Sequence record: MT968995.1 | DNA: 64,000 nucleotides | Source: Escherichia phage vB_EcoM_WL-3 | Strand: one strand, 5' to 3' | The notes under the pieces: generated by a model | What the model saw: the letters and a program-made list of their open reading frames with translations, nothing else | Database searches by the model: none | Told to the model about the DNA's origin: nothing | Made by a program: the position numbers and the translations under genes | In this document: one piece after another, positions 1-64,000 of the stretch | Position numbering within the stretch: position 1 is the stretch's first letter | Layout: each line of letters starts with the position of its first letter

Positions 1-699
1 CTGTCTGGTATTCTGGCTACCGAAATCATGCTGGAAATCAACCGTGAAGTTGTTGATTGGATTAACTACTCAGCTCAGGTTGGTAAATCTGGTATGACCC
101 TGACTCCAGGTTCTAAAGCTGGTGTATTTGACTTCCAGGATCCGATTGATATTCGTGGTGCTCGCTGGGCGGGTGAATCCTTTAAAGCTCTGTTGTTCCA
201 GATTGACAAAGAAGCAGTTGAAATTGCTCGTCAGACCGGTCGTGGTGAAGGTAACTTCATTATCGCTTCCCGTAACGTAGTTAACGTTCTGGCTTCAGTT
301 GATACTGGCATTTCTTATGCTGCACAGGGTCTGGCTACCGGCTTTAACACTGATACTACCAAGTCAGTATTTGCTGGTGTTCTGGGTGGTAAATACCGTG
401 TATATATCGACCAGTATGCTAAACAGGATTATTTCACTGTAGGTTATAAAGGTCCGAACGAAATGGATGCTGGTATTTACTATGCTCCATATGTAGCTCT
501 GACTCCGCTGCGTGGTTCCGATCCGAAGAACTTCCAACCAGTAATGGGATTCAAAACTCGTTACGGTATCGGTATCAACCCATTTGCAGAATCCGCTGCT
601 CAGGCTCCGGCTTCTCGCATCCAGAGCGGTATGCCTTCTATTCTGAATAGCCTTGGTAAAAACGCTTACTTCCGCCGTGTATATGTTAAAGGTATCTAA
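1..699 (+). CDS. 23: Major capsid protein gp23, C-terminal part (5' end lies outside the window)
   Basis: Open frame runs from position 1 to stop at 699; sits immediately upstream of gene 24 as in T4; sequence recognised as gp23 C-terminus. Confidence 0.9.
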   Translation: MSGILATEIMLEINREVVDWINYSAQVGKSGMTLTPGSKAGVFDFQDPIDIRGARWAGESFKALLFQIDKEAVEIARQTGRGEGNFIIASRNVVNVLASVDTGISYAAQGLATGFNTDTTKSVFAGVLGGKYRVYIDQYAKQDYFTVGYKGPNEMDAGIYYAPYVALTPLRGSDPKNFQPVMGFKTRYGIGINPFAESAAQAPASRIQSGMPSILNSLGKNAYFRRVYVKGI

Positions 700-714
700 T
701 CTTTGACGATTTAA

Positions 715-743
715 GGGACCTTCGGGTCCCTTTAGTTGTTTTT
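715..743 (+). terminator. Rho-independent terminator after gene 23
   Basis: GC hairpin gggacc-ttcg-ggtccc followed by a T-rich run. Confidence 0.6.
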
Positions 744-747
744 ATGG

Positions 748-755
748 TATAAATA
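748..755 (+). promoter_or_regulatory. T4-type late promoter (TATAAATA) for gene 24
   Basis: Exact TATAAATA about 28 nt upstream of the gene 24 ATG, with AAGGAAAG RBS at 771-778. Confidence 0.6.
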
Positions 756-782
756 AATCATATAAACCAAAAGGAAAGCGCA

Positions 783-2066
783 ATGGCTAAAATCAACGAA
801 CTTCTGCGCGAATCAACCACAACGAATAGCAACTCAATCGGTCGCCCAAATCTCGTTGCTTTGACTCGCGCTACCACTAAATTAATATATTCTGACATTG
901 TAGCAACGCAAAGAACTAATCAACCTGTTGCTGCTTTTTATGGTATCAAATACCTTAATCCAGATAACGAATTTACTTTTAAAACTGGTGCTACTTACGC
1001 TGGCGAAGCTGGATATGTAGACCGAGAACAAATCACAGAATTAACAGAAGAGTCTAAATTAACTCTCAATAAAGGCGATTTATTCAAATATAATAATATC
1101 GTTTATAAAGTATTAGAAGATACACCATTTGCTACCATTGAAGAAAGCGATTTAGAATTAGCTCTTCAGATTGCAATTGTTCTTTTAAAGGTTCGTCTAT
1201 TTTCTGATGCAGCATCAACAAGCAAATTTGAAAGTTCTGATAGCGAAATTGCGGATGCTAGATTCCAGATTAATAAATGGCAAACCGCAGTTAAATCTCG
1301 TAAACTTAAAACTGGCATCACAGTTGAATTAGCACAAGATTTAGAAGCAAATGGATTCGATGCTCCTAATTTCTTGGAAGATTTGCTTGCAACTGAAATG
1401 GCGGATGAAATCAATAAAGATATTCTACAGTCTTTGATTACAGTATCAAAACGCTATAAAGTTACAGGAATTACTGATACCGGATTCATTGATTTGAGTT
1501 ATGCATCTGCACCTGAAGCTGGTCGTTCATTATACCGAATGGTATGTGAAATGGTTTCGCATATCCAAAAAGAATCAACTTATACTGCAACGTTCTGTGT
1601 TGCTTCAGCTCGTGCCGCTGCGATTCTTGCTGCATCAGGTTGGTTAAAACATAAACCAGAAGATGACAAATATCTTTCACAAAATGCCTACGGGTTCTTA
1701 GCTAATGGTTTACCGCTTTATTGCGATACTAACAGCCCATTAGATTATGTAATCGTTGGTGTAGTAGAAAATATCGGTGAAAAAGAAATTGTCGGATCAA
1801 TTTTCTATGCTCCGTATACAGAAGGTCTTGACTTAGATGACCCTGAACATGTAGGTGCATTTAAAGTTGTAGTTGATCCAGAAAGTTTGCAGCCATCTAT
1901 CGGTTTATTGGTTAGATATGCTTTATCTGCAAATCCTTACACTGTAGCAAAAGATGAAAAAGAAGCAAGAATAATTGATGGTGGAGACATGGATAAAATG
2001 GCGGGTCGTTCAGATTTGTCTGTTTTATTAGGTGTTAAGCTACCAAAAATTATCGTTGATGAATAA
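783..2066 (+). CDS. 24: Head vertex protein gp24
   Basis: 427-aa ORF directly after gene 23; size and position match T4 gp24. Confidence 0.9.
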   Translation: MAKINELLRESTTTNSNSIGRPNLVALTRATTKLIYSDIVATQRTNQPVAAFYGIKYLNPDNEFTFKTGATYAGEAGYVDREQITELTEESKLTLNKGDLFKYNNIVYKVLEDTPFATIEESDLELALQIAIVLLKVRLFSDAASTSKFESSDSEIADARFQINKWQTAVKSRKLKTGITVELAQDLEANGFDAPNFLEDLLATEMADEINKDILQSLITVSKRYKVTGITDTGFIDLSYASAPEAGRSLYRMVCEMVSHIQKESTYTATFCVASARAAAILAASGWLKHKPEDDKYLSQNAYGFLANGLPLYCDTNSPLDYVIVGVVENIGEKEIVGSIFYAPYTEGLDLDDPEHVGAFKVVVDPESLQPSIGLLVRYALSANPYTVAKDEKEARIIDGGDMDKMAGRSDLSVLLGVKLPKIIVDE

Positions 2067-2073
2067 AAACAAA

Positions 2074-2096
2074 GGGACCGAAAGGTCCCTTTTTAT
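2074..2096. terminator. Bidirectional hairpin terminator between convergent genes 24 and rnlB
   Basis: gggacc-gaaa-ggtccc hairpin flanked by an A-run and a T-run. Confidence 0.55.
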
Positions 2097-3101
2097 TTAA
2101 CTTACCAATTCAATCCAAGCCGGACGAAGTACATCTTGTACCATTTTAACTAATTCCTTTTTAACCAAAGAAGGATTATCTGCTTGAGTTAGAGTAATAC
2201 CTTCACGAGAAGTTTCTTCCAAAATATCTTGAACAGTTAGTCCCATCACCTTTCCAAAATCCTTCGGACCAATTTCACCAATTTTAGAAATAACGTTATT
2301 TACTCGGTTCAGTGTAACGTAGCAAGCTAAAATTCCCACCAATTTGTTATCAGCTTCTGATAGTTCAACTTTAGCTTTAATAGGCTTATCAGACTTTTTC
2401 TTTTCACTAAATTTGGAATTCTTGCATTTGATGGCTACACGATTTCCATTATGAAGCCAAGAAGGATAACAAGGTTTCAATACATATCCTTCAGCGGTAA
2501 ATACTTCGCCTTTGGCTTCAGCTTTCCAAACACATTTGTTAGCGTCAACTAATCCAGCATGGTCTACTGTAAAATTATAATCTTGGACGACAGAATCTAA
2601 ATCATTTGGCAATTTAATAAGTTCTTCAAATTTACCACGACCTAAAAGTGGAGCCATTTTAAATTTAAATGTATTACAAAATGATTCCATCATATAATCA
2701 TCGACATAAGTCACATCACCACTTTCTGTAGTGACAATAATGTCAAATACATAAAAATCTTTATCGCCATAATCGACATTCTTCTGAATGCCAGGTCCAG
2801 CGAATTCGCCAAAGACTTGATAAGATACAACCGCCGAAGTTTCCATAATATCTTGTACTGCTTTAATAGAATCTTCGTAATTCTTTAGAATAATTTCATG
2901 CCCAAAGAAATCTTCAGCAGGAAGAATCGGTCCAGTACGTTTAGCGCAAGTTACTTTATCACGCTCAATAATCAATGAGAAATTTGTGCCGTGAATCTTT
3001 TCACGAGCTACCCACTCCCCACCAGTCAATCCCAAGCTATAAAGTTTTTCAATGAATTTAGAATTGTAATGATTTTCAAGACTGCTATACTTTTTAAACA
3101 T
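2097..3101 (-). CDS. rnlB: RNA ligase 2 (Rnl2)
   Basis: 334-aa ORF; N-terminal KIHGTN ligase motif I (lysine nucleotidyltransferase); size matches T4 Rnl2. Confidence 0.9.
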
Positions 3102-3110
3102 AATTAATCC

Positions 3111-3389
3111 TCAAAATGTAATTTCTAACCAATCACCATCACGCTGATCACTATTGACTTTAAAGCTAAATCCTTCTTTTCTCAGCCAATCACCAATTTC
3201 TTCAGTAATCAATTTATCGCGAGCAGTGCAATAATAACTAAAATATGTTTTACCTTGTTCAGCTGCTTTATTAGCAAGTTCCGAAAAATCTTTAATAAAA
3301 CACTCTAGTTTAAACTGTTTACTTTTAAGTGCTTTTTCACGTAATTGATTAGCAAAAGATTCATTTTCATAAAGATCATACTGTTCCAT
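3111..3389 (-). CDS. 24.2: Small early protein (24.2 position)
   Basis: 92-aa ORF in the T4 24.2 position. Confidence 0.6.
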   Translation of the reverse strand: MEQYDLYENESFANQLREKALKSKQFKLECFIKDFSELANKAAEQGKTYFSYYCTARDKLITEEIGDWLRKEGFSFKVNSDQRDGDWLEITF

Positions 3390-3591
3390 TTTTCACCTTT
3401 TTATTAATATGTCTTTTTCTATAGACAACTTTTTCTCGAGTCTCAAATTTATTTTTAGCAGTCATAGCTCGAGCCCATAATACAGCCACTTCTTTCGCCT
3501 GTAAGTTCAATTCACGAGCAATTTCAATGAATGACTTTCCAGACTCATGGAGTGTAAACACCACAACCTCAGTTCTCATAATCAATCTCAT
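3376..3591 (-). CDS. 24.3: Small HTH-containing protein (24.3 position)
   Basis: 71-aa ORF; helix-turn-helix-like segment SFIEIARELNLQAKEVAVLWARA. Confidence 0.55.
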   Translation of the reverse strand: MRLIMRTEVVVFTLHESGKSFIEIARELNLQAKEVAVLWARAMTAKNKFETREKVVYRKRHINKKVKNGTV

Positions 3592-3660
3592 GTTATCGAG
3601 TTGGTGCCATTATATACATCGTTTTCTGATTGTGTTTTATTTGCTTTCAAAATGAAGAAA

Positions 3661-3674
3661 GGGGCCGAAGCCCC
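3661..3674 (-). terminator. Hairpin terminator downstream of hoc
   Basis: ggggc-cgaa-gcccc hairpin followed on the - strand by a T-rich run. Confidence 0.45.
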
Positions 3675-3680
3675 TTATGA

Positions 3681-4811
3681 TTATGGATAGGTATAGATGA
3701 TACCAGTTTCTAAAGCAGTTTTATGAATGATGTATCCATTGCGCGATTCTTGAACATCAACTTCTGGATAGTCTTTCATCATCTTCTGAAGAGTGTAACG
3801 ATGCAAGTAGTACTTACTATCTGGGTCGTCAGTTTTCCAATCTTTACCTTCTTCAGTCATTTTTTGGATTTCATCCATAACCCACCAACCGCACCAGATG
3901 TAAGCTGAAGTACGATGTGGAAGAGGATGAACATAAGGCAATTCACCTTCTGGTTCCGGAGCAACTTTATCAGTCACTTGAACTTGACCTGTTGTTTTAA
4001 CTGTTTTGCTATCATAGTCAGTTGCTGTAACGACAGCAGTAACTTCAATAGTTTGACTTCCAACAGATGAGGTATCGACAGTATATACGTTAGTTGACCC
4101 TTCTACAGGAGAAGAATCTTTCTTCCACGAGTAAGTAATTTGTGCTGCGTCAGGTGCGCCAGTAACATTAGCAGTAAATGTAGCCGAAGCATCTTGCTGA
4201 ACGTTAATAGAAGGAGGAGTCAATGCAATCTGTGGATTCATTGTCTTCTTATTAACCGTCAATGATACTTCATTAGAAGTAACTTCCTTTGCATCATAAT
4301 CTGTCGCTGTTACTTGGGCTACGCATTTAATTCCTTTTACTCCACTTGTAGTTGGAGTATAGCTAAATGTAGCGGAAGTTGCTTCACTAACAGGAGAATC
4401 ATCTACATGCCACTGATACGTAGCAGATGCGCCTGATGGTTGAGAAGCTAAAGCAGCAGTAAATTCAACAGGAGTTCCAATCACTCCAGCAGCAGGACTA
4501 TCAGGAGTTACAGCTAAGGTAGTTGTCTGTGTCTTATTTTGAACTGTGATAGTTGTAGAAGCTTCTGCTGTTTCAGCCTCAGCTTCTGGAACTGTGTTTG
4601 TTGCAACTACTTTAATAGTCTTTTGACCGGCAGGTCCTTTTAGTACATAACTAAAAGTTGCTTCAGTTCCATCTTGTGGAACATCGTCTACAGTCCAAGC
4701 ATAGGTAATAGTTCCACCTCCAGTTTGACCACTGGGTGTAGCAGTAAACTGCTGAGTCTGATCGATAACTCCAGTAGGTGTTTTAGGAGTTATATCAACT
4801 GTAAAAGCCAT
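3681..4811 (-). CDS. hoc: Hoc, highly immunogenic outer capsid protein (tandem Ig-like domains)
   Basis: 376-aa ORF; repeated Ig-like segments (TYxW...DSPV motifs); T4 position and size. Confidence 0.9.
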   Translation of the reverse strand: MAFTVDITPKTPTGVIDQTQQFTATPSGQTGGGTITYAWTVDDVPQDGTEATFSYVLKGPAGQKTIKVVATNTVPEAEAETAEASTTITVQNKTQTTTLAVTPDSPAAGVIGTPVEFTAALASQPSGASATYQWHVDDSPVSEATSATFSYTPTTSGVKGIKCVAQVTATDYDAKEVTSNEVSLTVNKKTMNPQIALTPPSINVQQDASATFTANVTGAPDAAQITYSWKKDSSPVEGSTNVYTVDTSSVGSQTIEVTAVVTATDYDSKTVKTTGQVQVTDKVAPEPEGELPYVHPLPHRTSAYIWCGWWVMDEIQKMTEEGKDWKTDDPDSKYYLHRYTLQKMMKDYPEVDVQESRNGYIIHKTALETGIIYTYP

Positions 4812-4820
4812 AAGTTATCC

Positions 4821-5501
4821 TTATTTTAATGTTACGAAAGAAGAATTACGTGTTTCACGAATTAGAACTGATCCGTCACGGTTAATGTAGTAAATTAAGC
4901 TAAATAAAGTTTGGTGTGCCGACGCGTGTTCAAAACTAGTTGGGTGAGATTTCCAATCCGGAGTTTCAGCAATCCATTGATAAATCCACCAAGGAACAGT
5001 ACAGAATCCTGGATTTTTTCCAATCAACTGAAGATTCGGGCTAAAGTTTTCCGGAAGAGTAAATACAGACGGCTTTTCAGATTCAATAATCTCAGCTACA
5101 GCCTGCTCAAATTTTTCTTCAACAAAAGGAGTATCTTCAATCAAAACATCGATATTTTCAGGAATTTTATCCGTTTCTACCACTTCAATTTTAATGTCAG
5201 ATTTAACCGGAGAATCAATCAGAAGTGCTGCTTCTGGATTGACCTCTTCATCGTCATATTTTAATCCCTCTGCAGCATCAGCAGCATTGATTAAGTCCTT
5301 AATAGATAACCCATCAGTCTCTGGCATAGGTTCACTAGCGAGCTTCTGGAGGGCTTCTTCAATATCAATAACGATATTATCAAAAGATTTATTCTTTTTG
5401 ACCTTTATACCAAACTGTTCAGCATATTCAGCTAATTTAGCCTTAGCTTCTTTATTATCATCAAGAGCCTTCAGCTCTGCAATATAATCTTTATCTATCA
5501 T
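4821..5501 (-). CDS. inh: Inh, inhibitor of prohead protease
   Basis: 226-aa acidic ORF between hoc and uvsW; T4 size and position. Confidence 0.8.
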   Translation of the reverse strand: MIDKDYIAELKALDDNKEAKAKLAEYAEQFGIKVKKNKSFDNIVIDIEEALQKLASEPMPETDGLSIKDLINAADAAEGLKYDDEEVNPEAALLIDSPVKSDIKIEVVETDKIPENIDVLIEDTPFVEEKFEQAVAEIIESEKPSVFTLPENFSPNLQLIGKNPGFCTVPWWIYQWIAETPDWKSHPTSFEHASAHQTLFSLIYYINRDGSVLIRETRNSSFVTLK

Positions 5502-5534
5502 AATATTTCCTCAGTATAAATATAGATATATTTA

Positions 5535-5542
5535 TTACATGG
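5535..5542 (+). promoter_or_regulatory. Late promoter (TATAAATA) for uvsW
   Basis: Exact TATAAATA 10 nt upstream of the uvsW ATG. Confidence 0.55.
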
Positions 5543-5551
5543 TATTTAGAC

Positions 5552-7063
5552 ATGACTGACATTAAAGTACATTTTTATGATTTTAGTCACGTGAGAATTG
5601 ATTGTGAAGAAAGTACATTTCATGAACTCCGTGATTTCTTTAGCTTTGAAGCTGATGGGTATCGTTTTAATCCGAAATACAAATATGGTCACTGGGATGG
5701 ACGAATCCGTCTTTTAGATTATAATCGCCTTCTTCCGTTCGGCTTAGTCGGGCAAATTAAAAAGTTCTGTGATAACTTTGGCTATAAAGCCTGGATTGAC
5801 CCACAAATTAACGAAAAAGAAGAATTATCAAGAAAAGATTTTGATGAATGGCTTTCTAAATTAGAAATCTATTCAGGAAATAAAAGAATTGAACCGCACT
5901 GGTATCAAAAAGATGCAGTGTTCGAAGGATTAGTTAATCGTCGTAGAATTCTTAATCTTCCAACATCCGCAGGTAAATCTTTAATTCAAGCTTTGCTTGC
6001 ACGTTATTATTTGGAAAATTATGAAGGTAAAATTCTTATCATTGTTCCAACAACTGCTCTGACAACTCAGATGGCTGATGACTTTGTTGACTATCGTTTA
6101 TTCAGTCATGCAATGATAAAGAAAATTGGTGGTGGAGCATCAAAAGATGATAAATATAAAAATGATGCACCAGTCGTTGTTGGTACATGGCAAACTGTAG
6201 TAAAACAACCAAAAGAATGGTTCTCACAGTTTGGAATGATGATGAATGATGAATGCCATCTTGCCACAGGAAAAAGTATTTCATCTATCATATCAGGTTT
6301 AAATAACTGCATGTTCAAATTTGGTCTATCAGGTTCATTACGTGATGGCAAAGCTAATATCATGCAGTATGTTGGAATGTTTGGTGAAATATTTAAGCCA
6401 GTAACGACTTCTAAATTAATGGAAGATGGACAAGTAACTGAGTTAAAAATTAATAGTATTTTTCTTCGCTATCCTGATGAGTTCACTACTAAATTAAAGG
6501 GAAAAACTTACCAAGAAGAAATAAAAATTATTACTGGGCTCAGTAAAAGAAATAAATGGATCGCTAAATTAGCTATTAAGCTTGCGCAAAAAGATGAAAA
6601 CGCTTTTGTCATGTTTAAGCATGTATCACATGGTAAAGCTATTTTCGATTTAATTAAAAATGAATACGATAAAGTTTATTACGTATCAGGAGAAGTTGAT
6701 ACTGAAACGCGCAATGTAATGAAAACCTTAGCTGAAAACGGTAAAGGAATAATTATAGTAGCTAGTTATGGTGTATTTTCTACTGGTATTTCAGTTAAAA
6801 ATCTGCATCACGTTGTTTTAGCGCACGGCGTTAAATCTAAAATTATTGTATTGCAAACAATAGGTCGTGTATTACGTAAGCATGGTTCTAAAACAATCGC
6901 AACGGTCTGGGACCTCATTGATGATTGCGGTGTTAAGCCAAAATCTGCTAATACGAAAAAGAAATACGTTCATTTGAACTATCTTTTAAAACACGGCATT
7001 GATCGTATTCAGCGCTACGCAGATGAAAAATTTAATTACGTAATGAAAACAGTTAATTTATAA
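5552..7063 (+). CDS. uvsW: UvsW DNA/RNA helicase (SF2)
   Basis: 503-aa ORF; Walker A-like LPTSAGKS and DEAD-box-like MMNDECH motifs; T4 position. Confidence 0.9.
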   Translation: MTDIKVHFYDFSHVRIDCEESTFHELRDFFSFEADGYRFNPKYKYGHWDGRIRLLDYNRLLPFGLVGQIKKFCDNFGYKAWIDPQINEKEELSRKDFDEWLSKLEIYSGNKRIEPHWYQKDAVFEGLVNRRRILNLPTSAGKSLIQALLARYYLENYEGKILIIVPTTALTTQMADDFVDYRLFSHAMIKKIGGGASKDDKYKNDAPVVVGTWQTVVKQPKEWFSQFGMMMNDECHLATGKSISSIISGLNNCMFKFGLSGSLRDGKANIMQYVGMFGEIFKPVTTSKLMEDGQVTELKINSIFLRYPDEFTTKLKGKTYQEEIKIITGLSKRNKWIAKLAIKLAQKDENAFVMFKHVSHGKAIFDLIKNEYDKVYYVSGEVDTETRNVMKTLAENGKGIIIVASYGVFSTGISVKNLHHVVLAHGVKSKIIVLQTIGRVLRKHGSKTIATVWDLIDDCGVKPKSANTKKKYVHLNYLLKHGIDRIQRYADEKFNYVMKTVNL

Positions 7064-7078
7064 GGGCTTCGGCCCTTT
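7064..7078 (+). terminator. Hairpin after uvsW (weak terminator / intercistronic structure)
   Basis: gggc-ttcg-gccc hairpin immediately 3' of the uvsW stop; short T-run. Confidence 0.4.
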
Positions 7079-7088
7079 GGAGAAAAAG

Positions 7089-7319
7089 ATGTTACTAGAA
7101 TTTAAACAATTTCTTTATGAAGCTTCTATTGATGAATTCATGGGTAAAATTGCCTCTTGCCAAACATTAGAAGGTCTAGAAGAACTTGAAGCTTATTATA
7201 AGAAAAGAGTTAAAGAAACTGAATTAAAAGATACTGATGACATCTCAGTTAGAGATGCTTTGGCAGGAAAAAGAGCTGAATTAGAAGATTCAGACGATGA
7301 AGTAGAAGAAAGCTTTTAA
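7089..7319 (+). CDS. uvsW.1: UvsW.1 small acidic protein
   Basis: 76 aa from ATG 7089 with GGAG RBS; the ORF-track start at 7077 is a TTG. Confidence 0.75.
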   Translation: MLLEFKQFLYEASIDEFMGKIASCQTLEGLEELEAYYKKRVKETELKDTDDISVRDALAGKRAELEDSDDEVEESF

Positions 7320-7374
7320 ATTAAAAAAGGCCCAACCAAAAAGGAAGGGCCAAAACTATAGACTAAAGGTCACA

Positions 7375-7542
7375 CTATAGCAAAAGTTGTGTTTCATTTA
7401 ATTGTTCTTCCGAACTTTCTGAAACTGGTAGTTCTTTAATGTAATTATAGCAAGGCCCAGGATGTACAGGACCTTTGTCTGTTTCAACAACCAATGCAGA
7501 ATCGATTGGAGTTTTACAGACAACACAAATCTTATCTGACAT
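7375..7542 (-). CDS. uvsY.-2: Small Cys-containing protein (uvsY.-2 position)
   Basis: 55-aa ORF below the ORF-track threshold, translated by hand: MSDKICVVCKTPIDSALVVETDKGPVHPGPCYNYIKELPVSESSEEQLNETQLLL. Confidence 0.55.
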   Translation of the reverse strand: MSDKICVVCKTPIDSALVVETDKGPVHPGPCYNYIKELPVSESSEEQLNETQLLL

Positions 7543-7570
7543 GATTGTCTCCTCTAAATTATATATCTAT

Positions 7571-7795
7571 TTATATAACTCTCATATGCATATCAATGCC
7601 CATATCTTTAGAATAAAAATATTCATCAAGATATCCGGCAAATTTTCCTTTAATGTAAAGTACATCTTCACCGCATGGGTGGTCAGCCAGGATACGAATA
7701 TCCTGACGCTTGAGATTATACTTTTTCATTAAGAATTGAATTTCCGTTTCGAATTCTTCTTCATAATTAAAAGCATCATCAATGCTATATTTCAT
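7571..7795 (-). CDS. uvsY.-1: Small protein (uvsY.-1 position)
   Basis: 74-aa ORF abutting the uvsY stop. Confidence 0.6.
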   Translation of the reverse strand: MKYSIDDAFNYEEEFETEIQFLMKKYNLKRQDIRILADHPCGEDVLYIKGKFAGYLDEYFYSKDMGIDMHMRVI

Positions 7796-8208
7796 TATTT
7801 TCCAGCCTCAAATGCTCGCATGTCTTGAATATGCTTAATAGCAAATCCACGTGATTTAATAGCATCAAGAGCTCCGCTACAGAAATCTAATAAAATTCCC
7901 CAATATTGCAATGAAGTATCAACTTTTAAAACGTCCTTATCAGCTGATAGAACTGTCTTCATTTCTGATTTTTCATAACGATCCATACTAAATTCATCAC
8001 CATCTCCTCGTCCCGAGTAGTAGTCTAATTTAGCTTTAAGAGCAACTTTTTTCTGTGCTTCAATTCTAAGCATTTCCTTTTTAATACTTGAATGCTTATT
8101 AAGCCATTTACTATATAACATCACATTATTAGCTGCTTCATACTGTAATTTAGTCGAATCTATAAACACATCTTTCTTCAATTCTTCTTGAAGATCTTCT
8201 AATTTCAT
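7795..8208 (-). CDS. uvsY: UvsY recombination mediator
   Basis: 137-aa ORF; T4 size and position. Confidence 0.9.
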   Translation of the reverse strand: MKLEDLQEELKKDVFIDSTKLQYEAANNVMLYSKWLNKHSSIKKEMLRIEAQKKVALKAKLDYYSGRGDGDEFSMDRYEKSEMKTVLSADKDVLKVDTSLQYWGILLDFCSGALDAIKSRGFAIKHIQDMRAFEAGK

Positions 8209-8248
8209 ATTGTTCTCTATTCAATTGTTATTGGATGGACTTAGATTC

Positions 8249-8274
8249 ATTATACCACGTTTACACGTGAAGCA
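8249..8274 (-). promoter_or_regulatory. MotA-dependent middle promoter for uvsY
   Basis: On the - strand: MotA box TGCTTCA, 13-nt spacer, TATAAT; lies between the gene 25 stop and the uvsY start. Confidence 0.55.
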
Positions 8275-8673
8275 TTATACTCTATTACTAGAAGCCAGTT
8301 GCAGTTTTATCTGCTCAATATCATCAGGGTTATCGATGACCGAAAAGCGTATTTCTACTATAAGAGTATAATCATCATAAACTGGTATTACATTAACTGC
8401 TAATTTATCAATACGTGGCTCGTAGTTTCTTACTGCGCTTTCAATGTTACGCTCAACGGTATCAGCAGTAAGAGGAGTCATATTCTCAAAAAGTTGATCA
8501 GATAAATCGCATCCAAATTCTGGGTCAAATGGTCTTGACCCTTTTCTGGTTGTAATAATTCCCAAAAGGCTATTTTTAATTGACCTTAATCCAAGAGATC
8601 TAGAAACATCTTTGTCCCAATCCATTTTCATTTCTGGGTCAATGTCAGAATAAAGCTTATTAATATTTGCCAT
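8275..8673 (-). CDS. 25: Baseplate wedge protein gp25
   Basis: 132-aa ORF; T4 size and position. Confidence 0.9.
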   Translation of the reverse strand: MANINKLYSDIDPEMKMDWDKDVSRSLGLRSIKNSLLGIITTRKGSRPFDPEFGCDLSDQLFENMTPLTADTVERNIESAVRNYEPRIDKLAVNVIPVYDDYTLIVEIRFSVIDNPDDIEQIKLQLASSNRV

Positions 8674-9299
8674 TACAATAGCTCAAAGAATTCTTTGAGT
8701 CCTCTTATTACATGAGCGTGAGATTTTCCACACTCTGGACATTTAATTGGAACAGCCAAATAAACAGTAGGCTTTAAAAGCATATCTTTTATAGCTACAA
8801 TATCTGACTCTGTGATGATAGAATATAAATCTTCCAACTCTTTTTCATTTAAGTCTTCAATTGGAATGCTTTCACCGTTAGCATGAATCGTTTCTATACA
8901 TGATACTATCATGTGGGCTATATTTTTATCATCAAAAATTTTAGGGTAATGGAACTTAATTTTAATGTCACCCAGTGTATACCAGAGGTCTTCTGGTGCA
9001 TCTATTTGTGTATGTAATAGATTTATATGGGTTGGTATTTCAGTTCCACAGGTGCACTTCCAGGAGTTTTCGTGATTAACTTCTCCAAGAGAATGTGCCC
9101 ATAAATGAATCAGCAGTAGTTCTGATTCTTGGCGGTTTAAATCTTTTGCATTTGTACAGTCTTTAATTAGCTTTTTAACGATCTCTTCTACTGAACCGTT
9201 CTTTTTAGCAGTAATAAGTTCTAGATATTCTTTAAGAGTAAATGCACGACAGTTGATTATTTTAGAACCAACTCTCACATCAAATTTGTATTCATACAT
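8673..9299 (-). CDS. 26: Baseplate hub protein gp26
   Basis: 208-aa ORF; T4 size and position. Confidence 0.85.
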
Positions 9300-9320
9300 A
9301 TTTAGCTCCTTTATTTATCA

Positions 9321-9332
9321 TATTTATAAATA
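9321..9332. promoter_or_regulatory. Divergent overlapping late promoters for genes 26 (-) and 51 (+)
   Basis: tatttataaata contains TATAAATA on both strands between the divergent 26 and 51 starts. Confidence 0.5.
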
Positions 9333-9349
9333 GAATAAAAGGAGCATCT

Positions 9350-10099
9350 ATGGCAAACATTATTCGTTGTAAATTACCAGATGGTGTTCATCGTTTTAAA
9401 CCATTTACGGTAGAAGATTATCGAGATTTTTTGTTAGTTCGAAACGATATAGAACATCGGTCACCACAAGAACAAAAAGAAATAATTGCTGATTTAATTG
9501 CCGATTATTTTGGAGACTATCCGAAGACTTGGCAGCCATTTATATTTTTGCAGGTATTTGTAGGGTCAATAGGTAAAACTAAAGTACCGGTCACATTTGT
9601 ATGTCCAAAATGTAAAAAAGAAAAGACAGTTCCATTTGAAATATATCAAAAAGAATTAAAGGAACCTGTTTTTGATGTAGCTAATGTTAAAATTAAATTA
9701 AAGTTTCCTTCTGAGTTTTATGAAAATAAAGCAAAGATGATTACTGAAAATATTCATTCTGTTCAAGTAGATGAAACATGGTATGATTGGAAGGAAATTA
9801 GTGAATCAAGTCAAATAGAACTTGTTGACGCCATCGAGATAGAAACATTAGAAAAAATTCTCGATGCAATGAATCCTATTAATTTAACGCTACACATGTC
9901 ATGCTGTGATAAGTATGTAAAAAAATACACTGATATAGTAGATGTGTTTAAGCTATTAGTTAACCCAGATGAGATATTTACTTTTTATCAAATTAATCAC
10001 ACACTCGTAAAAAGTAATTATAGTTTAAATTCAATAATGAAAATGATTCCTGCCGAGCGCGGATTCGTATTAAAACTGATTGAGAAGGATAAACAATAA
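9350..10099 (+). CDS. 51: Baseplate hub assembly protein gp51
   Basis: 249-aa ORF; T4 size and position. Confidence 0.85.
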
Positions 10100-11274
10100 T
10101 GAGTATGTTGCAACGCCCAGGATATCCAAATCTCAGCGTTAAATTGTTTGATAGCTACGACGCTTGGAGAAATAATAGATTTGTTGAATTAGCTGCTACT
10201 ATTACCACATTAACTATGCGGGATTCTCTTTATGGCCGAAATGAAGGAATGCTGCAGTTTTATGATTCTAAAAATATCCATACAAAAATGGATGGAAATG
10301 AAATAATTCAGATTTCTGTAGCTAATGCAAACGATATTAATAATGTTAAAACAAGAATTTATGGATGTAAGCATTTTTCAGTGTCAGTAGATTCAAAAGG
10401 TGATAACATCATTGCTATTGAATTGGGAACTATTCATTCTATAGAAAATCTTAAATTTGGCAGACCGTTTTTCCCTGATGCAGGTGAATCTATAAAAGAA
10501 ATGCTTGGTGTCATTTATCAAGATCGCACACTATTAACTCCAGCGATAAATGCTATAAATGCTTATGTTCCTGATATTCCATGGACTAGTACATTTGAAA
10601 ACTATTTGTCATATGTCAGAGAAGTTGCTCTAGCTGTAGGAAGTGACAAATTTGTGTTTGTGTGGCAAGACATCATGGGAGTTAACATGATGGACTATGA
10701 TATGATGATAAATCAAGAACCGTATCCAATGATTGTCGGTGAGCCATCTTTAATAGGTCAATTCATCCAAGAATTAAAATATCCATTAGCATATGATTTC
10801 GTTTGGTTGACTAAATCGAATCCTCACAAACGTGACCCAATGAAAAACGCTACTATCTATGCTCATTCATTTTTGGATTCTTCATTGCCAATGATTACTA
10901 CAGGAAAAGGAGAAAACTCTATTGTAGTGTCAAGGTCAGGTGCTTATTCTGAAATGACTTATAGGAATGGATATGAAGAAGCTATTCGTCTTCAAACTAT
11001 GGCGCAATACGATGGCTATGCTAAATGTTCTACTGTCGGTAATTTTAACTTGACACCTGGCGTTAAAATTATTTTTAATGATAGTAAAAACCAATTTAAA
11101 ACAGAATTTTACGTTGATGAAGTTATCCACGAATTATCCAATAATAATTCAGTAACTCATCTATATATGTTCACTAATGCAACGAAACTGGAAACAATAG
11201 ACCCAGTTAAGGTTAAAAATGAATTTAAATCTGATACTACCACTGAAGAAAGTAGTTCTTCCAATAAGCAATAA
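10099..11274 (+). CDS. 27: Baseplate hub protein gp27
   Basis: 391-aa ORF; T4 size and position. Confidence 0.9.
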
Positions 11275-11752
11275 AGAAGTTTCTATTCCTAAAATGGGTC
11301 TTAAACATTATAACATTTTAAAAGATGTTAAAGGTCCTGATGAAAATTTAAAACTTCTTATTGATTCTATTTGTCCAAATTTATCACCGGCAGAAGTTGA
11401 TTTCGTTTCTATTCATTTATTGGAATTTAATGGAAAGATTAAATCTCGTAAAGAAATAGATGGTTATACTTATGACATTAATGATGTTTATGTATGCCAA
11501 AGATTAGAATTTCAATACCAAGGAAATACATTTTATTTTAGACCGCCTGGAAAATTTGAACAATTTTTAACTGTGAGCGATATGTTATCCAAATGCTTGC
11601 TTAAGGTCAATGATGAAGTTAAAGAAATTAATTTTCTTGAGATGCCAGCATTCGTTTTAAAATGGGCAAATGATATTTTTACAACTTTAGCAATTCCTGG
11701 CCCTAATGGTCCAATAACCGGAATTGGCAATATTATTGGATTATTTGAATGA
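11219..11752 (+). CDS. 28: Baseplate hub distal protein gp28
   Basis: 177-aa ORF overlapping the 3' end of gene 27. Confidence 0.8.
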
Positions 11753-13521
11753 AAAAGCCACAAGAAATGCAAACGATGCGTAGAAAAGTTATTTCAGATA
11801 ATAAACCAACACAGGAAGCGGCTAAATCCGCTTCTAACACTTTATCTGGACTTAACGATATATCTACGAAATTGGATGATGCTCAAGCTGCTTCTGAATT
11901 AATTGCTCAAACTGTCGAAGAAAAATCGAATGAAATAATTGGAGCAATTGACAGTGTAGAAAGCGCAGTGAGTGATACTACTGCTGGTTCTGAGTTAATT
12001 GCTGAAACTGTCGAAATTGGCAATAATATTAATAAAGAAATCGGTGAATCACTCGGGAGCAAATTAGATAAATTAACAAGTTTACTAGAGCAAAAAATTC
12101 AGACAGCTGGAATTCAACAGACTGGAACTAGTTTAGCCACAGTTGAAAGCGCTATTCCTGTTAAAGTTGTTGAGGACGATACAGCTGAATCTGTGGGTCC
12201 TTTATTACCAGCTCCTGAAGCAGTTAATAATGATCCTGATGCTGATTTTTTCCCTACCCCTCAGCCAGTTGAGCCCAAACAAGAATCGCCAGAAGAAAAA
12301 CAGAAAAAAGACGCATTTAACTTAAAATTATCTCAAGCTTTAGATAAATTAACAAAGACTGTTGATTTTGGATTTAAGAAATCCATTTCAATTACTGATA
12401 AAATATCAAGCATGTTATTTAAGTATACCGTCAGTGCTGCTATTGAAGCTGCTAAAATGACTGCAATGATATTGGCTGTTGTTGTTGGAATAGATCTGCT
12501 GATGGTTCACTTTAAATATTGGTCAGATAAATTTTCGCAGGCTTGGGATTTGTTTAGTTCAAACTTTACTAAATTCTCTAGCGAAACCGGAACATGGGGT
12601 CCTTTATTACAGAGCATCTTTAGTTCTATTGATGAAATTAAAAAATTCTGGGAAGAGGGAGATTGGGGCGGTTTGACGGTAGCTATTGTAGAAGGGCTTG
12701 GAAAGGTTCTTTATAATTTAGGAGAACTTATTCAGCTTGGAATGGCTAAATTATCTGCTGCAATTCTTCGAGTCATTCCTGGCATGAAGGATACCGCTGA
12801 TGAAGTAGAAGGAAGAGCGCTAGAAAATTTCCAAAATTCTACTGGAGCATCTCTCAATAAAGAAGACCAGGAAAAAGTTGCAAATTATCAAGATAAACGA
12901 ATGAATGGAGACCTTGGTCCAATAGCAGAAGGACTAGACAAAATTGCGAACTGGAAAACTCGTGCATCTAACTGGATTCGTGGCGTTGATAATAAAGAAG
13001 CACTAACTACCGACGAAGAACGTGCAGCAGAAGAAGAAAAATTAAAGCAACTTTCACCTGAAGAAAGAAAAAATGCTTTAATGAAGGCTAATGAAGCGCG
13101 CGCGGCGATGATTCGCTTTGAAAAATATGCTGATTCGGCTGATATGAGTAAAGACTCAACAGTTAAATCAGTTGAAGCTGCCTATGAAGACCTTAAAAAA
13201 CGGATGGATGACCCAGATTTAAATAATTCACCGGCAGTTAAAAAAGAACTTGCTGCTAGATTTTCTAAAATTGATGCTACTTATCAAGAGCTTAAGAAAA
13301 ATCAGCCTAACGCCAAGCCTGAAACTTCTGCTAAATCGCCAGAAGCAAAACAAGTCCAGGTTATTGAAAAGAACAAAGCACAGCAAGCTCCTGTTCAACA
13401 AGTATCTCCTTCGATCAATAATACTAATAATGTTATTAAGAAAAATACTGTCGTTCATAATATGACACCTGTTACGAGCACGACTGCTCCTGGTGTATTT
13501 GATGCGACTGGAGTTAATTAA
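11749..13521 (+). CDS. 29: Baseplate hub / tail length determinator gp29
   Basis: 590-aa ORF; coiled-coil rich; T4 size and position. Confidence 0.9.
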   Translation: MKKPQEMQTMRRKVISDNKPTQEAAKSASNTLSGLNDISTKLDDAQAASELIAQTVEEKSNEIIGAIDSVESAVSDTTAGSELIAETVEIGNNINKEIGESLGSKLDKLTSLLEQKIQTAGIQQTGTSLATVESAIPVKVVEDDTAESVGPLLPAPEAVNNDPDADFFPTPQPVEPKQESPEEKQKKDAFNLKLSQALDKLTKTVDFGFKKSISITDKISSMLFKYTVSAAIEAAKMTAMILAVVVGIDLLMVHFKYWSDKFSQAWDLFSSNFTKFSSETGTWGPLLQSIFSSIDEIKKFWEEGDWGGLTVAIVEGLGKVLYNLGELIQLGMAKLSAAILRVIPGMKDTADEVEGRALENFQNSTGASLNKEDQEKVANYQDKRMNGDLGPIAEGLDKIANWKTRASNWIRGVDNKEALTTDEERAAEEEKLKQLSPEERKNALMKANEARAAMIRFEKYADSADMSKDSTVKSVEAAYEDLKKRMDDPDLNNSPAVKKELAARFSKIDATYQELKKNQPNAKPETSAKSPEAKQVQVIEKNKAQQAPVQQVSPSINNTNNVIKKNTVVHNMTPVTSTTAPGVFDATGVN

Positions 13522-13529
13522 GGAATAAT

Positions 13530-14624
13530 ATGGCAATTGTTAAAGAAATAACTGCTGATTTAATTAAAAAGTCCGGTGAGAAAATTTCAGCCGGACAGAG
13601 TACTAAATCAGAAGTAGCAACTAAAACATACACTGCCCAGTTTCCAACTGGGCGTGCTAGTGGTAATGACACTACAGGGGACTTCCAGGTAACAGATCTA
13701 TATAAGAATGGATTATTATTTACTGCATACAATATGTCATCTAGGGATTCTGGAAGTCTTAGATCGATGAGATCTAACTACTCTTCTTCATCTTCGAGTA
13801 TTTTACGTACAGCCAGAAACACTATCAGTAATACAGTATCAAAACTATCAAATGGATTAATATCAGATAATAATTCAGGAACAATAAGTAAAGCACCTGT
13901 TGCAAATATTCTTTTACCAAGATCTAAATCCGATGTTGATACATCATCACATAGATTTAATGATGTTCAAGAAAGTCTTATCAGCAGAGGTGGAGGTACT
14001 GCCACTGGTGTGCTAAGTAATATTGCTTCAACTGCAGTATTTGGTGCGCTAGAAAGTATAACGCAAGGTATAATGGCTGATAATAATGAACAGATTTATA
14101 CGACAGCCAGAAGTATGTATGGTGGTGCTGAAAATAGAACTAAAGTGTTTACATGGGATTTGACTCCACGTTCAACAGAAGATTTGATGGCTATTATTAA
14201 TATCTATCAATATTTTAACTATTTTTCTTATGGTGAAACGGGCAAATCTCAATATGCTGCTGAAATAAAGGGGTATTTAGATGATTGGTATCGTTCTACG
14301 TTAATTGAACCTTTATCTCCGGAAGACGCAGCTAAAAATAAAACACTATTTGAGAAAATGACATCGAGTTTAACTAACGTTCTAGTAGTTTCAAACCCGA
14401 CAATTTGGATGGTGAAAAACTTTGGTGCAACATCTAAGTTTGATGGAAAAACGGAAATATTTGGCCCATGCCAAATACAAAGCATCAGATTTGATAAAAC
14501 ACCTAATGGTAACTTTAACGGATTAGCTATTGCTCCAAACCTCCCTAGTACATTTACTCTTGAGATTACTATGAGAGAAATTATCACGTTAAACCGTGCT
14601 TCTTTATATGCGGGGACTTTTTAA
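13530..14624 (+). CDS. 48: Baseplate tail tube cap gp48
   Basis: 364-aa ORF; T4 size and position. Confidence 0.9.
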   Translation: MAIVKEITADLIKKSGEKISAGQSTKSEVATKTYTAQFPTGRASGNDTTGDFQVTDLYKNGLLFTAYNMSSRDSGSLRSMRSNYSSSSSSILRTARNTISNTVSKLSNGLISDNNSGTISKAPVANILLPRSKSDVDTSSHRFNDVQESLISRGGGTATGVLSNIASTAVFGALESITQGIMADNNEQIYTTARSMYGGAENRTKVFTWDLTPRSTEDLMAIINIYQYFNYFSYGETGKSQYAAEIKGYLDDWYRSTLIEPLSPEDAAKNKTLFEKMTSSLTNVLVVSNPTIWMVKNFGATSKFDGKTEIFGPCQIQSIRFDKTPNGNFNGLAIAPNLPSTFTLEITMREIITLNRASLYAGTF

Positions 14625-15589
14625 TGTATTCTTTAGAGGAATTTAATAATCAAGCAATAAACGCAGATTTCCAACGTAATAATATGTTTAGCTGCGTTTT
14701 TGCGACAACTCCATCAACTAAAAGCTCTTCGTTGATAAGTTCAATTAGCAACTTTTCTTATAATAACTTGGGCCTAAATTCAGATTGGTTAGGATTAACT
14801 CAAGGCGATATTAATCAGGGAATTACTACGCTAATTACTGCTGGCACACAAAAACTGATAAGAAAATCAGGGGTTAGTAAATATCTTATTGGTGCCATGA
14901 GTCAACGTACAGTTCAAAGTTTATTGGGCTCATTTACAGTTGGTACATATTTAATTGACTTCTTTAACATGGCATATAACTCATCTGGATTGATGATATA
15001 TTCTGTAAAAATGCCAGAGAATAGATTATCCTATGAAACTGACTGGAACTATAATTCTCCTAATATTCGTATAACTGGGAGAGAATTAGACCCTTTGGTT
15101 ATTTCATTTAGAATGGATTCAGAAGCATGTAATTATCGTGCAATGCAAGACTGGGTTAACGCTGTTCAAGACCCAGTAACTGGACTGCGCGCTTTGCCAC
15201 AAGATGTCGAGGCAGATATTCAGGTTAATCTTCATGCTCGTAATGGATTACCTCATACTGCTGTGATGTTCACCGGATGCATTCCAGTGTCAGTGAGCGC
15301 TCCTGAGTTATCATATGATGGAGATAACCAAATAACTACATTTGATGTTACTTTTGCGTATAGAGTTATGCAGGCTGGAGCAGTTGATAGACAAGCTGCG
15401 CTTGAGTGGCTTGAATCTGCTGCTATAAATGGCATTCAAAGCGTTCTCGGAAATAGTGGAGGTGTTACTGGACTATCTAATTCGCTTTCACGACTTAGTA
15501 GATTAGGAGGAACTGCAGGAAGCATTTCAAACATTAATACTATGACGGGAATTGTCAACTCGCAAAGTAAAATATTAGGAGCAATATAA
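14624..15589 (+). CDS. 54: Baseplate tail tube initiator gp54
   Basis: 321-aa ORF; T4 position. Confidence 0.9.
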   Translation: MYSLEEFNNQAINADFQRNNMFSCVFATTPSTKSSSLISSISNFSYNNLGLNSDWLGLTQGDINQGITTLITAGTQKLIRKSGVSKYLIGAMSQRTVQSLLGSFTVGTYLIDFFNMAYNSSGLMIYSVKMPENRLSYETDWNYNSPNIRITGRELDPLVISFRMDSEACNYRAMQDWVNAVQDPVTGLRALPQDVEADIQVNLHARNGLPHTAVMFTGCIPVSVSAPELSYDGDNQITTFDVTFAYRVMQAGAVDRQAALEWLESAAINGIQSVLGNSGGVTGLSNSLSRLSRLGGTAGSISNINTMTGIVNSQSKILGAI

Positions 15590-15593
15590 CAAT

Positions 15594-15620
15594 GGGGACC
15601 GAAAGGTCCCCATGTTTTTA
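15594..15620 (+). terminator. Rho-independent terminator after gene 54
   Basis: ggggacc-gaaa-ggtcccc hairpin followed by TTTTT. Confidence 0.6.
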
Positions 15621-15908
15621 TTTACGGAATGAAATAAAAGCAGCAACTGAAGCAACTAAACTGTCTTCAATATAAACTTCAATTTTTACCGGAGCTTCTG
15701 ATTCAAATTTACCTGTTACTACACCCTGGAAAATGCTTTCAGTCTGTTCTGGCTTTGAAAAATTTTCAGAAGGAAAAATTCCGAACTTTTTATTTGTTCC
15801 AAAAATTTTGATAAATTCATCATAAACTGCTTCATTAAAAGCGTTATCAACAGGAATAACGCCTTCAACTACAAGTTCTTGACCTAAAAAGCGTAAAGAA
15901 GATTTCAT
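15618..15908 (-). CDS. alt.-3: Small early protein (alt.-3 position)
   Basis: 96-aa ORF with GAGGA RBS, downstream of an early promoter cassette. Confidence 0.6.
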   Translation of the reverse strand: MKSSLRFLGQELVVEGVIPVDNAFNEAVYDEFIKIFGTNKKFGIFPSENFSKPEQTESIFQGVVTGKFESEAPVKIEVYIEDSLVASVAAFISFRK

Positions 15909-15916
15909 TTTGTGTT

Positions 15917-15969
15917 CCTCATGTTATGTCAGTAAGATTATTATAACACAATACGAGGGACTTGTAAAC
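15917..15969 (-). promoter_or_regulatory. T4-type early promoter cassette upstream of alt.-3
   Basis: On the - strand: GTTTAC (-35) then TTATAAT (-10); near-identical copy at 31688-31740 upstream of alc. Confidence 0.5.
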
Positions 15970-18026
15970 TACATCTTGAACTTTTTAGACATTCCGTTGA
16001 TGTTAACCAAAGAAGCTAAGATTTGAGAAACTTCGTTTTCCTCTTCTTTTGATTCTTCTACAAGGAATTGATTAAACCCAGCCATTGGACGAACTTCACC
16101 AGTTTCCATCAGATGATCGCCATCATATACCGATTCTTCTAATTGTTCAGAAGGAGGAACGATTGTACCTTCGATTAAATACTTGTTATAAGCAGTTTCT
16201 TTCATCATGTACGTGCTCACTTTATTAATCTTCAGCAAAATTCCACGTGGTAAAATAACTTCAGCTTCTGACGTAAATCCTGATAAATGACCCGGAACGA
16301 TAACTTTGATTCGCTCAGCTCCTTTAATTACCATACCCACGCTAGTTTCAGCATCTTCATTCGCATAAGCAGAATGACTGCCCATATGCATCAAATCTTC
16401 TGCGTCAATTGAACCTTCTCCTTCACCAGAAAATACTGCACTGGAATCATCTAGAGCCATATAGTTTTTACCATACTCACCGAAGATATTTGGTTTAAGC
16501 GATGTGGATACGAAGTTCTTAAAATAGAACATTTTATTTTCAATATTATGACGTAAAGTTTTAAAGGTAACTTCTTGGCCACGGTAAAGCGTAGTTCCTG
16601 GAGGAAGAACTGATCCTTTGGCAAAAGCAGAATCCATCGTCTCGATGTGTTTAATAGCTCGTTCCATATATTCTTCACGAGTAGAATCCGGTTTACCTAA
16701 AAGGAACGAGTTCATTTCAACATATGAATCTGCGCAATAATCTTCAATTACATCAGACTCAGCCCGAGTTAATCCTTTTGGGGGTACTTCAGTACTTGCA
16801 TATTCATACGCTTGAGAAGCAGACTCATTAATCAATTTATAAATGCCATTCATGACAAATTGAATAATAGCTACCTTTTCATCTGGCGTGGCTTTAGAAC
16901 CTTTAACTAAATCATTGACAATTTTCTTAATAACATCAAAGCTATTAGAAATATTAATGTCAGCAAGATCGCTTAAAATTTTATCAGTTTTATAATCAAA
17001 AAATTCTTTATTCTTTAAATATTCTTGAGAACCTTGATGTGTTATATCGCTCTGCAGTCTGATAGACGGATCACGTAAACGTGCATGGGCCAATGCAATA
17101 TGATTTCGGAAGCTTTTTAGTTCATAATCACTAGATTTAAAACGAGAAGCACTCCTCATACCACCGATAGCTCCTTTGCCGAAGTTTGAACCAATCTGAA
17201 TAACGCCAGAGTTCATTGGTCCTTCTGCTTTATATACCGGAACTTTAGATTCAAACTCTTGATATTTCTTAGCAGCGAAACTATCGCCCTGAAGTGAAGC
17301 ATCGACAGTAGAGTATTGAGCTTGTGCTGCTAATCGACGACTAATTTTAGTTTTCTGAATAACAGCTTGATCCGTGCGCTTATCATTTTCTAAAGCAATA
17401 GAAGCGGCAACAGCAACAGCTTTAGGAACAGCATTACCTGTTTTAACGTCTACATAAACATCACCAACCTTTGATTCAACTTTTGTGAATAACTCAGTTG
17501 AAATAGGAGGTACACCTGGAATGTCTTCTAAATTGGCATTTTTACGGTAAACCATAATATATGCATACTTTTTATCGTAATCCCAGATTTCCTTTAAAAG
17601 AACATATCGACCTGCTCCTTTAGTACGTACTAAACGGTCAGCAATAACTTGAATTTGTCGAGCTGCGCCATTTGTTTTACTCTTTAGTACGCGGAACAGG
17701 CATGCGTCAATTTTATACTGTTTCATTGTTTGAAGAGCAGTATCAAAAACCGCATTAATAACACCAATTGGATTTCCACCCAAGTTTTTAAGTTTAACTA
17801 ATGATAGTTTCTCATTGACACCTATCATTACGATATGCATCATTTTATCGCCTGGCTTAACGTTTTTATTTGTATCACCGCCAGAGGTGTATGTGCAAAA
17901 TCTAAATCCAGGAAGCACGCTTTCTTCACCGGCTTGAATAGCAAAAATTTGAGGTATTTTATGCTTAGGATTTAAGTTAACAACCGGCGCCGAAGCGCCG
18001 TCAAATAATTCTGTAATAAGTTCCAT
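15969..18026 (-). CDS. Alt-family ADP-ribosyltransferase paralog
   Basis: 685-aa ORF; N-terminus MELITELFD shared with Alt; C-terminal ART motifs YRGQ, FVSTSL, EAEVILP. Confidence 0.8.
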   Translation of the reverse strand: MELITELFDGASAPVVNLNPKHKIPQIFAIQAGEESVLPGFRFCTYTSGGDTNKNVKPGDKMMHIVMIGVNEKLSLVKLKNLGGNPIGVINAVFDTALQTMKQYKIDACLFRVLKSKTNGAARQIQVIADRLVRTKGAGRYVLLKEIWDYDKKYAYIMVYRKNANLEDIPGVPPISTELFTKVESKVGDVYVDVKTGNAVPKAVAVAASIALENDKRTDQAVIQKTKISRRLAAQAQYSTVDASLQGDSFAAKKYQEFESKVPVYKAEGPMNSGVIQIGSNFGKGAIGGMRSASRFKSSDYELKSFRNHIALAHARLRDPSIRLQSDITHQGSQEYLKNKEFFDYKTDKILSDLADINISNSFDVIKKIVNDLVKGSKATPDEKVAIIQFVMNGIYKLINESASQAYEYASTEVPPKGLTRAESDVIEDYCADSYVEMNSFLLGKPDSTREEYMERAIKHIETMDSAFAKGSVLPPGTTLYRGQEVTFKTLRHNIENKMFYFKNFVSTSLKPNIFGEYGKNYMALDDSSAVFSGEGEGSIDAEDLMHMGSHSAYANEDAETSVGMVIKGAERIKVIVPGHLSGFTSEAEVILPRGILLKINKVSTYMMKETAYNKYLIEGTIVPPSEQLEESVYDGDHLMETGEVRPMAGFNQFLVEESKEEENEVSQILASLVNINGMSKKFKM

Positions 18027-18029
18027 GAT

Positions 18030-20126
18030 TTATCCTTGAACGAACTTGTAAGGCATGTTTGTAATATCTATGCAAGACGCAATAATTCCGAGAGATGATT
18101 CTGCTTTCTGTTTAACATTTGATGAAACAAATGATGCAAAGTCAACTCTGTCTTCTATTTCAATATCACCTGTCATTGCAACTACTTCACCAGTTTCCAT
18201 TAAATGGTCTCCATCATAAATTACTGATTCGGTGAGTTCTTCTGTAGTCATAACTTCAGATTGAATGAGTTTTGTATTATTAGATGTTGTTCCGTCATTA
18301 TTAGAAGCATCAGTTATTTTATTAACTTTGACCATCAATCCGCGCGGTAGAATAACTTCAGCTTCTGTTGCTATTCCGAGACTTCCTGGATATACAACAT
18401 TAACTTTATGAGCTCCATCAATTGCCCATCCTATTTGAACTTTAACGTATTCAGGATTTTCTTTATACGCTCTTATTTCGTTTGGATTAATAGTTATTCC
18501 TTCTTCATTTTTATCAACTGTCAATTCATTACGAGCTTCTGGTTCTAAAAGACCAATACCAGCATGTGTAATTCCAAAACGTCCAAAAATGATAGGAGTT
18601 AAAGAAGTAGATACAAAATTTCTGAAATAGAACACTTTATTTTTAACTAGTGCTTCGTATATAGGAGCAGTCATACTTTGAGCACGATAAACTGTAATGC
18701 CTTCTGGTATACGGTCACCATTTTCAAAAGCTGAATCTAAGTTATTTATAGCAGATTCAATTTCTTTTTCACTCATTACATCATATCGTTCTGGATTGTA
18801 ACGACCCAAAAGAAGATTATTGATGTCAGTATATCCTGAACCACAATACTCTCTAATGCCGCGCTTTTGTGATGGAGTATATTTAGAACCATCACGGGCA
18901 ATAGTAATATCAATCATTGGACCTGCACCAATTCCAGAAAAACTATAAATCATTCGTTTGAGGAATTTAGTTTTTGCTGCGTTCCAGGAATTTTTAGTTA
19001 TTTCTTCCCAGACTTCATCTGGCTGTCCTTTACGGGTTTTATTATGTTTATCAAGCCAAGTATCTTTATATTCTTCAAAGAATTTATTAACAGCTGCTGC
19101 GTATTTCTCTAAACATTTTATTGAAGTAGTTGGTTCATTTTTAATCGCATTAAGAATTACATCTTTAATTTTTTCAGAAACTTCATTAACCTCACTTTTT
19201 GAAAAGAATTTATAGTCATAGTGAAGTTCATCTGCGGTTCCTTCGGCAATGATTTTTGCTGCCTTAGTTTTAGAAGCTAATGAATTAATTCCAAGCTTCA
19301 TTTCTTCTGCTTCGGGAATTAAAGGAGCTGTAGCAGGTTTATTGAAATTAGCTGCAGTAGATTCATACTTCTGGAATAATTCGCTTTCAAATCTAGAAGA
19401 TTCTAATGATTGACTTTGCGCAATTGCTCTACGGGAAATTTTAACTTTAACAATAACAGCTTGGTCAGAACGTTTATCATTTTCTTGTGCAATAGATGCT
19501 GCAATTGCCTCATTTTTAGTTACTTGAGCTCCAGTATCTTTATTGATATAAACATCGCCGACTTTCGATTCAACTTTAGTAAAGAGCTCGGTACTAATTT
19601 CCGGAACTCCTGGAATGTCTTCTAGTGATACATTTTTGCGATGTATAAGAATATATGCATACTTTTTATCGTAATCCCAGAGTTCCTTAAGAAGGACGTA
19701 TCTGCCACCTGAACGACTACGAATAAGTCTATCAGCAATAACTTGAATTTGTCGAGCTTGACCAGCAGTTTTAGACTTAAGAATACGGAGCATACAGGCA
19801 TCAATTTTATACTGACGCATCGTCTGCATTGCAACAGTAAAAACTGAATTGATATAATTAATTGGGCTTGGACCGAGACCTTTTAATTTAGCAATTGAAC
19901 CTTTAGCAGTTAATGTAAAAGGAACAATATGCATCATTTTATCGCCCATTTTTAAATCGCGATTAGTATCACCTCCAGATGTATAGGTACATAAACGAAA
20001 GCCTGGTTGTTCAATTGCGTCATCGACATGAACTGAAAAAATTTGTGGTATTTTCTTCTTTGGATTTAAGTTTGTAATCGGAAGAGTAGTATCTTCGTCA
20101 AATAATTCTGTAATGAGTTCCATCAT
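18030..20126 (-). CDS. alt: Alt, ADP-ribosyltransferase packaged in the head
   Basis: 698-aa ORF (alternative ATG at 20123); motifs YRAQ, FVSTSL, EAEVILP; T4 position next to gene 30. Confidence 0.85.
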   Translation of the reverse strand: MMELITELFDEDTTLPITNLNPKKKIPQIFSVHVDDAIEQPGFRLCTYTSGGDTNRDLKMGDKMMHIVPFTLTAKGSIAKLKGLGPSPINYINSVFTVAMQTMRQYKIDACMLRILKSKTAGQARQIQVIADRLIRSRSGGRYVLLKELWDYDKKYAYILIHRKNVSLEDIPGVPEISTELFTKVESKVGDVYINKDTGAQVTKNEAIAASIAQENDKRSDQAVIVKVKISRRAIAQSQSLESSRFESELFQKYESTAANFNKPATAPLIPEAEEMKLGINSLASKTKAAKIIAEGTADELHYDYKFFSKSEVNEVSEKIKDVILNAIKNEPTTSIKCLEKYAAAVNKFFEEYKDTWLDKHNKTRKGQPDEVWEEITKNSWNAAKTKFLKRMIYSFSGIGAGPMIDITIARDGSKYTPSQKRGIREYCGSGYTDINNLLLGRYNPERYDVMSEKEIESAINNLDSAFENGDRIPEGITVYRAQSMTAPIYEALVKNKVFYFRNFVSTSLTPIIFGRFGITHAGIGLLEPEARNELTVDKNEEGITINPNEIRAYKENPEYVKVQIGWAIDGAHKVNVVYPGSLGIATEAEVILPRGLMVKVNKITDASNNDGTTSNNTKLIQSEVMTTEELTESVIYDGDHLMETGEVVAMTGDIEIEDRVDFASFVSSNVKQKAESSLGIIASCIDITNMPYKFVQG

Positions 20127-20146
20127 ATCCTCTCTAGTGTTTATTC

Positions 20147-20154
20147 TATTTATA
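20147..20154 (-). promoter_or_regulatory. Late promoter (TATAAATA) for alt
   Basis: TATAAATA on the - strand about 20 nt upstream of the alt ATG, followed by AGAGAGGA RBS. Confidence 0.5.
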
Positions 20155-20162
20155 AAATTAAA

Positions 20163-20174
20163 GGCCCGAAGGCC
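20163..20174. terminator. Palindromic hairpin between the 62-aa ORF and alt
   Basis: ggcc-cgaa-ggcc hairpin with flanking A/T runs. Confidence 0.4.
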
Positions 20175-20175
20175 T

Positions 20176-20364
20176 TTAATAATCTAATGGTAAGAGAGTA
20201 CGGTATATTTCAAACTTTGGCCCTTTTTCATAGGCATCAAATGTTTCTGTAAATTTATTATAAGCATATGCATCTACAAATTCGAGAACGATTTGTGATA
20301 CAGAAGTAGAAACATCTCCACCTTCTTTTTGAGCCACGACAATTGTTTCTAAGTAAGCTTTCAT
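20176..20364 (-). CDS. Small acidic protein between gene 30 and alt
   Basis: 62-aa ORF with ATGA overlap with the gene 30 stop. Confidence 0.5.
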   Translation of the reverse strand: MKAYLETIVVAQKEGGDVSTSVSQIVLEFVDAYAYNKFTETFDAYEKGPKFEIYRTLLPLDY

Positions 20365-21824
20365 AGACCAGTTACCTCATGAAAATCACCAAATACATCC
20401 TCGAATGTATTAGCTTTTGTTTTATCTTCACGCAAACGAATCGCAATTGGAAGAAATAATTTAACGTAATCAGTGCGACCATCAGATTTTAACCAACCGT
20501 TGCATTCGCACTCTAGAATTTTTCCAATATAATAATTTTGGTTTTCCATAATGCGAGTACGGTCAAGTTCATGTGATTTTACACCGGCTTTATCTTTTAA
20601 GCCTGAACCTGCATTTACTTTAATTTTTCCACACTCTGATTCAAGAATAAATCCACCCGCTTTAGTAGGGTCTTTACGGTGAGGATAAATTCCTACAATT
20701 TTTAAATCAACATCAATTACTTCTTTAAATTTATAGAGATTTTTTGAACGAGCATTTTCCCACAATCCATCGGTATTTTTGAGAATAATACCTTCAAGAC
20801 CCTGGTCAATATACTTTTTATAAATTACCTTAGCTTCATCTAGGTTATTTACTACCTGGTTTTCAATTAAAATTACTTTATCATATCCTGATGTCATTTG
20901 TTCTAGTTTAGAAAAACGTACATCATATTTTAAACGAAACGCCGGAAGACCGTATATTTCTACCAACGGGACATAATCCCAGACCTGAAACTTCATGCAT
21001 TTGGCTTCTTTTTCGGAAATGGTTCCTTTTAAGGATTTATTGGCGATTCCATTAGAAGCAGTACGAGATTCCGCTACTTCGGCGAATTCTTTAGCTTTAC
21101 TAATTTCAGGATAAGCATCAAAAAGAAAATCTAGGCCTTCTGGTTCCTTTTTAACTTGCTCATGGTATACCAATTCACCATCAATTAACACACCTTCTGG
21201 ATGAATCTGGCGGGCTTCAGCAGTCATTTTGATTAACTCTTCCTTAAGAAGATCTAATCCTAGATATTCATTACCAGCTCGTGATAAAAGACGAACATCA
21301 TCTAATTCATCACCTCGGACTTCAGCAAAACACCGAGCTCCATCTGCTTTTAACTGCGCAAAAGCTGGAAACTTGATATTCTTACTAATGCCTTTTTCAT
21401 CATAAGAACTTGCTAGCATTTGAGGTTGTTCAGGAATTAAACCTGGCCAAACTTTGTTTGCAATAGATACTGAAGCACCGCATTCAAGGTCTCGCATCAT
21501 AACTCGACGCAAAACTTCAACATCATCCTTTTTACCATCAGTGATATATCCAGTTAATTCCTCAATTGCAGCATTTCCAGTCAATTTCCGAGTAGCTAAC
21601 GTGAATTCAATGAAGTCAAGCATATCGGTAATAGTCAGCATTCCAAAACTCTGGGTAGCAATACCAGGTTTAGGCCATTTCTTGATATAATACTGTAACC
21701 CACGAGAATAAGTCAGACGATATACTCGTTTAAGCAATTCATTATTTTTATTCTTTTCAAGAATTGCTTGCTTCTGTTTAGTTGATCCAATAGATGCTAT
21801 TTCATTCAGAATTTTAAGAATCAT
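20361..21824 (-). CDS. 30: ATP-dependent DNA ligase gp30
   Basis: 487-aa ORF; KADGAR adenylation motif (lysine nucleotidyltransferase motif I). Confidence 0.95.
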   Translation of the reverse strand: MILKILNEIASIGSTKQKQAILEKNKNNELLKRVYRLTYSRGLQYYIKKWPKPGIATQSFGMLTITDMLDFIEFTLATRKLTGNAAIEELTGYITDGKKDDVEVLRRVMMRDLECGASVSIANKVWPGLIPEQPQMLASSYDEKGISKNIKFPAFAQLKADGARCFAEVRGDELDDVRLLSRAGNEYLGLDLLKEELIKMTAEARQIHPEGVLIDGELVYHEQVKKEPEGLDFLFDAYPEISKAKEFAEVAESRTASNGIANKSLKGTISEKEAKCMKFQVWDYVPLVEIYGLPAFRLKYDVRFSKLEQMTSGYDKVILIENQVVNNLDEAKVIYKKYIDQGLEGIILKNTDGLWENARSKNLYKFKEVIDVDLKIVGIYPHRKDPTKAGGFILESECGKIKVNAGSGLKDKAGVKSHELDRTRIMENQNYYIGKILECECNGWLKSDGRTDYVKLFLPIAIRLREDKTKANTFEDVFGDFHEVTGL

Positions 21825-22090
21825 TGTTCATCCTTCAGAGTTTGATTTACATCTCTATTATAAATCAATTCATCATTAAGCTCAGGCAAAGACTTATGAT
21901 ATGTCGTTCTAACTTTATTTCCTTGCATCCAGTGCTTGACGTAAATGAAACCTTGCTCTACACATTTTTTAAAAATTCGTTCATCCTTTTGAGCACGGAA
22001 CTCTGGATTGCATCTAAAAAATTGATTTACGTGACCATAATCACGTGTAGTATTACCTTCATTTTCATAAATAGTATGAACAACAAACAT
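21821..22090 (-). CDS. 30.1: Small protein (30.1 position)
   Basis: 89-aa ORF. Confidence 0.55.
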   Translation of the reverse strand: MFVVHTIYENEGNTTRDYGHVNQFFRCNPEFRAQKDERIFKKCVEQGFIYVKHWMQGNKVRTTYHKSLPELNDELIYNRDVNQTLKDEQ

Positions 22091-22929
22091 TAGAATGCTC
22101 CTTGAAAAATATTATCACCACTAGTAGGTCTATTATACAAATACTCTATGCCACCAGGTTTAATATAGTTCCATGTCTGAAACGGATGTGTCTGATATGG
22201 ATGATATGGATGATTATAAGGATTTAATCCAGGCGTTCTCCAGGTAGTGTTCCAAGGAAAAGAATCGTTTTTAACCATCTTCTCAATTAAATCTTTTATA
22301 GCTTTTTCACTATCAAAACTTTCTTTATTTTCCTTCGGCGAAAAAAGCTTATTTTCTACATCATTCCATGTATAAACTCGCTGCGCAGTTTTTGGAATAT
22401 TGTCACGCTCTCCTCGAGCCATCCAATAAACTGGAACATTTAATATTTCACTCGCATGATCGCAGTGATGAGCGAGATCGTCAATATAACAAATTACGTT
22501 ATATTTCTCTTTTGCCTTTTTGAACAGCTCTTCTTTTGAAGAATCATGACCACACATCATTACTTCTGAGAAGGCACCAGGAAAAAGAGCGTTCAAATTA
22601 AATTGACGATTCAACAGAGCGTCAATAGAATCACCCAATGCTGTAACAGCTACAAAATTATAATCTTCTTTTAATTTGTTAATTACACACAGGGCATCTT
22701 TATACGGAGACAAGTAACGAATAAAATCTGAACGATTGTATTTTTCAATTAACTTGACGCCAAGTTCTTCGTCACAATTAAAGAGTTTACCTGGAGAAAT
22801 AAATTTCTCATCTTGGATCATTTTTAAAATATGTTCTAATGGAAGATTATATTTCTGAGCAAAATAAGGAAGGCCTGATTGCCAGCTTAAACATACTCCA
22901 TCAATATCAGTCAAAATAGTTGGCTTCAT
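22090..22929 (-). CDS. 30.2: HAD-superfamily phosphatase-like protein (30.2 position)
   Basis: 279-aa ORF; N-terminal LTDIDGV (HAD motif I DxDG); Pro/Tyr-rich C-terminus. Confidence 0.6.
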   Translation of the reverse strand: MKPTILTDIDGVCLSWQSGLPYFAQKYNLPLEHILKMIQDEKFISPGKLFNCDEELGVKLIEKYNRSDFIRYLSPYKDALCVINKLKEDYNFVAVTALGDSIDALLNRQFNLNALFPGAFSEVMMCGHDSSKEELFKKAKEKYNVICYIDDLAHHCDHASEILNVPVYWMARGERDNIPKTAQRVYTWNDVENKLFSPKENKESFDSEKAIKDLIEKMVKNDSFPWNTTWRTPGLNPYNHPYHPYQTHPFQTWNYIKPGGIEYLYNRPTSGDNIFQGAF

Positions 22930-23390
22930 AGAGAGTCTCTTAATAGGTTTAACACATCAATAAATTCAGCTTCGGTTAGTATTGTATCATCTTTTGTTAG
23001 ACCACTAGCCATGCTGTGCTTCAAAACTTTTCCTTTCGAGGCTTGTAATGCATTGCGAAATCCCTTGTTTTGGATCGCTGCTTCAAAATATGCATTTGTG
23101 TATAATTCTTTCCATGCTTCGGAATATCTTGAAAACGGAGTTCCAAGCCAGAACAACGTGCCACGGTCCTGAGCTCTTGCATAAGACCTTCCAGCTTGTT
23201 GGGCGGCAAGCCCGGATAACCCAAATATACGACGTTGGTGTTCAACATTTTTCACCTTACACCCTTGGAGGAATCCTTCGAGACCTCCAAATTGAATACC
23301 ATCCATAACGAAAGGCCATTGGGCGAAATTACTTAATGCACATGATGGCCATTTAAAATTGCTTCTTATCTCTAGCTCAGACATTTTCAA
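22926..23390 (-). CDS. 30.3: NADAR (YbiA/DUF1768)-like protein (30.3 position)
   Basis: 154-aa ORF; SNFAQWPF...DG and EGFLQG segments resemble the YbiA/NADAR family signature. Confidence 0.55.
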   Translation of the reverse strand: MKMSELEIRSNFKWPSCALSNFAQWPFVMDGIQFGGLEGFLQGCKVKNVEHQRRIFGLSGLAAQQAGRSYARAQDRGTLFWLGTPFSRYSEAWKELYTNAYFEAAIQNKGFRNALQASKGKVLKHSMASGLTKDDTILTEAEFIDVLNLLRDSL

Positions 23391-23583
23391 TACTTATAAT
23401 TTCAACATCAGCCCAATGACCATAGCAAGGAAGACGAAATTCAACTGGCCAGTTAGGGTCCTTTTCTAATATAATAGACTGAACTTGTGGCTCTTCATAT
23501 TCATCGGTATACGGACCTTTATACGTTACTTTATATGTGACCTTAATGTACTGAATTCCAAAAATCTTATTAATTATATTCAT
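23377..23583 (-). CDS. 30.4: Small protein (30.4 position)
   Basis: 68-aa ORF. Confidence 0.5.
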   Translation of the reverse strand: MNIINKIFGIQYIKVTYKVTYKGPYTDEYEEPQVQSIILEKDPNWPVEFRLPCYGHWADVEIISIENV

Positions 23584-23777
23584 ACTAATTCCTTTAATCC
23601 GTAAATAGGAGATAATTCATCGCCCATACGAAGGTCTTCATTTCCATCTACCCAGGAAACAATATAAGCCTCTTTTATTTGAATACCACTCCATTTAAAT
23701 GGAGGTAGAACCTTAGAAATTAATCCAGGTATACCAACTCCCTTTAATTCAACAGTTTGACCCAAAAAGAATTTCAT
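23580..23777 (-). CDS. 30.5: Small protein (30.5 position)
   Basis: 65-aa ORF. Confidence 0.5.
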   Translation of the reverse strand: MKFFLGQTVELKGVGIPGLISKVLPPFKWSGIQIKEAYIVSWVDGNEDLRMGDELSPIYGLKELV

Positions 23778-24064
23778 TAGAACCTCATCTGAAAACCATG
23801 CGATTTAACATTACCACCACCAATGTCAGAAATATTAATTTCACGCGCAATTGAAGGGTCAATGTCAATTTCACGATTGAGTTTAATGATTGCTAGAGTA
23901 TCACGTCCATTTACAGTACGGAACTCTAAAGGACATACTACATTAACGTAGTTTTTAATCGATTCACTGGTAGGCTGCAAATGAGCAGGAATGTCTTTAG
24001 GCGCCTTAGAGAAAACCACTTCACAGAAATTTTTACGGGTATCAAAATAAGTAGTCATAAACAT
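23777..24064 (-). CDS. 30.6: Small protein (30.6 position)
   Basis: 95-aa ORF preceded by the hairpin-GAGGAAAAT-ATG motif. Confidence 0.55.
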   Translation of the reverse strand: MFMTTYFDTRKNFCEVVFSKAPKDIPAHLQPTSESIKNYVNVVCPLEFRTVNGRDTLAIIKLNREIDIDPSIAREINISDIGGGNVKSHGFQMRF

Positions 24065-24105
24065 AGTATTTTCCTCAGTAAGGGGCCGAAGCCCCTCATT
24101 TTATT

Positions 24106-24483
24106 TTAAATATCAAATTCGTTAAGAACTACATCAAAGATCGCTTCAAGATGCTCAGGTTTAGCTCTGTTACTCAGAATATGACGAATCCAAGTTTTAA
24201 CCAGAAGCTTACGATTGACGCCATTCCAGCAAGGATGAGTCCCTAAATCACGTTGACGGAAATCATCATCTAATGCGATTTTAAAAGAAGAACCTTCTTT
24301 CGTGATTGAAACCGTGATGCCATTTTCAAATCGCATATAAACGTAGTTAGGAGTCATATACTGTTCAATTTCGCATACTGATCCATTTTGATGTTTCCAA
24401 AGACAGATAGTATCAATAGAACCTGCAATACCGTTAGAAACATATTTACGTTCAAAGTTGATGTAGTTCATTTTATTCTCCAA
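24106..24483 (-). CDS. 30.7: Small protein (30.7 position)
   Basis: 125-aa ORF downstream of an early promoter with stem-loop at 24495-24536. Confidence 0.55.
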   Translation of the reverse strand: MENKMNYINFERKYVSNGIAGSIDTICLWKHQNGSVCEIEQYMTPNYVYMRFENGITVSITKEGSSFKIALDDDFRQRDLGTHPCWNGVNRKLLVKTWIRHILSNRAKPEHLEAIFDVVLNEFDI

Positions 24484-24538
24484 GATGTTTAATTGCGGTA
24501 CAGGTATATAATATCATATCCTGTACCAAAGTAAACAA

Positions 24539-24871
24539 TTATTTTACTACTTTCCAGTGCTGCATGTCAAGTTTACCAACTTTTTTCATCTTCTCAATTA
24601 AGCGTTCTGCACGTTGGCGAGCTGTAACATAATACCATTCACCTAATTCATTTTGTTCAATTTTTCCAACGATTACTGTATTCAATTCATAAATCCAACC
24701 AGTAAAGAAATTATGAACTTGAATTGTAAAGGTGAAATCTGTTCCCATACCTTCTGTTGTTTCTACTTCAATAATATCACCTTCAACTGCCATTAAGAAC
24801 CACATAGTTTCGTTATATTCACCATTGAAACATTTAGCTTTAACCGCAGCGTTCAGATTAATCGTTTTCAT
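24539..24871 (-). CDS. 30.8: Small protein (30.8 position)
   Basis: 110-aa ORF; early promoter (GTTTAC at 24923-24928) upstream. Confidence 0.55.
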   Translation of the reverse strand: MKTINLNAAVKAKCFNGEYNETMWFLMAVEGDIIEVETTEGMGTDFTFTIQVHNFFTGWIYELNTVIVGKIEQNELGEWYYVTARQRAERLIEKMKKVGKLDMQHWKVVK

Positions 24872-24981
24872 TTTATTCTCCTTTGTTTGTGTAAGATAAT
24901 ACTATCACAAAGGAACCATACTGTAAACAACTTTGTGCAATCTTTGGAAAATAAAAAAGGACTCCCGAAGGAGTCCTCAAC

Positions 24982-25158
24982 TTATGCTTTCTGCTTACCA
25001 AAACGAGAAGCATCATCTCGAAGAACCGCACGTGCTCGGCGCATGATCTTCTCAACAGTTTGATTGATACGAGAGTTCGACCCACGCTTGTAACCAGCGC
25101 GTTTAGAATCACCAACTTTCTTTTCAACTGCTTTCTTTGCTTTAGCTTGTTTTGCCAT
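24982..25158 (-). CDS. 30.9: Small basic Lys/Arg-rich protein (30.9 position)
   Basis: 58 aa from ATG 25158 (MAKQAKAKKAVEKK...); the ORF-track start at 25200 has no RBS. Confidence 0.45.
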   Translation of the reverse strand: MAKQAKAKKAVEKKVGDSKRAGYKRGSNSRINQTVEKIMRRARAVLRDDASRFGKQKA

Positions 25159-25352
25159 TATAAATTCTCTTTTAAATGAAAATGCAGGACTTATTGGCAT
25201 TGCCTGCGAAAGCCCTCAAGGGGTACTTAGGTTTTGAATATTTACCGGCAGGATAACCATAAACCTCGTCAACATTCAAGAGGTACACCGTAAAACAAAG
25301 TTCGACGGCTCCTCGATTTTAGCTCACACTAAGGCAGTGAATCTCCAATAAA

Positions 25353-25601
25353 TTACTTCAGTGTTACCACAAAGTGACGAACTGCTTTTCGTGCAGCAGA
25401 AGCCAGAGGCTTAGCATATTTAAGTTCATCTTTTTCCTGGAGCTCAGCAGCTAATGCAGTTTGAGCAGGATTCAGATGTTTGAAATAACGCAGGATTTCA
25501 AGGGCTTCGGCTTCAACATCAATAGATGCGCCATAGTTTTCGTGACCATTATTCCATGCGTTTCGTTGCAGTTCAAGAGCGTGTTGTAATTGTTTAATCA
25601 T
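25353..25601 (-). CDS. rIII: rIII lysis inhibition accessory protein
   Basis: 82-aa ORF between gene 30 module and gene 31; T4 size and position. Confidence 0.8.
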   Translation of the reverse strand: MIKQLQHALELQRNAWNNGHENYGASIDVEAEALEILRYFKHLNPAQTALAAELQEKDELKYAKPLASAARKAVRHFVVTLK

Positions 25602-25748
25602 TTAAAAATTCTCGTTAGAGATTAAAACTCGGTAGTCACGTTCTTCTGAATTTCATCTTCTTTCGACAGATCTCTCAGTTGTAGACTACCACATAGAATT
25701 GTTCGGTTAACTTATTATTCCGACACCCAATTCATATTATTATTTATA

Positions 25749-26084
25749 TCACTTATAAAGACACGGAATAGCTTTATAGTGACAAGTAACGAATTTTTGT
25801 TTAATTTCTTTTGGCTGCTTAAGACCCAGAGCTACAAAAGGATGCGGAACGTTTCGAATTTGACCAACTGGAAGAGAAGTCAAATCACCAACTTCGCAGA
25901 AACCTTCAGGAACATCAGGACCAACAGAGTGAACTACGCACAGTTCAGGAACTTCGCCTTGAACACGTTTACCGATAATAAGTCCTGATTCTGTAACTTC
26001 TTCATCACCGGCTTGTGCAGGTTCAGAAACTAAAATAACGTATTCACCGACAGCACGAATTGGTAGCTGTTGTACTTCAGACAT
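25749..26084 (-). CDS. 31: gp31 co-chaperonin (GroES analogue)
   Basis: 111-aa ORF; T4 size and position. Confidence 0.9.
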
Positions 26085-26114
26085 CGTTTTTCCTTTTTGT
26101 TAACAGATGAATTA

Positions 26115-26141
26115 ATAATAACAAATAATTCTTAAAGCATT
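26115..26141 (-). promoter_or_regulatory. MotA-dependent middle promoter for gene 31
   Basis: On the - strand: MotA box AATGCTTTA, about 12-nt spacer, TATTAT. Confidence 0.4.
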
Positions 26142-26449
26142 TATTTACCAATAAATTGAAGTAAATGCTCAACTTTCATGCCATTAACGGAAATCAATTT
26201 GTCAATAGAAAAACCTCGCCATGCACCAAGCTCAACATCAAATACTGGAATCATATCAGTAGATTCTTTCCGAGTAGATTCAGTCAATTTACCGGTTTGC
26301 ATGGTTGGCATAAAGTCTGCATCACGAGTACCTTTCATAGTACGAATAGTACCATCAGACTTTTCAAAAACCACGTTTGAAATACCCATGGACAATTTAG
26401 TTTTCAAAATTTCACGAATTGCTACTTTTTGCTCAGTCGTCAGTTTCAT
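26141..26449 (-). CDS. 31.1: Small protein (31.1 position)
   Basis: 102-aa ORF. Confidence 0.55.
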   Translation of the reverse strand: MKLTTEQKVAIREILKTKLSMGISNVVFEKSDGTIRTMKGTRDADFMPTMQTGKLTESTRKESTDMIPVFDVELGAWRGFSIDKLISVNGMKVEHLLQFIGK

Positions 26450-26686
26450 TTATTTACCTATCACAGTTTTAATATGGGTTGTTCCACGTTCTTTAAGAGT
26501 GGAAAGCAATTTTTGGCATTTTTCTAAATCAGATTTCCAACTATACGGTCTATCAATACAAACCCATTCTGACTTATAATACTGCTTCCATTTAGAGAAA
26601 AAATATTTCTTATACTCTACAGCAAATGAAATGTTCTCGTTAGAATAAGAACTAATTGCTGTGAGTTGTACCAAACGAAATTTCAT
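26450..26686 (-). CDS. 31.2: Small protein (31.2 position)
   Basis: 78-aa ORF. Confidence 0.5.
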   Translation of the reverse strand: MKFRLVQLTAISSYSNENISFAVEYKKYFFSKWKQYYKSEWVCIDRPYSWKSDLEKCQKLLSTLKERGTTHIKTVIGK

Positions 26687-27267
26687 TATTCACCACAGAA
26701 TTCGTTGATATTTTCCCAATTTAACTTATTCAAGTTTTTCTTAGGAACATTAAACACTTCAATACCCGCATTTCGCAGAATATCATCCCAGCCAGGTTTA
26801 TTTTTATCGTATGTTTCGCAATAAACCAGCTTTTTAATACCAGATTGAGCTATCGCTTTTGCGCAATCTGGGCAAGGAGAAAGTGTTACATACATAGTAG
26901 CACCTTCAATTGAAGAACCGTTTCGTGCAGCAAACAAAATCGCATTTAGTTCAGCGTGAATTTCATTTTTAGACGACCATTCAGAGTGCGCGCTACGGTG
27001 TTCTTTCGCCAAGACAAAACGATCAGTTGAACCAAATGATACACATTCAGGCTTATGACCTTGAATGATAGTATGTTTAGGCTTATTCAGCAACCAACCT
27101 TGCTCAGCAGCATAATCACAGCAGTTCACACCACCTGCAGGTGAACCATTATATCCAGTAGAAATAATACGTCCATTCTTTTCAATTACTGCTCCTACTT
27201 TCCAGGAGCAACATTTTGATTCTTGTGATACTAAATATGCAATTTGAAGTACTGTACTCGCTTTCAT
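26686..27267 (-). CDS. cd: dCMP deaminase
   Basis: 193-aa ORF; zinc-binding HAELNAI and PCPDC motifs of cytidine/dCMP deaminases. Confidence 0.9.
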   Translation of the reverse strand: MKASTVLQIAYLVSQESKCCSWKVGAVIEKNGRIISTGYNGSPAGGVNCCDYAAEQGWLLNKPKHTIIQGHKPECVSFGSTDRFVLAKEHRSAHSEWSSKNEIHAELNAILFAARNGSSIEGATMYVTLSPCPDCAKAIAQSGIKKLVYCETYDKNKPGWDDILRNAGIEVFNVPKKNLNKLNWENINEFCGE

Positions 27268-27602
27268 TTCATAATCACCAGATAAGCAGATTTAGCAGTT
27301 TCAACACGATAAATTTCGTGACGAAGTTTAGTTATACTTTTAATAACAGAACTAATTATATTCTGCCCATCTTTAAAGCGGTTTTTCTTATCAATAAAAA
27401 TTGCACCAGCCATCTTTTTGTGAAGCTCAACTGGATACTTCGTCACAATAATAGCATCATACACAGAAGGATGAATACTATTCACTAGAGTATCGTTCAT
27501 TAAAGTTATTCTAATGAACTGTGCTGTTTCAGAGTCAAGCGCTCTATGATCGCCAGTATCATTTTCAAGACAATTATCAATTATATCAGTTAAATTCATC
27601 AT
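27264..27602 (-). CDS. cd.1: Small protein (cd.1 position)
   Basis: 112-aa ORF. Confidence 0.5.
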   Translation of the reverse strand: MMNLTDIIDNCLENDTGDHRALDSETAQFIRITLMNDTLVNSIHPSVYDAIIVTKYPVELHKKMAGAIFIDKKNRFKDGQNIISSVIKSITKLRHEIYRVETAKSAYLVIMK

Positions 27603-27835
27603 AGTACGCCATACACCCTTTGTGCTTCAACTAATCCATCAAAATCCAATTTGAGATGTGTTATTTGGTCACCATCACCTGGATTCACAATTACTAATAC
27701 CGAACGAGGAGTTTCGGTAATAACACGAACCGACGTTTCAGGAAATCGTTCAGAAACCTTATTTACCAATTCTTGAGCAAATAGTTTAACTTTTTCTTGG
27801 AATTCTTTAACAGTAATTGGTTTTTCGCTTAGCAT
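27599..27835 (-). CDS. cd.2: Small protein (cd.2 position)
   Basis: 78-aa ORF. Confidence 0.5.
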   Translation of the reverse strand: MLSEKPITVKEFQEKVKLFAQELVNKVSERFPETSVRVITETPRSVLVIVNPGDGDQITHLKLDFDGLVEAQRVYGVL

Positions 27836-28356
27836 GTTGATCCTAGCTCCTTACTTTCAACATTTTTAACTAATTTGACAGAAACTAATTCAGCATCTTG
27901 GGTAATCATTACCGGACCTTCTTCATGCTCTTCAAGATATTCTAGAGCTTTCTTTTTAGCTTCTTCCTTCGTATCAGTTTGAGCATAGATATAGAACATA
28001 CAACCAGTAATACCTACTACTTTCCACTTAATTTCTTTATCAGTTTTAATTTCAAATTTACTTACAGAATCATCTTTTTGAACTTCTTCGAAAAAAGAAT
28101 ATTCTAACATATAAGCAATTGAAAATAACGGGCTAACTTTATAGGATTCACCCATTACATCAACAGCTTTATACCAACAATCATCAATTTCACGTTTAAT
28201 GCTAATAACATTTTTCGCAGGATCTATTTTTACTTTAAATGAATTTTCCCCAATAAACTGGGCAATTCGTTTATTAGCCCCGCAAGTTTCATTAAAAATA
28301 TCTTTATACCCAGTTTTAAAGCGATAAACCTTATCTTCTTCAAACCATTCGCTCAT
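27829..28356 (-). CDS. cd.3: Protein (cd.3 position)
   Basis: 175-aa ORF; early promoter with stem-loop upstream (28377-28416). Confidence 0.55.
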   Translation of the reverse strand: MSEWFEEDKVYRFKTGYKDIFNETCGANKRIAQFIGENSFKVKIDPAKNVISIKREIDDCWYKAVDVMGESYKVSPLFSIAYMLEYSFFEEVQKDDSVSKFEIKTDKEIKWKVVGITGCMFYIYAQTDTKEEAKKKALEYLEEHEEGPVMITQDAELVSVKLVKNVESKELGSTC

Positions 28357-28417
28357 TTCAATTTCCTCGTTTGTTTTGGTAGAGCTATAATATCACAACT
28401 CTACCGTAAAGTAAACT

Positions 28418-28693
28418 TTAAATTGCTTTGAATTCTGATGTCTGTGATTCAAAGCGAATATCGCCTTTGATGACTAGCTCAGCATCAAGACCGAATACGA
28501 CAATGATATGCGCGGAACCTGGATACAACGTGATGGCAACAGAATCCACCTGGTCTGGAAGCAAAGTGTTCAATACATGAGTCACTTGAGCATGGATTCG
28601 AAGCTCAGCTGCGTTATCAAGTTTTTCAAACATATTATTAGCGATAATTTGGCTAAACACTACTTCTACGATTTTAGAGTAAGTCGGAAACAT
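28418..28693 (-). CDS. Small hypothetical protein
   Basis: 91-aa ORF. Confidence 0.45.
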   Translation of the reverse strand: MFPTYSKIVEVVFSQIIANNMFEKLDNAAELRIHAQVTHVLNTLLPDQVDSVAITLYPGSAHIIVVFGLDAELVIKGDIRFESQTSEFKAI

Positions 28694-28695
28694 AT

Positions 28696-28888
28696 TTACC
28701 TCACATAATTTTCTTCAAGCCAATCAATAACATCCAAAGCGTTATCAAAAGTTGCGCCATCTACTTTGTCTTCTGTTTCATAATCAAGAACATCTAGGCC
28801 TACTCTTCCGTCAACAATAGGCCATAGACAAAATAGATATTTCTTTTCTTTTTCAATTTTATCACAAAGACGATAAATCTTTTCTAGG

Positions 28889-28896
<8 letters not shown>
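28696..28896 (-). CDS. Small hypothetical protein
   Basis: 66-aa ORF. Confidence 0.45.
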
Positions 28897-30311
<1,415 letters not shown>

Positions 30312-30314
30312 TTA

Positions 30315-30545
30315 TTATTTCTCAACCAATGATTGAATATAATCATGTAGGTCTTTAGATGCTTTACCCCACTTATTTTGGTATTCATTTTTAAGATTAG
30401 CACGTGATTGAGCTAATAAAACATCATTAGTTGGAGGTAAAGATTCTAACCGCTGAATCTGGCGTCCGTAAATCATTGCAGCTATCTCGGATTCATAAAT
30501 CAATCCTTTGAGATGTTCAAATTGATGCCATGAAATCATTTGCAT
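30315..30545 (-). CDS. Small protein
   Basis: 76-aa ORF. Confidence 0.45.
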   Translation of the reverse strand: MQMISWHQFEHLKGLIYESEIAAMIYGRQIQRLESLPPTNDVLLAQSRANLKNEYQNKWGKASKDLHDYIQSLVEK

Positions 30546-30835
30546 TTATCCTCTTTTAACTCTTGACGATAATAACATATCATAGTTTTCTGATCATGTA
30601 CATATCGTTTTACATCATTGAGCCAAATACGAAATTCCTGGGAATCTTCGAATGGCATACCGACCCAAGCTTTACCATCAATAACTTTAACTTGCCAAAA
30701 TAGTTTAGCTTCATCGTATGACTTTATCTGTACAGGCCAATTAGGATGAACTGTTTCTTTCTTTACTTCTAGAGGCTTTGTCGAACAACCAGCTAGAAGA
30801 CCGATAGATAATATTACTGCTGATAGTCTAATCAT
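30536..30835 (-). CDS. Outer-membrane lipoprotein, probable o-spanin (Rz1 equivalent)
   Basis: 99-aa ORF; signal peptide with lipobox LLAGC; directly downstream of and overlapping the i-spanin candidate. Confidence 0.6.
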   Translation of the reverse strand: MIRLSAVILSIGLLAGCSTKPLEVKKETVHPNWPVQIKSYDEAKLFWQVKVIDGKAWVGMPFEDSQEFRIWLNDVKRYVHDQKTMICYYRQELKEDKCK

Positions 30836-31185
30836 TTAGAAAGGTCCTGGATGTCTTCTGCGAACTTGTTGAAGGAGTTGTTGATTTGTTTTTCAACCAA
30901 TCCTGGCTTACGAGCCACCACATCCGCCTTCTTTGCATCTTTGCGCAGTTTTTCATTTTCACGCTCAATAGCAGCAATCGCCTCACGATTTTTATTATTC
31001 ATCGCATCAATATAATTATACTGAATTCGCAAATTATTTAATGCTAAGGCGTTTTCATTGGCCGTTTTTGTAATTTCTACAACAGACGTTTCTAATCTTT
31101 CAATTTTATTTTTTAAAATTAAAGAAGTTCCGCCTAATGCAATTACAATTAATAGCAAACCTGCTGTCGTATTACTTAATTGCAT
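30832..31185 (-). CDS. Membrane-anchored coiled-coil protein, probable i-spanin (Rz equivalent)
   Basis: 117-aa ORF; N-terminal transmembrane segment LLLIVIALGGTSLIL then coiled-coil region. Confidence 0.6.
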   Translation of the reverse strand: MQLSNTTAGLLLIVIALGGTSLILKNKIERLETSVVEITKTANENALALNNLRIQYNYIDAMNNKNREAIAAIERENEKLRKDAKKADVVARKPGLVEKQINNSFNKFAEDIQDLSK

Positions 31186-31679
31186 AAAGTTTTAATAACC
31201 TCTATAATATCGTCTTGAGAAAGACCGTTAATTAAAATATGATGTTCAGCCGGAGATTTAGAAATTTTAAAGCATGCCTCAACATCTTCTGCCATATCCG
31301 ATGCGCTACGATTTGGATTACTAATTCCAAGACGATGTTTTCCCGTTAAAGGATTAACGATGATATAGCATTTACAGTTGTTAATATGAACATTAGGTTG
31401 AGTCTGATTAATGAACACATCGCAATCATATTTCGCAAGCTGATTTTCTAAAAAGACTTTCATCTCCTCAACCGCATCAGGAAGCATATCACGGGCTTGC
31501 TCAAGACGACGATTTCGATATTCTTTAATGGTCGTTTTCCGCTTGACTTGCTTAGCTAAATCTTTCTTAAGATCGGTGATATATCCAACTCGACGATTTC
31601 CTTTAAATACAGAAATCCCATCTGTAGTATCACCGTATGCTTCAACGACCATTTCAGTAGTAATAAGCTGCAAATCCAT
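31176..31679 (-). CDS. alc: Alc, inhibitor of host transcription
   Basis: 167 aa from the second ATG; T4 size and position. Confidence 0.8.
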   Translation of the reverse strand: MDLQLITTEMVVEAYGDTTDGISVFKGNRRVGYITDLKKDLAKQVKRKTTIKEYRNRRLEQARDMLPDAVEEMKVFLENQLAKYDCDVFINQTQPNVHINNCKCYIIVNPLTGKHRLGISNPNRSASDMAEDVEACFKISKSPAEHHILINGLSQDDIIEVIKTLCN

Positions 31680-31687
31680 CATAAAGT

Positions 31688-31740
31688 CCTCATGTTATGT
31701 CAGTAAGACTACTATAACACAACACGAGGGACTTGTAAAC
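31688..31740 (-). promoter_or_regulatory. Early promoter cassette upstream of alc (paralogous to 15917-15969)
   Basis: About 53 bp roughly 90% identical to the cassette upstream of alt.-3; GTTTAC and TATAGTAGT elements. Confidence 0.5.
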
Positions 31741-31743
31741 AGC

Positions 31744-33331
<1,588 letters not shown>

Positions 33332-33358
33332 AATAAAATGGGCCTTGCGGCCCACTCC

Positions 33359-34537
33359 TTAAAAGTATTTTTTAAAACTCATCATAACTTTATCATCAAC
33401 ATCATTATCAATCTGTGCAACAAGATAAGATGACAGTTCTACTTCTTGTGGCGCTGATTGAACATTATCAGAATTAAGATATTCACGAATCCAAGGATAT
33501 GGATGTTTAACCGGAGCATCGGTAATTGGGCATGGAAGACCACACTGTTTCATACGAGATACAGTTAAGTAATCAATAAAGCTCCACATGCTATTTGTAT
33601 TTAATCCAGGAACATCGCCATCTTTAAATAAATGAACTGCCCAATCTTTTTCTTGGCGGTTAACTTCCATGAAAATATCAACTGCTTCTTGTTCACACTC
33701 TTGAGCAATTTTAACCCATTGATCGCCATCAGTACCAGATTGAAGTTGACGAATAATATATTGTGTACCTTTAAGATGAAGCTGCTCATCACGTGCAATA
33801 AATTTCATAATCTTCGCATTACCTTCCATGATTTCCATGTTCTTATGGAAGTTGAAAGTACATGCAAAGGATACATAAAAACGAATAGCTTCCAGAGCAT
33901 TGATAACGTGCAGACAGAGATAAAGCGACTTCATTAGCTCACGCTTCCAATATGTCTCATGCTCAATAGCATCTTCAATAACGTCTTCGTCTGCATTAAT
34001 TTCTTTTTGGTATTCGATATCAGCTTTAGCGTTTTCCCAATAACGAGTTTTAATCAGAACATCATCATAATAACGTCCAATGGATTCAGCACGTTTCATA
34101 ATAGCTTCATCTAATACAATTTCATCAAATACCTTCGATGGATCAGTATAAAGATTTCGCATGATATGAGTATATGAACGACTGTGAATAGTTTCACTAA
34201 AAGTCCATGTAGCAACCCATGTATCAAGGCTTGGGTCTGAAATTAATGACATAAGTACAGCAGATGGCGCGCGACCCTGAATGCTATCTAAAAGTGATTG
34301 ATACTTCAAGTTGTTAGTAAAAATATTTTGCTGATACTGAGGAAGCTTATTAAACTGTGCAGCATCCATCATCAAGTTTACTTCTTCAGGACGCCAGAAA
34401 AATGATAATTGCTTTTCGGTTAAATCTTCAAAAACTTTATGACGTTGAATATCATAACGCGCAATACCAAGACCTGAACCAAAAAACATAGGTTCTTTTA
34501 AAACGTCAACTGGATTTGTATTAAAAACTGTGCTCAT
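33359..34537 (-). CDS. nrdB: Ribonucleotide reductase small subunit NrdB (uninterrupted, no intron)
   Basis: Continuous 392-aa ORF containing the diiron-ligand EExxH-type segments. Confidence 0.9.
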   Translation of the reverse strand: MSTVFNTNPVDVLKEPMFFGSGLGIARYDIQRHKVFEDLTEKQLSFFWRPEEVNLMMDAAQFNKLPQYQQNIFTNNLKYQSLLDSIQGRAPSAVLMSLISDPSLDTWVATWTFSETIHSRSYTHIMRNLYTDPSKVFDEIVLDEAIMKRAESIGRYYDDVLIKTRYWENAKADIEYQKEINADEDVIEDAIEHETYWKRELMKSLYLCLHVINALEAIRFYVSFACTFNFHKNMEIMEGNAKIMKFIARDEQLHLKGTQYIIRQLQSGTDGDQWVKIAQECEQEAVDIFMEVNRQEKDWAVHLFKDGDVPGLNTNSMWSFIDYLTVSRMKQCGLPCPITDAPVKHPYPWIREYLNSDNVQSAPQEVELSSYLVAQIDNDVDDKVMMSFKKYF

Positions 34538-34588
34538 AAATTTTCCGCTTAGTTAATAGTTGGTGACTCGTCCGTGAGTCAAATTATA

Positions 34589-36853
34589 TCATAATTTACA
34601 GGATGAACAATCTTCAGCTTTTGGAGTTTCTATTTCATAATCATCAGTACCAGAACCATCGCGGGTATTATGATAATAGAAATTTTTTCCGCCAAAATAC
34701 CAAAAATACAAAAGGTCATCAATCATTATTGACATTGGAACCTTTCCTTTAGGGAAGATTTGGGGGTCATAGTATGTATTCGCTGAAGCTGATTGACATA
34801 CCCATTTCAGCATAATAGCTACTTGCGTAAGATAAGGTTTATTACCTTTCTTAGCTAATTTCCATGTATAATCATAGAGGTCTATGTTATGCTCAATATT
34901 GGGCACGACTTGATTAAAGGAACCCTCTTTTGATTCTTTAACACTTACCGGTCCACGTGGAGGCTCGATACCGTTTGTACTGTTAGAAACTTGGGAAGAT
35001 GACTCACATGGCATAAGTGCTGATAATGTGCTATTACGGATGCCAAAGAGCTTAAGGTCTTCCCGCAGCGACGACCAGTCACAAACGTATTTTGGAGCTG
35101 CGATTTGGTCAATCTTTTTATTGTACCAGTCGATAGGTAATTCGCCTCGAGACCAACGAGTGTCTGAATAATATTCGCAAGGTCCTTTTTCTTTGGCGAG
35201 CTTAATGGATGCTTTAATGAGTCCATACTGTAATCTCTCAAATAGTTCATGTGTTAAATCGTTAGCATCTTCATAAGAAGCAAAGTTACTTGCCAGCCAA
35301 GCTGCATAGTTAGTAACACCTACACCAAGGTTACGACGCCTTTTAGCTTTTTCTGCTTCAGGAACTGGATATCCTTGGTAATCCAAAAGATTATCAAGAG
35401 CACGAACTTGGACTTCTGCCAATTCATTAATTTTATCTTGGTCTTGCCAATCGAAGTTATCCAACACAAATGCAGATAACGTGCACAATCCAATTTCAGC
35501 ATCAGGGCTATTCACATCATTTGTTGGAATAGCAATTTCACAGCACAAGTTACTCTGACGAATAGGTGCCTTTTCACGAATAAACGGAGTATAGTTATTC
35601 GTATTATCAATGAACTGCACATAAATCCTTGCTGTTCCTGAACGTTCAGTCATGAGCAATTCAAATAGTTCACGGGCTTTAATACGCTTTTTGCGAATAT
35701 TAGGGTCTTTTTCTGCTGCTTCGTATAATTCACGGAAACGGTCTTGGTCTTTAAAATAAGAATAATAAAGCTCGCCACCCATTTCATGCGGACTGAACAA
35801 AGTAATGTAATCGTTCTTTCCGAATCGTTCCATCATCAAATCATTCAGCTGAACACCATAATCCATATGACGGATACGGTTTTCTTCTACACCTTTGTTA
35901 TTTTTCAAAACGAGAAGATTTTCAACTTCCAAATGCCAAATAGGATAATAAGCAGTAGCAGCGCCGCCACGAATTCCACCCTGTGAACATGATTTAACAG
36001 CAGTCTGAAAATGTTTCCAAAAAGGAATAACGCCAGTATGACGTACTTCACCTGTGCCAATCTTAGAACCTTCAGCACGAATCATACCAACGTTAATGCC
36101 AATTCCAGCTCGTTTAGAAATATACTCAACAATTGAAGCAGAAGCCTTATTAATAGACTTTAATGAATCACCTGCCTCAATAACAACACATGAACTAAAC
36201 TGTCGAGTTGGAGTACGACAACCAGCCATAATAGGAGTTGGCAGTGAAATCTGTCGAGTGGATACTGCTTCATAAAAACGGATAACGTGTTTTAATCTAT
36301 CAACAGGTTCATCTTGATGCAATGCCATTCCAATAGTCATAAATGCAAACTGTGGAGTTTCATAAATTTGACCAGTGGTTTTATCTTTAACAAGATATTT
36401 TTCTTTTAATTGCATCGCCCCGGAATAAGTAAATTCCATATCCCGCTCGTGCTTAATTTTTGATTCTAAAAATGTAATTTCTTCTGCAGAATATTTTGAC
36501 AACAATTCAGGGTCGTATTTACCTTCATTTACACAGTAAGAAATATGGTCAATAAATGAACGCGGTTCATATTGCCCATAAACATGCTTACGAAGAGCGA
36601 ACATTAAACAGCGTGCAGCTACGTATTGATAATCAGGCTCTTCAACTGAAATAGAATTCGCAGCAGCCTTAATTACAATGGTTTGAATGTCATCAGTTGT
36701 CATTCCATCACGGAGATATGATTTAATATTTTCATATAATTCATAAGGATCTACTGATGTTCCTTCAGCTGCCCAAGATAAAACTTTAATAATTTTTTGT
36801 GGGTCAAAGCTCTGAGAAACACCACTACTTTTGATAACATTAATTAATTGCAT
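34589..36853 (-). CDS. nrdA: Ribonucleotide reductase large subunit NrdA
   Basis: 754-aa ORF with class Ia RNR active-site cysteines. Confidence 0.95.
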   Translation of the reverse strand: MQLINVIKSSGVSQSFDPQKIIKVLSWAAEGTSVDPYELYENIKSYLRDGMTTDDIQTIVIKAAANSISVEEPDYQYVAARCLMFALRKHVYGQYEPRSFIDHISYCVNEGKYDPELLSKYSAEEITFLESKIKHERDMEFTYSGAMQLKEKYLVKDKTTGQIYETPQFAFMTIGMALHQDEPVDRLKHVIRFYEAVSTRQISLPTPIMAGCRTPTRQFSSCVVIEAGDSLKSINKASASIVEYISKRAGIGINVGMIRAEGSKIGTGEVRHTGVIPFWKHFQTAVKSCSQGGIRGGAATAYYPIWHLEVENLLVLKNNKGVEENRIRHMDYGVQLNDLMMERFGKNDYITLFSPHEMGGELYYSYFKDQDRFRELYEAAEKDPNIRKKRIKARELFELLMTERSGTARIYVQFIDNTNNYTPFIREKAPIRQSNLCCEIAIPTNDVNSPDAEIGLCTLSAFVLDNFDWQDQDKINELAEVQVRALDNLLDYQGYPVPEAEKAKRRRNLGVGVTNYAAWLASNFASYEDANDLTHELFERLQYGLIKASIKLAKEKGPCEYYSDTRWSRGELPIDWYNKKIDQIAAPKYVCDWSSLREDLKLFGIRNSTLSALMPCESSSQVSNSTNGIEPPRGPVSVKESKEGSFNQVVPNIEHNIDLYDYTWKLAKKGNKPYLTQVAIMLKWVCQSASANTYYDPQIFPKGKVPMSIMIDDLLYFWYFGGKNFYYHNTRDGSGTDDYEIETPKAEDCSSCKL

Positions 36854-37170
36854 AAGTCCTCAACTTGAAAATCGTCTTTAAACAATCGGTTAACTATATG
36901 AGCTATTATATCACCATGACACGGCTTTGGTTTACATGTGCATCCTAGCCTCATTCCACGTAAAGGCTCTAAATGTGCTTTAGTTATTTCTCCGGATTTA
37001 ATTCGACGTATAAAATCTTTTTTGAATAATTCAATGGCAACCTCCCGGCTGCCAGCATCTTTACCGACGTAATTTCCCCAAAATGTACCACGGTGAATAT
37101 TAACATCAAAGTCGGATTTATATTTATTCACTACCTGGCATAGACGGCCCGCGCGGTGATAATTCGTCAT
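36844..37170 (-). CDS. nrdA.1: Small Cys-containing protein (nrdA.1 position)
   Basis: 108-aa ORF. Confidence 0.5.
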
Positions 37171-37387
37171 ATTGTTTTTCCGTTAAAACAGTAATATCAT
37201 AGTAACAATCTGAAGAAGTTTTAACTGTAGAAATTTTATTATCAAAATACTCACGAGTCATTTTATGAGTATAATATTTTTTGCCATAAATGATAATAGG
37301 CTGATTTGGTCCTGGAACTTCTAACTCACTTGGATTAGGAAGTGTAAAAAGAACTGCACCAGAAGTATCTTTAAATCGTAAAATCAT
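37124..37387 (-). CDS. nrdA.2: Small protein (nrdA.2 position)
   Basis: 87-aa ORF. Confidence 0.5.
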
Positions 37388-37410
37388 ATATCCTCACAGT
37401 TAATAATTAA

Positions 37411-37722
37411 TTACACCGCCATTTTTCCTTTAATAGGAGGGTGTGATTCGTAACCTTTAAGAACGAAATCTTTAGGCCTGAGTTTAAGAACATATTCCAA
37501 TTGTTCTTTAGTAGAAAGATAGCGGAATTTATAAGGCAATCCGCCTATTACCAGTTCACAAAGCTCTTTAGGTTCACGACGTAAAATTTCTTTACATTGT
37601 TCCACGTGGTTCATATAGATATGAGTATTACCGCCAGAAAATATCAAATCTCCAGGAATAAGATTACACATCTTAGCTACAATATGAACCAACGCAGCAT
37701 ATGATGCAATATTAAATGGAAG
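37411..37722 (-). CDS. td: Thymidylate synthase exon 2 (codons 184-286 plus stop)
   Basis: Exon begins CTTCCATTT directly after intron-terminal ATG; encodes the TS C-terminal part. Confidence 0.9.
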   Translation of the reverse strand, partial: LPFNIASYAALVHIVAKMCNLIPGDLIFSGGNTHIYMNHVEQCKEILRREPKELCELVIGGLPYKFRYLSTKEQLEYVLKLRPKDFVLKGYESHPPIKGKMAV

Positions 37723-38738
37723 CATTATGTTCAGATAAGGTCGTTAATCTTATCCCGGAATTATATCCAGCTGCATGTCACCATACAGATCAGACTATAT
37801 CTCCATCTTGATGAAGCAAGATGTCTATCGTTTCGAGTCACTTGACCCTACTCCCCAAAGGGATAGTCGTTAGGCATTTATGTAGAACCAATTCCATTTA
37901 TCAGATTTTACACGATAAGTAACTAATCCAGACGAAATTTTAAAATGTCTAGCTGCATCTGCTGCGCATTCAAAAATAATCCCGTCGCATGAAATCTTTT
38001 TAATATTACTAGGCTTTTTGCCTTTCATCTTTTCTGATATTTTAGATTTAGTTTTGTCCGAATGCTTATGATTAAAGAATGAATTATTTTCACCTGAACG
38101 ATTTCTGCATTTACTACAAGTATAAGCAGAAGTTTGTATACGAACACCGCACTTACAAAATTTGTGTTTTTCTGGATTCCATCGTCCGTTTTTACTTCCG
38201 GGTTTACCGTAAAGAGCTTTCCGAGCATCAAGGCCAAGCTTAAGCATCTTAGCTTTAACAGTTTCAGAGCGTTTCTTAATAATTTCTTCTTTTAATGGAT
38301 GTACAGAATATGTATCACCAAACGTTGCATCAGCAATATTATATCCATTAATTTTAGAATTAAGCTCTTTAATCCAAAAATTTTCTCGTTCAATAATCAA
38401 ATCTTTCTCATATGGAATTTCTTCCAAAATAGAGCATTCAAATACATTACCGTGTTTGTTAAAAGACCTTTGAAGTTTTATAGAAGAATGGCATCCTTTT
38501 TCTAAGTCTTTAAAATGCCTCTTCCATCTCTTTTCAAAATCTTTAGCACTTCCTACATATACTTTATTGTTTAAAGTATTTTTAATCTGATAAATTCCAC
38601 TTTTCATAAATACCTCTTTAAATATAGAAGTATTTATTAAAGGGTAGTCCTACAATTTAGCACGGGATTGTCTACTAGAGAGGTTCCCCGTTTAGATAGA
38701 TTACAAGTATAAGTCACCTTATACTCAGGCCTCAATTA
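37723..38738 (-). mobile_element. Group I self-splicing intron in td (1016 nt) carrying the I-TevI ORF
   Basis: Exon 1 ends in T (…TTGGGT); intron starts TAATTGAGGCCTGAGTATAAGG and ends ATG (terminal G); length 1016 nt; excision joins a 286-codon TS frame. Confidence 0.9.
37870..38607 (-). CDS. I-TevI: I-TevI GIY-YIG homing endonuclease (intron-encoded)
   Basis: 245-aa ORF inside the intron; N-terminal GIYQI...VYVGSA GIY-YIG motif; C-terminal zinc finger CKCG...CSKC. Confidence 0.9.
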   Translation of the reverse strand: MKSGIYQIKNTLNNKVYVGSAKDFEKRWKRHFKDLEKGCHSSIKLQRSFNKHGNVFECSILEEIPYEKDLIIERENFWIKELNSKINGYNIADATFGDTYSVHPLKEEIIKKRSETVKAKMLKLGLDARKALYGKPGSKNGRWNPEKHKFCKCGVRIQTSAYTCSKCRNRSGENNSFFNHKHSDKTKSKISEKMKGKKPSNIKKISCDGIIFECAADAARHFKISSGLVTYRVKSDKWNWFYINA

Positions 38739-39287
38739 ACCCAAGAACACGTCAACACTTCTTTGATACCACTGTAAATCCAAATATCCATTACGCACAT
38801 TAAACTGATAGAACATATGACAAGGTGGTAATGCCATATATTTAAGTTCAGCTGGATTCCACGCAGAAACAATTTGACGCCTATCATTCGGTAGTTTTTT
38901 AATACGATCAATAACTTCTACAATTTGGTCTACACCGCCAAAATCACGCCATTGTTTTCCGTAAATTGGACCAAGTTCACCACTATGATATCCTAAATCT
39001 TTTGCTTGGTTTTCGTAATTTTCATCCCAGACTGTTTTGCCTTGAATTAATGAATCGTGTTGAATTAATCGTAAATCATTGACATTTGTGCTTCCTGATA
39101 AAAACCAAAGGAGCTCAGCAATGCAAGCTTTCCAGGCGAGCTTCTTAGTCGTTACTGCAGGAAAACCTTTAGTTAAATCCCAGCGTAATTTAGTACCGAA
39201 CAAAGCAATTGTTCCTGTGCCTGTTCGGTCATCGGTTTCATAGCCATTTTCAAAAATGTCTTTAATTAAATCTTGGTATTGTTTCAT
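38739..39287 (-). CDS. td: Thymidylate synthase exon 1 (codons 1-183)
   Basis: N-terminal TS sequence; the ORF stop TAA is the first three intron nucleotides. Confidence 0.9.
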
Positions 39288-39332
39288 TTAGTACCTTATA
39301 TAAATTATAATACATTTTATGAAGCTAAATAA

Positions 39333-39692
39333 TCAATACGGTTTAGCATCAAATTTTCTTTCGATTTCAGGAGTGAAATATAATTCTTTACCACGTTTGG
39401 AAAAACGACCAATAATATGATAATTATTCTCATCAAACGTGATATTGCCAATATCCATAGCTTTCAACCAAATATCGATATTTCTATCCAGCTTTATATC
39501 AAAATTCCAATACGGAGAACTATTACCGAAAATACTGCAAGCGGATTCAGTGAAACAACTGCTATAAATTTTGTCTTTGGGAACTACTAATTGATAGACG
39601 CCTTTAATAAACTGAGGACCCTGCCATTTTGGTTGTTTCGCGTCTTTTTCTAATAGAATAGGGTAATAATTAAAGTTCATATTTTCCGCCAC
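39333..39692 (-). CDS. Hypothetical protein inserted between frd and td
   Basis: 119-aa ORF filling a roughly 410-bp spacer; no recognisable domain. Confidence 0.5.
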   Translation of the reverse strand: MAENMNFNYYPILLEKDAKQPKWQGPQFIKGVYQLVVPKDKIYSSCFTESACSIFGNSSPYWNFDIKLDRNIDIWLKAMDIGNITFDENNYHIIGRFSKRGKELYFTPEIERKFDAKPY

Positions 39693-39700
39693 GCGTTATT

Positions 39701-40285
<585 letters not shown>

Positions 40286-40528
40286 TCAAAACCCCCTTTC
40301 AATAAACCATTCAGCGGCTTTATTAGCATCAAAGAATAATTCTTCATATGTCTTTTCTTTGTTTTCAAAAACTGTCACACAAACACGTTGACATTCTCCA
40401 CAGTATTCTTCTGACATACTCAAAGCGTCAGAAAACATTTCATTAAATTCATTTAAATCAGGATTATGCAATGCGTTAAAAATTGCATAATCGAATTCAT
40501 CATTCATAAATTCAAATACAAAAATCAT
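40286..40528 (-). CDS. frd.1: Small acidic protein (frd.1 position)
   Basis: 80-aa ORF. Confidence 0.5.
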   Translation of the reverse strand: MIFVFEFMNDEFDYAIFNALHNPDLNEFNEMFSDALSMSEEYCGECQRVCVTVFENKEKTYEELFFDANKAAEWFIERGF

Positions 40529-40872
40529 ATTATCTCATAATATAAAGGATCAGGAACATATCCACTGGCTTTAATCATTTTAATTAACGTTAACATTCCT
40601 TTATTAACTGCTCGTGAAATTTCATCAAAAACTTCATCACTAAAAAGTTCTAACACGCCCTTCTGAACTTTTAATTTACACCCAACAATTTCGTCATCGC
40701 CTATAGTAAATTCGTTTCCGCCAATTCCACCGAAAAACTTAATTGCACCAGTCAACTGTCTTCCACGAGAATATGGGTCGTGTGATAAAGTAATATGAGT
40801 CACCCCAGGTACAGTTTTAAATTGGCAACGGATGTTTACTTGGGCAATTCCAGTTACGTGAATGTCAGACAT
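40525..40872 (-). CDS. frd.2: Small protein (frd.2 position)
   Basis: 115-aa ORF. Confidence 0.5.
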   Translation of the reverse strand: MSDIHVTGIAQVNIRCQFKTVPGVTHITLSHDPYSRGRQLTGAIKFFGGIGGNEFTIGDDEIVGCKLKVQKGVLELFSDEVFDEISRAVNKGMLTLIKMIKASGYVPDPLYYEII

Positions 40873-40882
40873 AATATTTTCC

Positions 40883-41125
40883 TCAAACAGACTTTTTCAC
40901 AATTTTCCAATCAGCTTTAAACTGATCGACGTCAGAATGATAAATCCAGAACCCTGCGCTTTCTCCATCCTCATAAAGAGGGCATCCATCGCATTCATCT
41001 TCCCATCCCATGCCACGTAAAAGATGTTCAGCTTTTTCAACAAGTTCAGAATCTTTACCAATGATATTAAAATACCATTTACCTCTAACTTCTGAATCTT
41101 TGATGCTTTGGCGTTGTAATCTCAT
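40883..41125 (-). CDS. frd.3: Small protein (frd.3 position)
   Basis: 80-aa ORF; early promoter with stem-loop upstream (41136-41180). Confidence 0.5.
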   Translation of the reverse strand: MRLQRQSIKDSEVRGKWYFNIIGKDSELVEKAEHLLRGMGWEDECDGCPLYEDGESAGFWIYHSDVDQFKADWKIVKKSV

Positions 41126-41179
41126 TTTATTCTCCTTAGTTGATAGGGTAATAGTATCACACTACTACCCTACTGTAAA

Positions 41180-41560
41180 CTACTTTTTGAAAGTTTTTCG
41201 CAAAAGTTCAATGATTTCATCTACATTGTTTTCGTCTACAATGCAATGAATTTTTGTTACGCCAGAAATCTTGTCTTCGACTTCATCTTCTTCAGAAGTC
41301 GGTTCTTTATACTCGCGGAAACAATGAAATTCGTCTTCACAAATTTCTAAAAGTCTATCTTTGAGGTAAAAATGTTTTCCATTTGCGCATTCAATGTGTT
41401 TTACTGCTTTATATCCATTAGCGACAGAAACTTCTTTAACTTCAAACCATCCGCCATTATCTCGAATAGCTTTAACTATTGATGAATTAGAACGTGGGCT
41501 ATAATTAATAAATGTATCAATAAGTCTTGGAACAAGTTCATACTTTCTACCAGTATACAT
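41180..41560 (-). CDS. Hypothetical Cys/His-containing protein
   Basis: 126-aa ORF preceded by hairpin-GAGGAAAA-ATG. Confidence 0.5.
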   Translation of the reverse strand: MYTGRKYELVPRLIDTFINYSPRSNSSIVKAIRDNGGWFEVKEVSVANGYKAVKHIECANGKHFYLKDRLLEICEDEFHCFREYKEPTSEEDEVEDKISGVTKIHCIVDENNVDEIIELLRKTFKK

Positions 41561-41604
41561 TGTGTTTTCCTCATTTTAACGGGGCTGTAATAGCCCCTTG
41601 ATAA

Positions 41605-41835
41605 TTATTGTTCAATCAGTCCCATATAAAATTCTGCATCTTCAGAATCCATGCCATCACAATATTCATTAGCCATAAAGCGGGTGAGGTCTTCAAGAGG
41701 ACCTTCAATGACAATAGAAAAATTGCAATAATTGGGATCATCATGAATACTTGTGATACTAAGTTCAGGATAACGATTACGAATAATTTCTTCAATATAT
41801 TCAAAATCAACGATGTCAATATCAACTTTAGCCAT
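41605..41835 (-). CDS. Small strongly acidic hypothetical protein
   Basis: 76 aa from ATG 41835 with AAAGAGGAAA RBS; the ORF-track start at 41856 would translate the RBS. Confidence 0.5.
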
Positions 41836-41869
41836 ATTATTTTCCTCTTTAATCATCAGCAGTATTGCC

Positions 41870-41958
41870 GATAGTTGTATAGTACTATAGAAGAACAGAG
41901 GTGTAAACAGTTTTGTGAAAAAATTTTTGAAATAAAAAAGGGGACCTCTAGGGTCCCC
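41870..41958 (-). promoter_or_regulatory. Early promoter plus terminator hairpin cassette (PeSL-like)
   Basis: On the - strand: hairpin ggggaccctagaggtcccc, T-run, GTTTAC, TACTATAC; homologous to 58279-58368 and 62140-62190. Confidence 0.5.
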
Positions 41959-41980
41959 AATTAATTAGTAATATAATCTA

Positions 41981-42889
41981 TTAAAGGTCATTCAAAAGGT
42001 CATCCAGGTCCGTGTCATCAGCACTAGATGAACTGCCAGAGCTTGAGCTCATAAAATCATCTTCAGTTTTTGTTTTAAAGTCATCAACATTAAATGCATC
42101 CAAATCATCAGCAACTTTATCGGCTTTCTTAGCGGCAGTTGCTGCGGCACCACCCATAGCAGCAGTTCCCATAACTTGACTGAATTTAGTGCTCAGTTCT
42201 TCAAACGATTTGAATTTATCTTTAGAAGTCATTTCAGAAAGGTCAACCATTTGTTCGAACAGTTCTTTCTGGAAAGATTCATCATCAATGTTTGGAATCG
42301 CAGATTGATTCAGGAATTTAGATTCGTCGTAGTTACTAAAACCAGAAACTTGTTTAACTTTCAGTACAAAGTTAGCACCTTCCCACGGACAAGTTACATC
42401 AACCGGAGTTTCACCCATTTCAACATCAACGGCAATCATTGCATTGATTTTATCCCAGATTTTCTTACCGAAACGGTATTTAAATACTTTACCTTCATTT
42501 TCTGGAGCAGCTGGGTCTTTTACTACAAGAATGTTAGCCCAGTAAGAAGTTTTACGTTTAACAAGACCGTACTCTTTATTGTCAGTGTTGTACAAATCAT
42601 TTTTACTGATGTATTGACATACTGGACAAGAATCGTAATCACCGTGGGTAGATGAACAGTTTTCAATATACCATTTACCATTTTTCTTGAAACCGTGATT
42701 TACAAGAATTGCGAATGGTGCTTGTTCATCATTTTTAGACGGAAGAAAACGAATTACTGCTTGACCGTTACCCGCATTATCGAGTTTCAGTTTCCACTCG
42801 CCTTTATCTTCAGAAGAAAAACCACCTTTATTTCCAGCCAGTTTAGCCATTTGTGCAGCGAGTTCAGCAGTAGATTTACGTTTAAACAT
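41981..42889 (-). CDS. 32: gp32 single-stranded DNA-binding protein
   Basis: 302-aa ORF; zinc-binding Cys/His cluster; acidic C-terminal tail; T4 position. Confidence 0.95.
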
Positions 42890-42960
42890 TTTTATTTCCT
42901 TTTTAATTTAATTAACAGTTGGTGCTATGACGATGTATGACCTCATAGCTGGTCAGTGAG
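42890..42960 (-). promoter_or_regulatory. Gene 32 translational operator (A/U-rich leader plus upstream pseudoknot-forming element)
   Basis: On the - strand: TGACCAGCTATGAGGTCATACATCGTCATAGCAC then TTAATTAAATTAAAAAGGAAATAAAA-ATG; late promoter TATAAATA at 42973-42980. Confidence 0.6.
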
Positions 42961-42988
42961 ATAATTATAATCTATTTATAATAAGCAA

Positions 42989-43642
42989 TTAATACTTGCA
43001 TGATTTCACAGTTTCAATGAAAACACTTTTAGCTTTCTGTGAATCAATATTTAAAATTTTTCTATAAGCTTTTAACTTTATAGAATAATTATTCCAGACT
43101 AAATTATCAGTCTGTTCATCATGTTTATCAATTATATTTAAAAACGAATCAAGCAAGATAAACGTCTCAAACGAAATTATATTCGATTGAAGCAGTTTAA
43201 AAATATAACTTGATTGAACTTTTGGATTATATTCAAAGATTTCTTTAAAAGCAGAAACTTCAACTTTTTTACTAAAATAATAAATGTTGCGAATATCTTC
43301 TTCAAACTTAAATTTAATTTGCTTTAAGCGTCCGATATATTCACGATAAAACACAAGTGCATCAGCGTCAGAGATGTCACCAATCCAAGCATCCTGGTTA
43401 GCAACAAGATTGCTTATAAAGATTAAAGCAAGTTCCTTTAATTTATATTTTTCTGATAACTTCTGGAAAAAATACTTATCCCTTCGCTTTTGATAAGCGG
43501 CATCAGACACCCGCATGCACCAATTATACTTAATTACATCATACTTTCCATTCATATGTTGTTTTATCATTAAGTATAATTTATAAACTGATTTACCATC
43601 AATGTATCTTTCACCACCAGCAGGCATGCGGAGTTTAATCAT
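42989..43642 (-). CDS. 59: gp59 helicase loader
   Basis: 217-aa ORF; T4 size and position. Confidence 0.9.
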   Translation of the reverse strand: MIKLRMPAGGERYIDGKSVYKLYLMIKQHMNGKYDVIKYNWCMRVSDAAYQKRRDKYFFQKLSEKYKLKELALIFISNLVANQDAWIGDISDADALVFYREYIGRLKQIKFKFEEDIRNIYYFSKKVEVSAFKEIFEYNPKVQSSYIFKLLQSNIISFETFILLDSFLNIIDKHDEQTDNLVWNNYSIKLKAYRKILNIDSQKAKSVFIETVKSCKY

Positions 43643-43977
43643 AGTAGAAAATCTAATGTATTAGTTTTTTCACAACGAACAACAGAAGGACGTAAAAGAT
43701 TTTCGTCAATAGCTTCTGACTGAATTTTTTCAATTATACCCGAAGGAATAAATTTAGCAAATTGAGTTTCAGGAATAGAATTTTCTTCCAAGAATGCTGT
43801 TGTAGCTTCAAGATAACTCATTCCAAATTCTTCTACCATTTTTTCAATAATAAATCCATTTTCTTGGCGGTCAAGAAGCTTTGCAATTTCATCCTTTTCT
43901 TTCTTAATTGAAAGTTCTTTTTCTGAAAGACCGGTCTCATCGACCGGACGAATATCATTTAGAGAAAACTGTGTCAT
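43639..43977 (-). CDS. 33: gp33 late transcription co-activator
   Basis: 112 aa from ATG 43977; T4 size and position. Confidence 0.85.
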   Translation of the reverse strand: MTQFSLNDIRPVDETGLSEKELSIKKEKDEIAKLLDRQENGFIIEKMVEEFGMSYLEATTAFLEENSIPETQFAKFIPSGIIEKIQSEAIDENLLRPSVVRCEKTNTLDFLL

Positions 43978-44224
43978 AAAGTTCAACTACCTCTTCAGTT
44001 TCAGCTTCAAACACATCACGGTTATCTTTATGATACAAAGCTAACAAACGATTAAACATCTTACCATCAACGCCAAGTTCATCTTTGGCGCGAATTCGAA
44101 TATCTTTAATCAATTCATTATAACCAGAAATTTTCAGTTTATGATCAGATGCTTCTTTGATAAATTTAGCCAAGTCTTCGCCATGGATAGCTTCATCAAA
44201 TTCGACCATTTCTTTTTTAGCCAT
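43955..44224 (-). CDS. dsbA: DsbA double-stranded DNA-binding protein
   Basis: 89-aa ORF; T4 size and position. Confidence 0.85.
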   Translation of the reverse strand: MAKKEMVEFDEAIHGEDLAKFIKEASDHKLKISGYNELIKDIRIRAKDELGVDGKMFNRLLALYHKDNRDVFEAETEEVVELYDTVFSK

Positions 44225-44232
44225 TATTCACC

Positions 44233-45150
44233 TCAAAATTCATTAATGCTATTAGTTAATTTAGAAAGACCCGCTTTTACAAAATATGAATAAATTTTGC
44301 CACGCGGTGGTAATTTATATGAATTATAGTAATTCACAATGTTTGAAGCAATATTATCAGGAATATAATCAAAATCAATTAGAACTAAATTTTCTTTATA
44401 TCGATTATATTCAGATTCAGTGAGAAGCACCTTAGCTTGCTCACGGTCATTAGCAATAGCTTCAACAACAGATGTTTTCATTGAAGGAGTTCGTTCACCT
44501 TCAACTCTGGTAAACCAAAAGTCAGATCGTACTTTAACTGAAGCAACGTTATCCTTTTTATCACCTTTAAGGATTTTAGTCATACAGTCAATTTCAGCAG
44601 AACCGCTTTTAATTTTAACCCATTTCTTGTGCATCGGTGACCACTGCTTAACATTTGGGTATTTGTGAAGTTGAGTAAAGTCACCATCCGATGAAATGAT
44701 TAAAATCTTGTGTCCTTCTAAAGAGAACTTTTTAACAAGAACAGCAATGTGGTCATCTGCTTCATACTTGTCAATATCCATAACAATGTATGGCATATAA
44801 GCTTTCAATTCATCTATAACTTTATGACTGGATTCAAAATAACCTTCCCAGTCCCAAGTAGATTCTTCTCGTGCTTTTCCACGGTTTTTCTTATAATAAT
44901 AAGCAAAATCACGACGCCAGTATCCAGATTTCGCGTTATCGATACACAGTACAATTTTAGTGTATCCAAGAGTTTTCGCTTTTTTGACATTAAACTTAAT
45001 TGAGTTCAATATCAAATGACGAACCATTGATAAATTAATTTTTTCTTTATCTGGGAAGTTTACCAAAGCAGTTGAAAGCGCAATTTGACTAAAGTCAATT
45101 AAGCAGATTCCTTCTTTGTAATCTTCATCCAGCATCATTTCTAAATCCAT
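44233..45150 (-). CDS. rnh: RNase H (5'-3' exonuclease, FEN-1 family)
   Basis: 305 aa from ATG 45150; the ORF-track start at 45165 is a TTG. Confidence 0.9.
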   Translation of the reverse strand: MDLEMMLDEDYKEGICLIDFSQIALSTALVNFPDKEKINLSMVRHLILNSIKFNVKKAKTLGYTKIVLCIDNAKSGYWRRDFAYYYKKNRGKAREESTWDWEGYFESSHKVIDELKAYMPYIVMDIDKYEADDHIAVLVKKFSLEGHKILIISSDGDFTQLHKYPNVKQWSPMHKKWVKIKSGSAEIDCMTKILKGDKKDNVASVKVRSDFWFTRVEGERTPSMKTSVVEAIANDREQAKVLLTESEYNRYKENLVLIDFDYIPDNIASNIVNYYNSYKLPPRGKIYSYFVKAGLSKLTNSINEF

Positions 45151-45212
45151 ATGAACCTCGTTCAATTAGTGAGATTTCTATTATATACCATCCGAATCTT
45201 AAAGTAAACAAG

Positions 45213-45220
45213 TATAAATA
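45213..45220 (+). promoter_or_regulatory. Late promoter (TATAAATA) for gene 34
   Basis: Exact TATAAATA 35 nt upstream of the gene 34 ATG. Confidence 0.6.
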
Positions 45221-45254
45221 CTTATTATTGAAAACACAATAGGAGCCCGGGAGA

Positions 45255-48200
45255 ATGGCCGAGATTAAAAGAAAGTTCAGAGCAGAAGACGGTCTGGACG
45301 CAGGTGGCGATAAAATAATCAACGTAGCTTTAGCTGATCGTACCGTAGGAACTGACGGTGTTAACGTTGATTACTTAATTCAAGAAAACACAGTTCAACA
45401 ATATGATCCAACTCGTGGATATTTAAAAGATTTTGTAATCATTTATAATAATCGTTTTTGGGCAGCAACGGATAATATTCCAAAACCTGCTGGAAGTTTT
45501 AATAGAATTCGTTGGAAAGCATTACGTACTGATGCCGTATATACAACCGTATCATCTGGACCATATCAATTAAAATCCGGAGAAGCAATTTCAGTAGATA
45601 CATCAGTTGGTAATGACATTGAGTTTAATTTACCACCTTCTCCGCTTGATGGAGAAACCGTAATAATTCAAGATATTGGTGGAAAACCTGGTATAAATCA
45701 GGTTAAAATAAATTCTTCAAATCAGAGTATTGTTAATTTTAGAGGTGAACAAGTACGTTCAGTTCTAATGACTCATCCAAAGTCACAGATGATATTCATT
45801 TTTAATAATCGTTTGTGGCAAATGTATGCTGCTGATTATAGCAGAGAAGCTGCGATTGTTACTCCATCAACTGCATATCAAGCACAATCTAATGATTTTA
45901 TCGTGCGTAGATTTACTTCCGCTGCGCCGATTAATATTAAACTTCCGAGATTTGCTAATCATGGCGATATTATTAATTCGTGCGTAGATTTACTTCCGCT
46001 GCGCCGATTAATATTAAACTTCCGAGATTTGCTAATCATGGCGATATTATTAATTTCGTTGATTTAGATAAATTAAATCCACTTTATCATACAATTGTCA
46101 CAACATATGATGAAACAACTTCAGTACAAGAAGTTGGAACTCATTCTATTGAAGGCCGTACATCAATTGACGGTTTCTTGATGTTTGATGATAATGAAAA
46201 ATTATGGAGACTGTTTGACGGGGATAGTAAAGCACGTTTACGCATTATAACAACTAATTCTAATATTCGTCCAAATGAAGAAGTTATGGTATTTGGCGCG
46301 AATAACGGAACAGCCCAAACAATTGAACTTCAACTTCCAACCGATATTTCCATTGGTGATACTGTTAAAATTTCCATGAATTACATGAGAAAAGGACAAA
46401 CAGTTAAAATCAAAGCTGCCGGTGAAGATAAAATTGCTTCTTCAGTTCAATTGCTGCAATTCCCAAAACGCTCAGAATATCCACCACCTGAAGCTGAATG
46501 GGTGACTGTCCAAGAATTAGTTTTCAATGGTGAAACTAATTATGTTCCGGTTTTACAACTTGCTTATATAGAAGATTCTGACGGAAAATACTGGGTTGTA
46601 CAACAAAACGTTCCAACGGTTGAAAGAGTCGATTCTTTAAATAATTCTACTAGAGCAAGATTAGGCGTAATAGCTTTAGCTACACAAGCTCAAGCTAACG
46701 TCGATTTAGAAAATTCTCCGCAAAAAGAATTAGCAATTACACCAGAAACATTAGCTAACCGTACTGCTACAGAAACTCGTAGAGGTATCGCAAGAATAGC
46801 AACTACTGCTCAAGTGAATCAGAACACCACATTCTCTTTTGCTGATGACCTTATCATCACTCCTAAAAAGCTGAATGAAAGAACTGCTACAGAAACTCGT
46901 AGAGGTGTAGCTGAAATTGCTACGCAGCAGGAAACTAATACAGGTACTGATGATACTACAATCATCACTCCTAAAAAGCTTCAAGCTCGACAAGGTTCTG
47001 AATCATTATCTGGTATTGTAACCTTTGTATCTACTGCGGGAGCTACTCCAGCTTCTAGTCGCGAATTAAATGGTACAAATGTTTATAATAAAAACACTAA
47101 TAATTTAGTTGTTTCGCCTAAAGCTTTGGATCAGTATAAAGCTACTCCAACACAACAAGGTGCAGTAATTTTAGCAGTTGAAAGTGAAGTAATTGCTGGA
47201 CAAAGCCAAGAAGGATGGGCAAATGCGGTTGTAACGCCAGAAACGTTACATAAAAAGACATCAACTGATGGAAGAATTGGTTTAATTGAGATTGCTACGC
47301 AAAGTGAAGTTAATACAGGAACTGATTATACTCGCGCAGTCACTCCTAAAACTTTAAATGACCGTAAAGCAACTGAAAGTTTAACTGGTATAGCTGAAAT
47401 TGCTACGCAAGTTGAATTCGACGCAGGCGTCGACGATACTCGTATCTCTACACCATTAAAAATTAAAACCAGATTTAATAGTACTGATCGTACTTCTGTT
47501 GTTGCTCTGTCTGGATTAGTTGAATCAGGAACTCTCTGGGACCATTATACCCTTAATATTCTTGAAGCAAATGAGACACAACGTGGTACACTTCGTGTAG
47601 CTACACAAGTTGAAGCTGCTGCAGGAACATTGGATAATGTTCTAATAACTCCTAAAAAGCTTTTAGGTACTAAATCTACTGAAGCGCAGGAAGGTGTTAT
47701 TAAAGTTGCAACTCGGTCTGAAACTGTAGCTGGAACGTCAGCAAATACTGCTGTATCTCCAAAAAATTTAAAATGGATTGTGCAGAGTGAACCTACTTGG
47801 GCAGCTACTACTGCGATAAGAGGTTTTGTTAAAACCTCATCCGGTTCAATTACATTCGTTGGTAATGATACAGCTGGTTCTACGCAGGACTTAGAACTAT
47901 ATGAGAAAAATAACTATGCAGTATCACCATATGAATTAAACCGCGTATTAGCAAATTATTTGCCGTTAAAAGCAAAAGCTGTAGATAGTAATTTATTAGA
48001 TGGTTTAGATTCACTCCAGTTCATTCGTAGGGATATTGCGCAGACGGTTAATGGTTCACTAACCTTAACACAACAAACGAATCTGAGTGCCCCTCTTGTA
48101 TCATCTAGTACTGCTACGTTTGGTGGATCAGTTTCGGCAAATAGTACATTAACTATTTCTAATACTGGAACGGCAACTCGTCTTATTTTTGAAAAAGGGC

Positions 48201-49204
48201 CTCAAACTGGGACGAACCCAGCTCAAACGATGACAGTCAGAGTGTGGGGAAATCAATTCAGCAGTGAATCGGACACAACACGTTCTACTGTATTTGAAGT
48301 TAGTGATGAAACGTCTAGTCACTTTTATTCTCAGCGCAATAAAGCTGGTAATATAACATTTAATATCAATGGTACAGTAACACCGATAAATGTGAATGCT
48401 TCAGGAACATTGAATGCGAATGGCGTTGCAACATTCGGTAGTTCAGTTACTGCTAATGGCGAATTTATCAGTAAATCGTCGAATGCTTTTAGAGCAATAA
48501 ATGGTGATTATGGATTCTTTATTCGTAATGATGGTGCTAACACCTATTTTATGCTTACTGCATCTGGTGATCAGACCGGTGGATTTAATGGATTACGTCC
48601 TTTATCTATTAATAATGCATCTGGTCAAGTAACGATTGGTGAAAGCTTAATCATTGCCAAAGGTGCTACTATAAGTTCAGGTGGTTTAACTGTTAACTCG
48701 AGAATTCGTTCTCAGGGTACTAAAACCTCTGATTTATATACCCGTGCGCCAACATCTGATACTGTAGGATTCTGGTCAATCGATATTAATGATTCAGCCA
48801 CTTATAACCAGTTCCCGGGTTATTTTAAAATGGTTGAAAAAACTAATGAAGTGACTGGACTTCCATACTTAGAACGTGGCGAAGAAGTTAAATCTCCCGG
48901 TACATTGACTCAGTTTGGTAACACACTTGATTCGCTTTACCAAGATTGGATTACTTATCCAACTACCCCAGAAGCGCGCACCACTCGCTGGACACGCACA
49001 TGGCAGAAAACCAAAAACTCTTGGTCAAGTTTTGTTCAGGTATTTGATGGGGGTAACCCTCCTCAACCTTCGGATATAGGAGCGATCCCATCTGATAACG
49101 GAATAATAGGTAATCTTACTATTCGTGATTTCTTGCGAATTGGTAATGTTCGCATTATTCCTGACCCAGTGAATAAAACTGTTAAATTTGAGTGGATTGA
49201 ATAA
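45255..49204 (+). pseudogene. 34: Gene 34 long tail fibre proximal subunit, interrupted by a frameshifting 77-bp tandem duplication
   Basis: Two ORFs (45255-46067 and 45980-49204) share RFTSAAPINIKLPRFANHGDIIN; deleting one 77-bp copy gives a single 3873-nt ORF. Confidence 0.85.
45899..46055 (+). repeat. Perfect tandem direct repeat, 2 copies of 77 bp
   Basis: Sequence at 45901-45977 is identical to 45978-46054; period 77 is not a multiple of 3. Confidence 0.95.
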
Positions 49205-49212
49205 GAGGTATT

Positions 49213-50328
49213 ATGGAAAAATTTATGGCAGAGTTTGGACAAGGATACGTCCAAACGCCATTTTTATCGGAAAGTAATTCAGTAAGATATAAAATAAGTA
49301 TAGCGGGTTCTTGCCCGCTTTCTACAGCAGGACCGTATGTTAAATTTCAGGATAATCCTGTCGGAAATCAAACATTTAGCGCAGGTCTTCATTTAAGAGT
49401 TTTTGACCCTTCAACAGGAGCATTAGTTGATAGTAAGTCATATGCTTTTTCTACTTCAAATAATACTACATCAGCTGCTTTTGTTAGTTTCATGAATTCT
49501 TTGTCAAACAATAGACTTGTTGCTATATTAACTAGCGGAAAGGTTAATTTTCCTCCTGAAGTGGTATCTTGGTTAAGGGGAGCAGGAACTTCAGTTTTTC
49601 CATCAGATTCAGTATTGTCAAGATTTGACGTATCATATGCTGCTTTTTATACTTCTTCTAAAAGAGCTATTGCATTAGAGCATGTTAAACTAAGTAATAG
49701 AAAAAGCACAGATGATTATCAAACTATTTTAGATGTTGTATTTGATAGTTTAGAAGACGTCGGAGCGACAGGATTTCCAAAAAGAACTTATGAAAGTGTC
49801 GAGCAATTCATGTCAGCAGTTGGTGGAACTAATAACGAAATTGCGCGATTGCCAACTTCAGCTGCTATAAGTAAACTTTCTGACTATAATTTAATTCCTG
49901 GTGATGTTCTTTATCTTAAAGCACAGTTATATGCTGATGCTGATTTACTTGATCTTGGAACTACAAACATATCCATTCGTTTTTATGATGCATCAAATGG
50001 ATATATTTCCTCGACCCAAGCTGAGTTTACTGGGCAAGCTGGGTCTTGGGAATTAAAAGAAGACTATGTAGTTGTTCCAGAAAACGCCGTAGGATTTACG
50101 ATATATGCACAAAGAACTGCTCAAGCAGGTCAAGGCGGCATGAGAAATTTAAGTTTTTCTGAAGTATCAAGAAATGGCGGCATTTCAAAACCTGCCGAAT
50201 TTGGCGTCAACGGTATTCGCGTTAATTATGTCTGTGAATCGGCTTCACCTCCAGATATAATGGTACTTCCTACACAAGCCTCTTCTAAAACTGGCAAAGT
50301 GTTTGGACAGGAATTTAGAGAAGTTTAA
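49213..50328 (+). CDS. 35: gp35 long tail fibre hinge connector
   Basis: 371-aa ORF; T4 position. Confidence 0.85.
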   Translation: MEKFMAEFGQGYVQTPFLSESNSVRYKISIAGSCPLSTAGPYVKFQDNPVGNQTFSAGLHLRVFDPSTGALVDSKSYAFSTSNNTTSAAFVSFMNSLSNNRLVAILTSGKVNFPPEVVSWLRGAGTSVFPSDSVLSRFDVSYAAFYTSSKRAIALEHVKLSNRKSTDDYQTILDVVFDSLEDVGATGFPKRTYESVEQFMSAVGGTNNEIARLPTSAAISKLSDYNLIPGDVLYLKAQLYADADLLDLGTTNISIRFYDASNGYISSTQAEFTGQAGSWELKEDYVVVPENAVGFTIYAQRTAQAGQGGMRNLSFSEVSRNGGISKPAEFGVNGIRVNYVCESASPPDIMVLPTQASSKTGKVFGQEFREV

Positions 50329-50333
50329 ACTGA

Positions 50334-50360
50334 GGGAGCCTTCGGGTTCCCTTTTTCTTT
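50334..50360 (+). terminator. Terminator after gene 35
   Basis: gggagcc-ttcg-ggttccc hairpin followed by a T-run. Confidence 0.55.
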
Positions 50361-50367
50361 ATAAATA
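50360..50367 (+). promoter_or_regulatory. Late promoter (TATAAATA) for gene 36
   Basis: Exact TATAAATA 24 nt upstream of the gene 36 ATG. Confidence 0.55.
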
Positions 50368-50390
50368 ATATTAAAATAAAGGGGCATATA

Positions 50391-51041
50391 ATGGCTGATT
50401 TAAAAGTAGGTTCAACTGTGGGTGGATCTGTCATTTGGCATCAAGGAAATTTTCCATTGAATTCAGCCGGTGACGATGTACTCTACAAATCATTTAAAAT
50501 ATATTCAGAATATAATAAACCGCAGGCAGCTGATAACGATTTCGTTTCTAAAGCTAATGGTGGTACTTACGCCGGTCCAATTACTATTAATTACGGGGTA
50601 AATAGTTATCTTCAATTAAGTAATAATGAAACCCCTATCCGAATTCGTTCTGGTGGCGGCACTGGTAATACTCTTGTAGTTGGTGGCTCTTCTGGCGGTA
50701 TTAGTTTTAGACCAGCAGGTAGTGAAATCACTACTGGACAAATTACTATTACGCCAGAAGGTTTGACAACATTTACCAGGGCTGTAACGGCTCCATCTGT
50801 AACTGTTACATCTACTCCTTCCGCAGCATCTGATGTTACTCGTAAAGATTATGTTGATGGAGCAATAAATACTGTTACAACAAATGCAAACTCTAGGGTA
50901 TTACGCTCTGGAGACACTATGACAGGAAATTTAACTGCGCCAAACCTTTTTTCACAGAATCCTGCATCTCAACCTTCACACGTTCCACGATTTGACCAAA
51001 TCGTAATTAAGGATTCTGTTCAAGATTTCGGCTATTATTAA
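50391..51041 (+). CDS. 36: gp36 long tail fibre distal connector
   Basis: 216-aa ORF; T4 position. Confidence 0.85.
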
Positions 51042-51049
51042 GAGGACTT

Positions 51050-53998
51050 ATGGCTACTTTAAAACAAATACAATTTAAAAGAAGCAAAACTGCAGGTCAA
51101 CGTCCTGCTGCTTCAGTATTAGCCGAAGGTGAATTGGCTATAAACTTAAAAGATAAAACAATTTTCACAAAAGATGACTCAGGTAGTGTTATAGAATTAG
51201 GTTTAAAATATGGAGGAACTATAAATGGGTCTTTAGAGGTTACAGAAAATATAACTGGAACTTTAATTGGAAATTCTAGCACAGCTACTAAATTGCAAAC
51301 ACCTAGGAAAATTAATGGTATATCTTTTGATGGGTCAAAGGACATTACCTTAACTCCATCTGACATAAATGTCAATAGCACAACATTTATAAAAAATAAT
51401 GGCGAATTACCTACTGATGCTAATTTAGATACGTATGGGCCCATTGAAGAATATCTTGGTGTTTGGTCGAAATCTACTTCAACAAATGCGCAACCAGCAA
51501 ATAAATTCCCAGAAGAAAATGCCGTAGGTGTACTAGAAGTGTTTGTGGCCGGCCAATTTGCTGGCACTCAGCGTTATACTGTAAGATCTGGTAACGTCTA
51601 TATTCGTTCCTTATCTGCTAAATGGAATGGCGTCGATGGTCCATGGGGTGTGTGGCGTAATGTTCAAGCGTCAACTCGTCCACTTTCACAAACGATTGAC
51701 CTTGATAGCTTGGGAGAATTAGAACATTGTGGCTTATGGCGAAACAGTTCAAGCGCAATCGCATCATTTGATCGCCATTATCCAGAAGAAGGATCAGCCG
51801 CACAAGGATTTTTAGAAATATTTGAAGGTGGTTTATACACGAGAACTCAGCGTTATACTACCCGCATGGGTATGGTTTATACTCGTTGTCTCGCTGCTGC
51901 ATGGGATGCTAGTGCACCTAAGTGGGAGGAATGGAAGCAGGTTGGTCATGGCACACCAGCGACTTTCTATGATGGAGATCTGAATGATTTTAAAACTCCC
52001 GGGTTATATAATATTTTAGGCACTGATGCCGTTATTAACTGTCCTACAGGTGAAGGTTTGCCGACTGTTATTGTTGGTTTGCTGGAAGTTAAACAGCGTG
52101 CTTCTGGCGGTGCTATTTTCCAACGTTTCACTACCGCAGGAACGGGTGCAACTACTCGCGATCGTATTTTTGAGCGTGCATATACTGGTGGTGCGTGGGG
52201 TGCATGGAACGAAGTATATACATCTTATTCTCTGCCAATTACTTTGGGTATGGGTGGTATTAAAGCTCAATTAGCGGAGTTAGATTGGCAAACCTTTGAT
52301 TTTGTCCCTGGTAGTATGTTTAGTGTTCCTTTGAACAAAATAAAGAATATGCCAGCAAATATGGATTGGGGCACGATTGATGGAAACCTGGTTATGTTTT
52401 CTGTCGGTCCTAGCGAACATACCGGAACGGGTCGAACTGTTCAAGTGTGGCGCGGTACTGTATCTCAGGCGAACTATCGTTATTTCGTTGTTCGTATCGC
52501 TGGTAATCCAGGAAGTAGGACTAATACTTGTCGTCGTGTTGTTCTTGAAGACGGATCACATACTTGGACTGCTCAACAAAACTTTAGGGGATTGCTGAAT
52601 ATCACTGCTGCTGTTAATCTTGGTGCTAATCAGAAAATTTCACTTGCTCCAGGAGCATATATTCAAGCCCCTGCTAGCGGTTCTGGTTCTAATACTTACG
52701 CAAATCAGAATACTACCATTGCGCCATTATATCAGGCTATTGACGATTCAAATAAAAACCAGTTTGCGCCAATTGTTAAACAGAAAAACACTGTAACAAA
52801 TATTACTATGGCTTCTGGTATGGATATTGCTAGTTCAGAATATCGTATCGTTGCTCAGGGTGATTTATCCGCTACTGGAACTACAGCCACTGAATTAGCT
52901 ACATGGCGTTTCTTGCCGTCTGGCCGATTCATGTCACAAAGCCGAGTTTATGCTGGCGCAGCATTCTTGAACACTGATGGTAACATTGCTGGTTCAATCT
53001 GGAAGAAATACAACGATGCAACCAATTTAGATGCTGCCTTGAATACTCGCCTAGGTAAAGGCGGTGATACGATGACAGGTCGGTTAACAATCAATGCACC
53101 TAATGATTCTATTGTATTATCAACGACTGCTAGTAATTCTTTGCATATTCGTGGTGACATAGACGGGACTGGTAACTGGTATATTGGTAAGGGTGGTGCT
53201 GATAATTCGCTAGCATTTTATAGCTATGCTTCTCAGGCGGCAGTACATATCACAAACAGTGGTGAGATTGCGTTAAAACCGCAAAATACCGTAATGGTTA
53301 ACGTTAACCGTGACCGTGTACACATTAACGGTTCTGGATGGATTGCTAGACAACCGGGTGATTGGGGCAACCAATGGCGAGTAGAAGCTCCATTATTCGT
53401 TGATCATGGTTATGTTTCACAGGATTGTTATTATCCTATTCTTAAAGCAAGAAGCGTTATAACCAATCAAGGATATAGCACCGCTGTTGACTTTGGTATG
53501 CGTCGTATTCCATCACAGTGGGGGCAAGCAATCATTCGTGTCGGATCCACGGAGGCTTCTCCTGATGCTGGACACCCACAAGCTGTGTTTGAATTCCATC
53601 ATGATGGATTCTTTTATACACCAGGAAATGGTAGCTTTAGCGATGTGTATATTCGTTCTGACTCCCGTCTCAAGATTAATAAAGAAGAATTAGAATATGG
53701 AGCGGTCGAAAAAGTTTGCCGACTGAAAGTTTATATTTACGATAAAGTTAAGTCTATTAAAGACCGTAGTGTTATTAAACGTGAAGTTGGTATTATTGCT
53801 CAGGACCTTGAAAAGGAATTACCGGAAGCTGTATCTAAAGTTGAAGTTGATGGATCTGATGTTCTGACAATTTCTAACTCTGCTGTGAATGCTCTTTTAA
53901 TTAAGGCTATTCAGGAAATGAGTGAAGAAATTAAAGAATTGAAAACGCCTTTCTTCACTAAAATTGCTCGCAAAATTAGTAATTATTTTAAATTCTAA
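51050..53998 (+). CDS. 37: gp37 long tail fibre distal subunit with C-terminal intramolecular-chaperone-like domain
   Basis: 982-aa ORF; last ~113 aa (from SDSRLK, nt 53657) resemble the autocleaving C-terminal chaperone domain of phage fibres. Confidence 0.85.
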
Positions 53999-54004
53999 CA
54001 ACAA

Positions 54005-54020
54005 GGGGCTTTGCCCCTTT
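54005..54020 (+). terminator. Hairpin after gene 37
   Basis: ggggc-ttt-gcccc hairpin and TTT immediately before the gene 38 RBS. Confidence 0.4.
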
Positions 54021-54030
54021 GGAGAAAATT

Positions 54031-54831
54031 ATGGCAGTAGTTGGTGTTCCCGGTTGGATTGGAAGTTCATCTGTAAATGAAACAGGACAACGATGGATGA
54101 GTCAAGCGGCTGGTCAATTAAGATTGGGTGTTCCTTGCTGGATGAGCCAATTCGCCGGACGCTCAAGAGAGATTATTCATACCGTAACAGCAAACCATAA
54201 CTTTAATGGTCAATGGTTCCGCGACCGTTGCTTTGAAGCTGGCGGTGCACCCATTGTATTCAATATTGTTGGTGATATCGTTTCTTATTCTAAAGATGTG
54301 CCACTTTTCTTTATGTATGGGGATACGCCTAATGAATATGTTGTTCTTAATATTCATGGCGGTGTTCATATGTGGGGTCGTGGTGGTAATGGTGGATACA
54401 CTCACTCAGGAGGCGACGGTAACGGTACACAAGGCGGTCATGTTATTCAAAATGATATCGGTGGACGGCTTCGTATTTGGAACTACGGTGTTATAGCTGC
54501 TGGTGGTGGTGGTGGTGGCGGTATTGCATATCGTCCACACTCAGGGGCAAACTGGCAAGATATCGGTGGCGGCGGCGGTCGACCTTTCGGTGGGGCTGGC
54601 GGTGGCGGTTATTCCGGTGGTGCTGCTTCGTATGAAGGTCCGGGTGGTGGTTATGACTATGGTAACGCACACTCCGGCGCTGGTGGTAATGCTGGTGCTG
54701 CTGGTCAGAATGCATGGTCTGACGGCGGTAAAGTTCTTAAAGTTGGTGTTGGTGGTGCGTCTGGTCATGCAGTGTTTGGGTCTTCTCCAACTTGGGGTGT
54801 TGTTGGAACAATTTACGGACCAAGAGTATAA
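54031..54831 (+). CDS. 38: gp38 receptor-recognising adhesin, T2/T6 type with glycine-rich motifs
   Basis: 266 aa from ATG 54031 (GGAG RBS); poly-Gly blocks GGGGGGG separated by variable segments; the ORF-track start at 54019 is a TTG. Confidence 0.8.
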
Positions 54832-54861
54832 TTTGAATAAATATCCTTAAAAGGAGGGTCT

Positions 54862-55518
54862 ATGGCAGCACCTAGAATATCATTTTCGCCCTCTGATATT
54901 CTGTTGGGTGTTCTAGATCGCTTGTTCAAAGATAATGCTACCGGGAAAGTTCTTGCTTCCCGGGTAGCTGTCGTAATTCTTTTGTTTATAATGGCGATTG
55001 TTTGGTATAGGGGAGATAGTTTCTTTGAGTACTATAAGCAATCAAAGTATGAAACATACAGTGAAATTATTGAAAAGGAAAGAAATGCACGCTTTGAATC
55101 TGTCGCCCTGGAACAACTCCAGATAGTTCACATATCATCTGAGGCAGACTTTAGTGCGGTGTATTCTTTCCGCCCTAAAAACTTAAACTATTTTGTTGAT
55201 ATTATAGCATATGAAGGAAAATTACCTTCAACAATAAGTGAAAAATCACTTGGAGGATATCCTGTTGATAAAACTATGGATGAATATACAGTTCATTTAA
55301 ATGGACGTCATTATTATTCCAATTCAAAATTTGCTTTTTTACCAACTAAAAAGCCTACTCCCGAAATAAATTACATGTATAGTTGTCCATATTTTAATTT
55401 GGATAATATCTATGCTGGAACAATAACCATGTACTGGTATAGAAATGATCATATAAGTAATGACCGCCTTGAATCAATATGTTCTCAGGCGGCCAGAATA
55501 TTAGGAAGGGCTAAATAA
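54862..55518 (+). CDS. t: Holin T
   Basis: 218-aa ORF; single N-terminal transmembrane segment and large periplasmic domain; T4 size and position. Confidence 0.9.
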   Translation: MAAPRISFSPSDILLGVLDRLFKDNATGKVLASRVAVVILLFIMAIVWYRGDSFFEYYKQSKYETYSEIIEKERNARFESVALEQLQIVHISSEADFSAVYSFRPKNLNYFVDIIAYEGKLPSTISEKSLGGYPVDKTMDEYTVHLNGRHYYSNSKFAFLPTKKPTPEINYMYSCPYFNLDNIYAGTITMYWYRNDHISNDRLESICSQAARILGRAK

Positions 55519-55791
55519 TTATTTGTTTGTATACATCTCTAGATATCGATATACACCCTCAAAACCCTCGTTGAATTCGTCGATGAGGGTTTTCTTATCT
55601 TCTTGTGTTAATTCAGAAACAATTTTACGGAATGAATTCTGATTTAACTTTCTACCTTCATGCGTTACTCCAATCTCATTCAGAAATGCAATAAAATTAG
55701 CACGATTCTCAACAATATCTTCTCTGGAAAATTTAATCAAAATAGACGCAACAGTAATAATTTCACGAACTGTATCAATGTTTTTATTCAT
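55519..55791 (-). CDS. asiA: AsiA anti-sigma-70 factor
   Basis: 90-aa ORF; T4 size and position. Confidence 0.9.
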   Translation of the reverse strand: MNKNIDTVREIITVASILIKFSREDIVENRANFIAFLNEIGVTHEGRKLNQNSFRKIVSELTQEDKKTLIDEFNEGFEGVYRYLEMYTNK

Positions 55792-55803
55792 TAACTACAC
55801 CAC

Positions 55804-55956
55804 TTAATTAGTTGACTTTATTATAATATCATCAGACGTTTGATTTGTAAACTGGTCTGTGTTATCTTCTTCAAAAATTTTTTCTACGAATTCCTTGAAC
55901 GACTCACGTTCCTGAACTACATTATGCTCGATTACCTTTTCAAGATTATGACTCAT
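55804..55956 (-). CDS. Small acidic protein between arn and asiA
   Basis: 50-aa ORF found by hand (MSHNLEKVIEHNVVQERESFKEF...); ATGA overlap with the arn stop. Confidence 0.4.
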   Translation of the reverse strand: MSHNLEKVIEHNVVQERESFKEFVEKIFEEDNTDQFTNQTSDDIIIKSTN

Positions 55957-56231
55957 TCGAAATAATCTTCAATTTCGTAATCATGGACGTAAATCATTAT
56001 AGTTTTTAATACATCATCAATACTTTTTCCTGGAGCTGGAATTACGTAAAAATACCCCGCCTTTGAGTTATCTTTATAAGTTCCAACCAAGAAATCATTA
56101 TTTTCAAGATGTAGTTCTTCAACTAATTCATCGACAATTGAGTGGTATAAATTTGGTAGAAACTTATATAGCTTTTCTAGAATGTCAATTTTGATTGTAT
56201 ATTGAACCACAGATTGAGAATCAATAATCAT
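55953..56231 (-). CDS. arn: Arn, anti-restriction (McrBC inhibitor) acidic protein
   Basis: 92-aa acidic ORF; T4 size and position. Confidence 0.7.
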   Translation of the reverse strand: MIIDSQSVVQYTIKIDILEKLYKFLPNLYHSIVDELVEELHLENNDFLVGTYKDNSKAGYFYVIPAPGKSIDDVLKTIMIYVHDYEIEDYFE

Positions 56232-56314
56232 AGACCTTCCCCTTATGTTTCTGTTTGCGATTAGATTCTTTAAACGCTTTCTTCTTATCTTTATGAACAG
56301 AAGCTTTATTAAAA

Positions 56315-56533
56315 TTATGTTTTGCGACTAAATTGTTCATAGTGCTGAATTACCTCTCTTAAACATTTGCATGTGAATGAAAACTTTTTAGCTACACCAC
56401 ATTCAAATATATGTTCTCTTAAATCACGTGTATCAGTATATCCCATCTCAACGATAAAATGCCGTATTAGATTTTTATCTTTATCATTGAGAGAATTAAA
56501 ATAATCAGATTTTGAATTAATTTCCCTGGCCAA
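56315..56533 (-). CDS. Small Cys-containing hypothetical protein
   Basis: 72-aa ORF. Confidence 0.45.
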   Translation of the reverse strand: MAREINSKSDYFNSLNDKDKNLIRHFIVEMGYTDTRDLREHIFECGVAKKFSFTCKCLREVIQHYEQFSRKT

Positions 56534-56813
56534 ATTGAATCACCTTCAGTTGACGTTTTAATTCTTTTATCATTTCTTCGTTCATCGCAATATAAAGATC
56601 ACGCAAAGCAGGTTTTAGCATTCCATTTACTGGAGAACTAAATGGACATACATAATCTTTTCCTACGAGCTTTTTAGTGAATTCCATATCACAGAATTTA
56701 AATCCCGGTTCATTGGTATAAATTCCCCAATTAGTTGACATCATTTTATTGGCATATTCCAGTGCCTGGATTTGATTCATAATTCCATCAATTTGAAACT
56801 TTTTAATATTCAT
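56517..56813 (-). CDS. Small hypothetical protein
   Basis: 98-aa ORF. Confidence 0.45.
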   Translation of the reverse strand: MNIKKFQIDGIMNQIQALEYANKMMSTNWGIYTNEPGFKFCDMEFTKKLVGKDYVCPFSSPVNGMLKPALRDLYIAMNEEMIKELKRQLKVIQFGQGN

Positions 56814-57274
56814 TAGTAAAGGTCCTCAGAGTAAAGTTCTTTTTCACTACCACCGCGTTCAATACGTACTTGTCCAGCGTAAGTTGCAATAATCATTGCT
56901 TCTTCACGTGTCCAATAATTACTATATTGGTCAATAAACCCTTGGTCATCATCACAAACTTGTTGAGTAACTAATTGAGGTTTAACTACATCTAAAACTT
57001 CTGCCATATCTTTAGAATAATGACGAGCACCTGGAATAATAAGAGTTCGTCCATCTTTTAATTTAAAACGGTTGGCTGCGCAAACAATCCGTCGTTGGTA
57101 CTTTTGGTTTTCATCCCAGTATGCAGACTGCCAACAGATTTCCGGAACTTCTGCAAGAATATCTTCTTCTGTGCATTTATAACCATGTGCTTTAAATTTT
57201 TGAACAAGACTTTCTGGAGTTTCACGAGATAAAGGAACATTCAGCATTTTTAAACGATTAATAAATGGATTCAT
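56813..57274 (-). CDS. Hypothetical protein
   Basis: 153-aa ORF. Confidence 0.5.
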
Positions 57275-57600
57275 TTAAACCATCCTTTAATACGCTGCCA
57301 TAAAGTTTTCTGTTGAGCTTTGTTAACACCAATTGAGCGAATAACTGGTTGAGATTCCTGTAATTCTTTATAATCAGCAAGGTAAATTTCGTAAGCTGCA
57401 TCCGTGAATGAACTTATCGCTGCCATGAAATTGTTGCGAATACCTACTGGAGCATCTTTACTTTCACGAATAATCATGTATTTACCGGTCTTAATCTTTA
57501 CGATGGTTCCAAGATAAGCCCCGTGGTACCAGATGTCCCACCCCTCTTGAGTGGGTTCTGCACAGCGACGAAGTTCATTGATAATTTCTAACTTGTTCAT
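57271..57600 (-). CDS. Hypothetical protein upstream-adjacent to motA
   Basis: 109-aa ORF. Confidence 0.5.
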
Positions 57601-57610
57601 TATTTATTCC

Positions 57611-58246
57611 TCACAGTTCAGATGCTACGGTGATTACTGCTTCAATGTTTTCTGCCGAGCGTTTAATGTCAAGATACACATTACCGTTTTTAGCGATTTT
57701 ACATGACATTCCGATATCAGTAAATTTCTGAATATGATGTTCCATCATTTTGTATCCAAAAATTCGCATATTTCCATTGTTGTTAATTTCAAAATTACGA
57801 ATTCCGTGAGTGCGTTTTTCTAAAATAGCGAGATAGTTACTACGATAAGTTTCAACCTTTTTAAGAACAAATCCATTTTCATCTAAAAGTTTTAACATGA
57901 AGTCTTTATCTTCTTCCATATCAGAAGTAATCTCGCGAGCTTTACGTGTTGCTCGTTTTTTCAGCAGTTCAGGAGCGTTTTCCTGCGCGTATAAAGTTGC
58001 CGCATTTGAAATAATATCCTGAGCTTCACCTGTAATGATTAATCCATCACCAGATTTCTCCACCAGGCCTTTTTTAATCAATACCCCAATATTACTATTA
58101 ACTACTGCATTACCTAAATCTGGATGCACCTCACGAACTTCTGCGGCTGTAATGAAATCTTTCTTAGCAATGGTAATTAAAATCGCAGCAGTTTTTTCAT
58201 TCAGAACATCGTTAGAAGCTTTGATGATGTAAGTTACTTTAGACAT
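57611..58246 (-). CDS. motA: MotA middle-transcription activator
   Basis: 211-aa ORF; T4 size and position. Confidence 0.9.
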   Translation of the reverse strand: MSKVTYIIKASNDVLNEKTAAILITIAKKDFITAAEVREVHPDLGNAVVNSNIGVLIKKGLVEKSGDGLIITGEAQDIISNAATLYAQENAPELLKKRATRKAREITSDMEEDKDFMLKLLDENGFVLKKVETYRSNYLAILEKRTHGIRNFEINNNGNMRIFGYKMMEHHIQKFTDIGMSCKIAKNGNVYLDIKRSAENIEAVITVASEL

Positions 58247-58278
58247 TTTCTAATCTCCGTAATTCTGTATCAGTAGTT

Positions 58279-58368
58279 GATAGTTGTATAGTACCACAGT
58301 ATGCTTTGGTTGTAAACCGTTTTGTGAAAAATTTTTGAAATAAAAAAGGGAGAGCCTCGGCTCTCCCT
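58279..58368 (-). promoter_or_regulatory. Terminator hairpin plus early promoter cassette upstream of motA (PeSL-like)
   Basis: On the - strand: hairpin gggagagccgaggctctccc, TTTTTT, GTTTAC, TACTATAC; homologous to 41870-41958. Confidence 0.55.
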
Positions 58369-58372
58369 AAAA

Positions 58373-58522
58373 TTACTGCATGACTGTGATAACTGTCATG
58401 ATAACACGTTGAATTCCGAACGCAAGAAGACCTCCTGCTACGGCTGGAACAACGCCTAAACCCGCCAGTAAAATGCTACCAGATACTAATGCAGCGCTTG
58501 TAATACCAATGAATGGACTCAT
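58373..58522 (-). CDS. Small hydrophobic membrane peptide
   Basis: 49-aa ORF found by hand (MSPFIGITSAALVSGSILLAGLGVVPAVAGGLLAFGIQRVIMTVITVMQ); ATGA overlap with the gene 52 stop. Confidence 0.45.
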   Translation of the reverse strand: MSPFIGITSAALVSGSILLAGLGVVPAVAGGLLAFGIQRVIMTVITVMQ

Positions 58523-59847
58523 TTAATTTCCTCTAAATCTTTAGTGTATTCTGTAACTACATCAGTAGTTTTCCAATATTCGTTTTCTTCTTTCTTAGCT
58601 TTAGCTTCTTCAGCAAGTTTCTTTGCTTCATCAGAAGTCATATGAAAAATATTCATTCCGACTAGTTTATCAACATAAGAAGAATACATCTCAATTTTAG
58701 AAAGTTCTTCGGTCAGTTCTTTACGAGTTTTACCCTGCACAACAATTTCACCTGAAATTACTTTCTTAATGAAATGCGCCTTGGCAAAGGCTAAACGAAA
58801 TGCTGATTCAGTTTCTTTGATTTTGTTATCAATTCGCTTTTGGACATAAGTTTTACGAACTTCAACGAAGTCTTTGATTAAATCAACTACGTTATCGTAA
58901 ACTTGTAACTTTCCTTTCTCGTTGATGACTGTAATATTTTGGGAACGACGCTCAATCAACCCGAAGTCTTTCATGATTTTTGCATGGCGTTCTTCTTCGT
59001 TATCACTCAAAGAGTATTCTTTGCGGAATTTAACTTTAAAGCCAAAGCCATGCTCACCACAAGCATCATCCCATGTAATGAAGCCTTTATCTTCAAGCGG
59101 GTCTAAGATTTTACTCACATAAGTTTCACGATCATACTTATACGGAATCTCAGTGATATTCATTTGAGTTCGTGAAGTAAACTTGTACGTTCCACGAATT
59201 TCATATTGACCATCAATTTCAACGACTTCACCGCGAAATTCTGGGAATTCTACCTTCGGTTTAGTTACTTTCTTTCCTTGAAGAGCTTGTAGTACAGCTT
59301 TCTTGACAGAAGAAACACTATGAGGAAGAATGTAAGTTGCATAACCAGTTGCAATACCGGAAACACCATTAAGAAGAACAGTAGGAATAATAGGCAAATA
59401 GAAAGCAGGCGGAATGTGTTCTTTATCTTGATGTACCGGAGCATATTCAGTATCTTTATATACGTTATAGAAATTTTTACTTACACGAGCAAAAATATAA
59501 CGACTTGCCGCTGCTTTTTGAACGGTACGAGAACCAAAGTTTCCTTGACCATCTAACAAAGGAAAGTTATTATTCCAAGTGTTAGCCATCAAAGCCCCCG
59601 CATCTTGCGCAGAGTTTTCACCATGATGATATCCAAGGTCAGCTACACCACCTGCAATAGAAGCAAGTTTGTGAAACTTATCTTTATTTCCTCGCGCCAA
59701 ATCAAGAGCTCGAGCGATAACAAATCGTTGAACTGGCTTAAATCCATCAATCATATTTGGAATAGCACGATTTTCAACCGTGTACATAGCATAAGCCAAT
59801 GCTTCATTATCAATGATACTTTTTAAATCGCGATTATTCAGTTGCAT
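58519..59847 (-). CDS. 52: gp52 topoisomerase II medium subunit
   Basis: 442-aa ORF; T4 size and position. Confidence 0.9.
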   Translation of the reverse strand: MQLNNRDLKSIIDNEALAYAMYTVENRAIPNMIDGFKPVQRFVIARALDLARGNKDKFHKLASIAGGVADLGYHHGENSAQDAGALMANTWNNNFPLLDGQGNFGSRTVQKAAASRYIFARVSKNFYNVYKDTEYAPVHQDKEHIPPAFYLPIIPTVLLNGVSGIATGYATYILPHSVSSVKKAVLQALQGKKVTKPKVEFPEFRGEVVEIDGQYEIRGTYKFTSRTQMNITEIPYKYDRETYVSKILDPLEDKGFITWDDACGEHGFGFKVKFRKEYSLSDNEEERHAKIMKDFGLIERRSQNITVINEKGKLQVYDNVVDLIKDFVEVRKTYVQKRIDNKIKETESAFRLAFAKAHFIKKVISGEIVVQGKTRKELTEELSKIEMYSSYVDKLVGMNIFHMTSDEAKKLAEEAKAKKEENEYWKTTDVVTEYTKDLEEIK

Positions 59848-59851
59848 AAAT

Positions 59852-59992
59852 TTACCATACTAGTGAATGTAGTGCCATAATAACATCAGAAATGAAAAGC
59901 ACGACTTGAATTAATCCGAACATTACTCCATAATATAGTGCTACCAATAAAGCAGCAAGGGCTACCGAGTAGCCCAAGATTTTCTTAATCAT
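59852..59992 (-). CDS. Small hydrophobic membrane peptide
   Basis: 46-aa ORF found by hand (MIKKILGYSVALAALLVALYYGVMFGLIQ...). Confidence 0.4.
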   Translation of the reverse strand: MIKKILGYSVALAALLVALYYGVMFGLIQVVLFISDVIMALHSLVW

Positions 59993-60140
59993 TAGATAAC
60001 AACGCAAATGTTAAATATGCACACATACCCTGAGCTAAAGCTTGCGAAAACACACTGCTAGCATCAATACAAATAGTTAAAACACATGCTACTATCCAAC
60101 AAATAAATGAAATAACTCCTAATAGTTTTGCAATATTCAT
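59985..60140 (-). CDS. ac: Small hydrophobic membrane protein, possibly Ac
   Basis: 51-aa ORF found by hand (MNIAKLLGVISFICWIVACVLTICIDASS...); size and position fit T4 ac, assignment from memory only. Confidence 0.4.
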   Translation of the reverse strand: MNIAKLLGVISFICWIVACVLTICIDASSVFSQALAQGMCAYLTFALLSND

Positions 60141-60147
60141 ATTTTCC

Positions 60148-60228
60148 TCACTGGCGTCCGAAGACGCCTTTAGTTTTAAGATTGTTACGATAGAACTGCA
60201 TCACATGTTCGTTATGGAAATTACTCAT
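60148..60228 (-). CDS. stp: Stp peptide
   Basis: 26-aa ORF translating to [26 protein letters not shown], which matches my recollection of T4 Stp; directly downstream of ndd. Confidence 0.85.
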
Positions 60229-60683
60229 TAATATGCCTGCAAAACAAATTTAAAGTTATCAGCCAACATACGGTTCATTTCTTCAAGTGTTTGATACTCA
60301 GAATGATGATTACGAGTAAACGCTAAAGCTAACTGACCTTTTCCAAATCCCGTCGTCAGAGGTTTCATCTTAGAAGCAGGTAGATAAAATACCGTGTATG
60401 GAACATTGTTATTTGCAATAGTACGCGCAAGCTGAGATCGACGTTGACGAATATGACTTAGAACTGCACTGAATCCTTGCTTAGAACGCTGATTACCTAC
60501 ATAAAATCGCGCAGATACACACGGACTATCAAATGGACCACCAAATTTGCTTACTAAAAAGTAAAATCCAGGGTTAGACAAAATGTCTTTATGTGGAGTT
60601 CCAAAAACCCATTCACCGCCCTTGATTGTACCAATAACAGTTGCGCCTGCATTATTCAAATCAGTAACAGTCATATATTTCAT
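60228..60683 (-). CDS. ndd: Ndd nucleoid disruption protein
   Basis: 151-aa ORF; T4 size and position. Confidence 0.9.
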
Positions 60684-60742
60684 GTTATTTTCCTCTAATT
60701 ATTTTCTACTCCAAGGCCGCATGAATACACACGGCCGATAAA

Positions 60743-60958
60743 TTAATCGTCGCAGTCGACGCTCAATTCCCAGAACTCTTCTACAGTATAAGTTTCAGTA
60801 TCATTTTCAATACAGAAACGTTCATTACTGTTATTTGCTAAAGTAGCGTTAACTGTCATTTTCTCGCTAGTGCTTTTAAGAGGTGAAATACGAATTAACT
60901 GATCACCATTATCTAAACAGAAAATTTCACCGACCTTTACATCTTTAAAAATTTTCAT
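60743..60958 (-). CDS. Small protein (ndd.1 position)
   Basis: 71-aa ORF. Confidence 0.5.
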   Translation of the reverse strand: MKIFKDVKVGEIFCLDNGDQLIRISPLKSTSEKMTVNATLANNSNERFCIENDTETYTVEEFWELSVDCDD

Positions 60959-60966
60959 AATTCACC

Positions 60967-61077
60967 TCAAGGAGTATAAAATCCAAACGCAGTTGTTGAC
61001 CATCCCATCCAGTATGGGAAATTTGCACCAATGTAAAACATAAGAATATAAAACCAACCACTCAGCAAATTCATCAT
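60967..61077 (-). CDS. Small aromatic/hydrophobic peptide
   Basis: 36-aa ORF found by hand; ATGA overlap with the upstream ORF stop and GAGGTGA RBS for the next gene. Confidence 0.3.
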   Translation of the reverse strand: MMNLLSGWFYILMFYIGANFPYWMGWSTTAFGFYTP

Positions 61078-61292
61078 TTTACACCATTCCAAATTGTTTC
61101 AACCACAGATTTTAAGCCATTTTGATGAATGTCCATTCCGACAACCGTCATCAAATAGATTCCAACCACAACTGAACCCAAGGCGAAAATCAGCCAGAAA
61201 ATGAATAAAGCTGGAAAAATATTATCGAAAAACCATTCAATAAATGTAAAAGCACTACGTTTACGCTTCATATTTTCCTCACATAAATCCAA
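61074..61292 (-). CDS. Small membrane protein
   Basis: 72-aa ORF with a central transmembrane segment. Confidence 0.45.
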   Translation of the reverse strand: MDLCEENMKRKRSAFTFIEWFFDNIFPALFIFWLIFALGSVVVGIYLMTVVGMDIHQNGLKSVVETIWNGVK

Positions 61293-61389
61293 AGTAAGCG
61301 TTTAATACATCAATCATTAAAACGATTGGGAATATACTCAAAACTACTAGTATTATAACTACATTCCATATAGCTTTAACAATCTTTTT
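61279..61389 (-). CDS. Small hydrophobic peptide
   Basis: 37 aa from ATG 61389 downstream of an early promoter (61405-61450) and GGAGG RBS; the 82-aa ORF-track version runs through the promoter. Confidence 0.4.
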   Translation of the reverse strand, partial: KKIVKAIWNVVIILVVLSIFPIVLMIDVLNAYFGFM

Positions 61390-61457
61390 CATTTTCTGTT
61401 CCTCCGTAGTTGATAGGGTAATAATACCACAGAGGAACAGTCTTGTAAACAACTTTT

Positions 61458-61556
61458 TTAAAAATATTCGTAATAAATGTGAATACCAATCACTACTGCC
61501 GAAACTTGCGCAACCCACCATGCACAAGCAATAAGTACAGAATTCAAAATTTTCAT
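61458..61556 (-). CDS. Small hydrophobic peptide
   Basis: 32-aa ORF found by hand; ATGA overlap with the upstream ORF. Confidence 0.3.
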   Translation of the reverse strand: MKILNSVLIACAWWVAQVSAVVIGIHIYYEYF

Positions 61557-61642
61557 AATAACCTCATCACAAAAGTAAATGTTAAACAAATTAATGGAAT
61601 ACTAATTAACCAAATAAAACACCACCACCACAATGAACTCAT
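61553..61642 (-). CDS. Small hydrophobic peptide
   Basis: 29-aa ORF found by hand (MSSLWWWCFIWLISIPLICLTFTFVMRLL); ATGA overlap with the upstream ORF. Confidence 0.3.
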   Translation of the reverse strand: MSSLWWWCFIWLISIPLICLTFTFVMRLL

Positions 61643-61911
61643 AGTTCAATCTCAGCGATTTTCATTTCATTACTATTAATAGCCGCTTTAAGACTATCTG
61701 AAAGAATTACATTCCAGTGGTCATTCATATGACCATTAACTAAGCGTGTAATTTCTTCGGGAGTTGAAAAATAAGGCGTATCAGACTCCCAGTGCGATAG
61801 TCCCAAGCGAGTATAAATCATACCTTCATCATCGCTAGAATATTCAACTGACACAAACTCATCAGTTATTTTATGTTTAGCGTAATAAAATTTAAATTTC
61901 ATTTTACTCAA
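61639..61911 (-). CDS. Small protein
   Basis: 90-aa ORF. Confidence 0.5.
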   Translation of the reverse strand: MSKMKFKFYYAKHKITDEFVSVEYSSDDEGMIYTRLGLSHWESDTPYFSTPEEITRLVNGHMNDHWNVILSDSLKAAINSNEMKIAEIEL

Positions 61912-62114
61912 TAATCCGCTAAAAGATCGACAATTGCATCACGAAGACACTTATTCGCAATACGTTTAAGAGCAATTTCAGTTTCTGGAGCATTTTGAAT
62001 AATCATTGAATTCAATTCAGCCTCAGCAAACTGAAGTTCTTTAACTAATTCAGCTTTATATTTTCCTTGCCCTTTCTTAGCTTTTGCTCGTTTTAATTCA
62101 GCTGTAGTAAACAT
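61908..62114 (-). CDS. Small Lys-rich protein
   Basis: 68 aa from the internal ATG at 62114; an early promoter cassette (62140-62190) lies inside the longer ORF-track version. Confidence 0.45.
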   Translation of the reverse strand: MFTTAELKRAKAKKGQGKYKAELVKELQFAEAELNSMIIQNAPETEIALKRIANKCLRDAIVDLLADY

Positions 62115-62194
62115 TTTATTCTCCAAATCCGTATCAGTTGATAGTTGTATAGTACCACAGTCCTTGTGGTTTGTAAACCGTTTTGTGAAATTTT

Positions 62195-62752
62195 TTAAAT
62201 GGAAAGATACCATCCGTTGTAGTTGCTTTTTCTTACAACCTTACGAAGGTCTTCTCTATCACCGATGAACTTCGGAGTGTACTGGATGACACCTGGATGA
62301 ATTTCTTTAGTGTTGAATATAATTATACAGTCAGCGACTTGATGATTCAGAATGGGCCCTAGATTTATTCCAGAACCGTATGGATACTCCCCGCTGCATC
62401 CGGTTGTTACCGAAATCCAACGTGAGTCAGTTTGATGTGTTTTGACTTCTACACGAAGCCCACAGTATTTTGGATGCGCCAATACATCCCATGCGTATGT
62501 ATACGGGTCATTAACATCCTCTTGGCCTTTGTTAACATACCCGCTCAGCCAATCTGCTACAAAAAACTCTGCATACACAGCGATACGGCATCTTTCGATA
62601 ACTTCTGCTTTATCCTGATTTGGATTTTGTTTTAGAGAGTATCTTGCTGTATCAGCAATTTTGACCTTCATTTCACTAGTCAAGTCACTGTTCGATAGGG
62701 TAAATGTCGGAATCTGAAATAGTCTCTGTAAACCTGGATTCGTTTTCTGCAT
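62195..62752 (-). CDS. denB: Endonuclease IV
   Basis: 185-aa ORF; T4 size and position adjacent to rIIB. Confidence 0.8.
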   Translation of the reverse strand: MQKTNPGLQRLFQIPTFTLSNSDLTSEMKVKIADTARYSLKQNPNQDKAEVIERCRIAVYAEFFVADWLSGYVNKGQEDVNDPYTYAWDVLAHPKYCGLRVEVKTHQTDSRWISVTTGCSGEYPYGSGINLGPILNHQVADCIIIFNTKEIHPGVIQYTPKFIGDREDLRKVVRKSNYNGWYLSI

Positions 62753-62812
62753 TAAACTTTCCTTTCACGTCGGAATTACTGATATTCATATAATAAATCA
62801 TAACTTCCCTTA

Positions 62813-62840
62813 AAACAAAAGGGCCGAAGCCCTTTATTTT
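62813..62840. terminator. Bidirectional hairpin terminator
   Basis: gggc-cgaa-gccc hairpin flanked by an A-run and a T-run. Confidence 0.5.
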
Positions 62841-63033
62841 ATTTGAACTGTGCAATTCTTTTCTCTAAACAATCTGCATAAGATTTCATTGAGATAAACT
62901 GCGAAAGTAGTAATTCTTGCTCAACTGCATTAACCGTTGAAAACTTTTCACTTTCTAAAAATTTGCTCAGTGCATTAATTTTGAGCATTAATTGATCGTA
63001 TTCTTCTTTTACTCGTGCCTGATAACCTAACAT
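62839..63033 (-). CDS. Small protein (denB.1 position)
   Basis: 64 aa from the internal ATG preceded by hairpin and GAGGAAAAT; the ORF-track version starts inside the rIIB 3' end. Confidence 0.45.
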   Translation of the reverse strand: MLGYQARVKEEYDQLMLKINALSKFLESEKFSTVNAVEQELLLSQFISMKSYADCLEKRIAQFK

Positions 63034-63061
63034 AATTTTCCTCAGTAAGGGGCCGAAGCCC

Positions 63062-64000
63062 TTATTTAAATTGTTCAGTAACGTCTTCAACTACTTCGTA
63101 TTGGCAGGTACGCATTTTAGCATCATTGTAATCAATCGGAATTGATACTACATCGCGAGGATGTACTTTAACTTTTACAACTCGACTGGTTGAACTGCCA
63201 AAGTGACGAATATAAGATTTAGAACACACATGCAGACCACGAGAACAAGTTTGTGTATCATCGTCATTCACACGAGTACGTGGCATTTTAACTACTTTAC
63301 CAGGGCTGTTATCAAAAGTATTTGAATGACAGTCAAAGTAATTGCTGCGAACTACTTTCCAAGCATAGAAGTAACCATCTTCTGTAATTTCAATATCGTT
63401 TGCTACCAAGAAATCAAAGAGTCGAGATACTGCTTTTTGGCTTGGGTTTTCCAACAGATTTTCCAAGAACGGAAAATAAAATTCAAAGTTTTCACCTTTT
63501 TCCATCGAATCGAGAATACGATCAACTAAACCAGACCGCAATTCAATATTTTGATAGAACAGGCTTCCACCTTCAATTCGAACATCACCGGAAATATATT
63601 TTTCAACAGCGCGACGAACATTAATTTTTTGTGCCGCTTCTTCCAATTTATCTGCAACAAGCAGATTAAGAATTTCCTGGAAGTTTGAATGAGTATTAGG
63701 AGTTGCGTTATAAGTTACGCCGTCAACAGTAATTGAAATGAATTTTTTAGATGCATTCCAAATAATGTCAGATTTAGCAACTGGAGCAATAGCTACATCA
63801 CTCTTAGCTTCAACTGTAATGTCACCGCTAATGGTAACTTTGGAACGCTCAGCTTCTTCAGCATTTTTCAAAACACGACGGATTGTGTCAACCGATACAC
63901 CTTGCCAATCAGCCAATTCCTGCTGAGTATAATTACCACTTGAATACAGTTTGACAATTTCAGCTTGTTCGTTTTTGGTCAGGCATTTAATGTTGTACAT
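63062..64000 (-). CDS. rIIB: rIIB membrane-associated protein (complete; ATG is at the last window bases)
   Basis: 312-aa ORF beginning MYNIKCLTKNEQ...; terminal gene of the T4 map. Confidence 0.9.
   Translation of the reverse strand: MYNIKCLTKNEQAEIVKLYSSGNYTQQELADWQGVSVDTIRRVLKNAEEAERSKVTISGDITVEAKSDVAIAPVAKSDIIWNASKKFISITVDGVTYNATPNTHSNFQEILNLLVADKLEEAAQKINVRRAVEKYISGDVRIEGGSLFYQNIELRSGLVDRILDSMEKGENFEFYFPFLENLLENPSQKAVSRLFDFLVANDIEITEDGYFYAWKVVRSNYFDCHSNTFDNSPGKVVKMPRTRVNDDDTQTCSRGLHVCSKSYIRHFGSSTSRVVKVKVHPRDVVSIPIDYNDAKMRTCQYEVVEDVTEQFK

Follow-up and report, generated by a model that had tools for sequence, protein, structure and literature searches.

A perfect 77-bp tandem repeat in gene 34 of the Escherichia phage vB_EcoM_WL-3 record: a probable assembly and curation artefact

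Phages of the T4 type package their DNA by the headful mechanism and possess circularly permuted genomes. For SPAdes, the default final k values are 55, 77 and 127, 77 being the largest default k for reads of approximately 150 nt. Repeats of 77 bp at contig ends have been documented where SPAdes was used with default parameters (PMC9409062), and identical 77-bp (or 127-bp) ends on the SPAdes contigs of circularly permuted phages need to be trimmed (PMC9409062, PMC5923482). The Phage Annotation Guide (PMC8785237) makes no mention of k-mer overlap, PMC8172020 contains nothing specific to it, and the "77 bp" of PMC11019937 refers to inverted terminal repeats, which are unrelated.

The first and last 400 bases were compared in eight related Tequatrovirus genomes, deposited in evidently unrotated form. 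An exact identity of prefix and suffix was found over 77 bp in Escherichia phage Killian (OQ446694.1), which is nearest to the window in the 5' part of gene 34, and over 127 bp in Escherichia phage ZCEC14 (OP168898.1), while the other six records had none; the resulting base rate (2/8) comes from a small, non-random sample. These two cases indicate that untrimmed SPAdes overlaps do enter public Tequatrovirus records. The "complete genomes" of Killian and ZCEC14 are probably too long by 77 bp and 127 bp, respectively.

The locus described here is part of the record of Escherichia phage vB_EcoM_WL-3 (MT968995.1), of which a stretch of 64,000 nucleotides (the window) was analysed. Like a SPAdes end overlap, the repeat in this window is exact, has the length of a default final k and belongs to a circularly permuted T4-like genome; unlike such an overlap, its copies adjoin inside the record instead of lying at its two ends. 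An internal position is the expected outcome when a SPAdes contig is circularised and rotated without trimming. By analogy, the Killian sequence, if rotated in that manner, would recreate a 77-bp internal duplication exactly.

Gene 34 as written, as repaired and in relatives

Searches with the T4 proteins (tblastn) identified the window as DNA of a T4-like phage (Tequatrovirus). It starts in the middle of gene 23 and agrees with T4 in gene order from there to rIIB. The interrupted gene, which specifies the proximal subunit of the long tail fibre (gp34), sits between rnh and gene 35 and has the following features:

45213..45220, plus strand: T4 late-promoter consensus TATAAATA, upstream of gene 34 (sequence match only)
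45255..46067, plus strand: ORF 1, 270 codons, specifying gp34 residues 1-241, then 29 residues out of frame before a TAG stop
45901..45977, plus strand: copy 1 of the 77-nt unit, genuine sequence of gene 34 (codons 216-241)
45977..45978, no strand assigned: novel junction …ATTATTAAT/TCGTGCG…, putative join of the original assembler contig ends
45978..46054, plus strand: copy 2 of the 77-nt unit, an exact repeat of copy 1
45980..49204, plus strand: ORF 2, 1074 codons from a GTG, specifying gp34 residues ~217-1290 in the -1 (+2) frame

A GGAG-type ribosome-binding sequence, likewise no more than a motif match, lies between the late-promoter consensus and the ATG at 45255.

The original prediction reported an exact 77-bp repeat at 45901-45977 and 45978-46054, and both direct sequence comparison and Tandem Repeats Finder bear this out. 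The copies follow one another directly and agree at every position, and the match continues rightwards for 1 nt (T at 46055) and leftwards for none; the program returned a period of 77, 2.0 copies, 100% matches, 0 indels and a score of 310. This is the sole perfect tandem array that Tandem Repeats Finder located in the 64 kb, and chance is a negligible source of an exact tandem repeat of 77 nt. A weak period-39 array, returned by the same program, is a by-product of the 77-nt duplication and of faint internal similarity, not a separate feature. The sequence across the junction of the copies reads …GGCGATATTATTAAT/TCGTGCGTAGATT…, and the deletion of copy 1 or of copy 2 leaves the same resulting sequence.

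Since 77 is not divisible by 3, the duplication looks like a frameshift in gene 34. The coordinates of the ORFs agree with the earlier statements that the frame opening at 45255 runs for 270 codons to a stop at 46067 and that the rest of the gene forms a separate ORF (45980-49204) in the +2 frame, which was found with its 1074 codons. ORF 2 contains two C-terminal domains specific to gp34, Pfam Gp34_trimer (PF21446; E = 7.8e-35) and Gp34_2nd (PF21560; E = 1.2e-37), both matches exceeding the curated cut-off. When one 77-nt copy was deleted in silico, a gene of 3873 nt with a single stop was obtained, specifying a gp34 of 1290 amino acids; this restoration had been anticipated, and the product proved to be collinear from end to end with the gp34 of relatives. 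The repaired gene aligns over positions 1-3873 with gene 34 of 11 loci, and the repaired protein is identical to that of the nearest relatives' contigs at 1279 of 1289 residues and to T4 gp34 at 1176 of 1289, with one 1-aa gap.

The likeness to T4 gp34 includes the synteny rnh-34-35-36-37, the Gp34_trimer and Gp34_2nd domains and, after repair, full-length collinearity; the differences are that the gene in the window is split as written and that the repaired protein has one extra proline. At residues ~382-384 (window ~46478-46486) the repaired gp34 reads PPP, against PP in T4 and the two nearest relatives, the result of a 3-nt insertion which is the only length difference in the gene.

The original prediction proposed a comparison with T4-like genomes at this site, and a single copy was found in every locus so compared: the 77-nt unit occurs once in T4 and once in each of ten loci on contigs encoding an identical gp35, all of which specify an intact gp34 of 1289 amino acids. 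In six of the related contigs the unit and its flanks are identical to those of the window, again as a single copy. The 5' part of gene 34 has matches in approximately 500 phage records, and the alignments to the best of these fall into two pieces, which points to a single copy in those records. A probe across the novel junction had no one-piece match in any phage record, and searches of IMG/VR, JGI metagenome contigs and GTDB genome contigs did not find the junction 40-mer. The exact products of ORF 1 (270 amino acids) and ORF 2 (1074 amino acids) had no record in the protein collection; the exact repaired gp34, and gp37, were also not on record in protein searches. Identical gp35 and gp38 proteins were found only in related but different phages, with gp34 intact in all of them.

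Translation across the overlap

Two overlapping ORFs in different frames, both belonging to one protein family, recall programmed recoding such as the -1 frameshift of tail assembly chaperones or the translational bypassing for which T4 gene 60 is the precedent. By the same token the two ORFs of the window might yield one functional protein, through a -1 frameshift, a 77-nt ribosome hop or the assembly of two polypeptides. A hop would restore the wild-type protein, every codon of copy 1 having an identical landing codon 77 nt further on. Unlike the chaperone frameshift and the gene 60 bypass, however, the arrangement in the window comes without slippery site, stimulatory structure, take-off stop or conservation. 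In the 91-nt overlap (45977-46067) the slippery heptamer pattern X XXY YYZ has only half-matches, and no run of 6 or more identical bases occurs. The downstream RNA fold is unremarkable (MFE -25.8 kcal/mol, z = -1.57, with 17 of 200 shuffles as good), no terminator was found, and no Shine-Dalgarno sequence was found upstream of the GTG at 45980. In copy 1 no stop follows a potential take-off codon, frame 0 being open to 46065, past copy 2. Furthermore, the relatives compared do not have the two-frame arrangement, their gene 34 being a single frame of 1289 amino acids, and the split would separate the baseplate-binding domain from the shaft. The original prediction saw nothing in support of recoding, and the search for heptamers, homopolymers, Shine-Dalgarno sequences and notable RNA structure ended in the same way; recoding is regarded as extremely improbable.

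Other features of the window

A split uvsW (5558-7316, plus strand) raised the suspicion of a general quality problem in the record. This was rejected: close relatives share the uvsW/uvsW.1 layout, matching it in one piece, and annotate two CDSs, both as helicases, where the T4 record (NC_000866.4) annotates one uvsW gene of 587 amino acids. At the junction of uvsW and uvsW.1 (~7063-7095) are found a TAA, a GC hairpin (GGGCTTCGGCCC), GGAG and an ATG. Much the same hairpin and Shine-Dalgarno cassette precedes gp38 at 54005-54033 (GGGGCTTTGCCCC TTTGGAGAAAATTATG; compare GGGCTTCGGCCC TTTGGAGAAAAAGATG at 7063-7095 before uvsW.1), and the two may represent a shared intercistronic regulatory or shuffling module.

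Two full-length alt-like genes lie in tandem on the minus strand, at 15969-18026 (685 amino acids) and 18030-20126 (698 amino acids). The initial part of the first shares 95-98% identity with T4 alt.-1/alt.-2, described in the T4 record as remnants of an old alt duplication; from its sequence, the phage seems to keep intact an alt paralogue that has decayed in T4.

The receptor-binding module (51050-54831, plus strand) is unlike that of T4. The resemblance of gp37 (982 amino acids) to T4 gp37 is confined to the first 64 residues, and gp38 (266 amino acids) is of the glycine-rich type that adjoins gp37 in relatives, where it is assigned to Pfam GP38. T4 gp38 had no match in the window, and an identical gp38 is encoded on a few metagenome contigs. 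For the homing-endonuclease genes segE, segG, mobE and I-TevIII of T4, and for nrdB.1, the window also gave no match; the only match of segD is a weak one and falls on the I-TevI gene, which is present at ~37873-38607. Imperfect tandem arrays occur inside gene 52 (58599-58638; period 21, 1.9 copies) and inside the ac gene (60047-60105; period 31, 1.9 copies).

Origin of the second copy

The end of the window bears on the history of the record:

63062..64000, minus strand: rIIB, with its ATG (complement) falling on the final base of the window; the T4 reference ends likewise

The window ends in …TTGTACAT and the T4 reference (NC_000866) in …TTGTACAT, at the same base, and the rIIB products of the two are identical at 306 of 312 residues. 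Judged by these ends, the window represents the terminal 64 kb of a record that has been rotated to follow the T4 convention. In a record so rotated the old contig ends lie inside, and a join of contig ends is thus present somewhere in it. The best match to the window in the phage collection reaches ~96% identity over 25 kb; with no record exceeding approximately that value over such a length, the sequence is a de novo mosaic and not a reference-guided consensus. Given also that the start of an assembler contig is arbitrary, the original ends must have been joined and the circle re-opened at rIIA/rIIB. We infer that this join is located exactly at 45977/45978, and that one of the two 77-nt copies is redundant, being the untrimmed contig-end overlap of k = 77.

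The duplication could have come about as follows. A circularly permuted genome would give a cyclic path in the de Bruijn graph, output as a linear contig of which the first and last k bases are identical, k being 77 under the SPAdes default with ~150-nt reads. Re-cutting the sequence to the start and end of the T4 reference would have joined the old contig ends, and if the depositor did so without dropping the redundant 77 bases, the outcome would be a perfect tandem duplication of 77 bp at an arbitrary position, here codons 216-241 of gene 34. Merging two graph-adjacent contigs that overlap by k would be another route to the same effect. With such an origin one expects that the copies are exactly identical, have a period of 77 and lie at an arbitrary position, that microhomology does not exceed chance, that relatives lack the repeat and that the record is rotated. 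The length equals the SPAdes default k, the copies are 100% identical and adjacent, the record is rotated, and repair restores collinearity. Some 85 T4 proteins have homologues in the window, and by comparison with close relatives gene 34 is the only one of these genes to be disrupted.

A fixed duplication would have a price for the phage. The duplicated unit falls in the N-terminal globular part of gp34; in T4 this domain attaches the fibre to the baseplate protein gp9, and an infectious particle requires at least three long fibres (PMC3004832). A lesion that hits the gp9-binding domain is therefore unlikely in a plaque-purified, amplified phage. The alternative is that a genuine 77-bp tandem duplication, arising by replication slippage or illegitimate recombination, became fixed in the sequenced stock, which would then be a tail-fibre-defective mutant surviving by complementation, a baseplate bypass mutation or frequent reversion. 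The given sequence does contain the repeat, and tandem duplications and duplication-type frameshifts are known to arise spontaneously in T4 (rII duplications, Streisinger-type mutants). The present case resembles these in being a direct tandem repeat that shifts the frame of a gene of a T4-type phage. The classical T4 duplications, however, were genetically selected, usually have homology at their end points or are kb-sized, and are unstable, whereas here the junction has a microhomology of 1 nt (T), the gene is needed for infectivity and the length is that of an assembler parameter. Such a microhomology is at the level of chance; it may speak against a genuine duplication, and illegitimate recombination would be compatible with it. 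The requirement of gp34 for infectivity counts against a genuine duplication, as does the junction's not having been seen in phage records or the three contig collections. The agreement in length with the SPAdes default k would then be fortuitous, with a chance of ~1% or less for an arbitrary length. Moreover, to argue from T4 genetics, homologous recombination would excise a direct repeat of 77 bp and revertants would be strongly selected.

Another record provides a point on the other side. Gene 34 of Shigella phage sb3 (PQ666541.1, 151879-155748), annotated there as two CDSs, is interrupted at codon 151 by an in-frame TAA, where the window has a lysine codon. Lesions of gene 34 do appear in records, as errors or as real changes, and the nonsense codon of sb3 counts to that extent against an artefact and in favour of a genuine duplication. 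Even so, a genuine duplication fixed in the stock is considered highly improbable, and it is just as doubtful that the duplication is real in the majority of propagating genomes and that a T4-like phage can live with a 77-bp duplication that shifts the frame of gene 34. If it were true, tolerance might be achieved via high-frequency recombinational reversion together with complementation, a baseplate independent of tail fibres, or ribosome hopping between identical codons 77 nt apart.

The duplication might instead have been a minority variant of a mixed lysate, written into the final sequence by the assembler or a consensus step. High-titre lysates hold defective genomes, which survive by complementation during mixed infection. 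The coincidence of length with the SPAdes k is needed equally by this explanation, though, and minor paths are normally collapsed or popped as a bubble, not reported; in addition, nothing else in the window points to heterogeneity or low quality. There is, in our estimation, very little chance that a minority variant is the source.

Mutant, slippage variant and artefact were put forward without ranking in the original prediction. The artefact gains in strength, being strongly favoured by the length equal to the SPAdes default k together with the rotation to the T4 convention, while a mutant and a mixed population have become improbable. The case is a circumstantial one, and with a probability of roughly 0.9 the second 77-bp copy is an artefact of assembly and curation that does not belong to the phage genome. 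The duplication is thus very probably not a real biological feature, and the phage itself very probably has one intact gp34 of 1290 amino acids.

The deposited sequence probably exceeds the true length by 77 bp, and the correction would be to delete these and annotate one gp34 of 1290 amino acids. If left uncorrected, gene 34 would be annotated as two fragments or as a pseudogene, and automated screens could misread the phage as tail-fibre defective, with effects on the choice of phage-therapy candidates, catalogues of receptor-binding proteins and counts of pseudogenes. As a rule for scanning genomes, a perfect tandem duplication with a length of precisely 55, 77, 99 or 127 bp inside a phage or plasmid record that has been rotated is to be presumed an untrimmed assembler overlap. 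The finding matters for data quality; its biological weight is small, gene 34 of this phage being almost certainly normal.

Follow-up and report, generated by a model that had tools for sequence, protein, structure and literature searches.

The long tail fibre tip of Escherichia phage vB_EcoM_WL-3: a T2-family gp37-gp38 module with an Ox2-type specificity domain and a predicted OmpA receptor

Introduction

The fibre-tip module decides which bacteria a phage can adsorb to. The distal fibre genes of vB_EcoM_WL-3 raise two questions: whether gp37 carries the receptor-binding tip or is processed and capped by a gp38 adhesin, and which host receptor the tip recognises. The window analysed is the whole 64,000-nucleotide stretch of sequence record MT968995.1, and all positions are counted from its first letter. 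With a probability of about 0.92, the locus encodes a T2-family distal tip module for the long tail fibre of a Tequatrovirus, with an Ox2-type specificity domain and working by the mechanism described below.

Results

gp37 ends in a predicted self-cleaving chaperone domain

51050..53998, plus strand: gene 37, long tail fibre distal subunit precursor, 982 aa (ORF list, Pfam)
53654..53659, plus strand: predicted gp37 autocleavage site Arg869^Ser870 (DVYIR^SDSRLK), aligned to S16 gp37
53657..53995, plus strand: gp37 C-terminal intramolecular chaperone domain, residues 870-982, 113 aa (PF13884 and conserved motif)
53657-53659 and 53672-53674, plus strand: putative catalytic dyad of the chaperone domain motif, Ser870 and Lys875

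Two Pfam profiles match gp37, gp37_trimer at residues 693-738 and Peptidase_S74 (PF13884) at residues 870-928. The Peptidase_S74 match (E = 6.2e-10) covers profile positions 1-57 of 58 and scores 39.7 bits against a curated cut-off of 22 bits; all Pfam matches reported here for gp37 and gp38 exceed their curated cut-offs, and those to Peptidase_S74, GP38 and Gp38_N are far beyond chance. The terminal 113 residues of the 982 start at SDSRLK with Ser870 at nt 53657 and carry the S-D-x-R-x-K signature, a serine at the cleavage site with a lysine five residues on (S870-D-S-R-L-K875). The DVYIR^SDSRLK sequence aligns with DLNVS^SDRRIK of S16 gp37 (PDB 6f45_A), SDSRLK aligns with SDERLK of PDB 8jov, and the S, D, R, L and K of SDxRLK are invariant in the alignment of T2, T6, Ox2, M1 and Nami. 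The last 113 residues of S16 gp37 are autocleaved at S^SDRRIK, and related Tequatrovirus gp37 proteins align likewise (PMC7917993). The first-pass annotation had given gp37 982 residues and a 113-residue tail from SDSRLK, which is correct to the base, and its description of this tail as an autoproteolytic, chaperone-like domain agrees with the Peptidase_S74 match and the S16 cleavage-site alignment.

The same 113 residues could instead stay on the virion and serve a structural or receptor-binding role, with gp38 acting solely in assembly. This reading draws on the weak PDB matches of the isolated domain: the best is to S16 gp37 (E = 0.009), and the endosialidase chaperone structure gave no direct sequence link in this search, so the domain assignment relies on the Pfam profile together with the conserved motif. 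Against retention, the Ser/Lys motif is intact and invariant in T2, T6, Ox2, M1 and S16, and the domain sequence is identical to that of T6. C-terminal processing of gp37 is reported for T2/T6, where gp38 then caps the fibre (PMC3157838), and for S16 (PMC7917993), and WL-3 gp38 has kept the docking domain with its tryptophans. Retention is therefore highly improbable, and cleavage of the gp37 C-terminus is the preferred reading.

Gene 38 and its flanks

50360..50367, plus strand: TATAAATA, exact match to the T4-type late-promoter consensus; gene 36 lies 24 nt downstream
54003..54024, plus strand: intergenic 7-bp hairpin AAGGGGC/GCCCCUU at 54003-54019, 5' of the GGAG (sequence, fold)
54021-54024, plus strand: Shine-Dalgarno GGAG of gene 38, 6 nt before ATG 54031
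54031..54831, plus strand: gene 38, tail-fibre tip adhesin, 266 aa plus stop, from ATG (Pfam, PDB, Ox2 similarity)
54862..55518, plus strand: gene t (holin), which closes the fibre module downstream (Pfam Phage_holin_T, E = 8.4e-118)

Gene 38 sits directly after gene 37 and before gene t, an order shared with T2, T6, T4, Ox2 and M1. A mechanical ORF list starts the gene at TTG 54019 (270 aa). This start was rejected and ATG 54031 (266 aa) is preferred, because the GGAG precedes the ATG by 6 nt but overlaps the second codon of the TTG frame, and because Ox2 gene 38 is annotated from the corresponding ATG. The intergenic hairpin folds with -11 kcal/mol, no better than shuffled sequences (z = -1.29). 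It was rejected as a terminator, since the shuffles fold equally well and it is missing from the terminator scan output.

The consensus motif is a promoter element in T4 late transcription. The copy of TATAAATA upstream of gene 36 is likely the promoter of a 36-37-38 transcription unit; the count of this motif over the 64-kb stretch is not above chance. No further copy lies between 50367 and gene t, and a late promoter of its own for gene 38 was rejected on this basis. Elsewhere among the fibre genes, gene 34 contains, in the interval 45880-46080, a 77-nt perfect tandem duplication that disrupts its frame and may be an assembly artefact. Neither T6 nor any of the eight best-matching database records has it.

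gp38 is a T2-type adhesin

54031..54156, plus strand: gp38 N-terminal attachment domain, residues 1-42, with Trp9, Trp22 and Trp37 (Pfam Gp38_N)
54394..54435, plus strand: variable segment A, gp38 residues 122-135, Ox2-type, boundaries approximate (alignment)
54523..54561, plus strand: variable segment B, residues 165-177, including Arg168, the equivalent of AV119 Arg165 (alignment)
54592..54675, plus strand: variable segment C, residues 188-215, including Gly193 (alignment)
54706..54750, plus strand: variable segment D, residues 226-240 (alignment)

The gp38 sequence matches Pfam GP38 (PF05268; E = 8.7e-66, 222.3 bits, cut-off 25) over all 218 profile positions (1-218), and its residues 1-42 match Gp38_N (PF21721; E = 3.2e-19, 69.1 bits, cut-off 25). 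Two crystal chains align with the protein, the PP01 gp38 receptor-binding domain (PDB 9v85; E = 2.6e-61, residues 38-266) and S16 gp38 (PDB 6f45_D; E = 2.3e-43, residues 5-263), the latter alignment including the glycine runs and three tryptophans, W9, W22 and W37, which correspond to tryptophans of S16 gp38. The S16 tryptophans are described as plugging into the tip of the gp37 trimer (PMC6851490).

Glycine accounts for 69 of the 266 residues and for 57 of the last 157, with runs of seven (158-164), five (179-183), four (190-193) and three (205-207). The T2-type gp38 family is defined by such glycine-rich motifs alternating with hypervariable segments (PMC3157838), and the alignment of gp38 from Ox2, RB32, AV119, M1, T6 and T2 shows conserved glycine motifs and variable intervening segments. 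Segment A is common to Ox2, RB32 and AV119 and, through an insertion, is 5 residues longer than in T6, M1 and T2; segment D is identical to that of Ox2, unlike those of T6, M1 and T2. The gp38 structure, a polyglycine-II sandwich with a β-helix, has been described (PMC6851490, PMC12892980), and by homology to 9v85 and 6f45_D the WL-3 protein is predicted to have the same sandwich on a β-helix.

In the T4 arrangement, gp37 would carry the receptor-binding tip and gp38 would be a non-structural assembly chaperone, and one database record does call a 98.5%-identical gp38 a 'distal long tail fiber assembly catalyst'. The alignments speak against this label. The best blastp match between WL-3 and T4 gp38 is 7 residues long (E = 3.6), and T4 gp37 matches WL-3 gp37 only at residues 1-64 and, weakly, at two shaft segments, 496-648 and 755-825, not at the tip. 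The RefSeq note on T4 gp38 also states that the 'gp38' of the T2 subfamily is unrelated to the T4 protein and is an adhesin. Since the WL-3 proteins resemble neither T4 gp38 nor the tip of T4 gp37, the T4-type reading has a negligible probability and was rejected in favour of a T2-type adhesin. Several earlier proposals hold up at this point: that the gene after 37 and ending at 54831 encodes a glycine-rich protein of 266 residues, that this is a T2-type gp38 adhesin, that the pair differs from T4-type gp37/gp38, and, on the alignments and the literature on relatives, that the variable loops between glycine blocks determine host range.

The tip module is a mosaic of T6-like and Ox2-like parts

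54320..54360, no strand: approximate recombination junction in gene 38, about residue 100-110, just before the first glycine-rich motif (sliding identity)

Sliding nucleotide identity to T6 is 96-100% in the windows over 53423-54361, except for a dip to 88-89% in 54137-54271. Over 54362-54742 the windows fall to 41-64% for T6 versus 92-100% for Ox2. At the protein level, the receptor-binding half of gp38 (residues 105-266) is 98.8% identical to Ox2, 83.3% to RB32, 82.0% to AV119, 56% to T6 and 48% to T2, and WL-3, Ox2, RB32 and AV119 have no indels in this region and the same loop lengths. The module is a recombinant that joins a T6-like gp37 tip, chaperone domain and gp38 attachment domain to an Ox2-like gp38 receptor-binding half; the gp37 shaft has a KEP10/UTI-E4-type middle segment. 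The 'T2/T6-type' label given to the module at first pass thus fits the family, the gp37 tip and the gp38 N-terminus, but not the receptor-binding half, which is Ox2-type.

OmpA is the predicted receptor

Ox2, RB32 and AV119, all OmpA-dependent, have variable loops that match those of WL-3 gp38, and on this analogy OmpA is probably its primary receptor. Ox2 binds the OmpA loops, AV119 is OmpA-dependent and RB32 needs OmpA together with LPS. The receptors listed in the first-pass annotation (OmpF, OmpC, Tsx and FadL) leave out OmpA, the likely one by this loop match.

In silico predictions for AV119/FL08 name R165 with its neighbours VHSGA, R181, D217/N217 and R262 as OmpA contacts, with RVHSGA of AV119 as the main contacting stretch (PMC12032242). 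The arginines R165, R181 and R262 correspond to R168, R184 and R265 of WL-3 gp38 in the alignment. The WL-3 stretch reads R168-PHSGA, in which P169 replaces V166 of AV119, as in Ox2. The AV119 contact Asp217 is Asn220 in WL-3, again as in Ox2, and this position counts against a match of the OmpA contacts.

Only two residues, K174N and R193G, separate the receptor-binding half from that of Ox2, and both lie in or beside variable segments. A primary receptor other than OmpA (OmpC, LPS core, Tsx, or a dual receptor such as OmpA with LPS) could arise on the same architecture from these two loop substitutions or from an effect of the T6-type N-terminal half on specificity. RB32 and Ox2 are described as needing more than one host component (OmpA and LPS composition), and a few residue changes can switch the receptor: an adhesin with single-residue changes from T2 in two variable segments uses other receptors (PMC3157838). 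Because few substitutions can shift the receptor in the gp38 family, OmpA stays a prediction. Nevertheless, AV119 also has N174 and G193, RB32 has G193, and both phages are OmpA-dependent; outside these two positions all four variable segments equal those of Ox2; phylogeny of gp38 without its N-terminus predicts the receptor; and the Tsx binder T6 is just 56% identical in this half. A different primary receptor is thus unlikely, and OmpA is retained as the prediction.

In WL-3, the gp37 tip and the gp38 attachment domain are T6-type, the gp37 shaft has the KEP10/UTI-E4-type middle segment, and the Ox2-type receptor-binding half has N174 and G193. This particular combination might not share the receptor range of Ox2: it could extend to OmpC or LPS, for instance, or tolerate more OmpA loop variants. 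We consider such a shift quite doubtful; if true, it would be a natural case of host-range tuning via domain shuffling within gene 38. As an OmpA binder, WL-3 is predicted to belong to the broader-host-range 'type 1' OmpA group, a placement useful for phage cocktail design and for anticipating resistance through ompA mutation.

Proposed mechanism of tip assembly

In the proposed mechanism, gp37 would be made as a 982-aa precursor whose last 113 residues help three chains fold into a trimeric β-helix. The chaperone domain would then cut itself off between Arg869 and Ser870 via the Ser870/Lys875 dyad and expose a hydrophobic gp37 tip. One copy of gp38 would dock on this tip by its N-terminal helical domain with Trp9, Trp22 and Trp37. 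The glycine-rich motifs of the C-terminal half would fold into a sandwich of polyglycine-II helices, and the variable loops between them would bind the receptor, most likely OmpA through its extracellular loops. We infer cleavage, the 3:1 stoichiometry, the polyglycine-II fold and OmpA binding from relatives, by analogy. No sequence feature contradicts a T2-family tip with an Ox2-type specificity domain, the assignment that joins the observed domain content, motifs, homology and mosaic structure.

Discussion

The tip module of WL-3 is of a known kind and adds no new biology: its architecture, processing, structure and receptor logic are established. Near-identical gp38 proteins (99.6%) are public in the Tequatrovirus genomes Nami, EcNP1 and ESh29, Ox2 gene 38 is a long-standing record (X05675), and relatives have been solved structurally.

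The position of the genes is also that of T4, where 37, 38 and t follow in the same places and the gp37 N-terminus is 75% identical over 64 residues. T4 gp38 is unrelated to the WL-3 protein, and the T4 gp37 C-terminus lacks a Peptidase_S74 domain match to WL-3 gp37.

The S16 gp37-gp38 complex (PDB 6F45) has the organisation predicted for the WL-3 module: gp37 forms a trimeric tip and loses a 113-residue chaperone domain by autocleavage at S^SDxRxK, and gp38 is a monomer that docks by three tryptophans and folds as a polyglycine-II sandwich. The S16 sequence is distant, with many substitutions in gp38 (E = 2e-43) and a gp37 tip match of E = 2e-3. The title of a reference cited in PMC7917993 names Salmonella OmpC as what S16 recognises. 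PP01 gp38 (PDB 9V85) is the closest solved chain, and the β-helix and glycine-rich motifs are conserved between it and WL-3. Its variable loops are unlike those of WL-3 in sequence and length, and its receptor is OmpC of E. coli O157.

The 'type 1' OmpA-binding Gp38 of AV119/FL08 (Lutz et al. 2025) and the gp38 of RB32 have variable segments of the same lengths as WL-3 and are 82-83% identical. AV119 and RB32 share with WL-3 the R-x-HSGA motif, R184 and R265 (WL-3 numbering). The AV119 N-terminal attachment domain differs from that of WL-3 (72% identical).

The Tsx-specific phage T6 (AP018814) matches the other part of the mosaic: from the gp37 tip through the chaperone domain to residue 104 of gp38, identity is 97-100% in nucleotides and 99% in protein. 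T6 gp37 is 93% identical over WL-3 residues 1-524 and 89% over 677-982, with no alignment to residues 525-676, and loop lengths in the T6 gp38 receptor-binding half differ from those of WL-3. The Ox2 gp38 (X05675) is likewise a 266-residue protein encoded between gene 37 and gene t, is 97.0% identical to WL-3 gp38 overall and matches it in every variable segment except at K174N and R193G. Six of the eight differences fall in residues 52-83, where WL-3 follows T6, and the Ox2 gp37 tip ahead of the chaperone domain has only 70-76% nucleotide identity to WL-3.

Organization of the distal tail-fibre genes

ORFs and Pfam matches place the T-even gene order 34, 35, 36, 37, 38, t, asiA at 45-56 kb of the window. 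The 24 kb at 40000-64000 is ~96% identical to many Tequatrovirus genomes by database nucleotide comparison. The fibre tip is encoded by two adjacent genes.

51050-53998: gene 37, 982-aa gp37, from the ORF list
54031-54831: gene 38, ATG start, 266-aa gp38, from the ORF list with the start chosen by GGAG and the Ox2 annotation

The mechanical ORF list begins gene 38 at TTG 54019. This start was set aside because GGAG sits 6 nt 5' of ATG 54031 and translation from that ATG gives the same 266-aa product as the Ox2 gene 38 annotation. In the T6 record AP018814, gene 38 (10711-11508) is annotated from the upstream TTG (LEKIM...), and MZ726795 gives a 98.5%-identical adhesin the function of T4 gp38, "distal long tail fiber assembly catalyst." The TTG start and the label seem to reflect either transfer of T4 annotation or the choice of an ORF caller. 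The gap between the gene 37 stop codon and the ribosome-binding site of gene 38 holds a 7-bp GC-rich hairpin (AAGGGGC-UUU-GCCCCUU, 54003-54019), whose 3' arm stops 2 nt ahead of the Shine-Dalgarno sequence. The hairpin is kept in T6 and Nami, and its folding is no better than that of shuffled sequence (z = -1.29). A late-promoter consensus at 50360, ahead of gene 36, is presumably the source of transcription, judging from T4 late transcription; a motif scan found no further TATAAATA between it and gene t, the holin gene.

Upstream, gene 34 (proximal tail fibre) carries a perfect 77-nt tandem duplication, 45901-45977 being repeated at 45978-46054. As 77 is not divisible by three, the frame shifts and gp34 would be truncated; gene 34 is split into one ORF for the N-terminal 270 aa (45255-46067) and another for the 1074-aa remainder (45980-49204). 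The duplication is absent from T6, and the best 8 database matches listed align as two segments across 184 nt rather than 261, indicating that it is missing there too. The repeat is either an artefact of assembly or the mark of a genuine duplication mutant with defective long tail fibres.

The gp37 C-terminal domain

SDSRLK begins at gp37 residue 870 (nt 53657) and leaves 113 residues. Pfam Peptidase_S74 ("chaperone of endosialidase") matches residues 870-928 with 39.7 bits, the curated cut-off being 22. A PDB search aligned the cleavage segment with DLNVS-SDRRIK of Salmonella phage S16 gp37 (6f45_A) and the motif with SDERLK of another fibre (8jov). The last 113 residues of S16 gp37 are an intramolecular chaperone that removes itself by cutting between the paired serines of DLNVS^SDRRIKK, and DVYIR^SDGRLKI of related Tequatrovirus gp37 aligns to this site (PMC7917993). 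The window counterpart is DVYIR^SDSRLKI, with the same 113-residue length, and T2, T6, Ox2, M1 and Nami all keep the motif residues S, D, R, L and K. PMC3157838 describes C-terminal processing of gp37 in T2 and T6, with gp38 then capping the fibre, and cites Drexler et al. 1986 for T2. The isolated 113-residue query gave weak PDB matches only, so the chaperone assignment rests on the Pfam profile and the motif. By analogy with its relatives, the domain would assist gp37 trimer folding, with self-cleavage predicted at R869^S870.

gp38 is a glycine-rich adhesin

The 266-aa product contains 69 glycines; 57 fall within the C-terminal 157 residues, where runs reach seven. GC content climbs to 0.50 and GC skew to +0.30 at 54250-55000, against flanks of ~0.35-0.40 GC. 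This peak overlies the glycine-rich (GGN codon) half of gene 38 and is a coding-composition effect; foreign DNA was dropped as its source for this reason. Pfam GP38 (full profile, E = 8.7e-66) and Gp38_N (E = 3.2e-19) both match. Among solved chains the nearest are the receptor-binding domain of PP01 gp38 (9v85, E = 2.6e-61) and S16 gp38 (6f45_D, E = 2.3e-43), the latter aligned across residues 5-263. In the S16 and PP01 structures, the glycine-rich motifs build a polyglycine-II helix lattice, variable loops at the distal end form the receptor-binding site, and three conserved tryptophans of the N-terminal helical domain plug into the gp37 trimer (PMC6851490, PMC12892980). Trp9, Trp22 and Trp37 occupy the positions aligned with the S16 tryptophans. 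The window gp38 probably folds likewise as a polyglycine-II sandwich, with one gp38 expected per gp37 trimer.

Sequence comparison found no similarity to T4 gp38, and T4 gp37 matches the window protein at the N-terminus and shaft only. The tip is thus not T4-type, in agreement with the first-pass annotation. Its interval for the feature, 53657-54831, runs exactly from the first SDSRLK codon to the end of the gene 38 ORF, and the 982-aa gp37 with a ~113-aa chaperone-like C-terminal segment and the 266-aa glycine-rich gp38 that it described are borne out.

Mosaic structure of the tip

Identities to window gp38, overall and for residues 105-266 (receptor-binding half)
Ox2: 97.0% overall; 98.8% residues 105-266
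RB32: 86.5% overall; 83.3% residues 105-266
AV119: 78.3% overall; 82.0% residues 105-266
T6: 73.5% overall; 56.2% residues 105-266
M1: 73.2% overall; 60.0% residues 105-266
T2: 48.2% overall; 48.4% residues 105-266

T6 gp38 is 99% identical across the first 104 residues, whereas the receptor-binding half differs from Ox2 solely by K174N and R193G. AV119 carries both window states (N174, G193) and RB32 carries G193. Sliding nucleotide identity resolves two blocks. A T6-like block from ~53420 to ~54340 (windows 96-100%, except for a dip to 88-89% at 54137-54271) spans the gp37 tip, the chaperone domain, the intergenic region and the attachment and early β-helix parts of gp38. From there to the end of gene 38, identity is 92-100% to Ox2 and 41-64% to T6. 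The junction falls shortly before the first glycine-rich motif, and recombination inside these conserved motifs is the route discussed for the gp38 family (PMC3157838). The public genomes Nami, EcNP1 and ESh29 encode a 99.6%-identical gp38, yet the gp37 tip of Nami differs from that of the window. In the middle shaft, gp37 residues 525-676 (~52622-53078) stay unaligned against both T6 and Nami, which are 82-93% identical elsewhere. This segment is 99.5-99.8% identical to UTI-E4, S2_01, KEP10, AV121, WilhelmHis and others, and the match to a different phage set makes it a further, distinct mosaic block of gene 37.

Predicted receptor

OmpA is bound by Ox2 and K3 at its four extracellular loops, AV119 is an OmpA-dependent member of the broader-host-range "type 1" group, and the receptor can be predicted from gp38 phylogeny once the N-terminus is left out (PMC12032242). 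RB32 needs OmpA and is affected by LPS composition (PMC3157838). The residues named for AV119 gp38 (R165-VHSGA, R181, D217 and R262; PMC12032242) were found at those positions in the fetched protein and correspond to R168-PHSGA, R184, N220 and R265 of the window gp38 as predicted contacts. The relatives' receptors, the residue correspondence and the phylogeny rule make OmpA the best-supported prediction, with gp38 probably binding the OmpA loops. The prediction stays provisional, since receptor use in this family can switch after minor changes (PMC3157838). OmpA is absent from the receptors that the first-pass annotation listed for testing.

Relation to known fibre tips

Published work already covers the family together with its processing, structure and receptor logic. 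Ox2 gene 38 has long been public (X05675), and several genomes encode near-identical proteins. The annotation of the window tip is correct but ordinary.

Follow-up and report, generated by a model that had tools for sequence, protein, structure and literature searches.

Three putative early-promoter cassettes of the T4 type, two of them with upstream terminator hairpins, in Escherichia phage vB_EcoM_WL-3

The stretch of Escherichia phage vB_EcoM_WL-3 analysed here (64,000 nucleotides of record MT968995.1, hereafter the window) carries three dispersed cassettes on the minus strand, namely copy A (41870-41958), copy B (58279-58368) and copy C (62140-62190). Very probably, these represent one subfamily of T4 early promoters (Pe), which is joined to a terminator in promoter-early stem-loop (PeSL) units at A and B, and whose members are homologous repeats that exchange sequence with one another and serve module exchange. 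Cassettes of this kind are already known as T4 early promoters and PeSLs, and the sites themselves are already annotated in GenBank. The window belongs to a Tequatrovirus; its best matches are T4-like coliphages (Tequatrovirus genomes), and it aligns collinearly with T4 105.8-168.9 kb (~94-98% identity).

Copies, gene context and promoter anatomy

The 16-mer GTACTATACAACTATC has exactly three exact matches in the window (41870-41885, 58279-58294 and 62140-62155), and the same is true of TTTCACAAAACNGTTTAC (41903-41920, 58312-58329 and 62173-62190), which bears out the claim of an earlier sequence-only reading that three dispersed copies lie at these places, all on the minus strand. When up to three mismatches are allowed, 0.55 matches of GTACTATACAACTATC and 0.66 matches of TTTCACAAAACNGTTTAC are expected by chance; five were observed for TTTCACAAAACNGTTTAC, a number equalled in 0/100 shuffles. 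An nhmmer profile of the family scored copies A, B and C at 77-89 bits (E 1e-23 to 1e-26), with the next best site of the window at 34 bits, and a self-comparison of the window for repeats recovered the family independently as families D2 and D13. The same reading had described the copies as near-identical over 60-90 bp, which was overstated. Between the foot of the hairpin and about +30, gapped identity amounts to 76% for A and B, 80% for B and C and 65% for A and C; in other words, ~90 nt compare at 65-80% identity, with exact blocks of 16-40 nt. Identity is confined to two blocks, one comprising the UP region and the -35 (~40 nt for A-B, ~20 nt for B-C) and the other the -10 and the initially transcribed region (16-30 nt), while the three copies have unrelated spacers of 17-18 nt between these blocks and are block-wise mosaics.

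The gene 32 stop codon (41981-41983) and a homologue of frd.3 flank copy A, a motA.1-like ORF and motA flank copy B, and the denB stop codon (62195-62197) is where copy C begins, ahead of two small ORFs that are followed by ndd.6. The earlier placement of the copies upstream of gene 32, motA and denB holds for motA at copy B, and has to be corrected for the other two, copy A being downstream of gene 32 and copy C downstream of denB. All three have T4 orthologues at the same loci, at 146875 for A, 163673 for B and 167086 for C; copy B is near-identical to its T4 counterpart, differing from it slightly at two places in the A/T-rich upstream part of the aligned stretch. In record OL960581, copies B and C are labelled 'similar to phage T4 early promoter', for which the motif GTTTAC(N14)gtggTAttaT was used, and in other GenBank records the intervals that match A and B bear promoter and terminator annotations.

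From their sequence, copies A, B and C read as strong sigma-70 early promoters of the T4 type. The promoter cassette of copy A (41833-41939, minus strand) comprises a T-run and an A/T-rich UP region, a -35 element GTTTAC at 41903-41908 and a -10 element TACTAT at 41879-41884; AAGAGGA occurs in its leader, and the frd.3 homologue (MAKVDIDIV...) opens with the ATG at 41833-41835. The cassette of copy B (58244-58346, minus strand) likewise has an UP region, with GTTTAC at 58312-58317, TGG plus the -10 TACTAT at 58288-58293, a leader containing GGAG and the motA ATG at 58244-58246. In the cassette of copy C (62112-62201, minus strand), which goes without a terminator, GTTTAC is found at 62173-62178 and TGG plus the -10 TACTAT at 62149-62154, and the leader contains GGAGAATAAA, the ATG at 62112-62114 opening a 68-aa ORF. 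The gap between GTTTAC and TACTAT is 18 nt in all three copies (TTTACA-17-TACTAT by a generic promoter scan), and the claim that each copy contains GTTTAC early-promoter elements on the minus strand is thus confirmed, with -35, gap and TACTAT all in place. The A/T-rich UP region reads TTTTTTATTTCAAAAATTTTT(T)CACAAAAC in A and B and CATTTAAAAAATTTCACAAAAC in C, and the leader measures 25-45 nt and ends in an SD-ATG in every copy. An extended -10 with its TG is present in B and C (TGGTACTAT, generic scan), whereas copy A of the window reads TAGTACTAT ahead of the -10 (TAG, no TG) and the T4 copy A has TGG.

T4 early promoters were reportedly described by Liebig and Rueger in 1989, by Wilkens and Rueger, and by Miller et al. 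in 2003. Like copies A, B and C, they lie on the counter-clockwise strand and combine an A/T-rich UP region, a GTTTAC -35, an 18-nt gap and a TAYWAT -10, which is of the (TG)nTAYWAT form in B and C; the window differs in that its copy A has lost the extended -10 TG and carries another spacer than T4, and neither difference is essential. Elsewhere, T4 early promoters have been characterised as 'uber' UP/-35/TGn/-10 promoters with additional consensus regions, and MotA has been listed as an early product (Hinton 2010, PMC2988021).

Terminator hairpins and spacer-leader stems

A GC-rich hairpin with a T-run had been claimed to precede the first two copies, and this was found at both A and B, with copy C lacking the hairpin. 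The stem-loop of copy A (41940-41958, minus strand), GGGGACC-CTAGA-GGTCCCC followed by T6 at 41934-41939, corresponds to the intrinsic terminator of gene 32; its GGGGACC/GGTCCCC hairpin folds at -14.3 kcal/mol, and terminators are annotated in the copy A interval in the SA20RB, fPS-2 and Lutter records. The stem-loop of copy B (58347-58368, minus strand), the predicted terminator after the motA.1-like ORF, has the form AGGGAGAGC-CGAG-GCTCTCCCT followed by a T-run. Its AGGGAGAGC/GCUCUCCCU hairpin folds at -20.1 kcal/mol (z -4.7), is terminator-like by scan and is followed by T6; OL960581 and MK327929 carry a terminator annotation for it. At copy C, no terminator hairpin was found; a weak 6-bp spacer stem (ACCACA/UGUGGU) is present and the whole region folds at -8.6 kcal/mol, and copy C is at best a 'half' PeSL. 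In addition, the window has a composite of terminator and early promoter at 24869-24978 (minus strand), in which a hairpin AGGACTCC-TTCG-GGAGTCCT (-17.7 kcal/mol, z -3.9) and a T-run are followed by GTTTAC at 24923-24928. An Rfam scan of the whole window returned no family at its gathering score.

With such an anatomy, unmodified host sigma-70 RNA polymerase would be expected to read each cassette right after infection, making use of the A/T-rich UP region, the GTTTAC(A) -35, the 18-nt gap (17 if counted from TTTACA to TACTAT), the TGn in B and C and the TACTAT -10. Transcription would then cross the conserved 25-45 nt leader to the SD-ATG of frd.3 at A, of motA at B and of the small ORF at C, while the upstream intrinsic terminator would close the preceding unit, i.e., gene 32 at A and 52-motA.1 at B. 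Terminator and promoter at A and B may together form an insulating cassette, the composite named PeSL, and both initiation and termination in vivo at these exact sites are predicted for the window phage. As direct repeats of 60-110 bp, the cassettes could moreover provide short homology tracts at which relatives infecting the same cell gain, lose or trade small ORF modules.

The motif GTTTAC-N18-TAnnnT occurs at 12 sites of the window, all on the minus strand and all followed by an SD-ATG, among them the asiA, rnh and alc promoters, and a strict motif with an SD-ATG filter yielded 33 early promoters in the whole T4 genome. A stem between spacer and leader, with the -10 in its loop, was found at 8 of the 12 window promoters and at ~13 of the 33 T4 promoters (~40%); examples in the window are the promoters at 61450, 31740, 15969, 28416, 24536 and 41180, and copies A, B and C have weak versions. 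The mean energy of the spacer-leader duplex was -11.8 kcal/mol for cognate versus -7.2 kcal/mol for non-cognate pairs in T4 (0/20,000 permutations), and -11.7 versus -7.4 kcal/mol in the window (1/20,000 permutations), while the mean folding energy was -14.8 kcal/mol compared with -9.3 +/- 0.4 kcal/mol when the spacers were shuffled. Similar stems exist at several orthologous promoters of RB69. The stem at the 61450 locus occurs in eight variants whose changes are mostly wobble-compatible transitions, a divergence too small to inform on covariation. A strong -10 stem is present at 0/6 T4 promoters with an upstream terminator and at 13/27 of the others (Fisher P 0.035, Mann-Whitney P 0.07), and the notion that terminator and strong stem are alternatives has the status of a trend only. 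Stem-loops between the -35 and -10, or overlapping the -10, are listed among the PeSL subclasses of RB49 and phi1 (Arbiol 2010, PMC2839356), and the stems described here are therefore not new.

The idea that these stems sequester the SD in read-through RNA was considered and rejected, as the SD is paired in 11/33 promoters versus 9.1 +/- 2.1 with shuffled spacers, and in 37.6% of non-cognate chimeras. For the T4 genes e, soc, 49 and I-TevI, a late promoter lies within a hairpin and SD sequestration has been established by experiment (Uzan and Miller 2010, PMC3014915). Other early promoters of the window resemble these in having the -10 in a stem that upstream transcripts can form and local ones cannot; however, the promoters concerned there are late ones, and the SD pairing seen here is no commoner than with shuffled spacers.

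Homology and block exchange among the cassettes

The A/B/C-type subfamily, defined by TACTATACAAC(T/C)ATC, has ~8 members in T4, where those beyond the A, B and C loci lie upstream of e.8, mobD.5, nrdC.10, nrdC.8 and imm.1; the earlier count of at least three copies is right for the window, and the T4 genome-wide family is larger. A stricter pattern gave 5 exact matches in one complete IMG/VR genome. The upstream block tttcacaaaRYnGTTTAC is common to many other T4 early promoters and is therefore a consensus of the whole class, while the -10/leader block is specific to the subfamily. Another subfamily, marked by TATTATTACCCTATC, includes an early promoter cassette at 61390-61450 (minus strand), 728 bp downstream of C, with a 15-bp stem of -23.2 kcal/mol that overlaps the -10, and one at 41123-41180 (minus strand), downstream of A, with a -10-overlapping stem of -17.8 kcal/mol. 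As well, the early promoters at 15916-15969 and 31687-31740 (minus strand), which lie 15.8 kb apart and are 94% identical over 54 nt, make up a second paralogous cassette subfamily. Their identity takes in the spacer, the -10 and the leader through the SD, and a stem of 13-17 bp overlaps the -10 in both; one of them is situated in the alt region, the other is the alc promoter, and the corresponding T4 pair is at 123093 and 136336.

At locus A, the 18-nt spacer of T4, AAGCATAAAGCTTTATGG, is identical at 18/18 positions to the spacer of the copy at the nrdC.10 locus, while the window and two relatives (L006 and L010) carry at the same locus an unrelated spacer, of the type found at the e.8 and imm.1 loci. 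Judged by identity band, locus A apparently holds the cassette of the T4 type in ~76/501 relatives. Moreover, in one relative (L031) the promoter at the 61450 locus has an A/B/C-type -10/leader block in place of TACCCTATC. Since the sequence of the spacer is not needed for polymerase contact, these patterns of swapping point to recombination or gene conversion between paralogous cassettes and not to convergence; they indicate that the copies are probably homologous and keep exchanging blocks, beyond what selection for polymerase contacts would maintain.

If the copies were alike only by convergent selection for the strongest sigma-70 promoter, with neither homology nor recombination behind them, this would fit the recurrence of tttcacaaaRYnGTTTAC in many T4 early promoters that differ elsewhere, and the extended common consensus for which T4 early promoters are known (PMC2988021). 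Such an origin is nevertheless very unlikely, because the identity reaches positions outside polymerase contact, e.g., ACAACTATCAACTRCTGATAC in the transcribed leader, because two paralogous T4 loci have the same spacer while the orthologous locus of other phages has an unrelated one, and because whole blocks have been swapped between subfamilies. Alternatively, the shared blocks outside the hexamers could belong to a regulatory subclass of early promoters that is read by a phage factor, for example the Alt-modified RNA polymerase alpha-CTD or an early shut-off function. Promoters with identical -35/TGn/-10 elements are known to differ in their stimulation by Alt, the determinant being unknown (Hinton 2010, PMC2988021), the mechanism of early shut-off is not understood (Uzan and Miller 2010, PMC3014915), and the ~8 members in T4 have the same -10/leader block. 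Yet frd.3, motA, ndd.6, e.8, imm.1, nrdC.8, nrdC.10 and mobD.5 have no evident common function or need of timing, and recombination is a simpler account of the block swapping, so that a subclass of this kind is unlikely; it is improbable, too, that CACAAAAC by the -35 and ACAACTATCAAC in the leader mark it and that block-wise gene conversion keeps it uniform.

An interpretation of the cassettes as autonomous mobile elements, whether resembling miniature transposons or associated with homing endonucleases, would agree with their dispersed, multi-copy occurrence and the indels adjoining them, and was rejected as extremely improbable: the copies have neither terminal inverted repeats nor target-site duplications nor an associated transposase or other enzyme, the places where T4 and the window differ in homing endonucleases (segD, segE, segG, mobE and the nrdB intron) are elsewhere, and both the orientation of the copies and their position with respect to a start codon are fixed.

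Module boundaries and comparison with known PeSLs

The preferred reading, in which homologous early-promoter cassettes serve module exchange, can be compared with gene content among relatives. A DenB-based locus search in IMG/VR gave 8 loci, a number too small for population counts, for which the GenBank phage collection was used instead. At locus C, the arrangement of the window is kept in 114/506 related GenBank phage records, and in a sample of 40 rows spread over the ranking, homology ends after ACAACTATCAACT (62136-62139) in ~45% and at the ATG (62112-62115) in ~30%. The variable module behind C (61639-62111, minus strand) contains two ORFs, one of 68 aa (61908-62114) and one of 87 aa (61639-61902), both of which are missing from T4 except for the last 8 codons (MKIAEIEL) of the second. 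Three gene contents were found behind C, i.e., two ORFs and ndd.6 in the window, one ORF and ndd.6 in some relatives (L013, L021, L022 and L025), which lack only the first ORF of the module, and ndd.6 alone in T4. On its other side, the 61450 cassette brackets, together with copy C, a variable ndd.5/ndd.6 module. The indel between T4 and the window at C joins the cassette SD-ATG to a site inside an ORF across ~9 nt of microhomology (AATAAAATG/AATGAAATG). Judging by this junction, the deletion in T4 has the SD-ATG of the cassette as one end and was not a PeSL-to-PeSL crossover.

At locus B, ~340 bp of extra DNA is present in ~1/3 of the sampled full-length matches. In two relatives (D5505 and L016), the extra DNA is a 75-aa ORF placed between cassette B and a second early promoter that has 23 nt in common with it (CTATCAAATAAATGAACTGAAAC), and this ORF has the organisation of a classic PeSL-flanked module. 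Both flanks of locus A are kept in 495/498 relatives, and copy A is no visible exchange point. The claim that the cassettes bracket variable small-ORF modules consequently stands for C, where 114/506 keep the arrangement, and for B in a subset of relatives, and fails for A, which is conserved in 495/498.

Indel junctions cluster at C and B, and 4/7 indels between T4 and the window adjoin an early promoter (P 0.0097, the null being any of ~85 gene boundaries), where the 7 indels counted are those other than homing-endonuclease or intron differences. Some of this clustering at promoters is expected from selection alone, as surviving indels must be intergenic, and the small number of junction classes among the 506 genomes may go back to a handful of old events that many of them have inherited. 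Taken as they are, the comparisons support a role of the cassettes as probable module boundaries at C and B, with recombination within the cassettes as the presumed cause of the indels. The T4/window homology break at 41130-41139 adjoins the leader of the 41180 promoter.

PeSLs were defined in RB49 and phi1 as ~100 bp of conserved sequence with an AT-rich region, a sigma-70-like promoter, a stem-loop and an SD-ATG, and their promoter and terminator activity as well as the formation of mini-circles were shown in these phages (Arbiol 2010, PMC2839356). A later paper recognised PeSLs in T4/PST as well, gave their consensus as TTTACW-N17-TAYWAT and illustrated an ndd.4/.5 exchange, which falls within the denB-ndd region of the present study (Comeau, Arbiol and Krisch 2014, PMC4122927). 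Copies A, B and C have the same composite anatomy, with ~100 bp conserved in dispersed intergenic copies and, at C and in a subset of relatives at B, adjoining ORFs that vary between close relatives; they fit the T4/PST consensus, and exchange in the ndd region has already been published. The resemblance to T4-type PeSL cassettes proposed in the sequence-only reading was right in its core, since these are early promoters and two of them have an upstream terminator hairpin. They differ from the published PeSLs in that copy C has no stable stem-loop, that the neighbourhood of copy A is invariant, and that the junction of at least one adjacent indel shows microhomology and is not PeSL-PeSL. Conserved A+T-rich promoter blocks have also been described as flanking interchangeable small ORFs at the internal-protein (IP) loci of T-even phages, in the account of Repoila et al. 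(1994) that is cited in PMC4122927; the layout is the same as that of the cassettes, and the loci concerned (ipI-III) are different ones, outside the window.

For annotation, the results mark three early transcription-unit starts and two terminators, and flag the denB-ndd interval as a hyperplastic spot. In addition, they provide small new examples of PeSL behaviour, namely the three gene contents behind C, the promoter-flanked ORF before motA and the swapping of spacers between paralogues; these comparative examples leave the published picture of PeSLs unchanged.

Several other differences between the window and T4 were observed. Compared with T4, the window has four insertions of 300-520 bp (27835-28353, 29992-30304, 39291-39695 and 40294-40815), situated at the gene boundaries cd.3/cd.2, pseT.1/pseT, frd/td and frd.1/frd; only that at 27835-28353 adjoins an early promoter (28416), the other three having no recognisable cassette at their ends. 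Diverged direct repeats with a spacing of ~2094 bp and 70-94% identity over shorter stretches (D1, D3, D7, D10-D12 and D18) occupy 15990-20130, and the equivalent region of T4 contains alt and the remnants alt.-1/alt.-2; what the window has there seems to be a tandem pair of diverged, full-length alt-like genes. Homology with T4 breaks there at 15988, which is 19 nt upstream of the -35 of early promoter 15969. Moreover, gene 34, for the proximal long tail fibre, contains a perfect 77-bp tandem duplication (45901-46055, plus strand). As 77 bp is not a multiple of 3, the gene is split into ORFs at 45255-46067 (270 aa) and 45980-49204 (1074 aa). Only one copy is found in T4 and in the 8 best-matching GenBank records listed, where a query of 361 bp has a match 284 bp long. 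The duplication may be genuine (a frameshift mutant), engineered, or an artefact of assembly. The window also goes without T4 segD, segE, mobE (together with nrdB.1), segG and the nrdB intron with I-TevIII, the sites of these absences being 710-771, 5538-5558, 33861-33864, 34537-34593 and 42952-42988. Across the td interval of T4 the match is unbroken, and the td intron is therefore apparently present in the window.

Follow-up and report, generated by a model that had tools for sequence, protein, structure and literature searches.

The denB-ndd interval of a T4-like coliphage carries the mini-genes ndd.6 to ndd.2, a probable cluster of accessory inner-membrane micro-proteins

What is encoded by the run of very short minus-strand open reading frames at positions 60967-61642 of Escherichia phage vB_EcoM_WL-3 (MT968995.1), and what might such small products do for the phage? 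The window, i.e. the whole stretch of 64,000 nucleotides analysed here, comes from a T4-like coliphage (Tequatrovirus) and exhibits 98.6% DNA identity to Tequatrovirus phages. Comparison with the T4 genome (NC_000866, T4p270-T4p275) revealed a one-to-one correspondence between the ORFs of the window and ndd.2-ndd.6, with 90-97% protein identity and with the denB-ndd interval, the strand and the order all shared, which identifies the mini-ORFs as the T4 genes ndd.6, ndd.5, ndd.4, ndd.3+ndd.2a and ndd.2. All five have PHROG matches (8851, 5011, 3098, 2401 and 4135, in the order from ndd.6 to ndd.2) and two of the five families have Pfam matches (DUF7248 for the 65-aa ORF, with a profile match of 65 bits against a cutoff of 27, and PF26889 for homologues of ndd.4). 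The mini-ORFs are thus not overlooked, as a preliminary description of this DNA implied, since all are named T4 genes with PHROG families; the cluster has been annotated in T4 for decades, from the T4 genome project onwards, and its families are curated. Similar ORFs that the same description had found by hand on both sides of gene 52 proved to be real and correspond to the annotated T4 genes motA.1 (58373-58522), 52.1 and ac (59852-60140). Altogether, we consider it quite probable that the locus is the ndd.6-ndd.5-ndd.4-(ndd.3/2a)-ndd.2 cluster, which lies between denB and ndd in the dispensable "D region", and that it encodes accessory inner-membrane micro-proteins.

The individual gene models (Table 1) required several corrections. 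Five tiny minus-strand ORFs are indeed present where they had been reported, but the product of the one given as 72 aa is most likely 65 aa long: the shorter version is favoured because its ATG follows a well-spaced GAGG Shine-Dalgarno sequence and does not vary in 21/21 sequences, and because RB51 and other records start the gene there. The predicted 65-aa DUF7248 protein is basic at its N-terminus (KRKR), has a single transmembrane helix and carries the conserved motif GLKSVVExIWNG in its C-terminal part, and AlphaFold2 modeled it as all-helical (helices 3-17, 19-51 and 53-64; pLDDT 79.5), with a central helix of 33 residues. In the T4 reference alone one base is missing (ATGAA-CGT), which splits this ORF into ndd.3 and ndd.2a; the alignment thus identifies these two T4 genes as halves of one conserved 65-aa DUF7248 gene, which in the window is intact. 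The HIDEN-SEQ annotation lists ndd.3 with a span of 82 nt, a hint that the T4 stock of that study may contain the additional base and thus an intact 65-aa gene. The ndd.4 product (basic at its N-terminus, with one strongly hydrophobic segment followed by a conserved Asp) is likewise predicted to be 37 aa and not 42 aa long, as T4 has an ATG where the window has an ACG just 5' of the GGAGG, and this accounts for the 42-aa ndd.4 of the T4 annotation. ndd.6 exhibits a single hydrophobic segment, a C-terminal Arg and the conserved motif WC.IW..IP.IC; its copy in the window is one Trp longer than that of T4, owing to an in-frame extra codon that is unique in comparison with the 21 sequences. ndd.2 is rich in aromatic residues (33% F/W/Y), has no charged residues at all and carries the conserved motif G.N.PYW(L/M)GW. 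In many deposited genomes ndd.6, ndd.4 or ndd.2 is missing altogether from the annotation.

Table 1. Positions of the mini-genes, promoters and neighbouring features in the window
Feature	Position	Strand	Remarks
Early promoter, upstream, T4-type (GTTTACAAACCACAAGGACTGTGGTACTAT)	62149..62178	-	exact GTTTAC-N14-TGGTAYWAT; 0 matches in 100 shuffles
orf68 (context; not in T4)	61908..62114	-	PHROG 4535; 68-aa homologue in L032 with its own Shine-Dalgarno
orf87 (context; not in T4)	61639..61902	-	PHROG 2390, E=4e-46
ndd.6 homologue, 29 aa (MSSLWWWCFIWLISIPLICLTFTFVMRLL)	61553..61642	-	PHROG 8851, E=3e-14; T4 ndd.6 in the same position
ndd.5 homologue, 32 aa	61458..61556	-	PHROG 5011, E=4e-26
Early promoter, internal, T4-type (GTTTACAAGACTGTTCCTCTGTGGTATTAT)	61421..61450	-	GTTTAC-N14-TGGTATTAT, exact pattern match
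ndd.4 5'UTR	61393..61420	-	GGAGG Shine-Dalgarno at 61401-61405; shared 'CTATCAACT' motif
ndd.4 homologue, 37 aa (MKKIVKAIWNVVIILVVLSIFPIVLMIDVLNAYFGFM)	61279..61392	-	PHROG 3098, E=3e-21; PF26889 on homologues
DUF7248 gene, 65 aa (ATG)	61074..61271	-	Pfam DUF7248 E=5e-18; PHROG 2401 E=8e-30
DUF7248 ORF, alternative TTG start, 72 aa	61074-61292	-	reading frame
ndd.2 homologue, 36 aa	60967..61077	-	PHROG 4135, E=2e-24
ndd.1 homologue, 71 aa, hydrophilic	60743..60958	-	PHROG 2183; final gene of the unit
Terminator-like hairpin, end of ndd.1 (weak)	60748..60761	-	possible end of the transcription unit

The T4 early-promoter pattern occurs three times in the window, compared with 0 occurrences in 100 shuffles. 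The internal early promoter that had been proposed to feed one of the mini-ORFs was confirmed at 61450-61421 as an exact match, and a second one at 62178-62149 probably feeds orf68, orf87, ndd.6 and ndd.5; the annotation of SA20RB has early promoters at the sites homologous to both, and the two sites provide the ndd.2-ndd.6 set with an early-class expression signal. A GTTTAC...TA(C/T)(T/A)AT promoter immediately precedes the ndd.4 homologue in almost every locus, in all genera examined. The genes are arranged in two early units, namely the upstream promoter followed by orf68, orf87, ndd.6 and ndd.5, and the internal promoter followed by ndd.4, the 65-aa DUF7248 gene, ndd.2 and ndd.1. Within the units, genes are joined either by ATGA/TAATG overlaps or by spacers of 7-10 nt with a Shine-Dalgarno sequence over the preceding stop codon. 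The ATGA overlaps are found at 61639-61642 (the stop of orf87 and the start of ndd.6), at 61553-61556 (ndd.6/ndd.5, where the GAGG Shine-Dalgarno of ndd.5 lies within the 3' end of ndd.6) and at 61074-61077 (65-aa ORF/ndd.2). The statement that most of the mini-ORFs are joined in this way was overstated, as it applies to two of the four internal junctions, in addition to the junction with the upstream 87-aa ORF. Of the remaining two, the ndd.5/ndd.4 junction is a 65-nt gap that contains the promoter, and the ndd.4/65-aa ORF junction is a 7-nt spacer, with a Shine-Dalgarno sequence (TGAGGAAAATATG) that overlaps the ndd.4 stop. The Shine-Dalgarno sequence of ndd.1 similarly overlaps the stop of ndd.2 (TGAGGTGAATTATG), and a rho-independent terminator is annotated in the ndd.1-ndd interval of SA20RB.

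Evidence that the frames are protein-coding comes from a set of 21 distinct Tequatrovirus sequences. The preliminary description regarded a lack of synonymous-site bias across related phages as an argument against coding; the bias is present, with 20, 11 and 54 of the 85 polymorphic sites falling at codon positions 1, 2 and 3, respectively (p=1e-8). The in-frame pN/pS ratio is 0.30 for ndd.6, 0.07 for ndd.5 (in which 11/14 polymorphic sites are at codon position 3), 0.09 for the 65-aa ORF and 0.15 for ndd.2, against values mostly >1 in the two other frames of the same four ORFs. Between genera pN ranges from 0.24 to 0.46, with pS of 0.58-0.78, i.e. at or near saturation. Start and stop codons are conserved in 21/21 sequences; where the ATG of ndd.2 is lost, in 7 cases, the next ATG produces a TAATG overlap. 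In ndd.4 the ratio of 1.45 is based on 8 sites, too few substitutions to show purifying selection within the genus, so that the coding status of this gene rests on its deep conservation: it has no indels in the 21 sequences, and its cross-genus pN is 0.36 versus a saturated pS of 0.74. Taken together, these patterns of substitution indicate that purifying selection acts on all five frames at the protein level. Frameshifts were found in ndd.2 (2/21 sequences), in the C-terminus of ndd.6 (one sequence) and, as mentioned above, in the 65-aa gene of the T4 reference, which suggests that the constraint on single members is not absolute or that some records contain sequencing errors. A nucleotide-level constraint was considered as the reason for the low synonymous diversity of ndd.4 within Tequatrovirus, but the synonymous codon identity of this gene at deep divergence is not clearly above that of ndd, so that we propose no RNA or DNA element embedded in it.

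The membrane character of the products had been inferred from their composition. The best 19-residue Kyte-Doolittle mean is 2.18-3.05 for ndd.6, ndd.5, ndd.4 and the DUF7248 protein, so the description "very hydrophobic" suits four of the five ORFs but not ndd.2, which is aromatic-rich and not strongly hydrophobic (1.17, a borderline value). The single-pass appearance was borne out, with one predicted membrane-spanning segment in each product (that of ndd.2 being borderline by Kyte-Doolittle). Hydrophobicity alone is nevertheless weak evidence, because hydrophobic ORFs are common in this AT-rich DNA: 1.5-30% of all ORFs of 25-75 aa in the window score equally high. According to the positive-inside rule, the putative topology would be N-in/C-out for ndd.5, ndd.4 and the DUF7248 protein, and N-out/C-in for ndd.6. 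Inspection of the products by eye revealed no signal-peptide cleavage site or beta-barrel features. The labels "outer membrane" and "periplasmic" that these products carry in the T4 record are old predictions.

Searches in other genomes identified 60 loci with ndd.4, the most widely kept member, 43 with DUF7248, 35 with ndd.2, 31 with ndd.6 and 23 with ndd.5. ndd.5 is restricted to Tequatrovirus and ndd.6 occurs across genera; four of the five families persist in phages of Klebsiella, Enterobacter/Citrobacter, Serratia/Erwinia and Pectobacterium. The colinear order and the tight junctions were found in 63 loci, with the order ndd.6, ndd.5, ndd.4, DUF7248, ndd.2 in 23 Tequatrovirus loci; the -4 overlap of ndd.5 with ndd.6 is maintained in 22/23 loci, and the junction of ndd.2 with the 65-aa gene is -4 (ATGA) in 18 loci and -1 (TAATG) in 7. 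Tevenvirinae that infect many different enterobacteria have retained four of the five families without a change of order. The conserved core of the cluster across Tevenvirinae is ndd.4, which has an early promoter to itself and which, of all the members, would be the first choice for functional work. A phmmer search with the 65-aa protein against 1.84 billion representatives reported 7 matches, with none outside T4-like phages beyond hydrophobic noise; several of them lie in giant repetitive proteins, which we dismissed as such noise, and the search yielded no functional lead. Word-indexed homologue searches returned close phage relatives only and added the Pfam labels, while the NCBIfam search of the products gave no matches. 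The sole PADLOC match, between ndd.4 and a transmembrane segment of KwaA (E=0.0085, 13.8 bits), is regarded as compositional noise. An Rfam scan of the locus at a permissive threshold reported only a chance-level match to potC (E=0.65), with no antisense RNA partner or other RNA element among the known families.

Published data on T4 describe the expression and the dispensability of these genes. The ndd.2-ndd.6 transcripts are classed as "early" (PMC9697503 Table S2). In the time-resolved T4 proteome Ndd and Ndd.1 were detected, the latter early, and no ndd.2-ndd.6 peptide was found (PMC9697503); this is a weak negative, because tiny hydrophobic peptides are poorly suited to tryptic mass spectrometry. 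Our literature search found no ribosome-profiling or small-protein study of T4. All of ndd.2-ndd.6 are "Not Fit" in the CRISPRi-ART knock-down (PMC11879866 supplement) and "Non-essential" by transposon insertion in HIDEN-SEQ (supplement, bioRxiv 10.1101/2025.11.20.689424). The deletion saΔ9, which removes 52.1, ac, stp, ndd, ndd.1-ndd.6 and denB, is viable with a burst of ~50%, and virtually abolishes the stimulation of host phospholipid (phosphatidylglycerol) synthesis after T4 infection (PMC6071114); no other phenotype has been assigned to a deletion spanning the cluster. With a long-standing annotation, curated families and no phenotype in two recent genome-wide fitness screens of T4, the cluster as such has little discovery value.

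We propose that host RNA polymerase would transcribe both units in the first minutes of infection, and that ribosomes would move from mini-gene to mini-gene, yielding roughly co-ordinated amounts of the products. Each product could then form a single helix inserted in the inner membrane, where the accessory micro-proteins may bind host inner-membrane proteins or alter the physiology of the envelope, serving neither structural nor essential functions of the phage. Beyond the membrane segment the products carry short conserved motifs (GLKSVVExIWNG, PYWLGW and the Asp that follows the ndd.4 helix), which would be expected of proteins with specific partners more than of peptides that merely damage membranes.

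An alternative is that the products are counter-defence or host-range factors, each of which would neutralise a membrane-embedded system of the host or of a prophage (for instance abortive-infection pores, membrane sensors or exclusion proteins) and would matter only on hosts with that system. This would agree with genes that are dispensable on laboratory K-12 and B strains, yet under purifying selection, with members whose presence differs among genera, and with a hyperplastic region shuffled by promoter/stem-loop cassettes, as published for the ndd.4/ndd.5 module (PMC4122927 Fig. 6A); the D-region neighbours rIIA/B and stp, moreover, interact with host defence systems (T4 annotation; HIDEN-SEQ text). 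However, for its defence-system screens the main text of HIDEN-SEQ names no ndd.x gene as conditionally essential, and q=1 for all of them in the one resampling table examined, so we regard this as unlikely.

The saΔ9 phenotype raises another possibility, that T4 relies on at least one mini-protein to stimulate phosphatidylglycerol/phospholipid synthesis in the infected host, either directly, by the action of this protein on a membrane-bound enzyme or regulator of lipid synthesis, or indirectly, if the sudden insertion of many small helices elicited an envelope response. The genes deleted in saΔ9 have no known lipid role and several encode predicted membrane proteins (PMC6071114 section 8), and the effect requires a protein made within 5 min after infection (PMC6071114), which fits the early promoters and the early transcripts. 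On the other hand, saΔ9 removes about a dozen genes, among which Ac, 52.1, Ndd and DenB are equally candidates, and specific stimulation of phosphatidylglycerol is also missing in mutants whose only defects are in dCTPase, endonuclease IV and Alc (PMC6071114), a result that points to the denB end of the region; these strains carry the rIIΔDD2 deletion (PMC6071114), which may reach into the mini-ORFs. The products also lack sequence similarity to lipid-metabolism proteins in PHROG, Pfam and NCBIfam. It is accordingly quite unlikely that a mini-protein plays this part, and there is a similarly slender chance that one member or the co-translated set is the long-sought T4 switch of host lipid synthesis towards phosphatidylglycerol or, more generally, that the micro-proteins dock on a specific host inner-membrane enzyme or defence component via GLKSVVExIWNG and PYWLGW. 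The cluster nonetheless represents a small, defined set of candidates for the gene of the saΔ9 interval behind this stimulation.

Among the three roles first proposed (superinfection exclusion, lysis timing and inhibition of host membrane proteins), exclusion and lysis timing are the less likely ones, since T4 has dedicated genes for them elsewhere and no plaque or fitness phenotype upon deletion or knock-down has been reported. The dedicated genes are imm, sp, t, rI and rIII, and the exclusion protein Imm and the lysis-inhibition protein RI are themselves small membrane or periplasmic proteins, a class that the small, early, membrane-directed products of the cluster resemble. However, Pfam and PHROG revealed no family match to Imm, Sp, a holin or an antiholin, the lysis genes are not adjacent (the neighbours are denB, ndd and topoisomerase genes), the promoters and transcripts are early and not late, which fits a holin poorly, and the literature examined reports no exclusion or lysis defect for the saΔ9 and NB5060-type deletions, which are viable and serve as standard backgrounds in the laboratory. 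We therefore find such a role very unlikely.

It is hardly credible that the peptides are irrelevant, as chance ORFs in T-rich DNA or as relay ORFs that stabilise the mRNA or deliver ribosomes to ndd.1 and ndd: proteomics detected no product, hydrophobic random ORFs are frequent in this window and tight coupling would fit a relay, but amino-acid sequence, length and motifs are conserved despite synonymous sites at or near saturation, the low pN/pS is confined to the coding frame (0.07-0.30 against mostly >1), a relay would not keep GLKSVVExIWNG or PYWLGW, and ndd is preceded by a Shine-Dalgarno sequence of its own, with the annotated terminator between it and ndd.1.

With accessory inner-membrane micro-proteins as the preferred reading, small membrane proteins available for comparison within T4 are Ac (51 aa) and gp52.1 (46 aa), which are also tiny, hydrophobic, early and dispensable, and are encoded in the D region a few hundred bases off. 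They belong to separate PHROG/Pfam families, however, with no sequence similarity to the ndd.x products, and Ac, annotated as a membrane protein that affects acridine sensitivity, has a selectable phenotype, unlike the ndd.x genes. Bacteria possess small inner-membrane regulatory proteins, such as MgrB, AcrZ, SgrT and PmrR. These resemble the phage peptides in length (29-65 aa), in having one transmembrane helix and in the short conserved motifs that flank it, and by analogy only the phage peptides may likewise act by binding a larger membrane protein; no homology between the two groups was detected in Pfam and NCBIfam. The type I toxins Hok, TisB, Ibs and Ldr are very short, very hydrophobic single-helix peptides, as the ndd.x products appear to be, but they are tightly repressed, whereas the ndd.x genes form a coupled operon with strong early promoters and good ribosome-binding sites; the strong Shine-Dalgarno sequences and the early promoters argue against repressed translation of ndd.x. 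Finally, as far as the promoter part is compared, the TTTACW-N17-TAYWAT motif flanking small accessory ORFs is shared with the PeSL (promoter-early/stem-loop) cassettes, mobile regulatory elements of the hyperplastic regions of T4-type phages (PMC2839356, PMC4122927), which account for the shuffling of such genes and not for their function.

A further difference from T4 is the presence of orf68 and orf87 between denB and ndd.6 in the window. The mechanically called 101-aa ORF beside denB (61908-62213) resolves into a promoter and a 68-aa gene: its first 33 codons correspond to the promoter and the 5'UTR, i.e. to a spurious N-terminus of orf68, and PHROG 4535 covers only residues 34-99. Together with the merging of ndd.3 and ndd.2a and the shortening of ndd.4, this is one of the gene-model fixes that follow from the analysis. 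T4 retains only the final 8 codons of orf87 (MKIAEIEL), fused to the promoter region. The differences in the presence or absence of orf68 and orf87 start at the promoter/5'UTR repeat.

The five minus-strand mini-ORFs lie where the preliminary description had placed them (see the table), and they are already known, annotated genes, namely the homologues of T4 ndd.2-ndd.6. About 500 Tequatrovirus (T4-like) phage genomes share 93-98.6% identity with the 1.3 kb around them, and the neighboring ORFs are clearly those of T4 (motA, gene 52, 52.1, ac, stp, ndd, denB, rIIB), all on the minus strand, i.e. the T4 early-gene strand; the similar ORFs noticed on the flanks of gene 52 correspond to motA.1, 52.1 and ac. 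Each of the five products matches a PHROG family (E=3e-14 to 8e-30), the 65-aa product matches DUF7248 in Pfam, and PF26889 was found on ndd.4 homologues. In the T4 record, the labels of ndd.2-ndd.6 predict an inner-membrane, outer-membrane or periplasmic location.

Mini-genes and associated features in the window, with lengths of the T4 reference products and conservation across 71 Ndd-anchored loci
Feature	Position	Strand	Product (aa)	T4 reference (aa)	Loci	Conserved motif
Early promoter, unit 1	62178-62149
Mechanical ORF	61908-62213		101
orf68	61908-62114		68 (probable)
orf87	61639-61902		87
ndd.6	61553-61642	-	29	28	31	WC.IW..IP.IC
ndd.5	61458-61556	-	32	32	23 (Tequatrovirus only)
Early promoter, unit 2	61450-61421
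ndd.4	61279-61392	-	37	42	60	basic N-terminus K.LLKAIWN; Asp just after helix
ndd.3/ndd.2a (DUF7248)	61074-61292 (TTG) or 61074-61271 (ATG)	-	72 or 65	26 and 40	43	C-terminal (D/E)GLKSVVE.IWNG
ndd.2	60967-61077	-	36	36	35	G.N.PYW(L/M)GW

The alignment of the 691-nt region from 21 distinct Tequatrovirus versions revealed 20/11/54 polymorphic sites at codon positions 1/2/3 (p=1e-8), with the bias individually significant for ndd.5, the 65-aa ORF and ndd.2. In the annotated frames pN/pS is low (ndd.6: 0.30; ndd.5: 0.07; 65-aa ORF: 0.09; ndd.2: 0.15), while most values in the other two frames exceed 1. Synonymous-site bias was the conservation check proposed in the preliminary description, and for these four ORFs the pattern fits coding. 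ndd.4 is uninformative in this respect within Tequatrovirus, since its variable sites number only eight, most of them giving I/V or A/V exchanges. Four genes start with ATG in all 21 sequences; in ndd.2 the first ATG is lost in seven, together with a TGA->TAA change in the upstream stop, which leaves a TAATG overlap on the second ATG, so that the coupling is kept in another form. Some indels are in-frame (an extra Trp codon in ndd.6 of the window, +6 in ndd.2 of one contig), and the others either lie outside the translated DNA or are frameshifts seen in isolation: one contig has a frameshifted 3' end of ndd.6, phages ECO4 and slur04 have a frameshifted ndd.2, and the T4 reference has a frameshifted 65-aa gene.

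Deeper conservation was analyzed from an anchor that does not depend on the mini-ORFs, namely Ndd (71 loci, Ndd identity down to 46%), and family members were counted by iterated profile searches over all small ORFs of these loci. Between genera pS is at or near saturation (0.58-0.78) vs pN of 0.24-0.46: what has been kept is the proteins, not the DNA. The gene order is colinear and the junctions are tight across loci (-4, -1, 7 or 10 nt), and the phages with divergent loci infect Klebsiella, Enterobacter/Citrobacter, Serratia/Erwinia and Pectobacterium. A GTTTAC...TA(C/T)(T/A)AT promoter and a GGAG Shine-Dalgarno sequence directly precede the ndd.4 homologue in nearly every divergent locus, and the conserved core of the cluster is "early promoter plus ndd.4". 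In the most distant locus (L038 2224-2759, Ndd identity 46%), the stop of a 41-aa ORF resembling ndd.4 overlaps the start of a 137-aa ORF, which stands in place of DUF7248 and whose signal sequence resembles that of a lipoprotein (lipobox …ATLIGC).

Within Tequatrovirus, only 2/37 third positions of ndd.4 are variable vs 47/133 in the neighbouring mini-genes (p=2e-4). Variation is normal in the promoter and UTR that immediately precede it, and at deep divergence the synonymous codon identity of ndd.4 is not clearly above that of ndd; we therefore regard recent recombinational homogenisation and a hidden nucleotide-level element as equally likely explanations.

Several gene models require correction. 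The long ORF, previously given as 72 aa, probably encodes 65 aa from the ATG. The T4 reference alone among the 21 sequences lacks one base six nt into this ORF (ATGAA-CGT), which implies that ndd.3 (L001 5049-5129) and ndd.2a (L001 4933-5055) are two halves of one DUF7248 gene. ndd.3 is a PHROG singleton in the CRISPRi-ART table (PMC11879866), and in the T4 genome used for HIDEN-SEQ (bioRxiv 10.1101/2025.11.20.689424) its span is listed as 82 nt, which, from coordinates only, suggests that this T4 stock carries the extra base and hence an intact 65-aa gene. The T4 annotation starts ndd.4 at an ATG that overlaps the GGAGG Shine-Dalgarno sequence and lies just upstream of it; this codon is ACG in the window and most relatives (window 61393-61407; L001 5251-5265), thus the 37-aa product is the conserved form. 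The mechanical 101-aa ORF overlaps the end of denB, its first 33 codons hold an early promoter and 5'UTR, and the match to PHROG 4535 covers residues 34-99 only; the actual gene probably starts at ATG 62114.

The mini-ORFs had been described as mostly joined by ATGA overlaps, which is true of two of the four internal junctions (ndd.6/ndd.5 at 61553-61556 and 65-aa ORF/ndd.2 at 61074-61077); ATGA also joins the upstream orf87 to ndd.6 (61639-61642). Of the other two, the ndd.5/ndd.4 junction is a 65-nt gap with a promoter inside, and ndd.4/65-aa ORF is a 7-nt spacer with the Shine-Dalgarno sequence overlapping the stop (ATGTGAGGAAAATATG); the ndd.2/ndd.1 junction is of similar type (TGAGGTGAATTATG). 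The internal early promoter, recognized already from the sequence (GTTTACAAGACTGTTCCTCTGTGGTATTAT), matches exactly the T4 early-promoter pattern GTTTAC-N14-TGGTAYWAT, which occurs three times in the window vs 0 in 100 shuffles. A second exact match lies inside the mechanical 101-aa ORF. The first unit comprises this upstream promoter, orf68, orf87, ndd.6 and ndd.5, and the second the internal promoter, ndd.4, DUF7248, ndd.2 and ndd.1, followed by a weak terminator-like hairpin. The third match (58288-58317) is positioned between motA.1 and motA, upstream of the latter (57611-58246).

Both units share the 5'UTR motif CTATCAACT (61411-61419; 62136-62144), followed by a GGAG Shine-Dalgarno sequence, and a near-identical UTR precedes T4 nrdC.8 (a CRISPRi-ART guide cross-hit). 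This is also why BLAST gives 2-4 "places" for each phage record. T4 lacks orf68 and orf87 (window 61639-62114); its upstream promoter runs into an 8-codon orf87 remnant (MKIAEIEL), the stop of which overlaps the ndd.6 start, and the promoter region fused to these codons forms an unannotated 42-aa mechanical ORF (L001 5494-5622). Other relatives possess orf87 without orf68. The breakpoints coincide with the repeated promoter/5'UTR sequence, and such gain or loss of genes at promoter repeats is what has been published for T4-type hyperplastic regions as PeSL "modular shuffling" (PMC4122927; PMC2839356); the ndd.4/ndd.5 module is among the published examples (PMC4122927 Fig. 6A).

Each product contains one hydrophobic stretch. 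The characterization as very hydrophobic peptides holds for ndd.6, ndd.5, ndd.4 and DUF7248 (best 19-residue Kyte-Doolittle mean 2.2-3.05), the exception being ndd.2, which has no charged residue and is 33% aromatic. Little weight can be placed on hydrophobicity by itself, as 1.5-30% of random 25-75 aa ORFs in the AT-rich window are equally hydrophobic. The N-termini of ndd.5, ndd.4 and DUF7248 are basic (MK.., MKK..K, MKRKR), and the flanking charges suggest an N-in/C-out orientation for these three and the opposite one for ndd.6, whose sole charge is a C-terminal Arg/Lys. The AlphaFold2 model of the 65-aa protein (shallow alignment, mean pLDDT 79.5; helices 3-17, 19-51, 53-64) is compatible with a transmembrane helix and, after it, a short amphipathic one bearing the conserved motif. 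Inspection by eye revealed no cleavable signal peptide or beta-barrel character, and for this reason we distrust the "outer membrane" and "periplasmic" labels of the T4 record.

In T4, the ndd.2-ndd.6 transcripts are classed as "early", and the time-resolved proteome contains Ndd and Ndd.1 and no ndd.2-ndd.6 protein (PMC9697503 Table S2). All of ndd.1-ndd.6 were scored "Not Fit" by CRISPRi-ART (PMC11879866) and, in the HIDEN-SEQ transposon mapping, "Non-essential", with almost every TA site hit; the HIDEN-SEQ main text names no ndd gene among the conditionally essential ones (bioRxiv 10.1101/2025.11.20.689424). The classical D-region deletions NB5060, rIIPT8 and saΔ9 remove the mini-gene interval and leave the phage viable. 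saΔ9, which lacks 52.1, ac, stp, ndd, ndd.1-ndd.6 and denB, has a burst of ~50% and has lost the stimulation of phospholipid (phosphatidylglycerol) synthesis in the host; this one physiological phenotype belongs to the deletion as a whole (PMC6071114 section 8).

The mini-genes are real, conserved, driven by early promoters, tightly coupled and dispensable in the laboratory, and the descriptive part of the interpretation in the preliminary description was largely right, the functional roles given there being candidates. We consider it quite probable that co-translation takes place in the first minutes of infection and that the products insert into the inner membrane as single helices. There they would be accessory factors affecting host membrane proteins or the physiology of the envelope, and their conserved motifs outside the membrane speak for specific partners. 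Among specific roles compatible with such accessory factors, stimulation of lipid synthesis, neutralisation of membrane-bound defence, and exclusion or lysis timing are each, taken singly, rather unlikely. That the peptides are irrelevant, the ORFs arising by chance or serving as relays, is very improbable, since both the pattern of substitutions and the deep conservation of the motifs contradict it.

Annotation of the mini-genes in other phage records (L064-L071) is very uneven: ndd.6 is usually left unannotated, ndd.4, ndd.5 or ndd.2 sometimes, and several records propagate wrong names, among them "naphthalene 1,2-dioxygenase", "baseplate wedge subunit" and "outer membrane protein".
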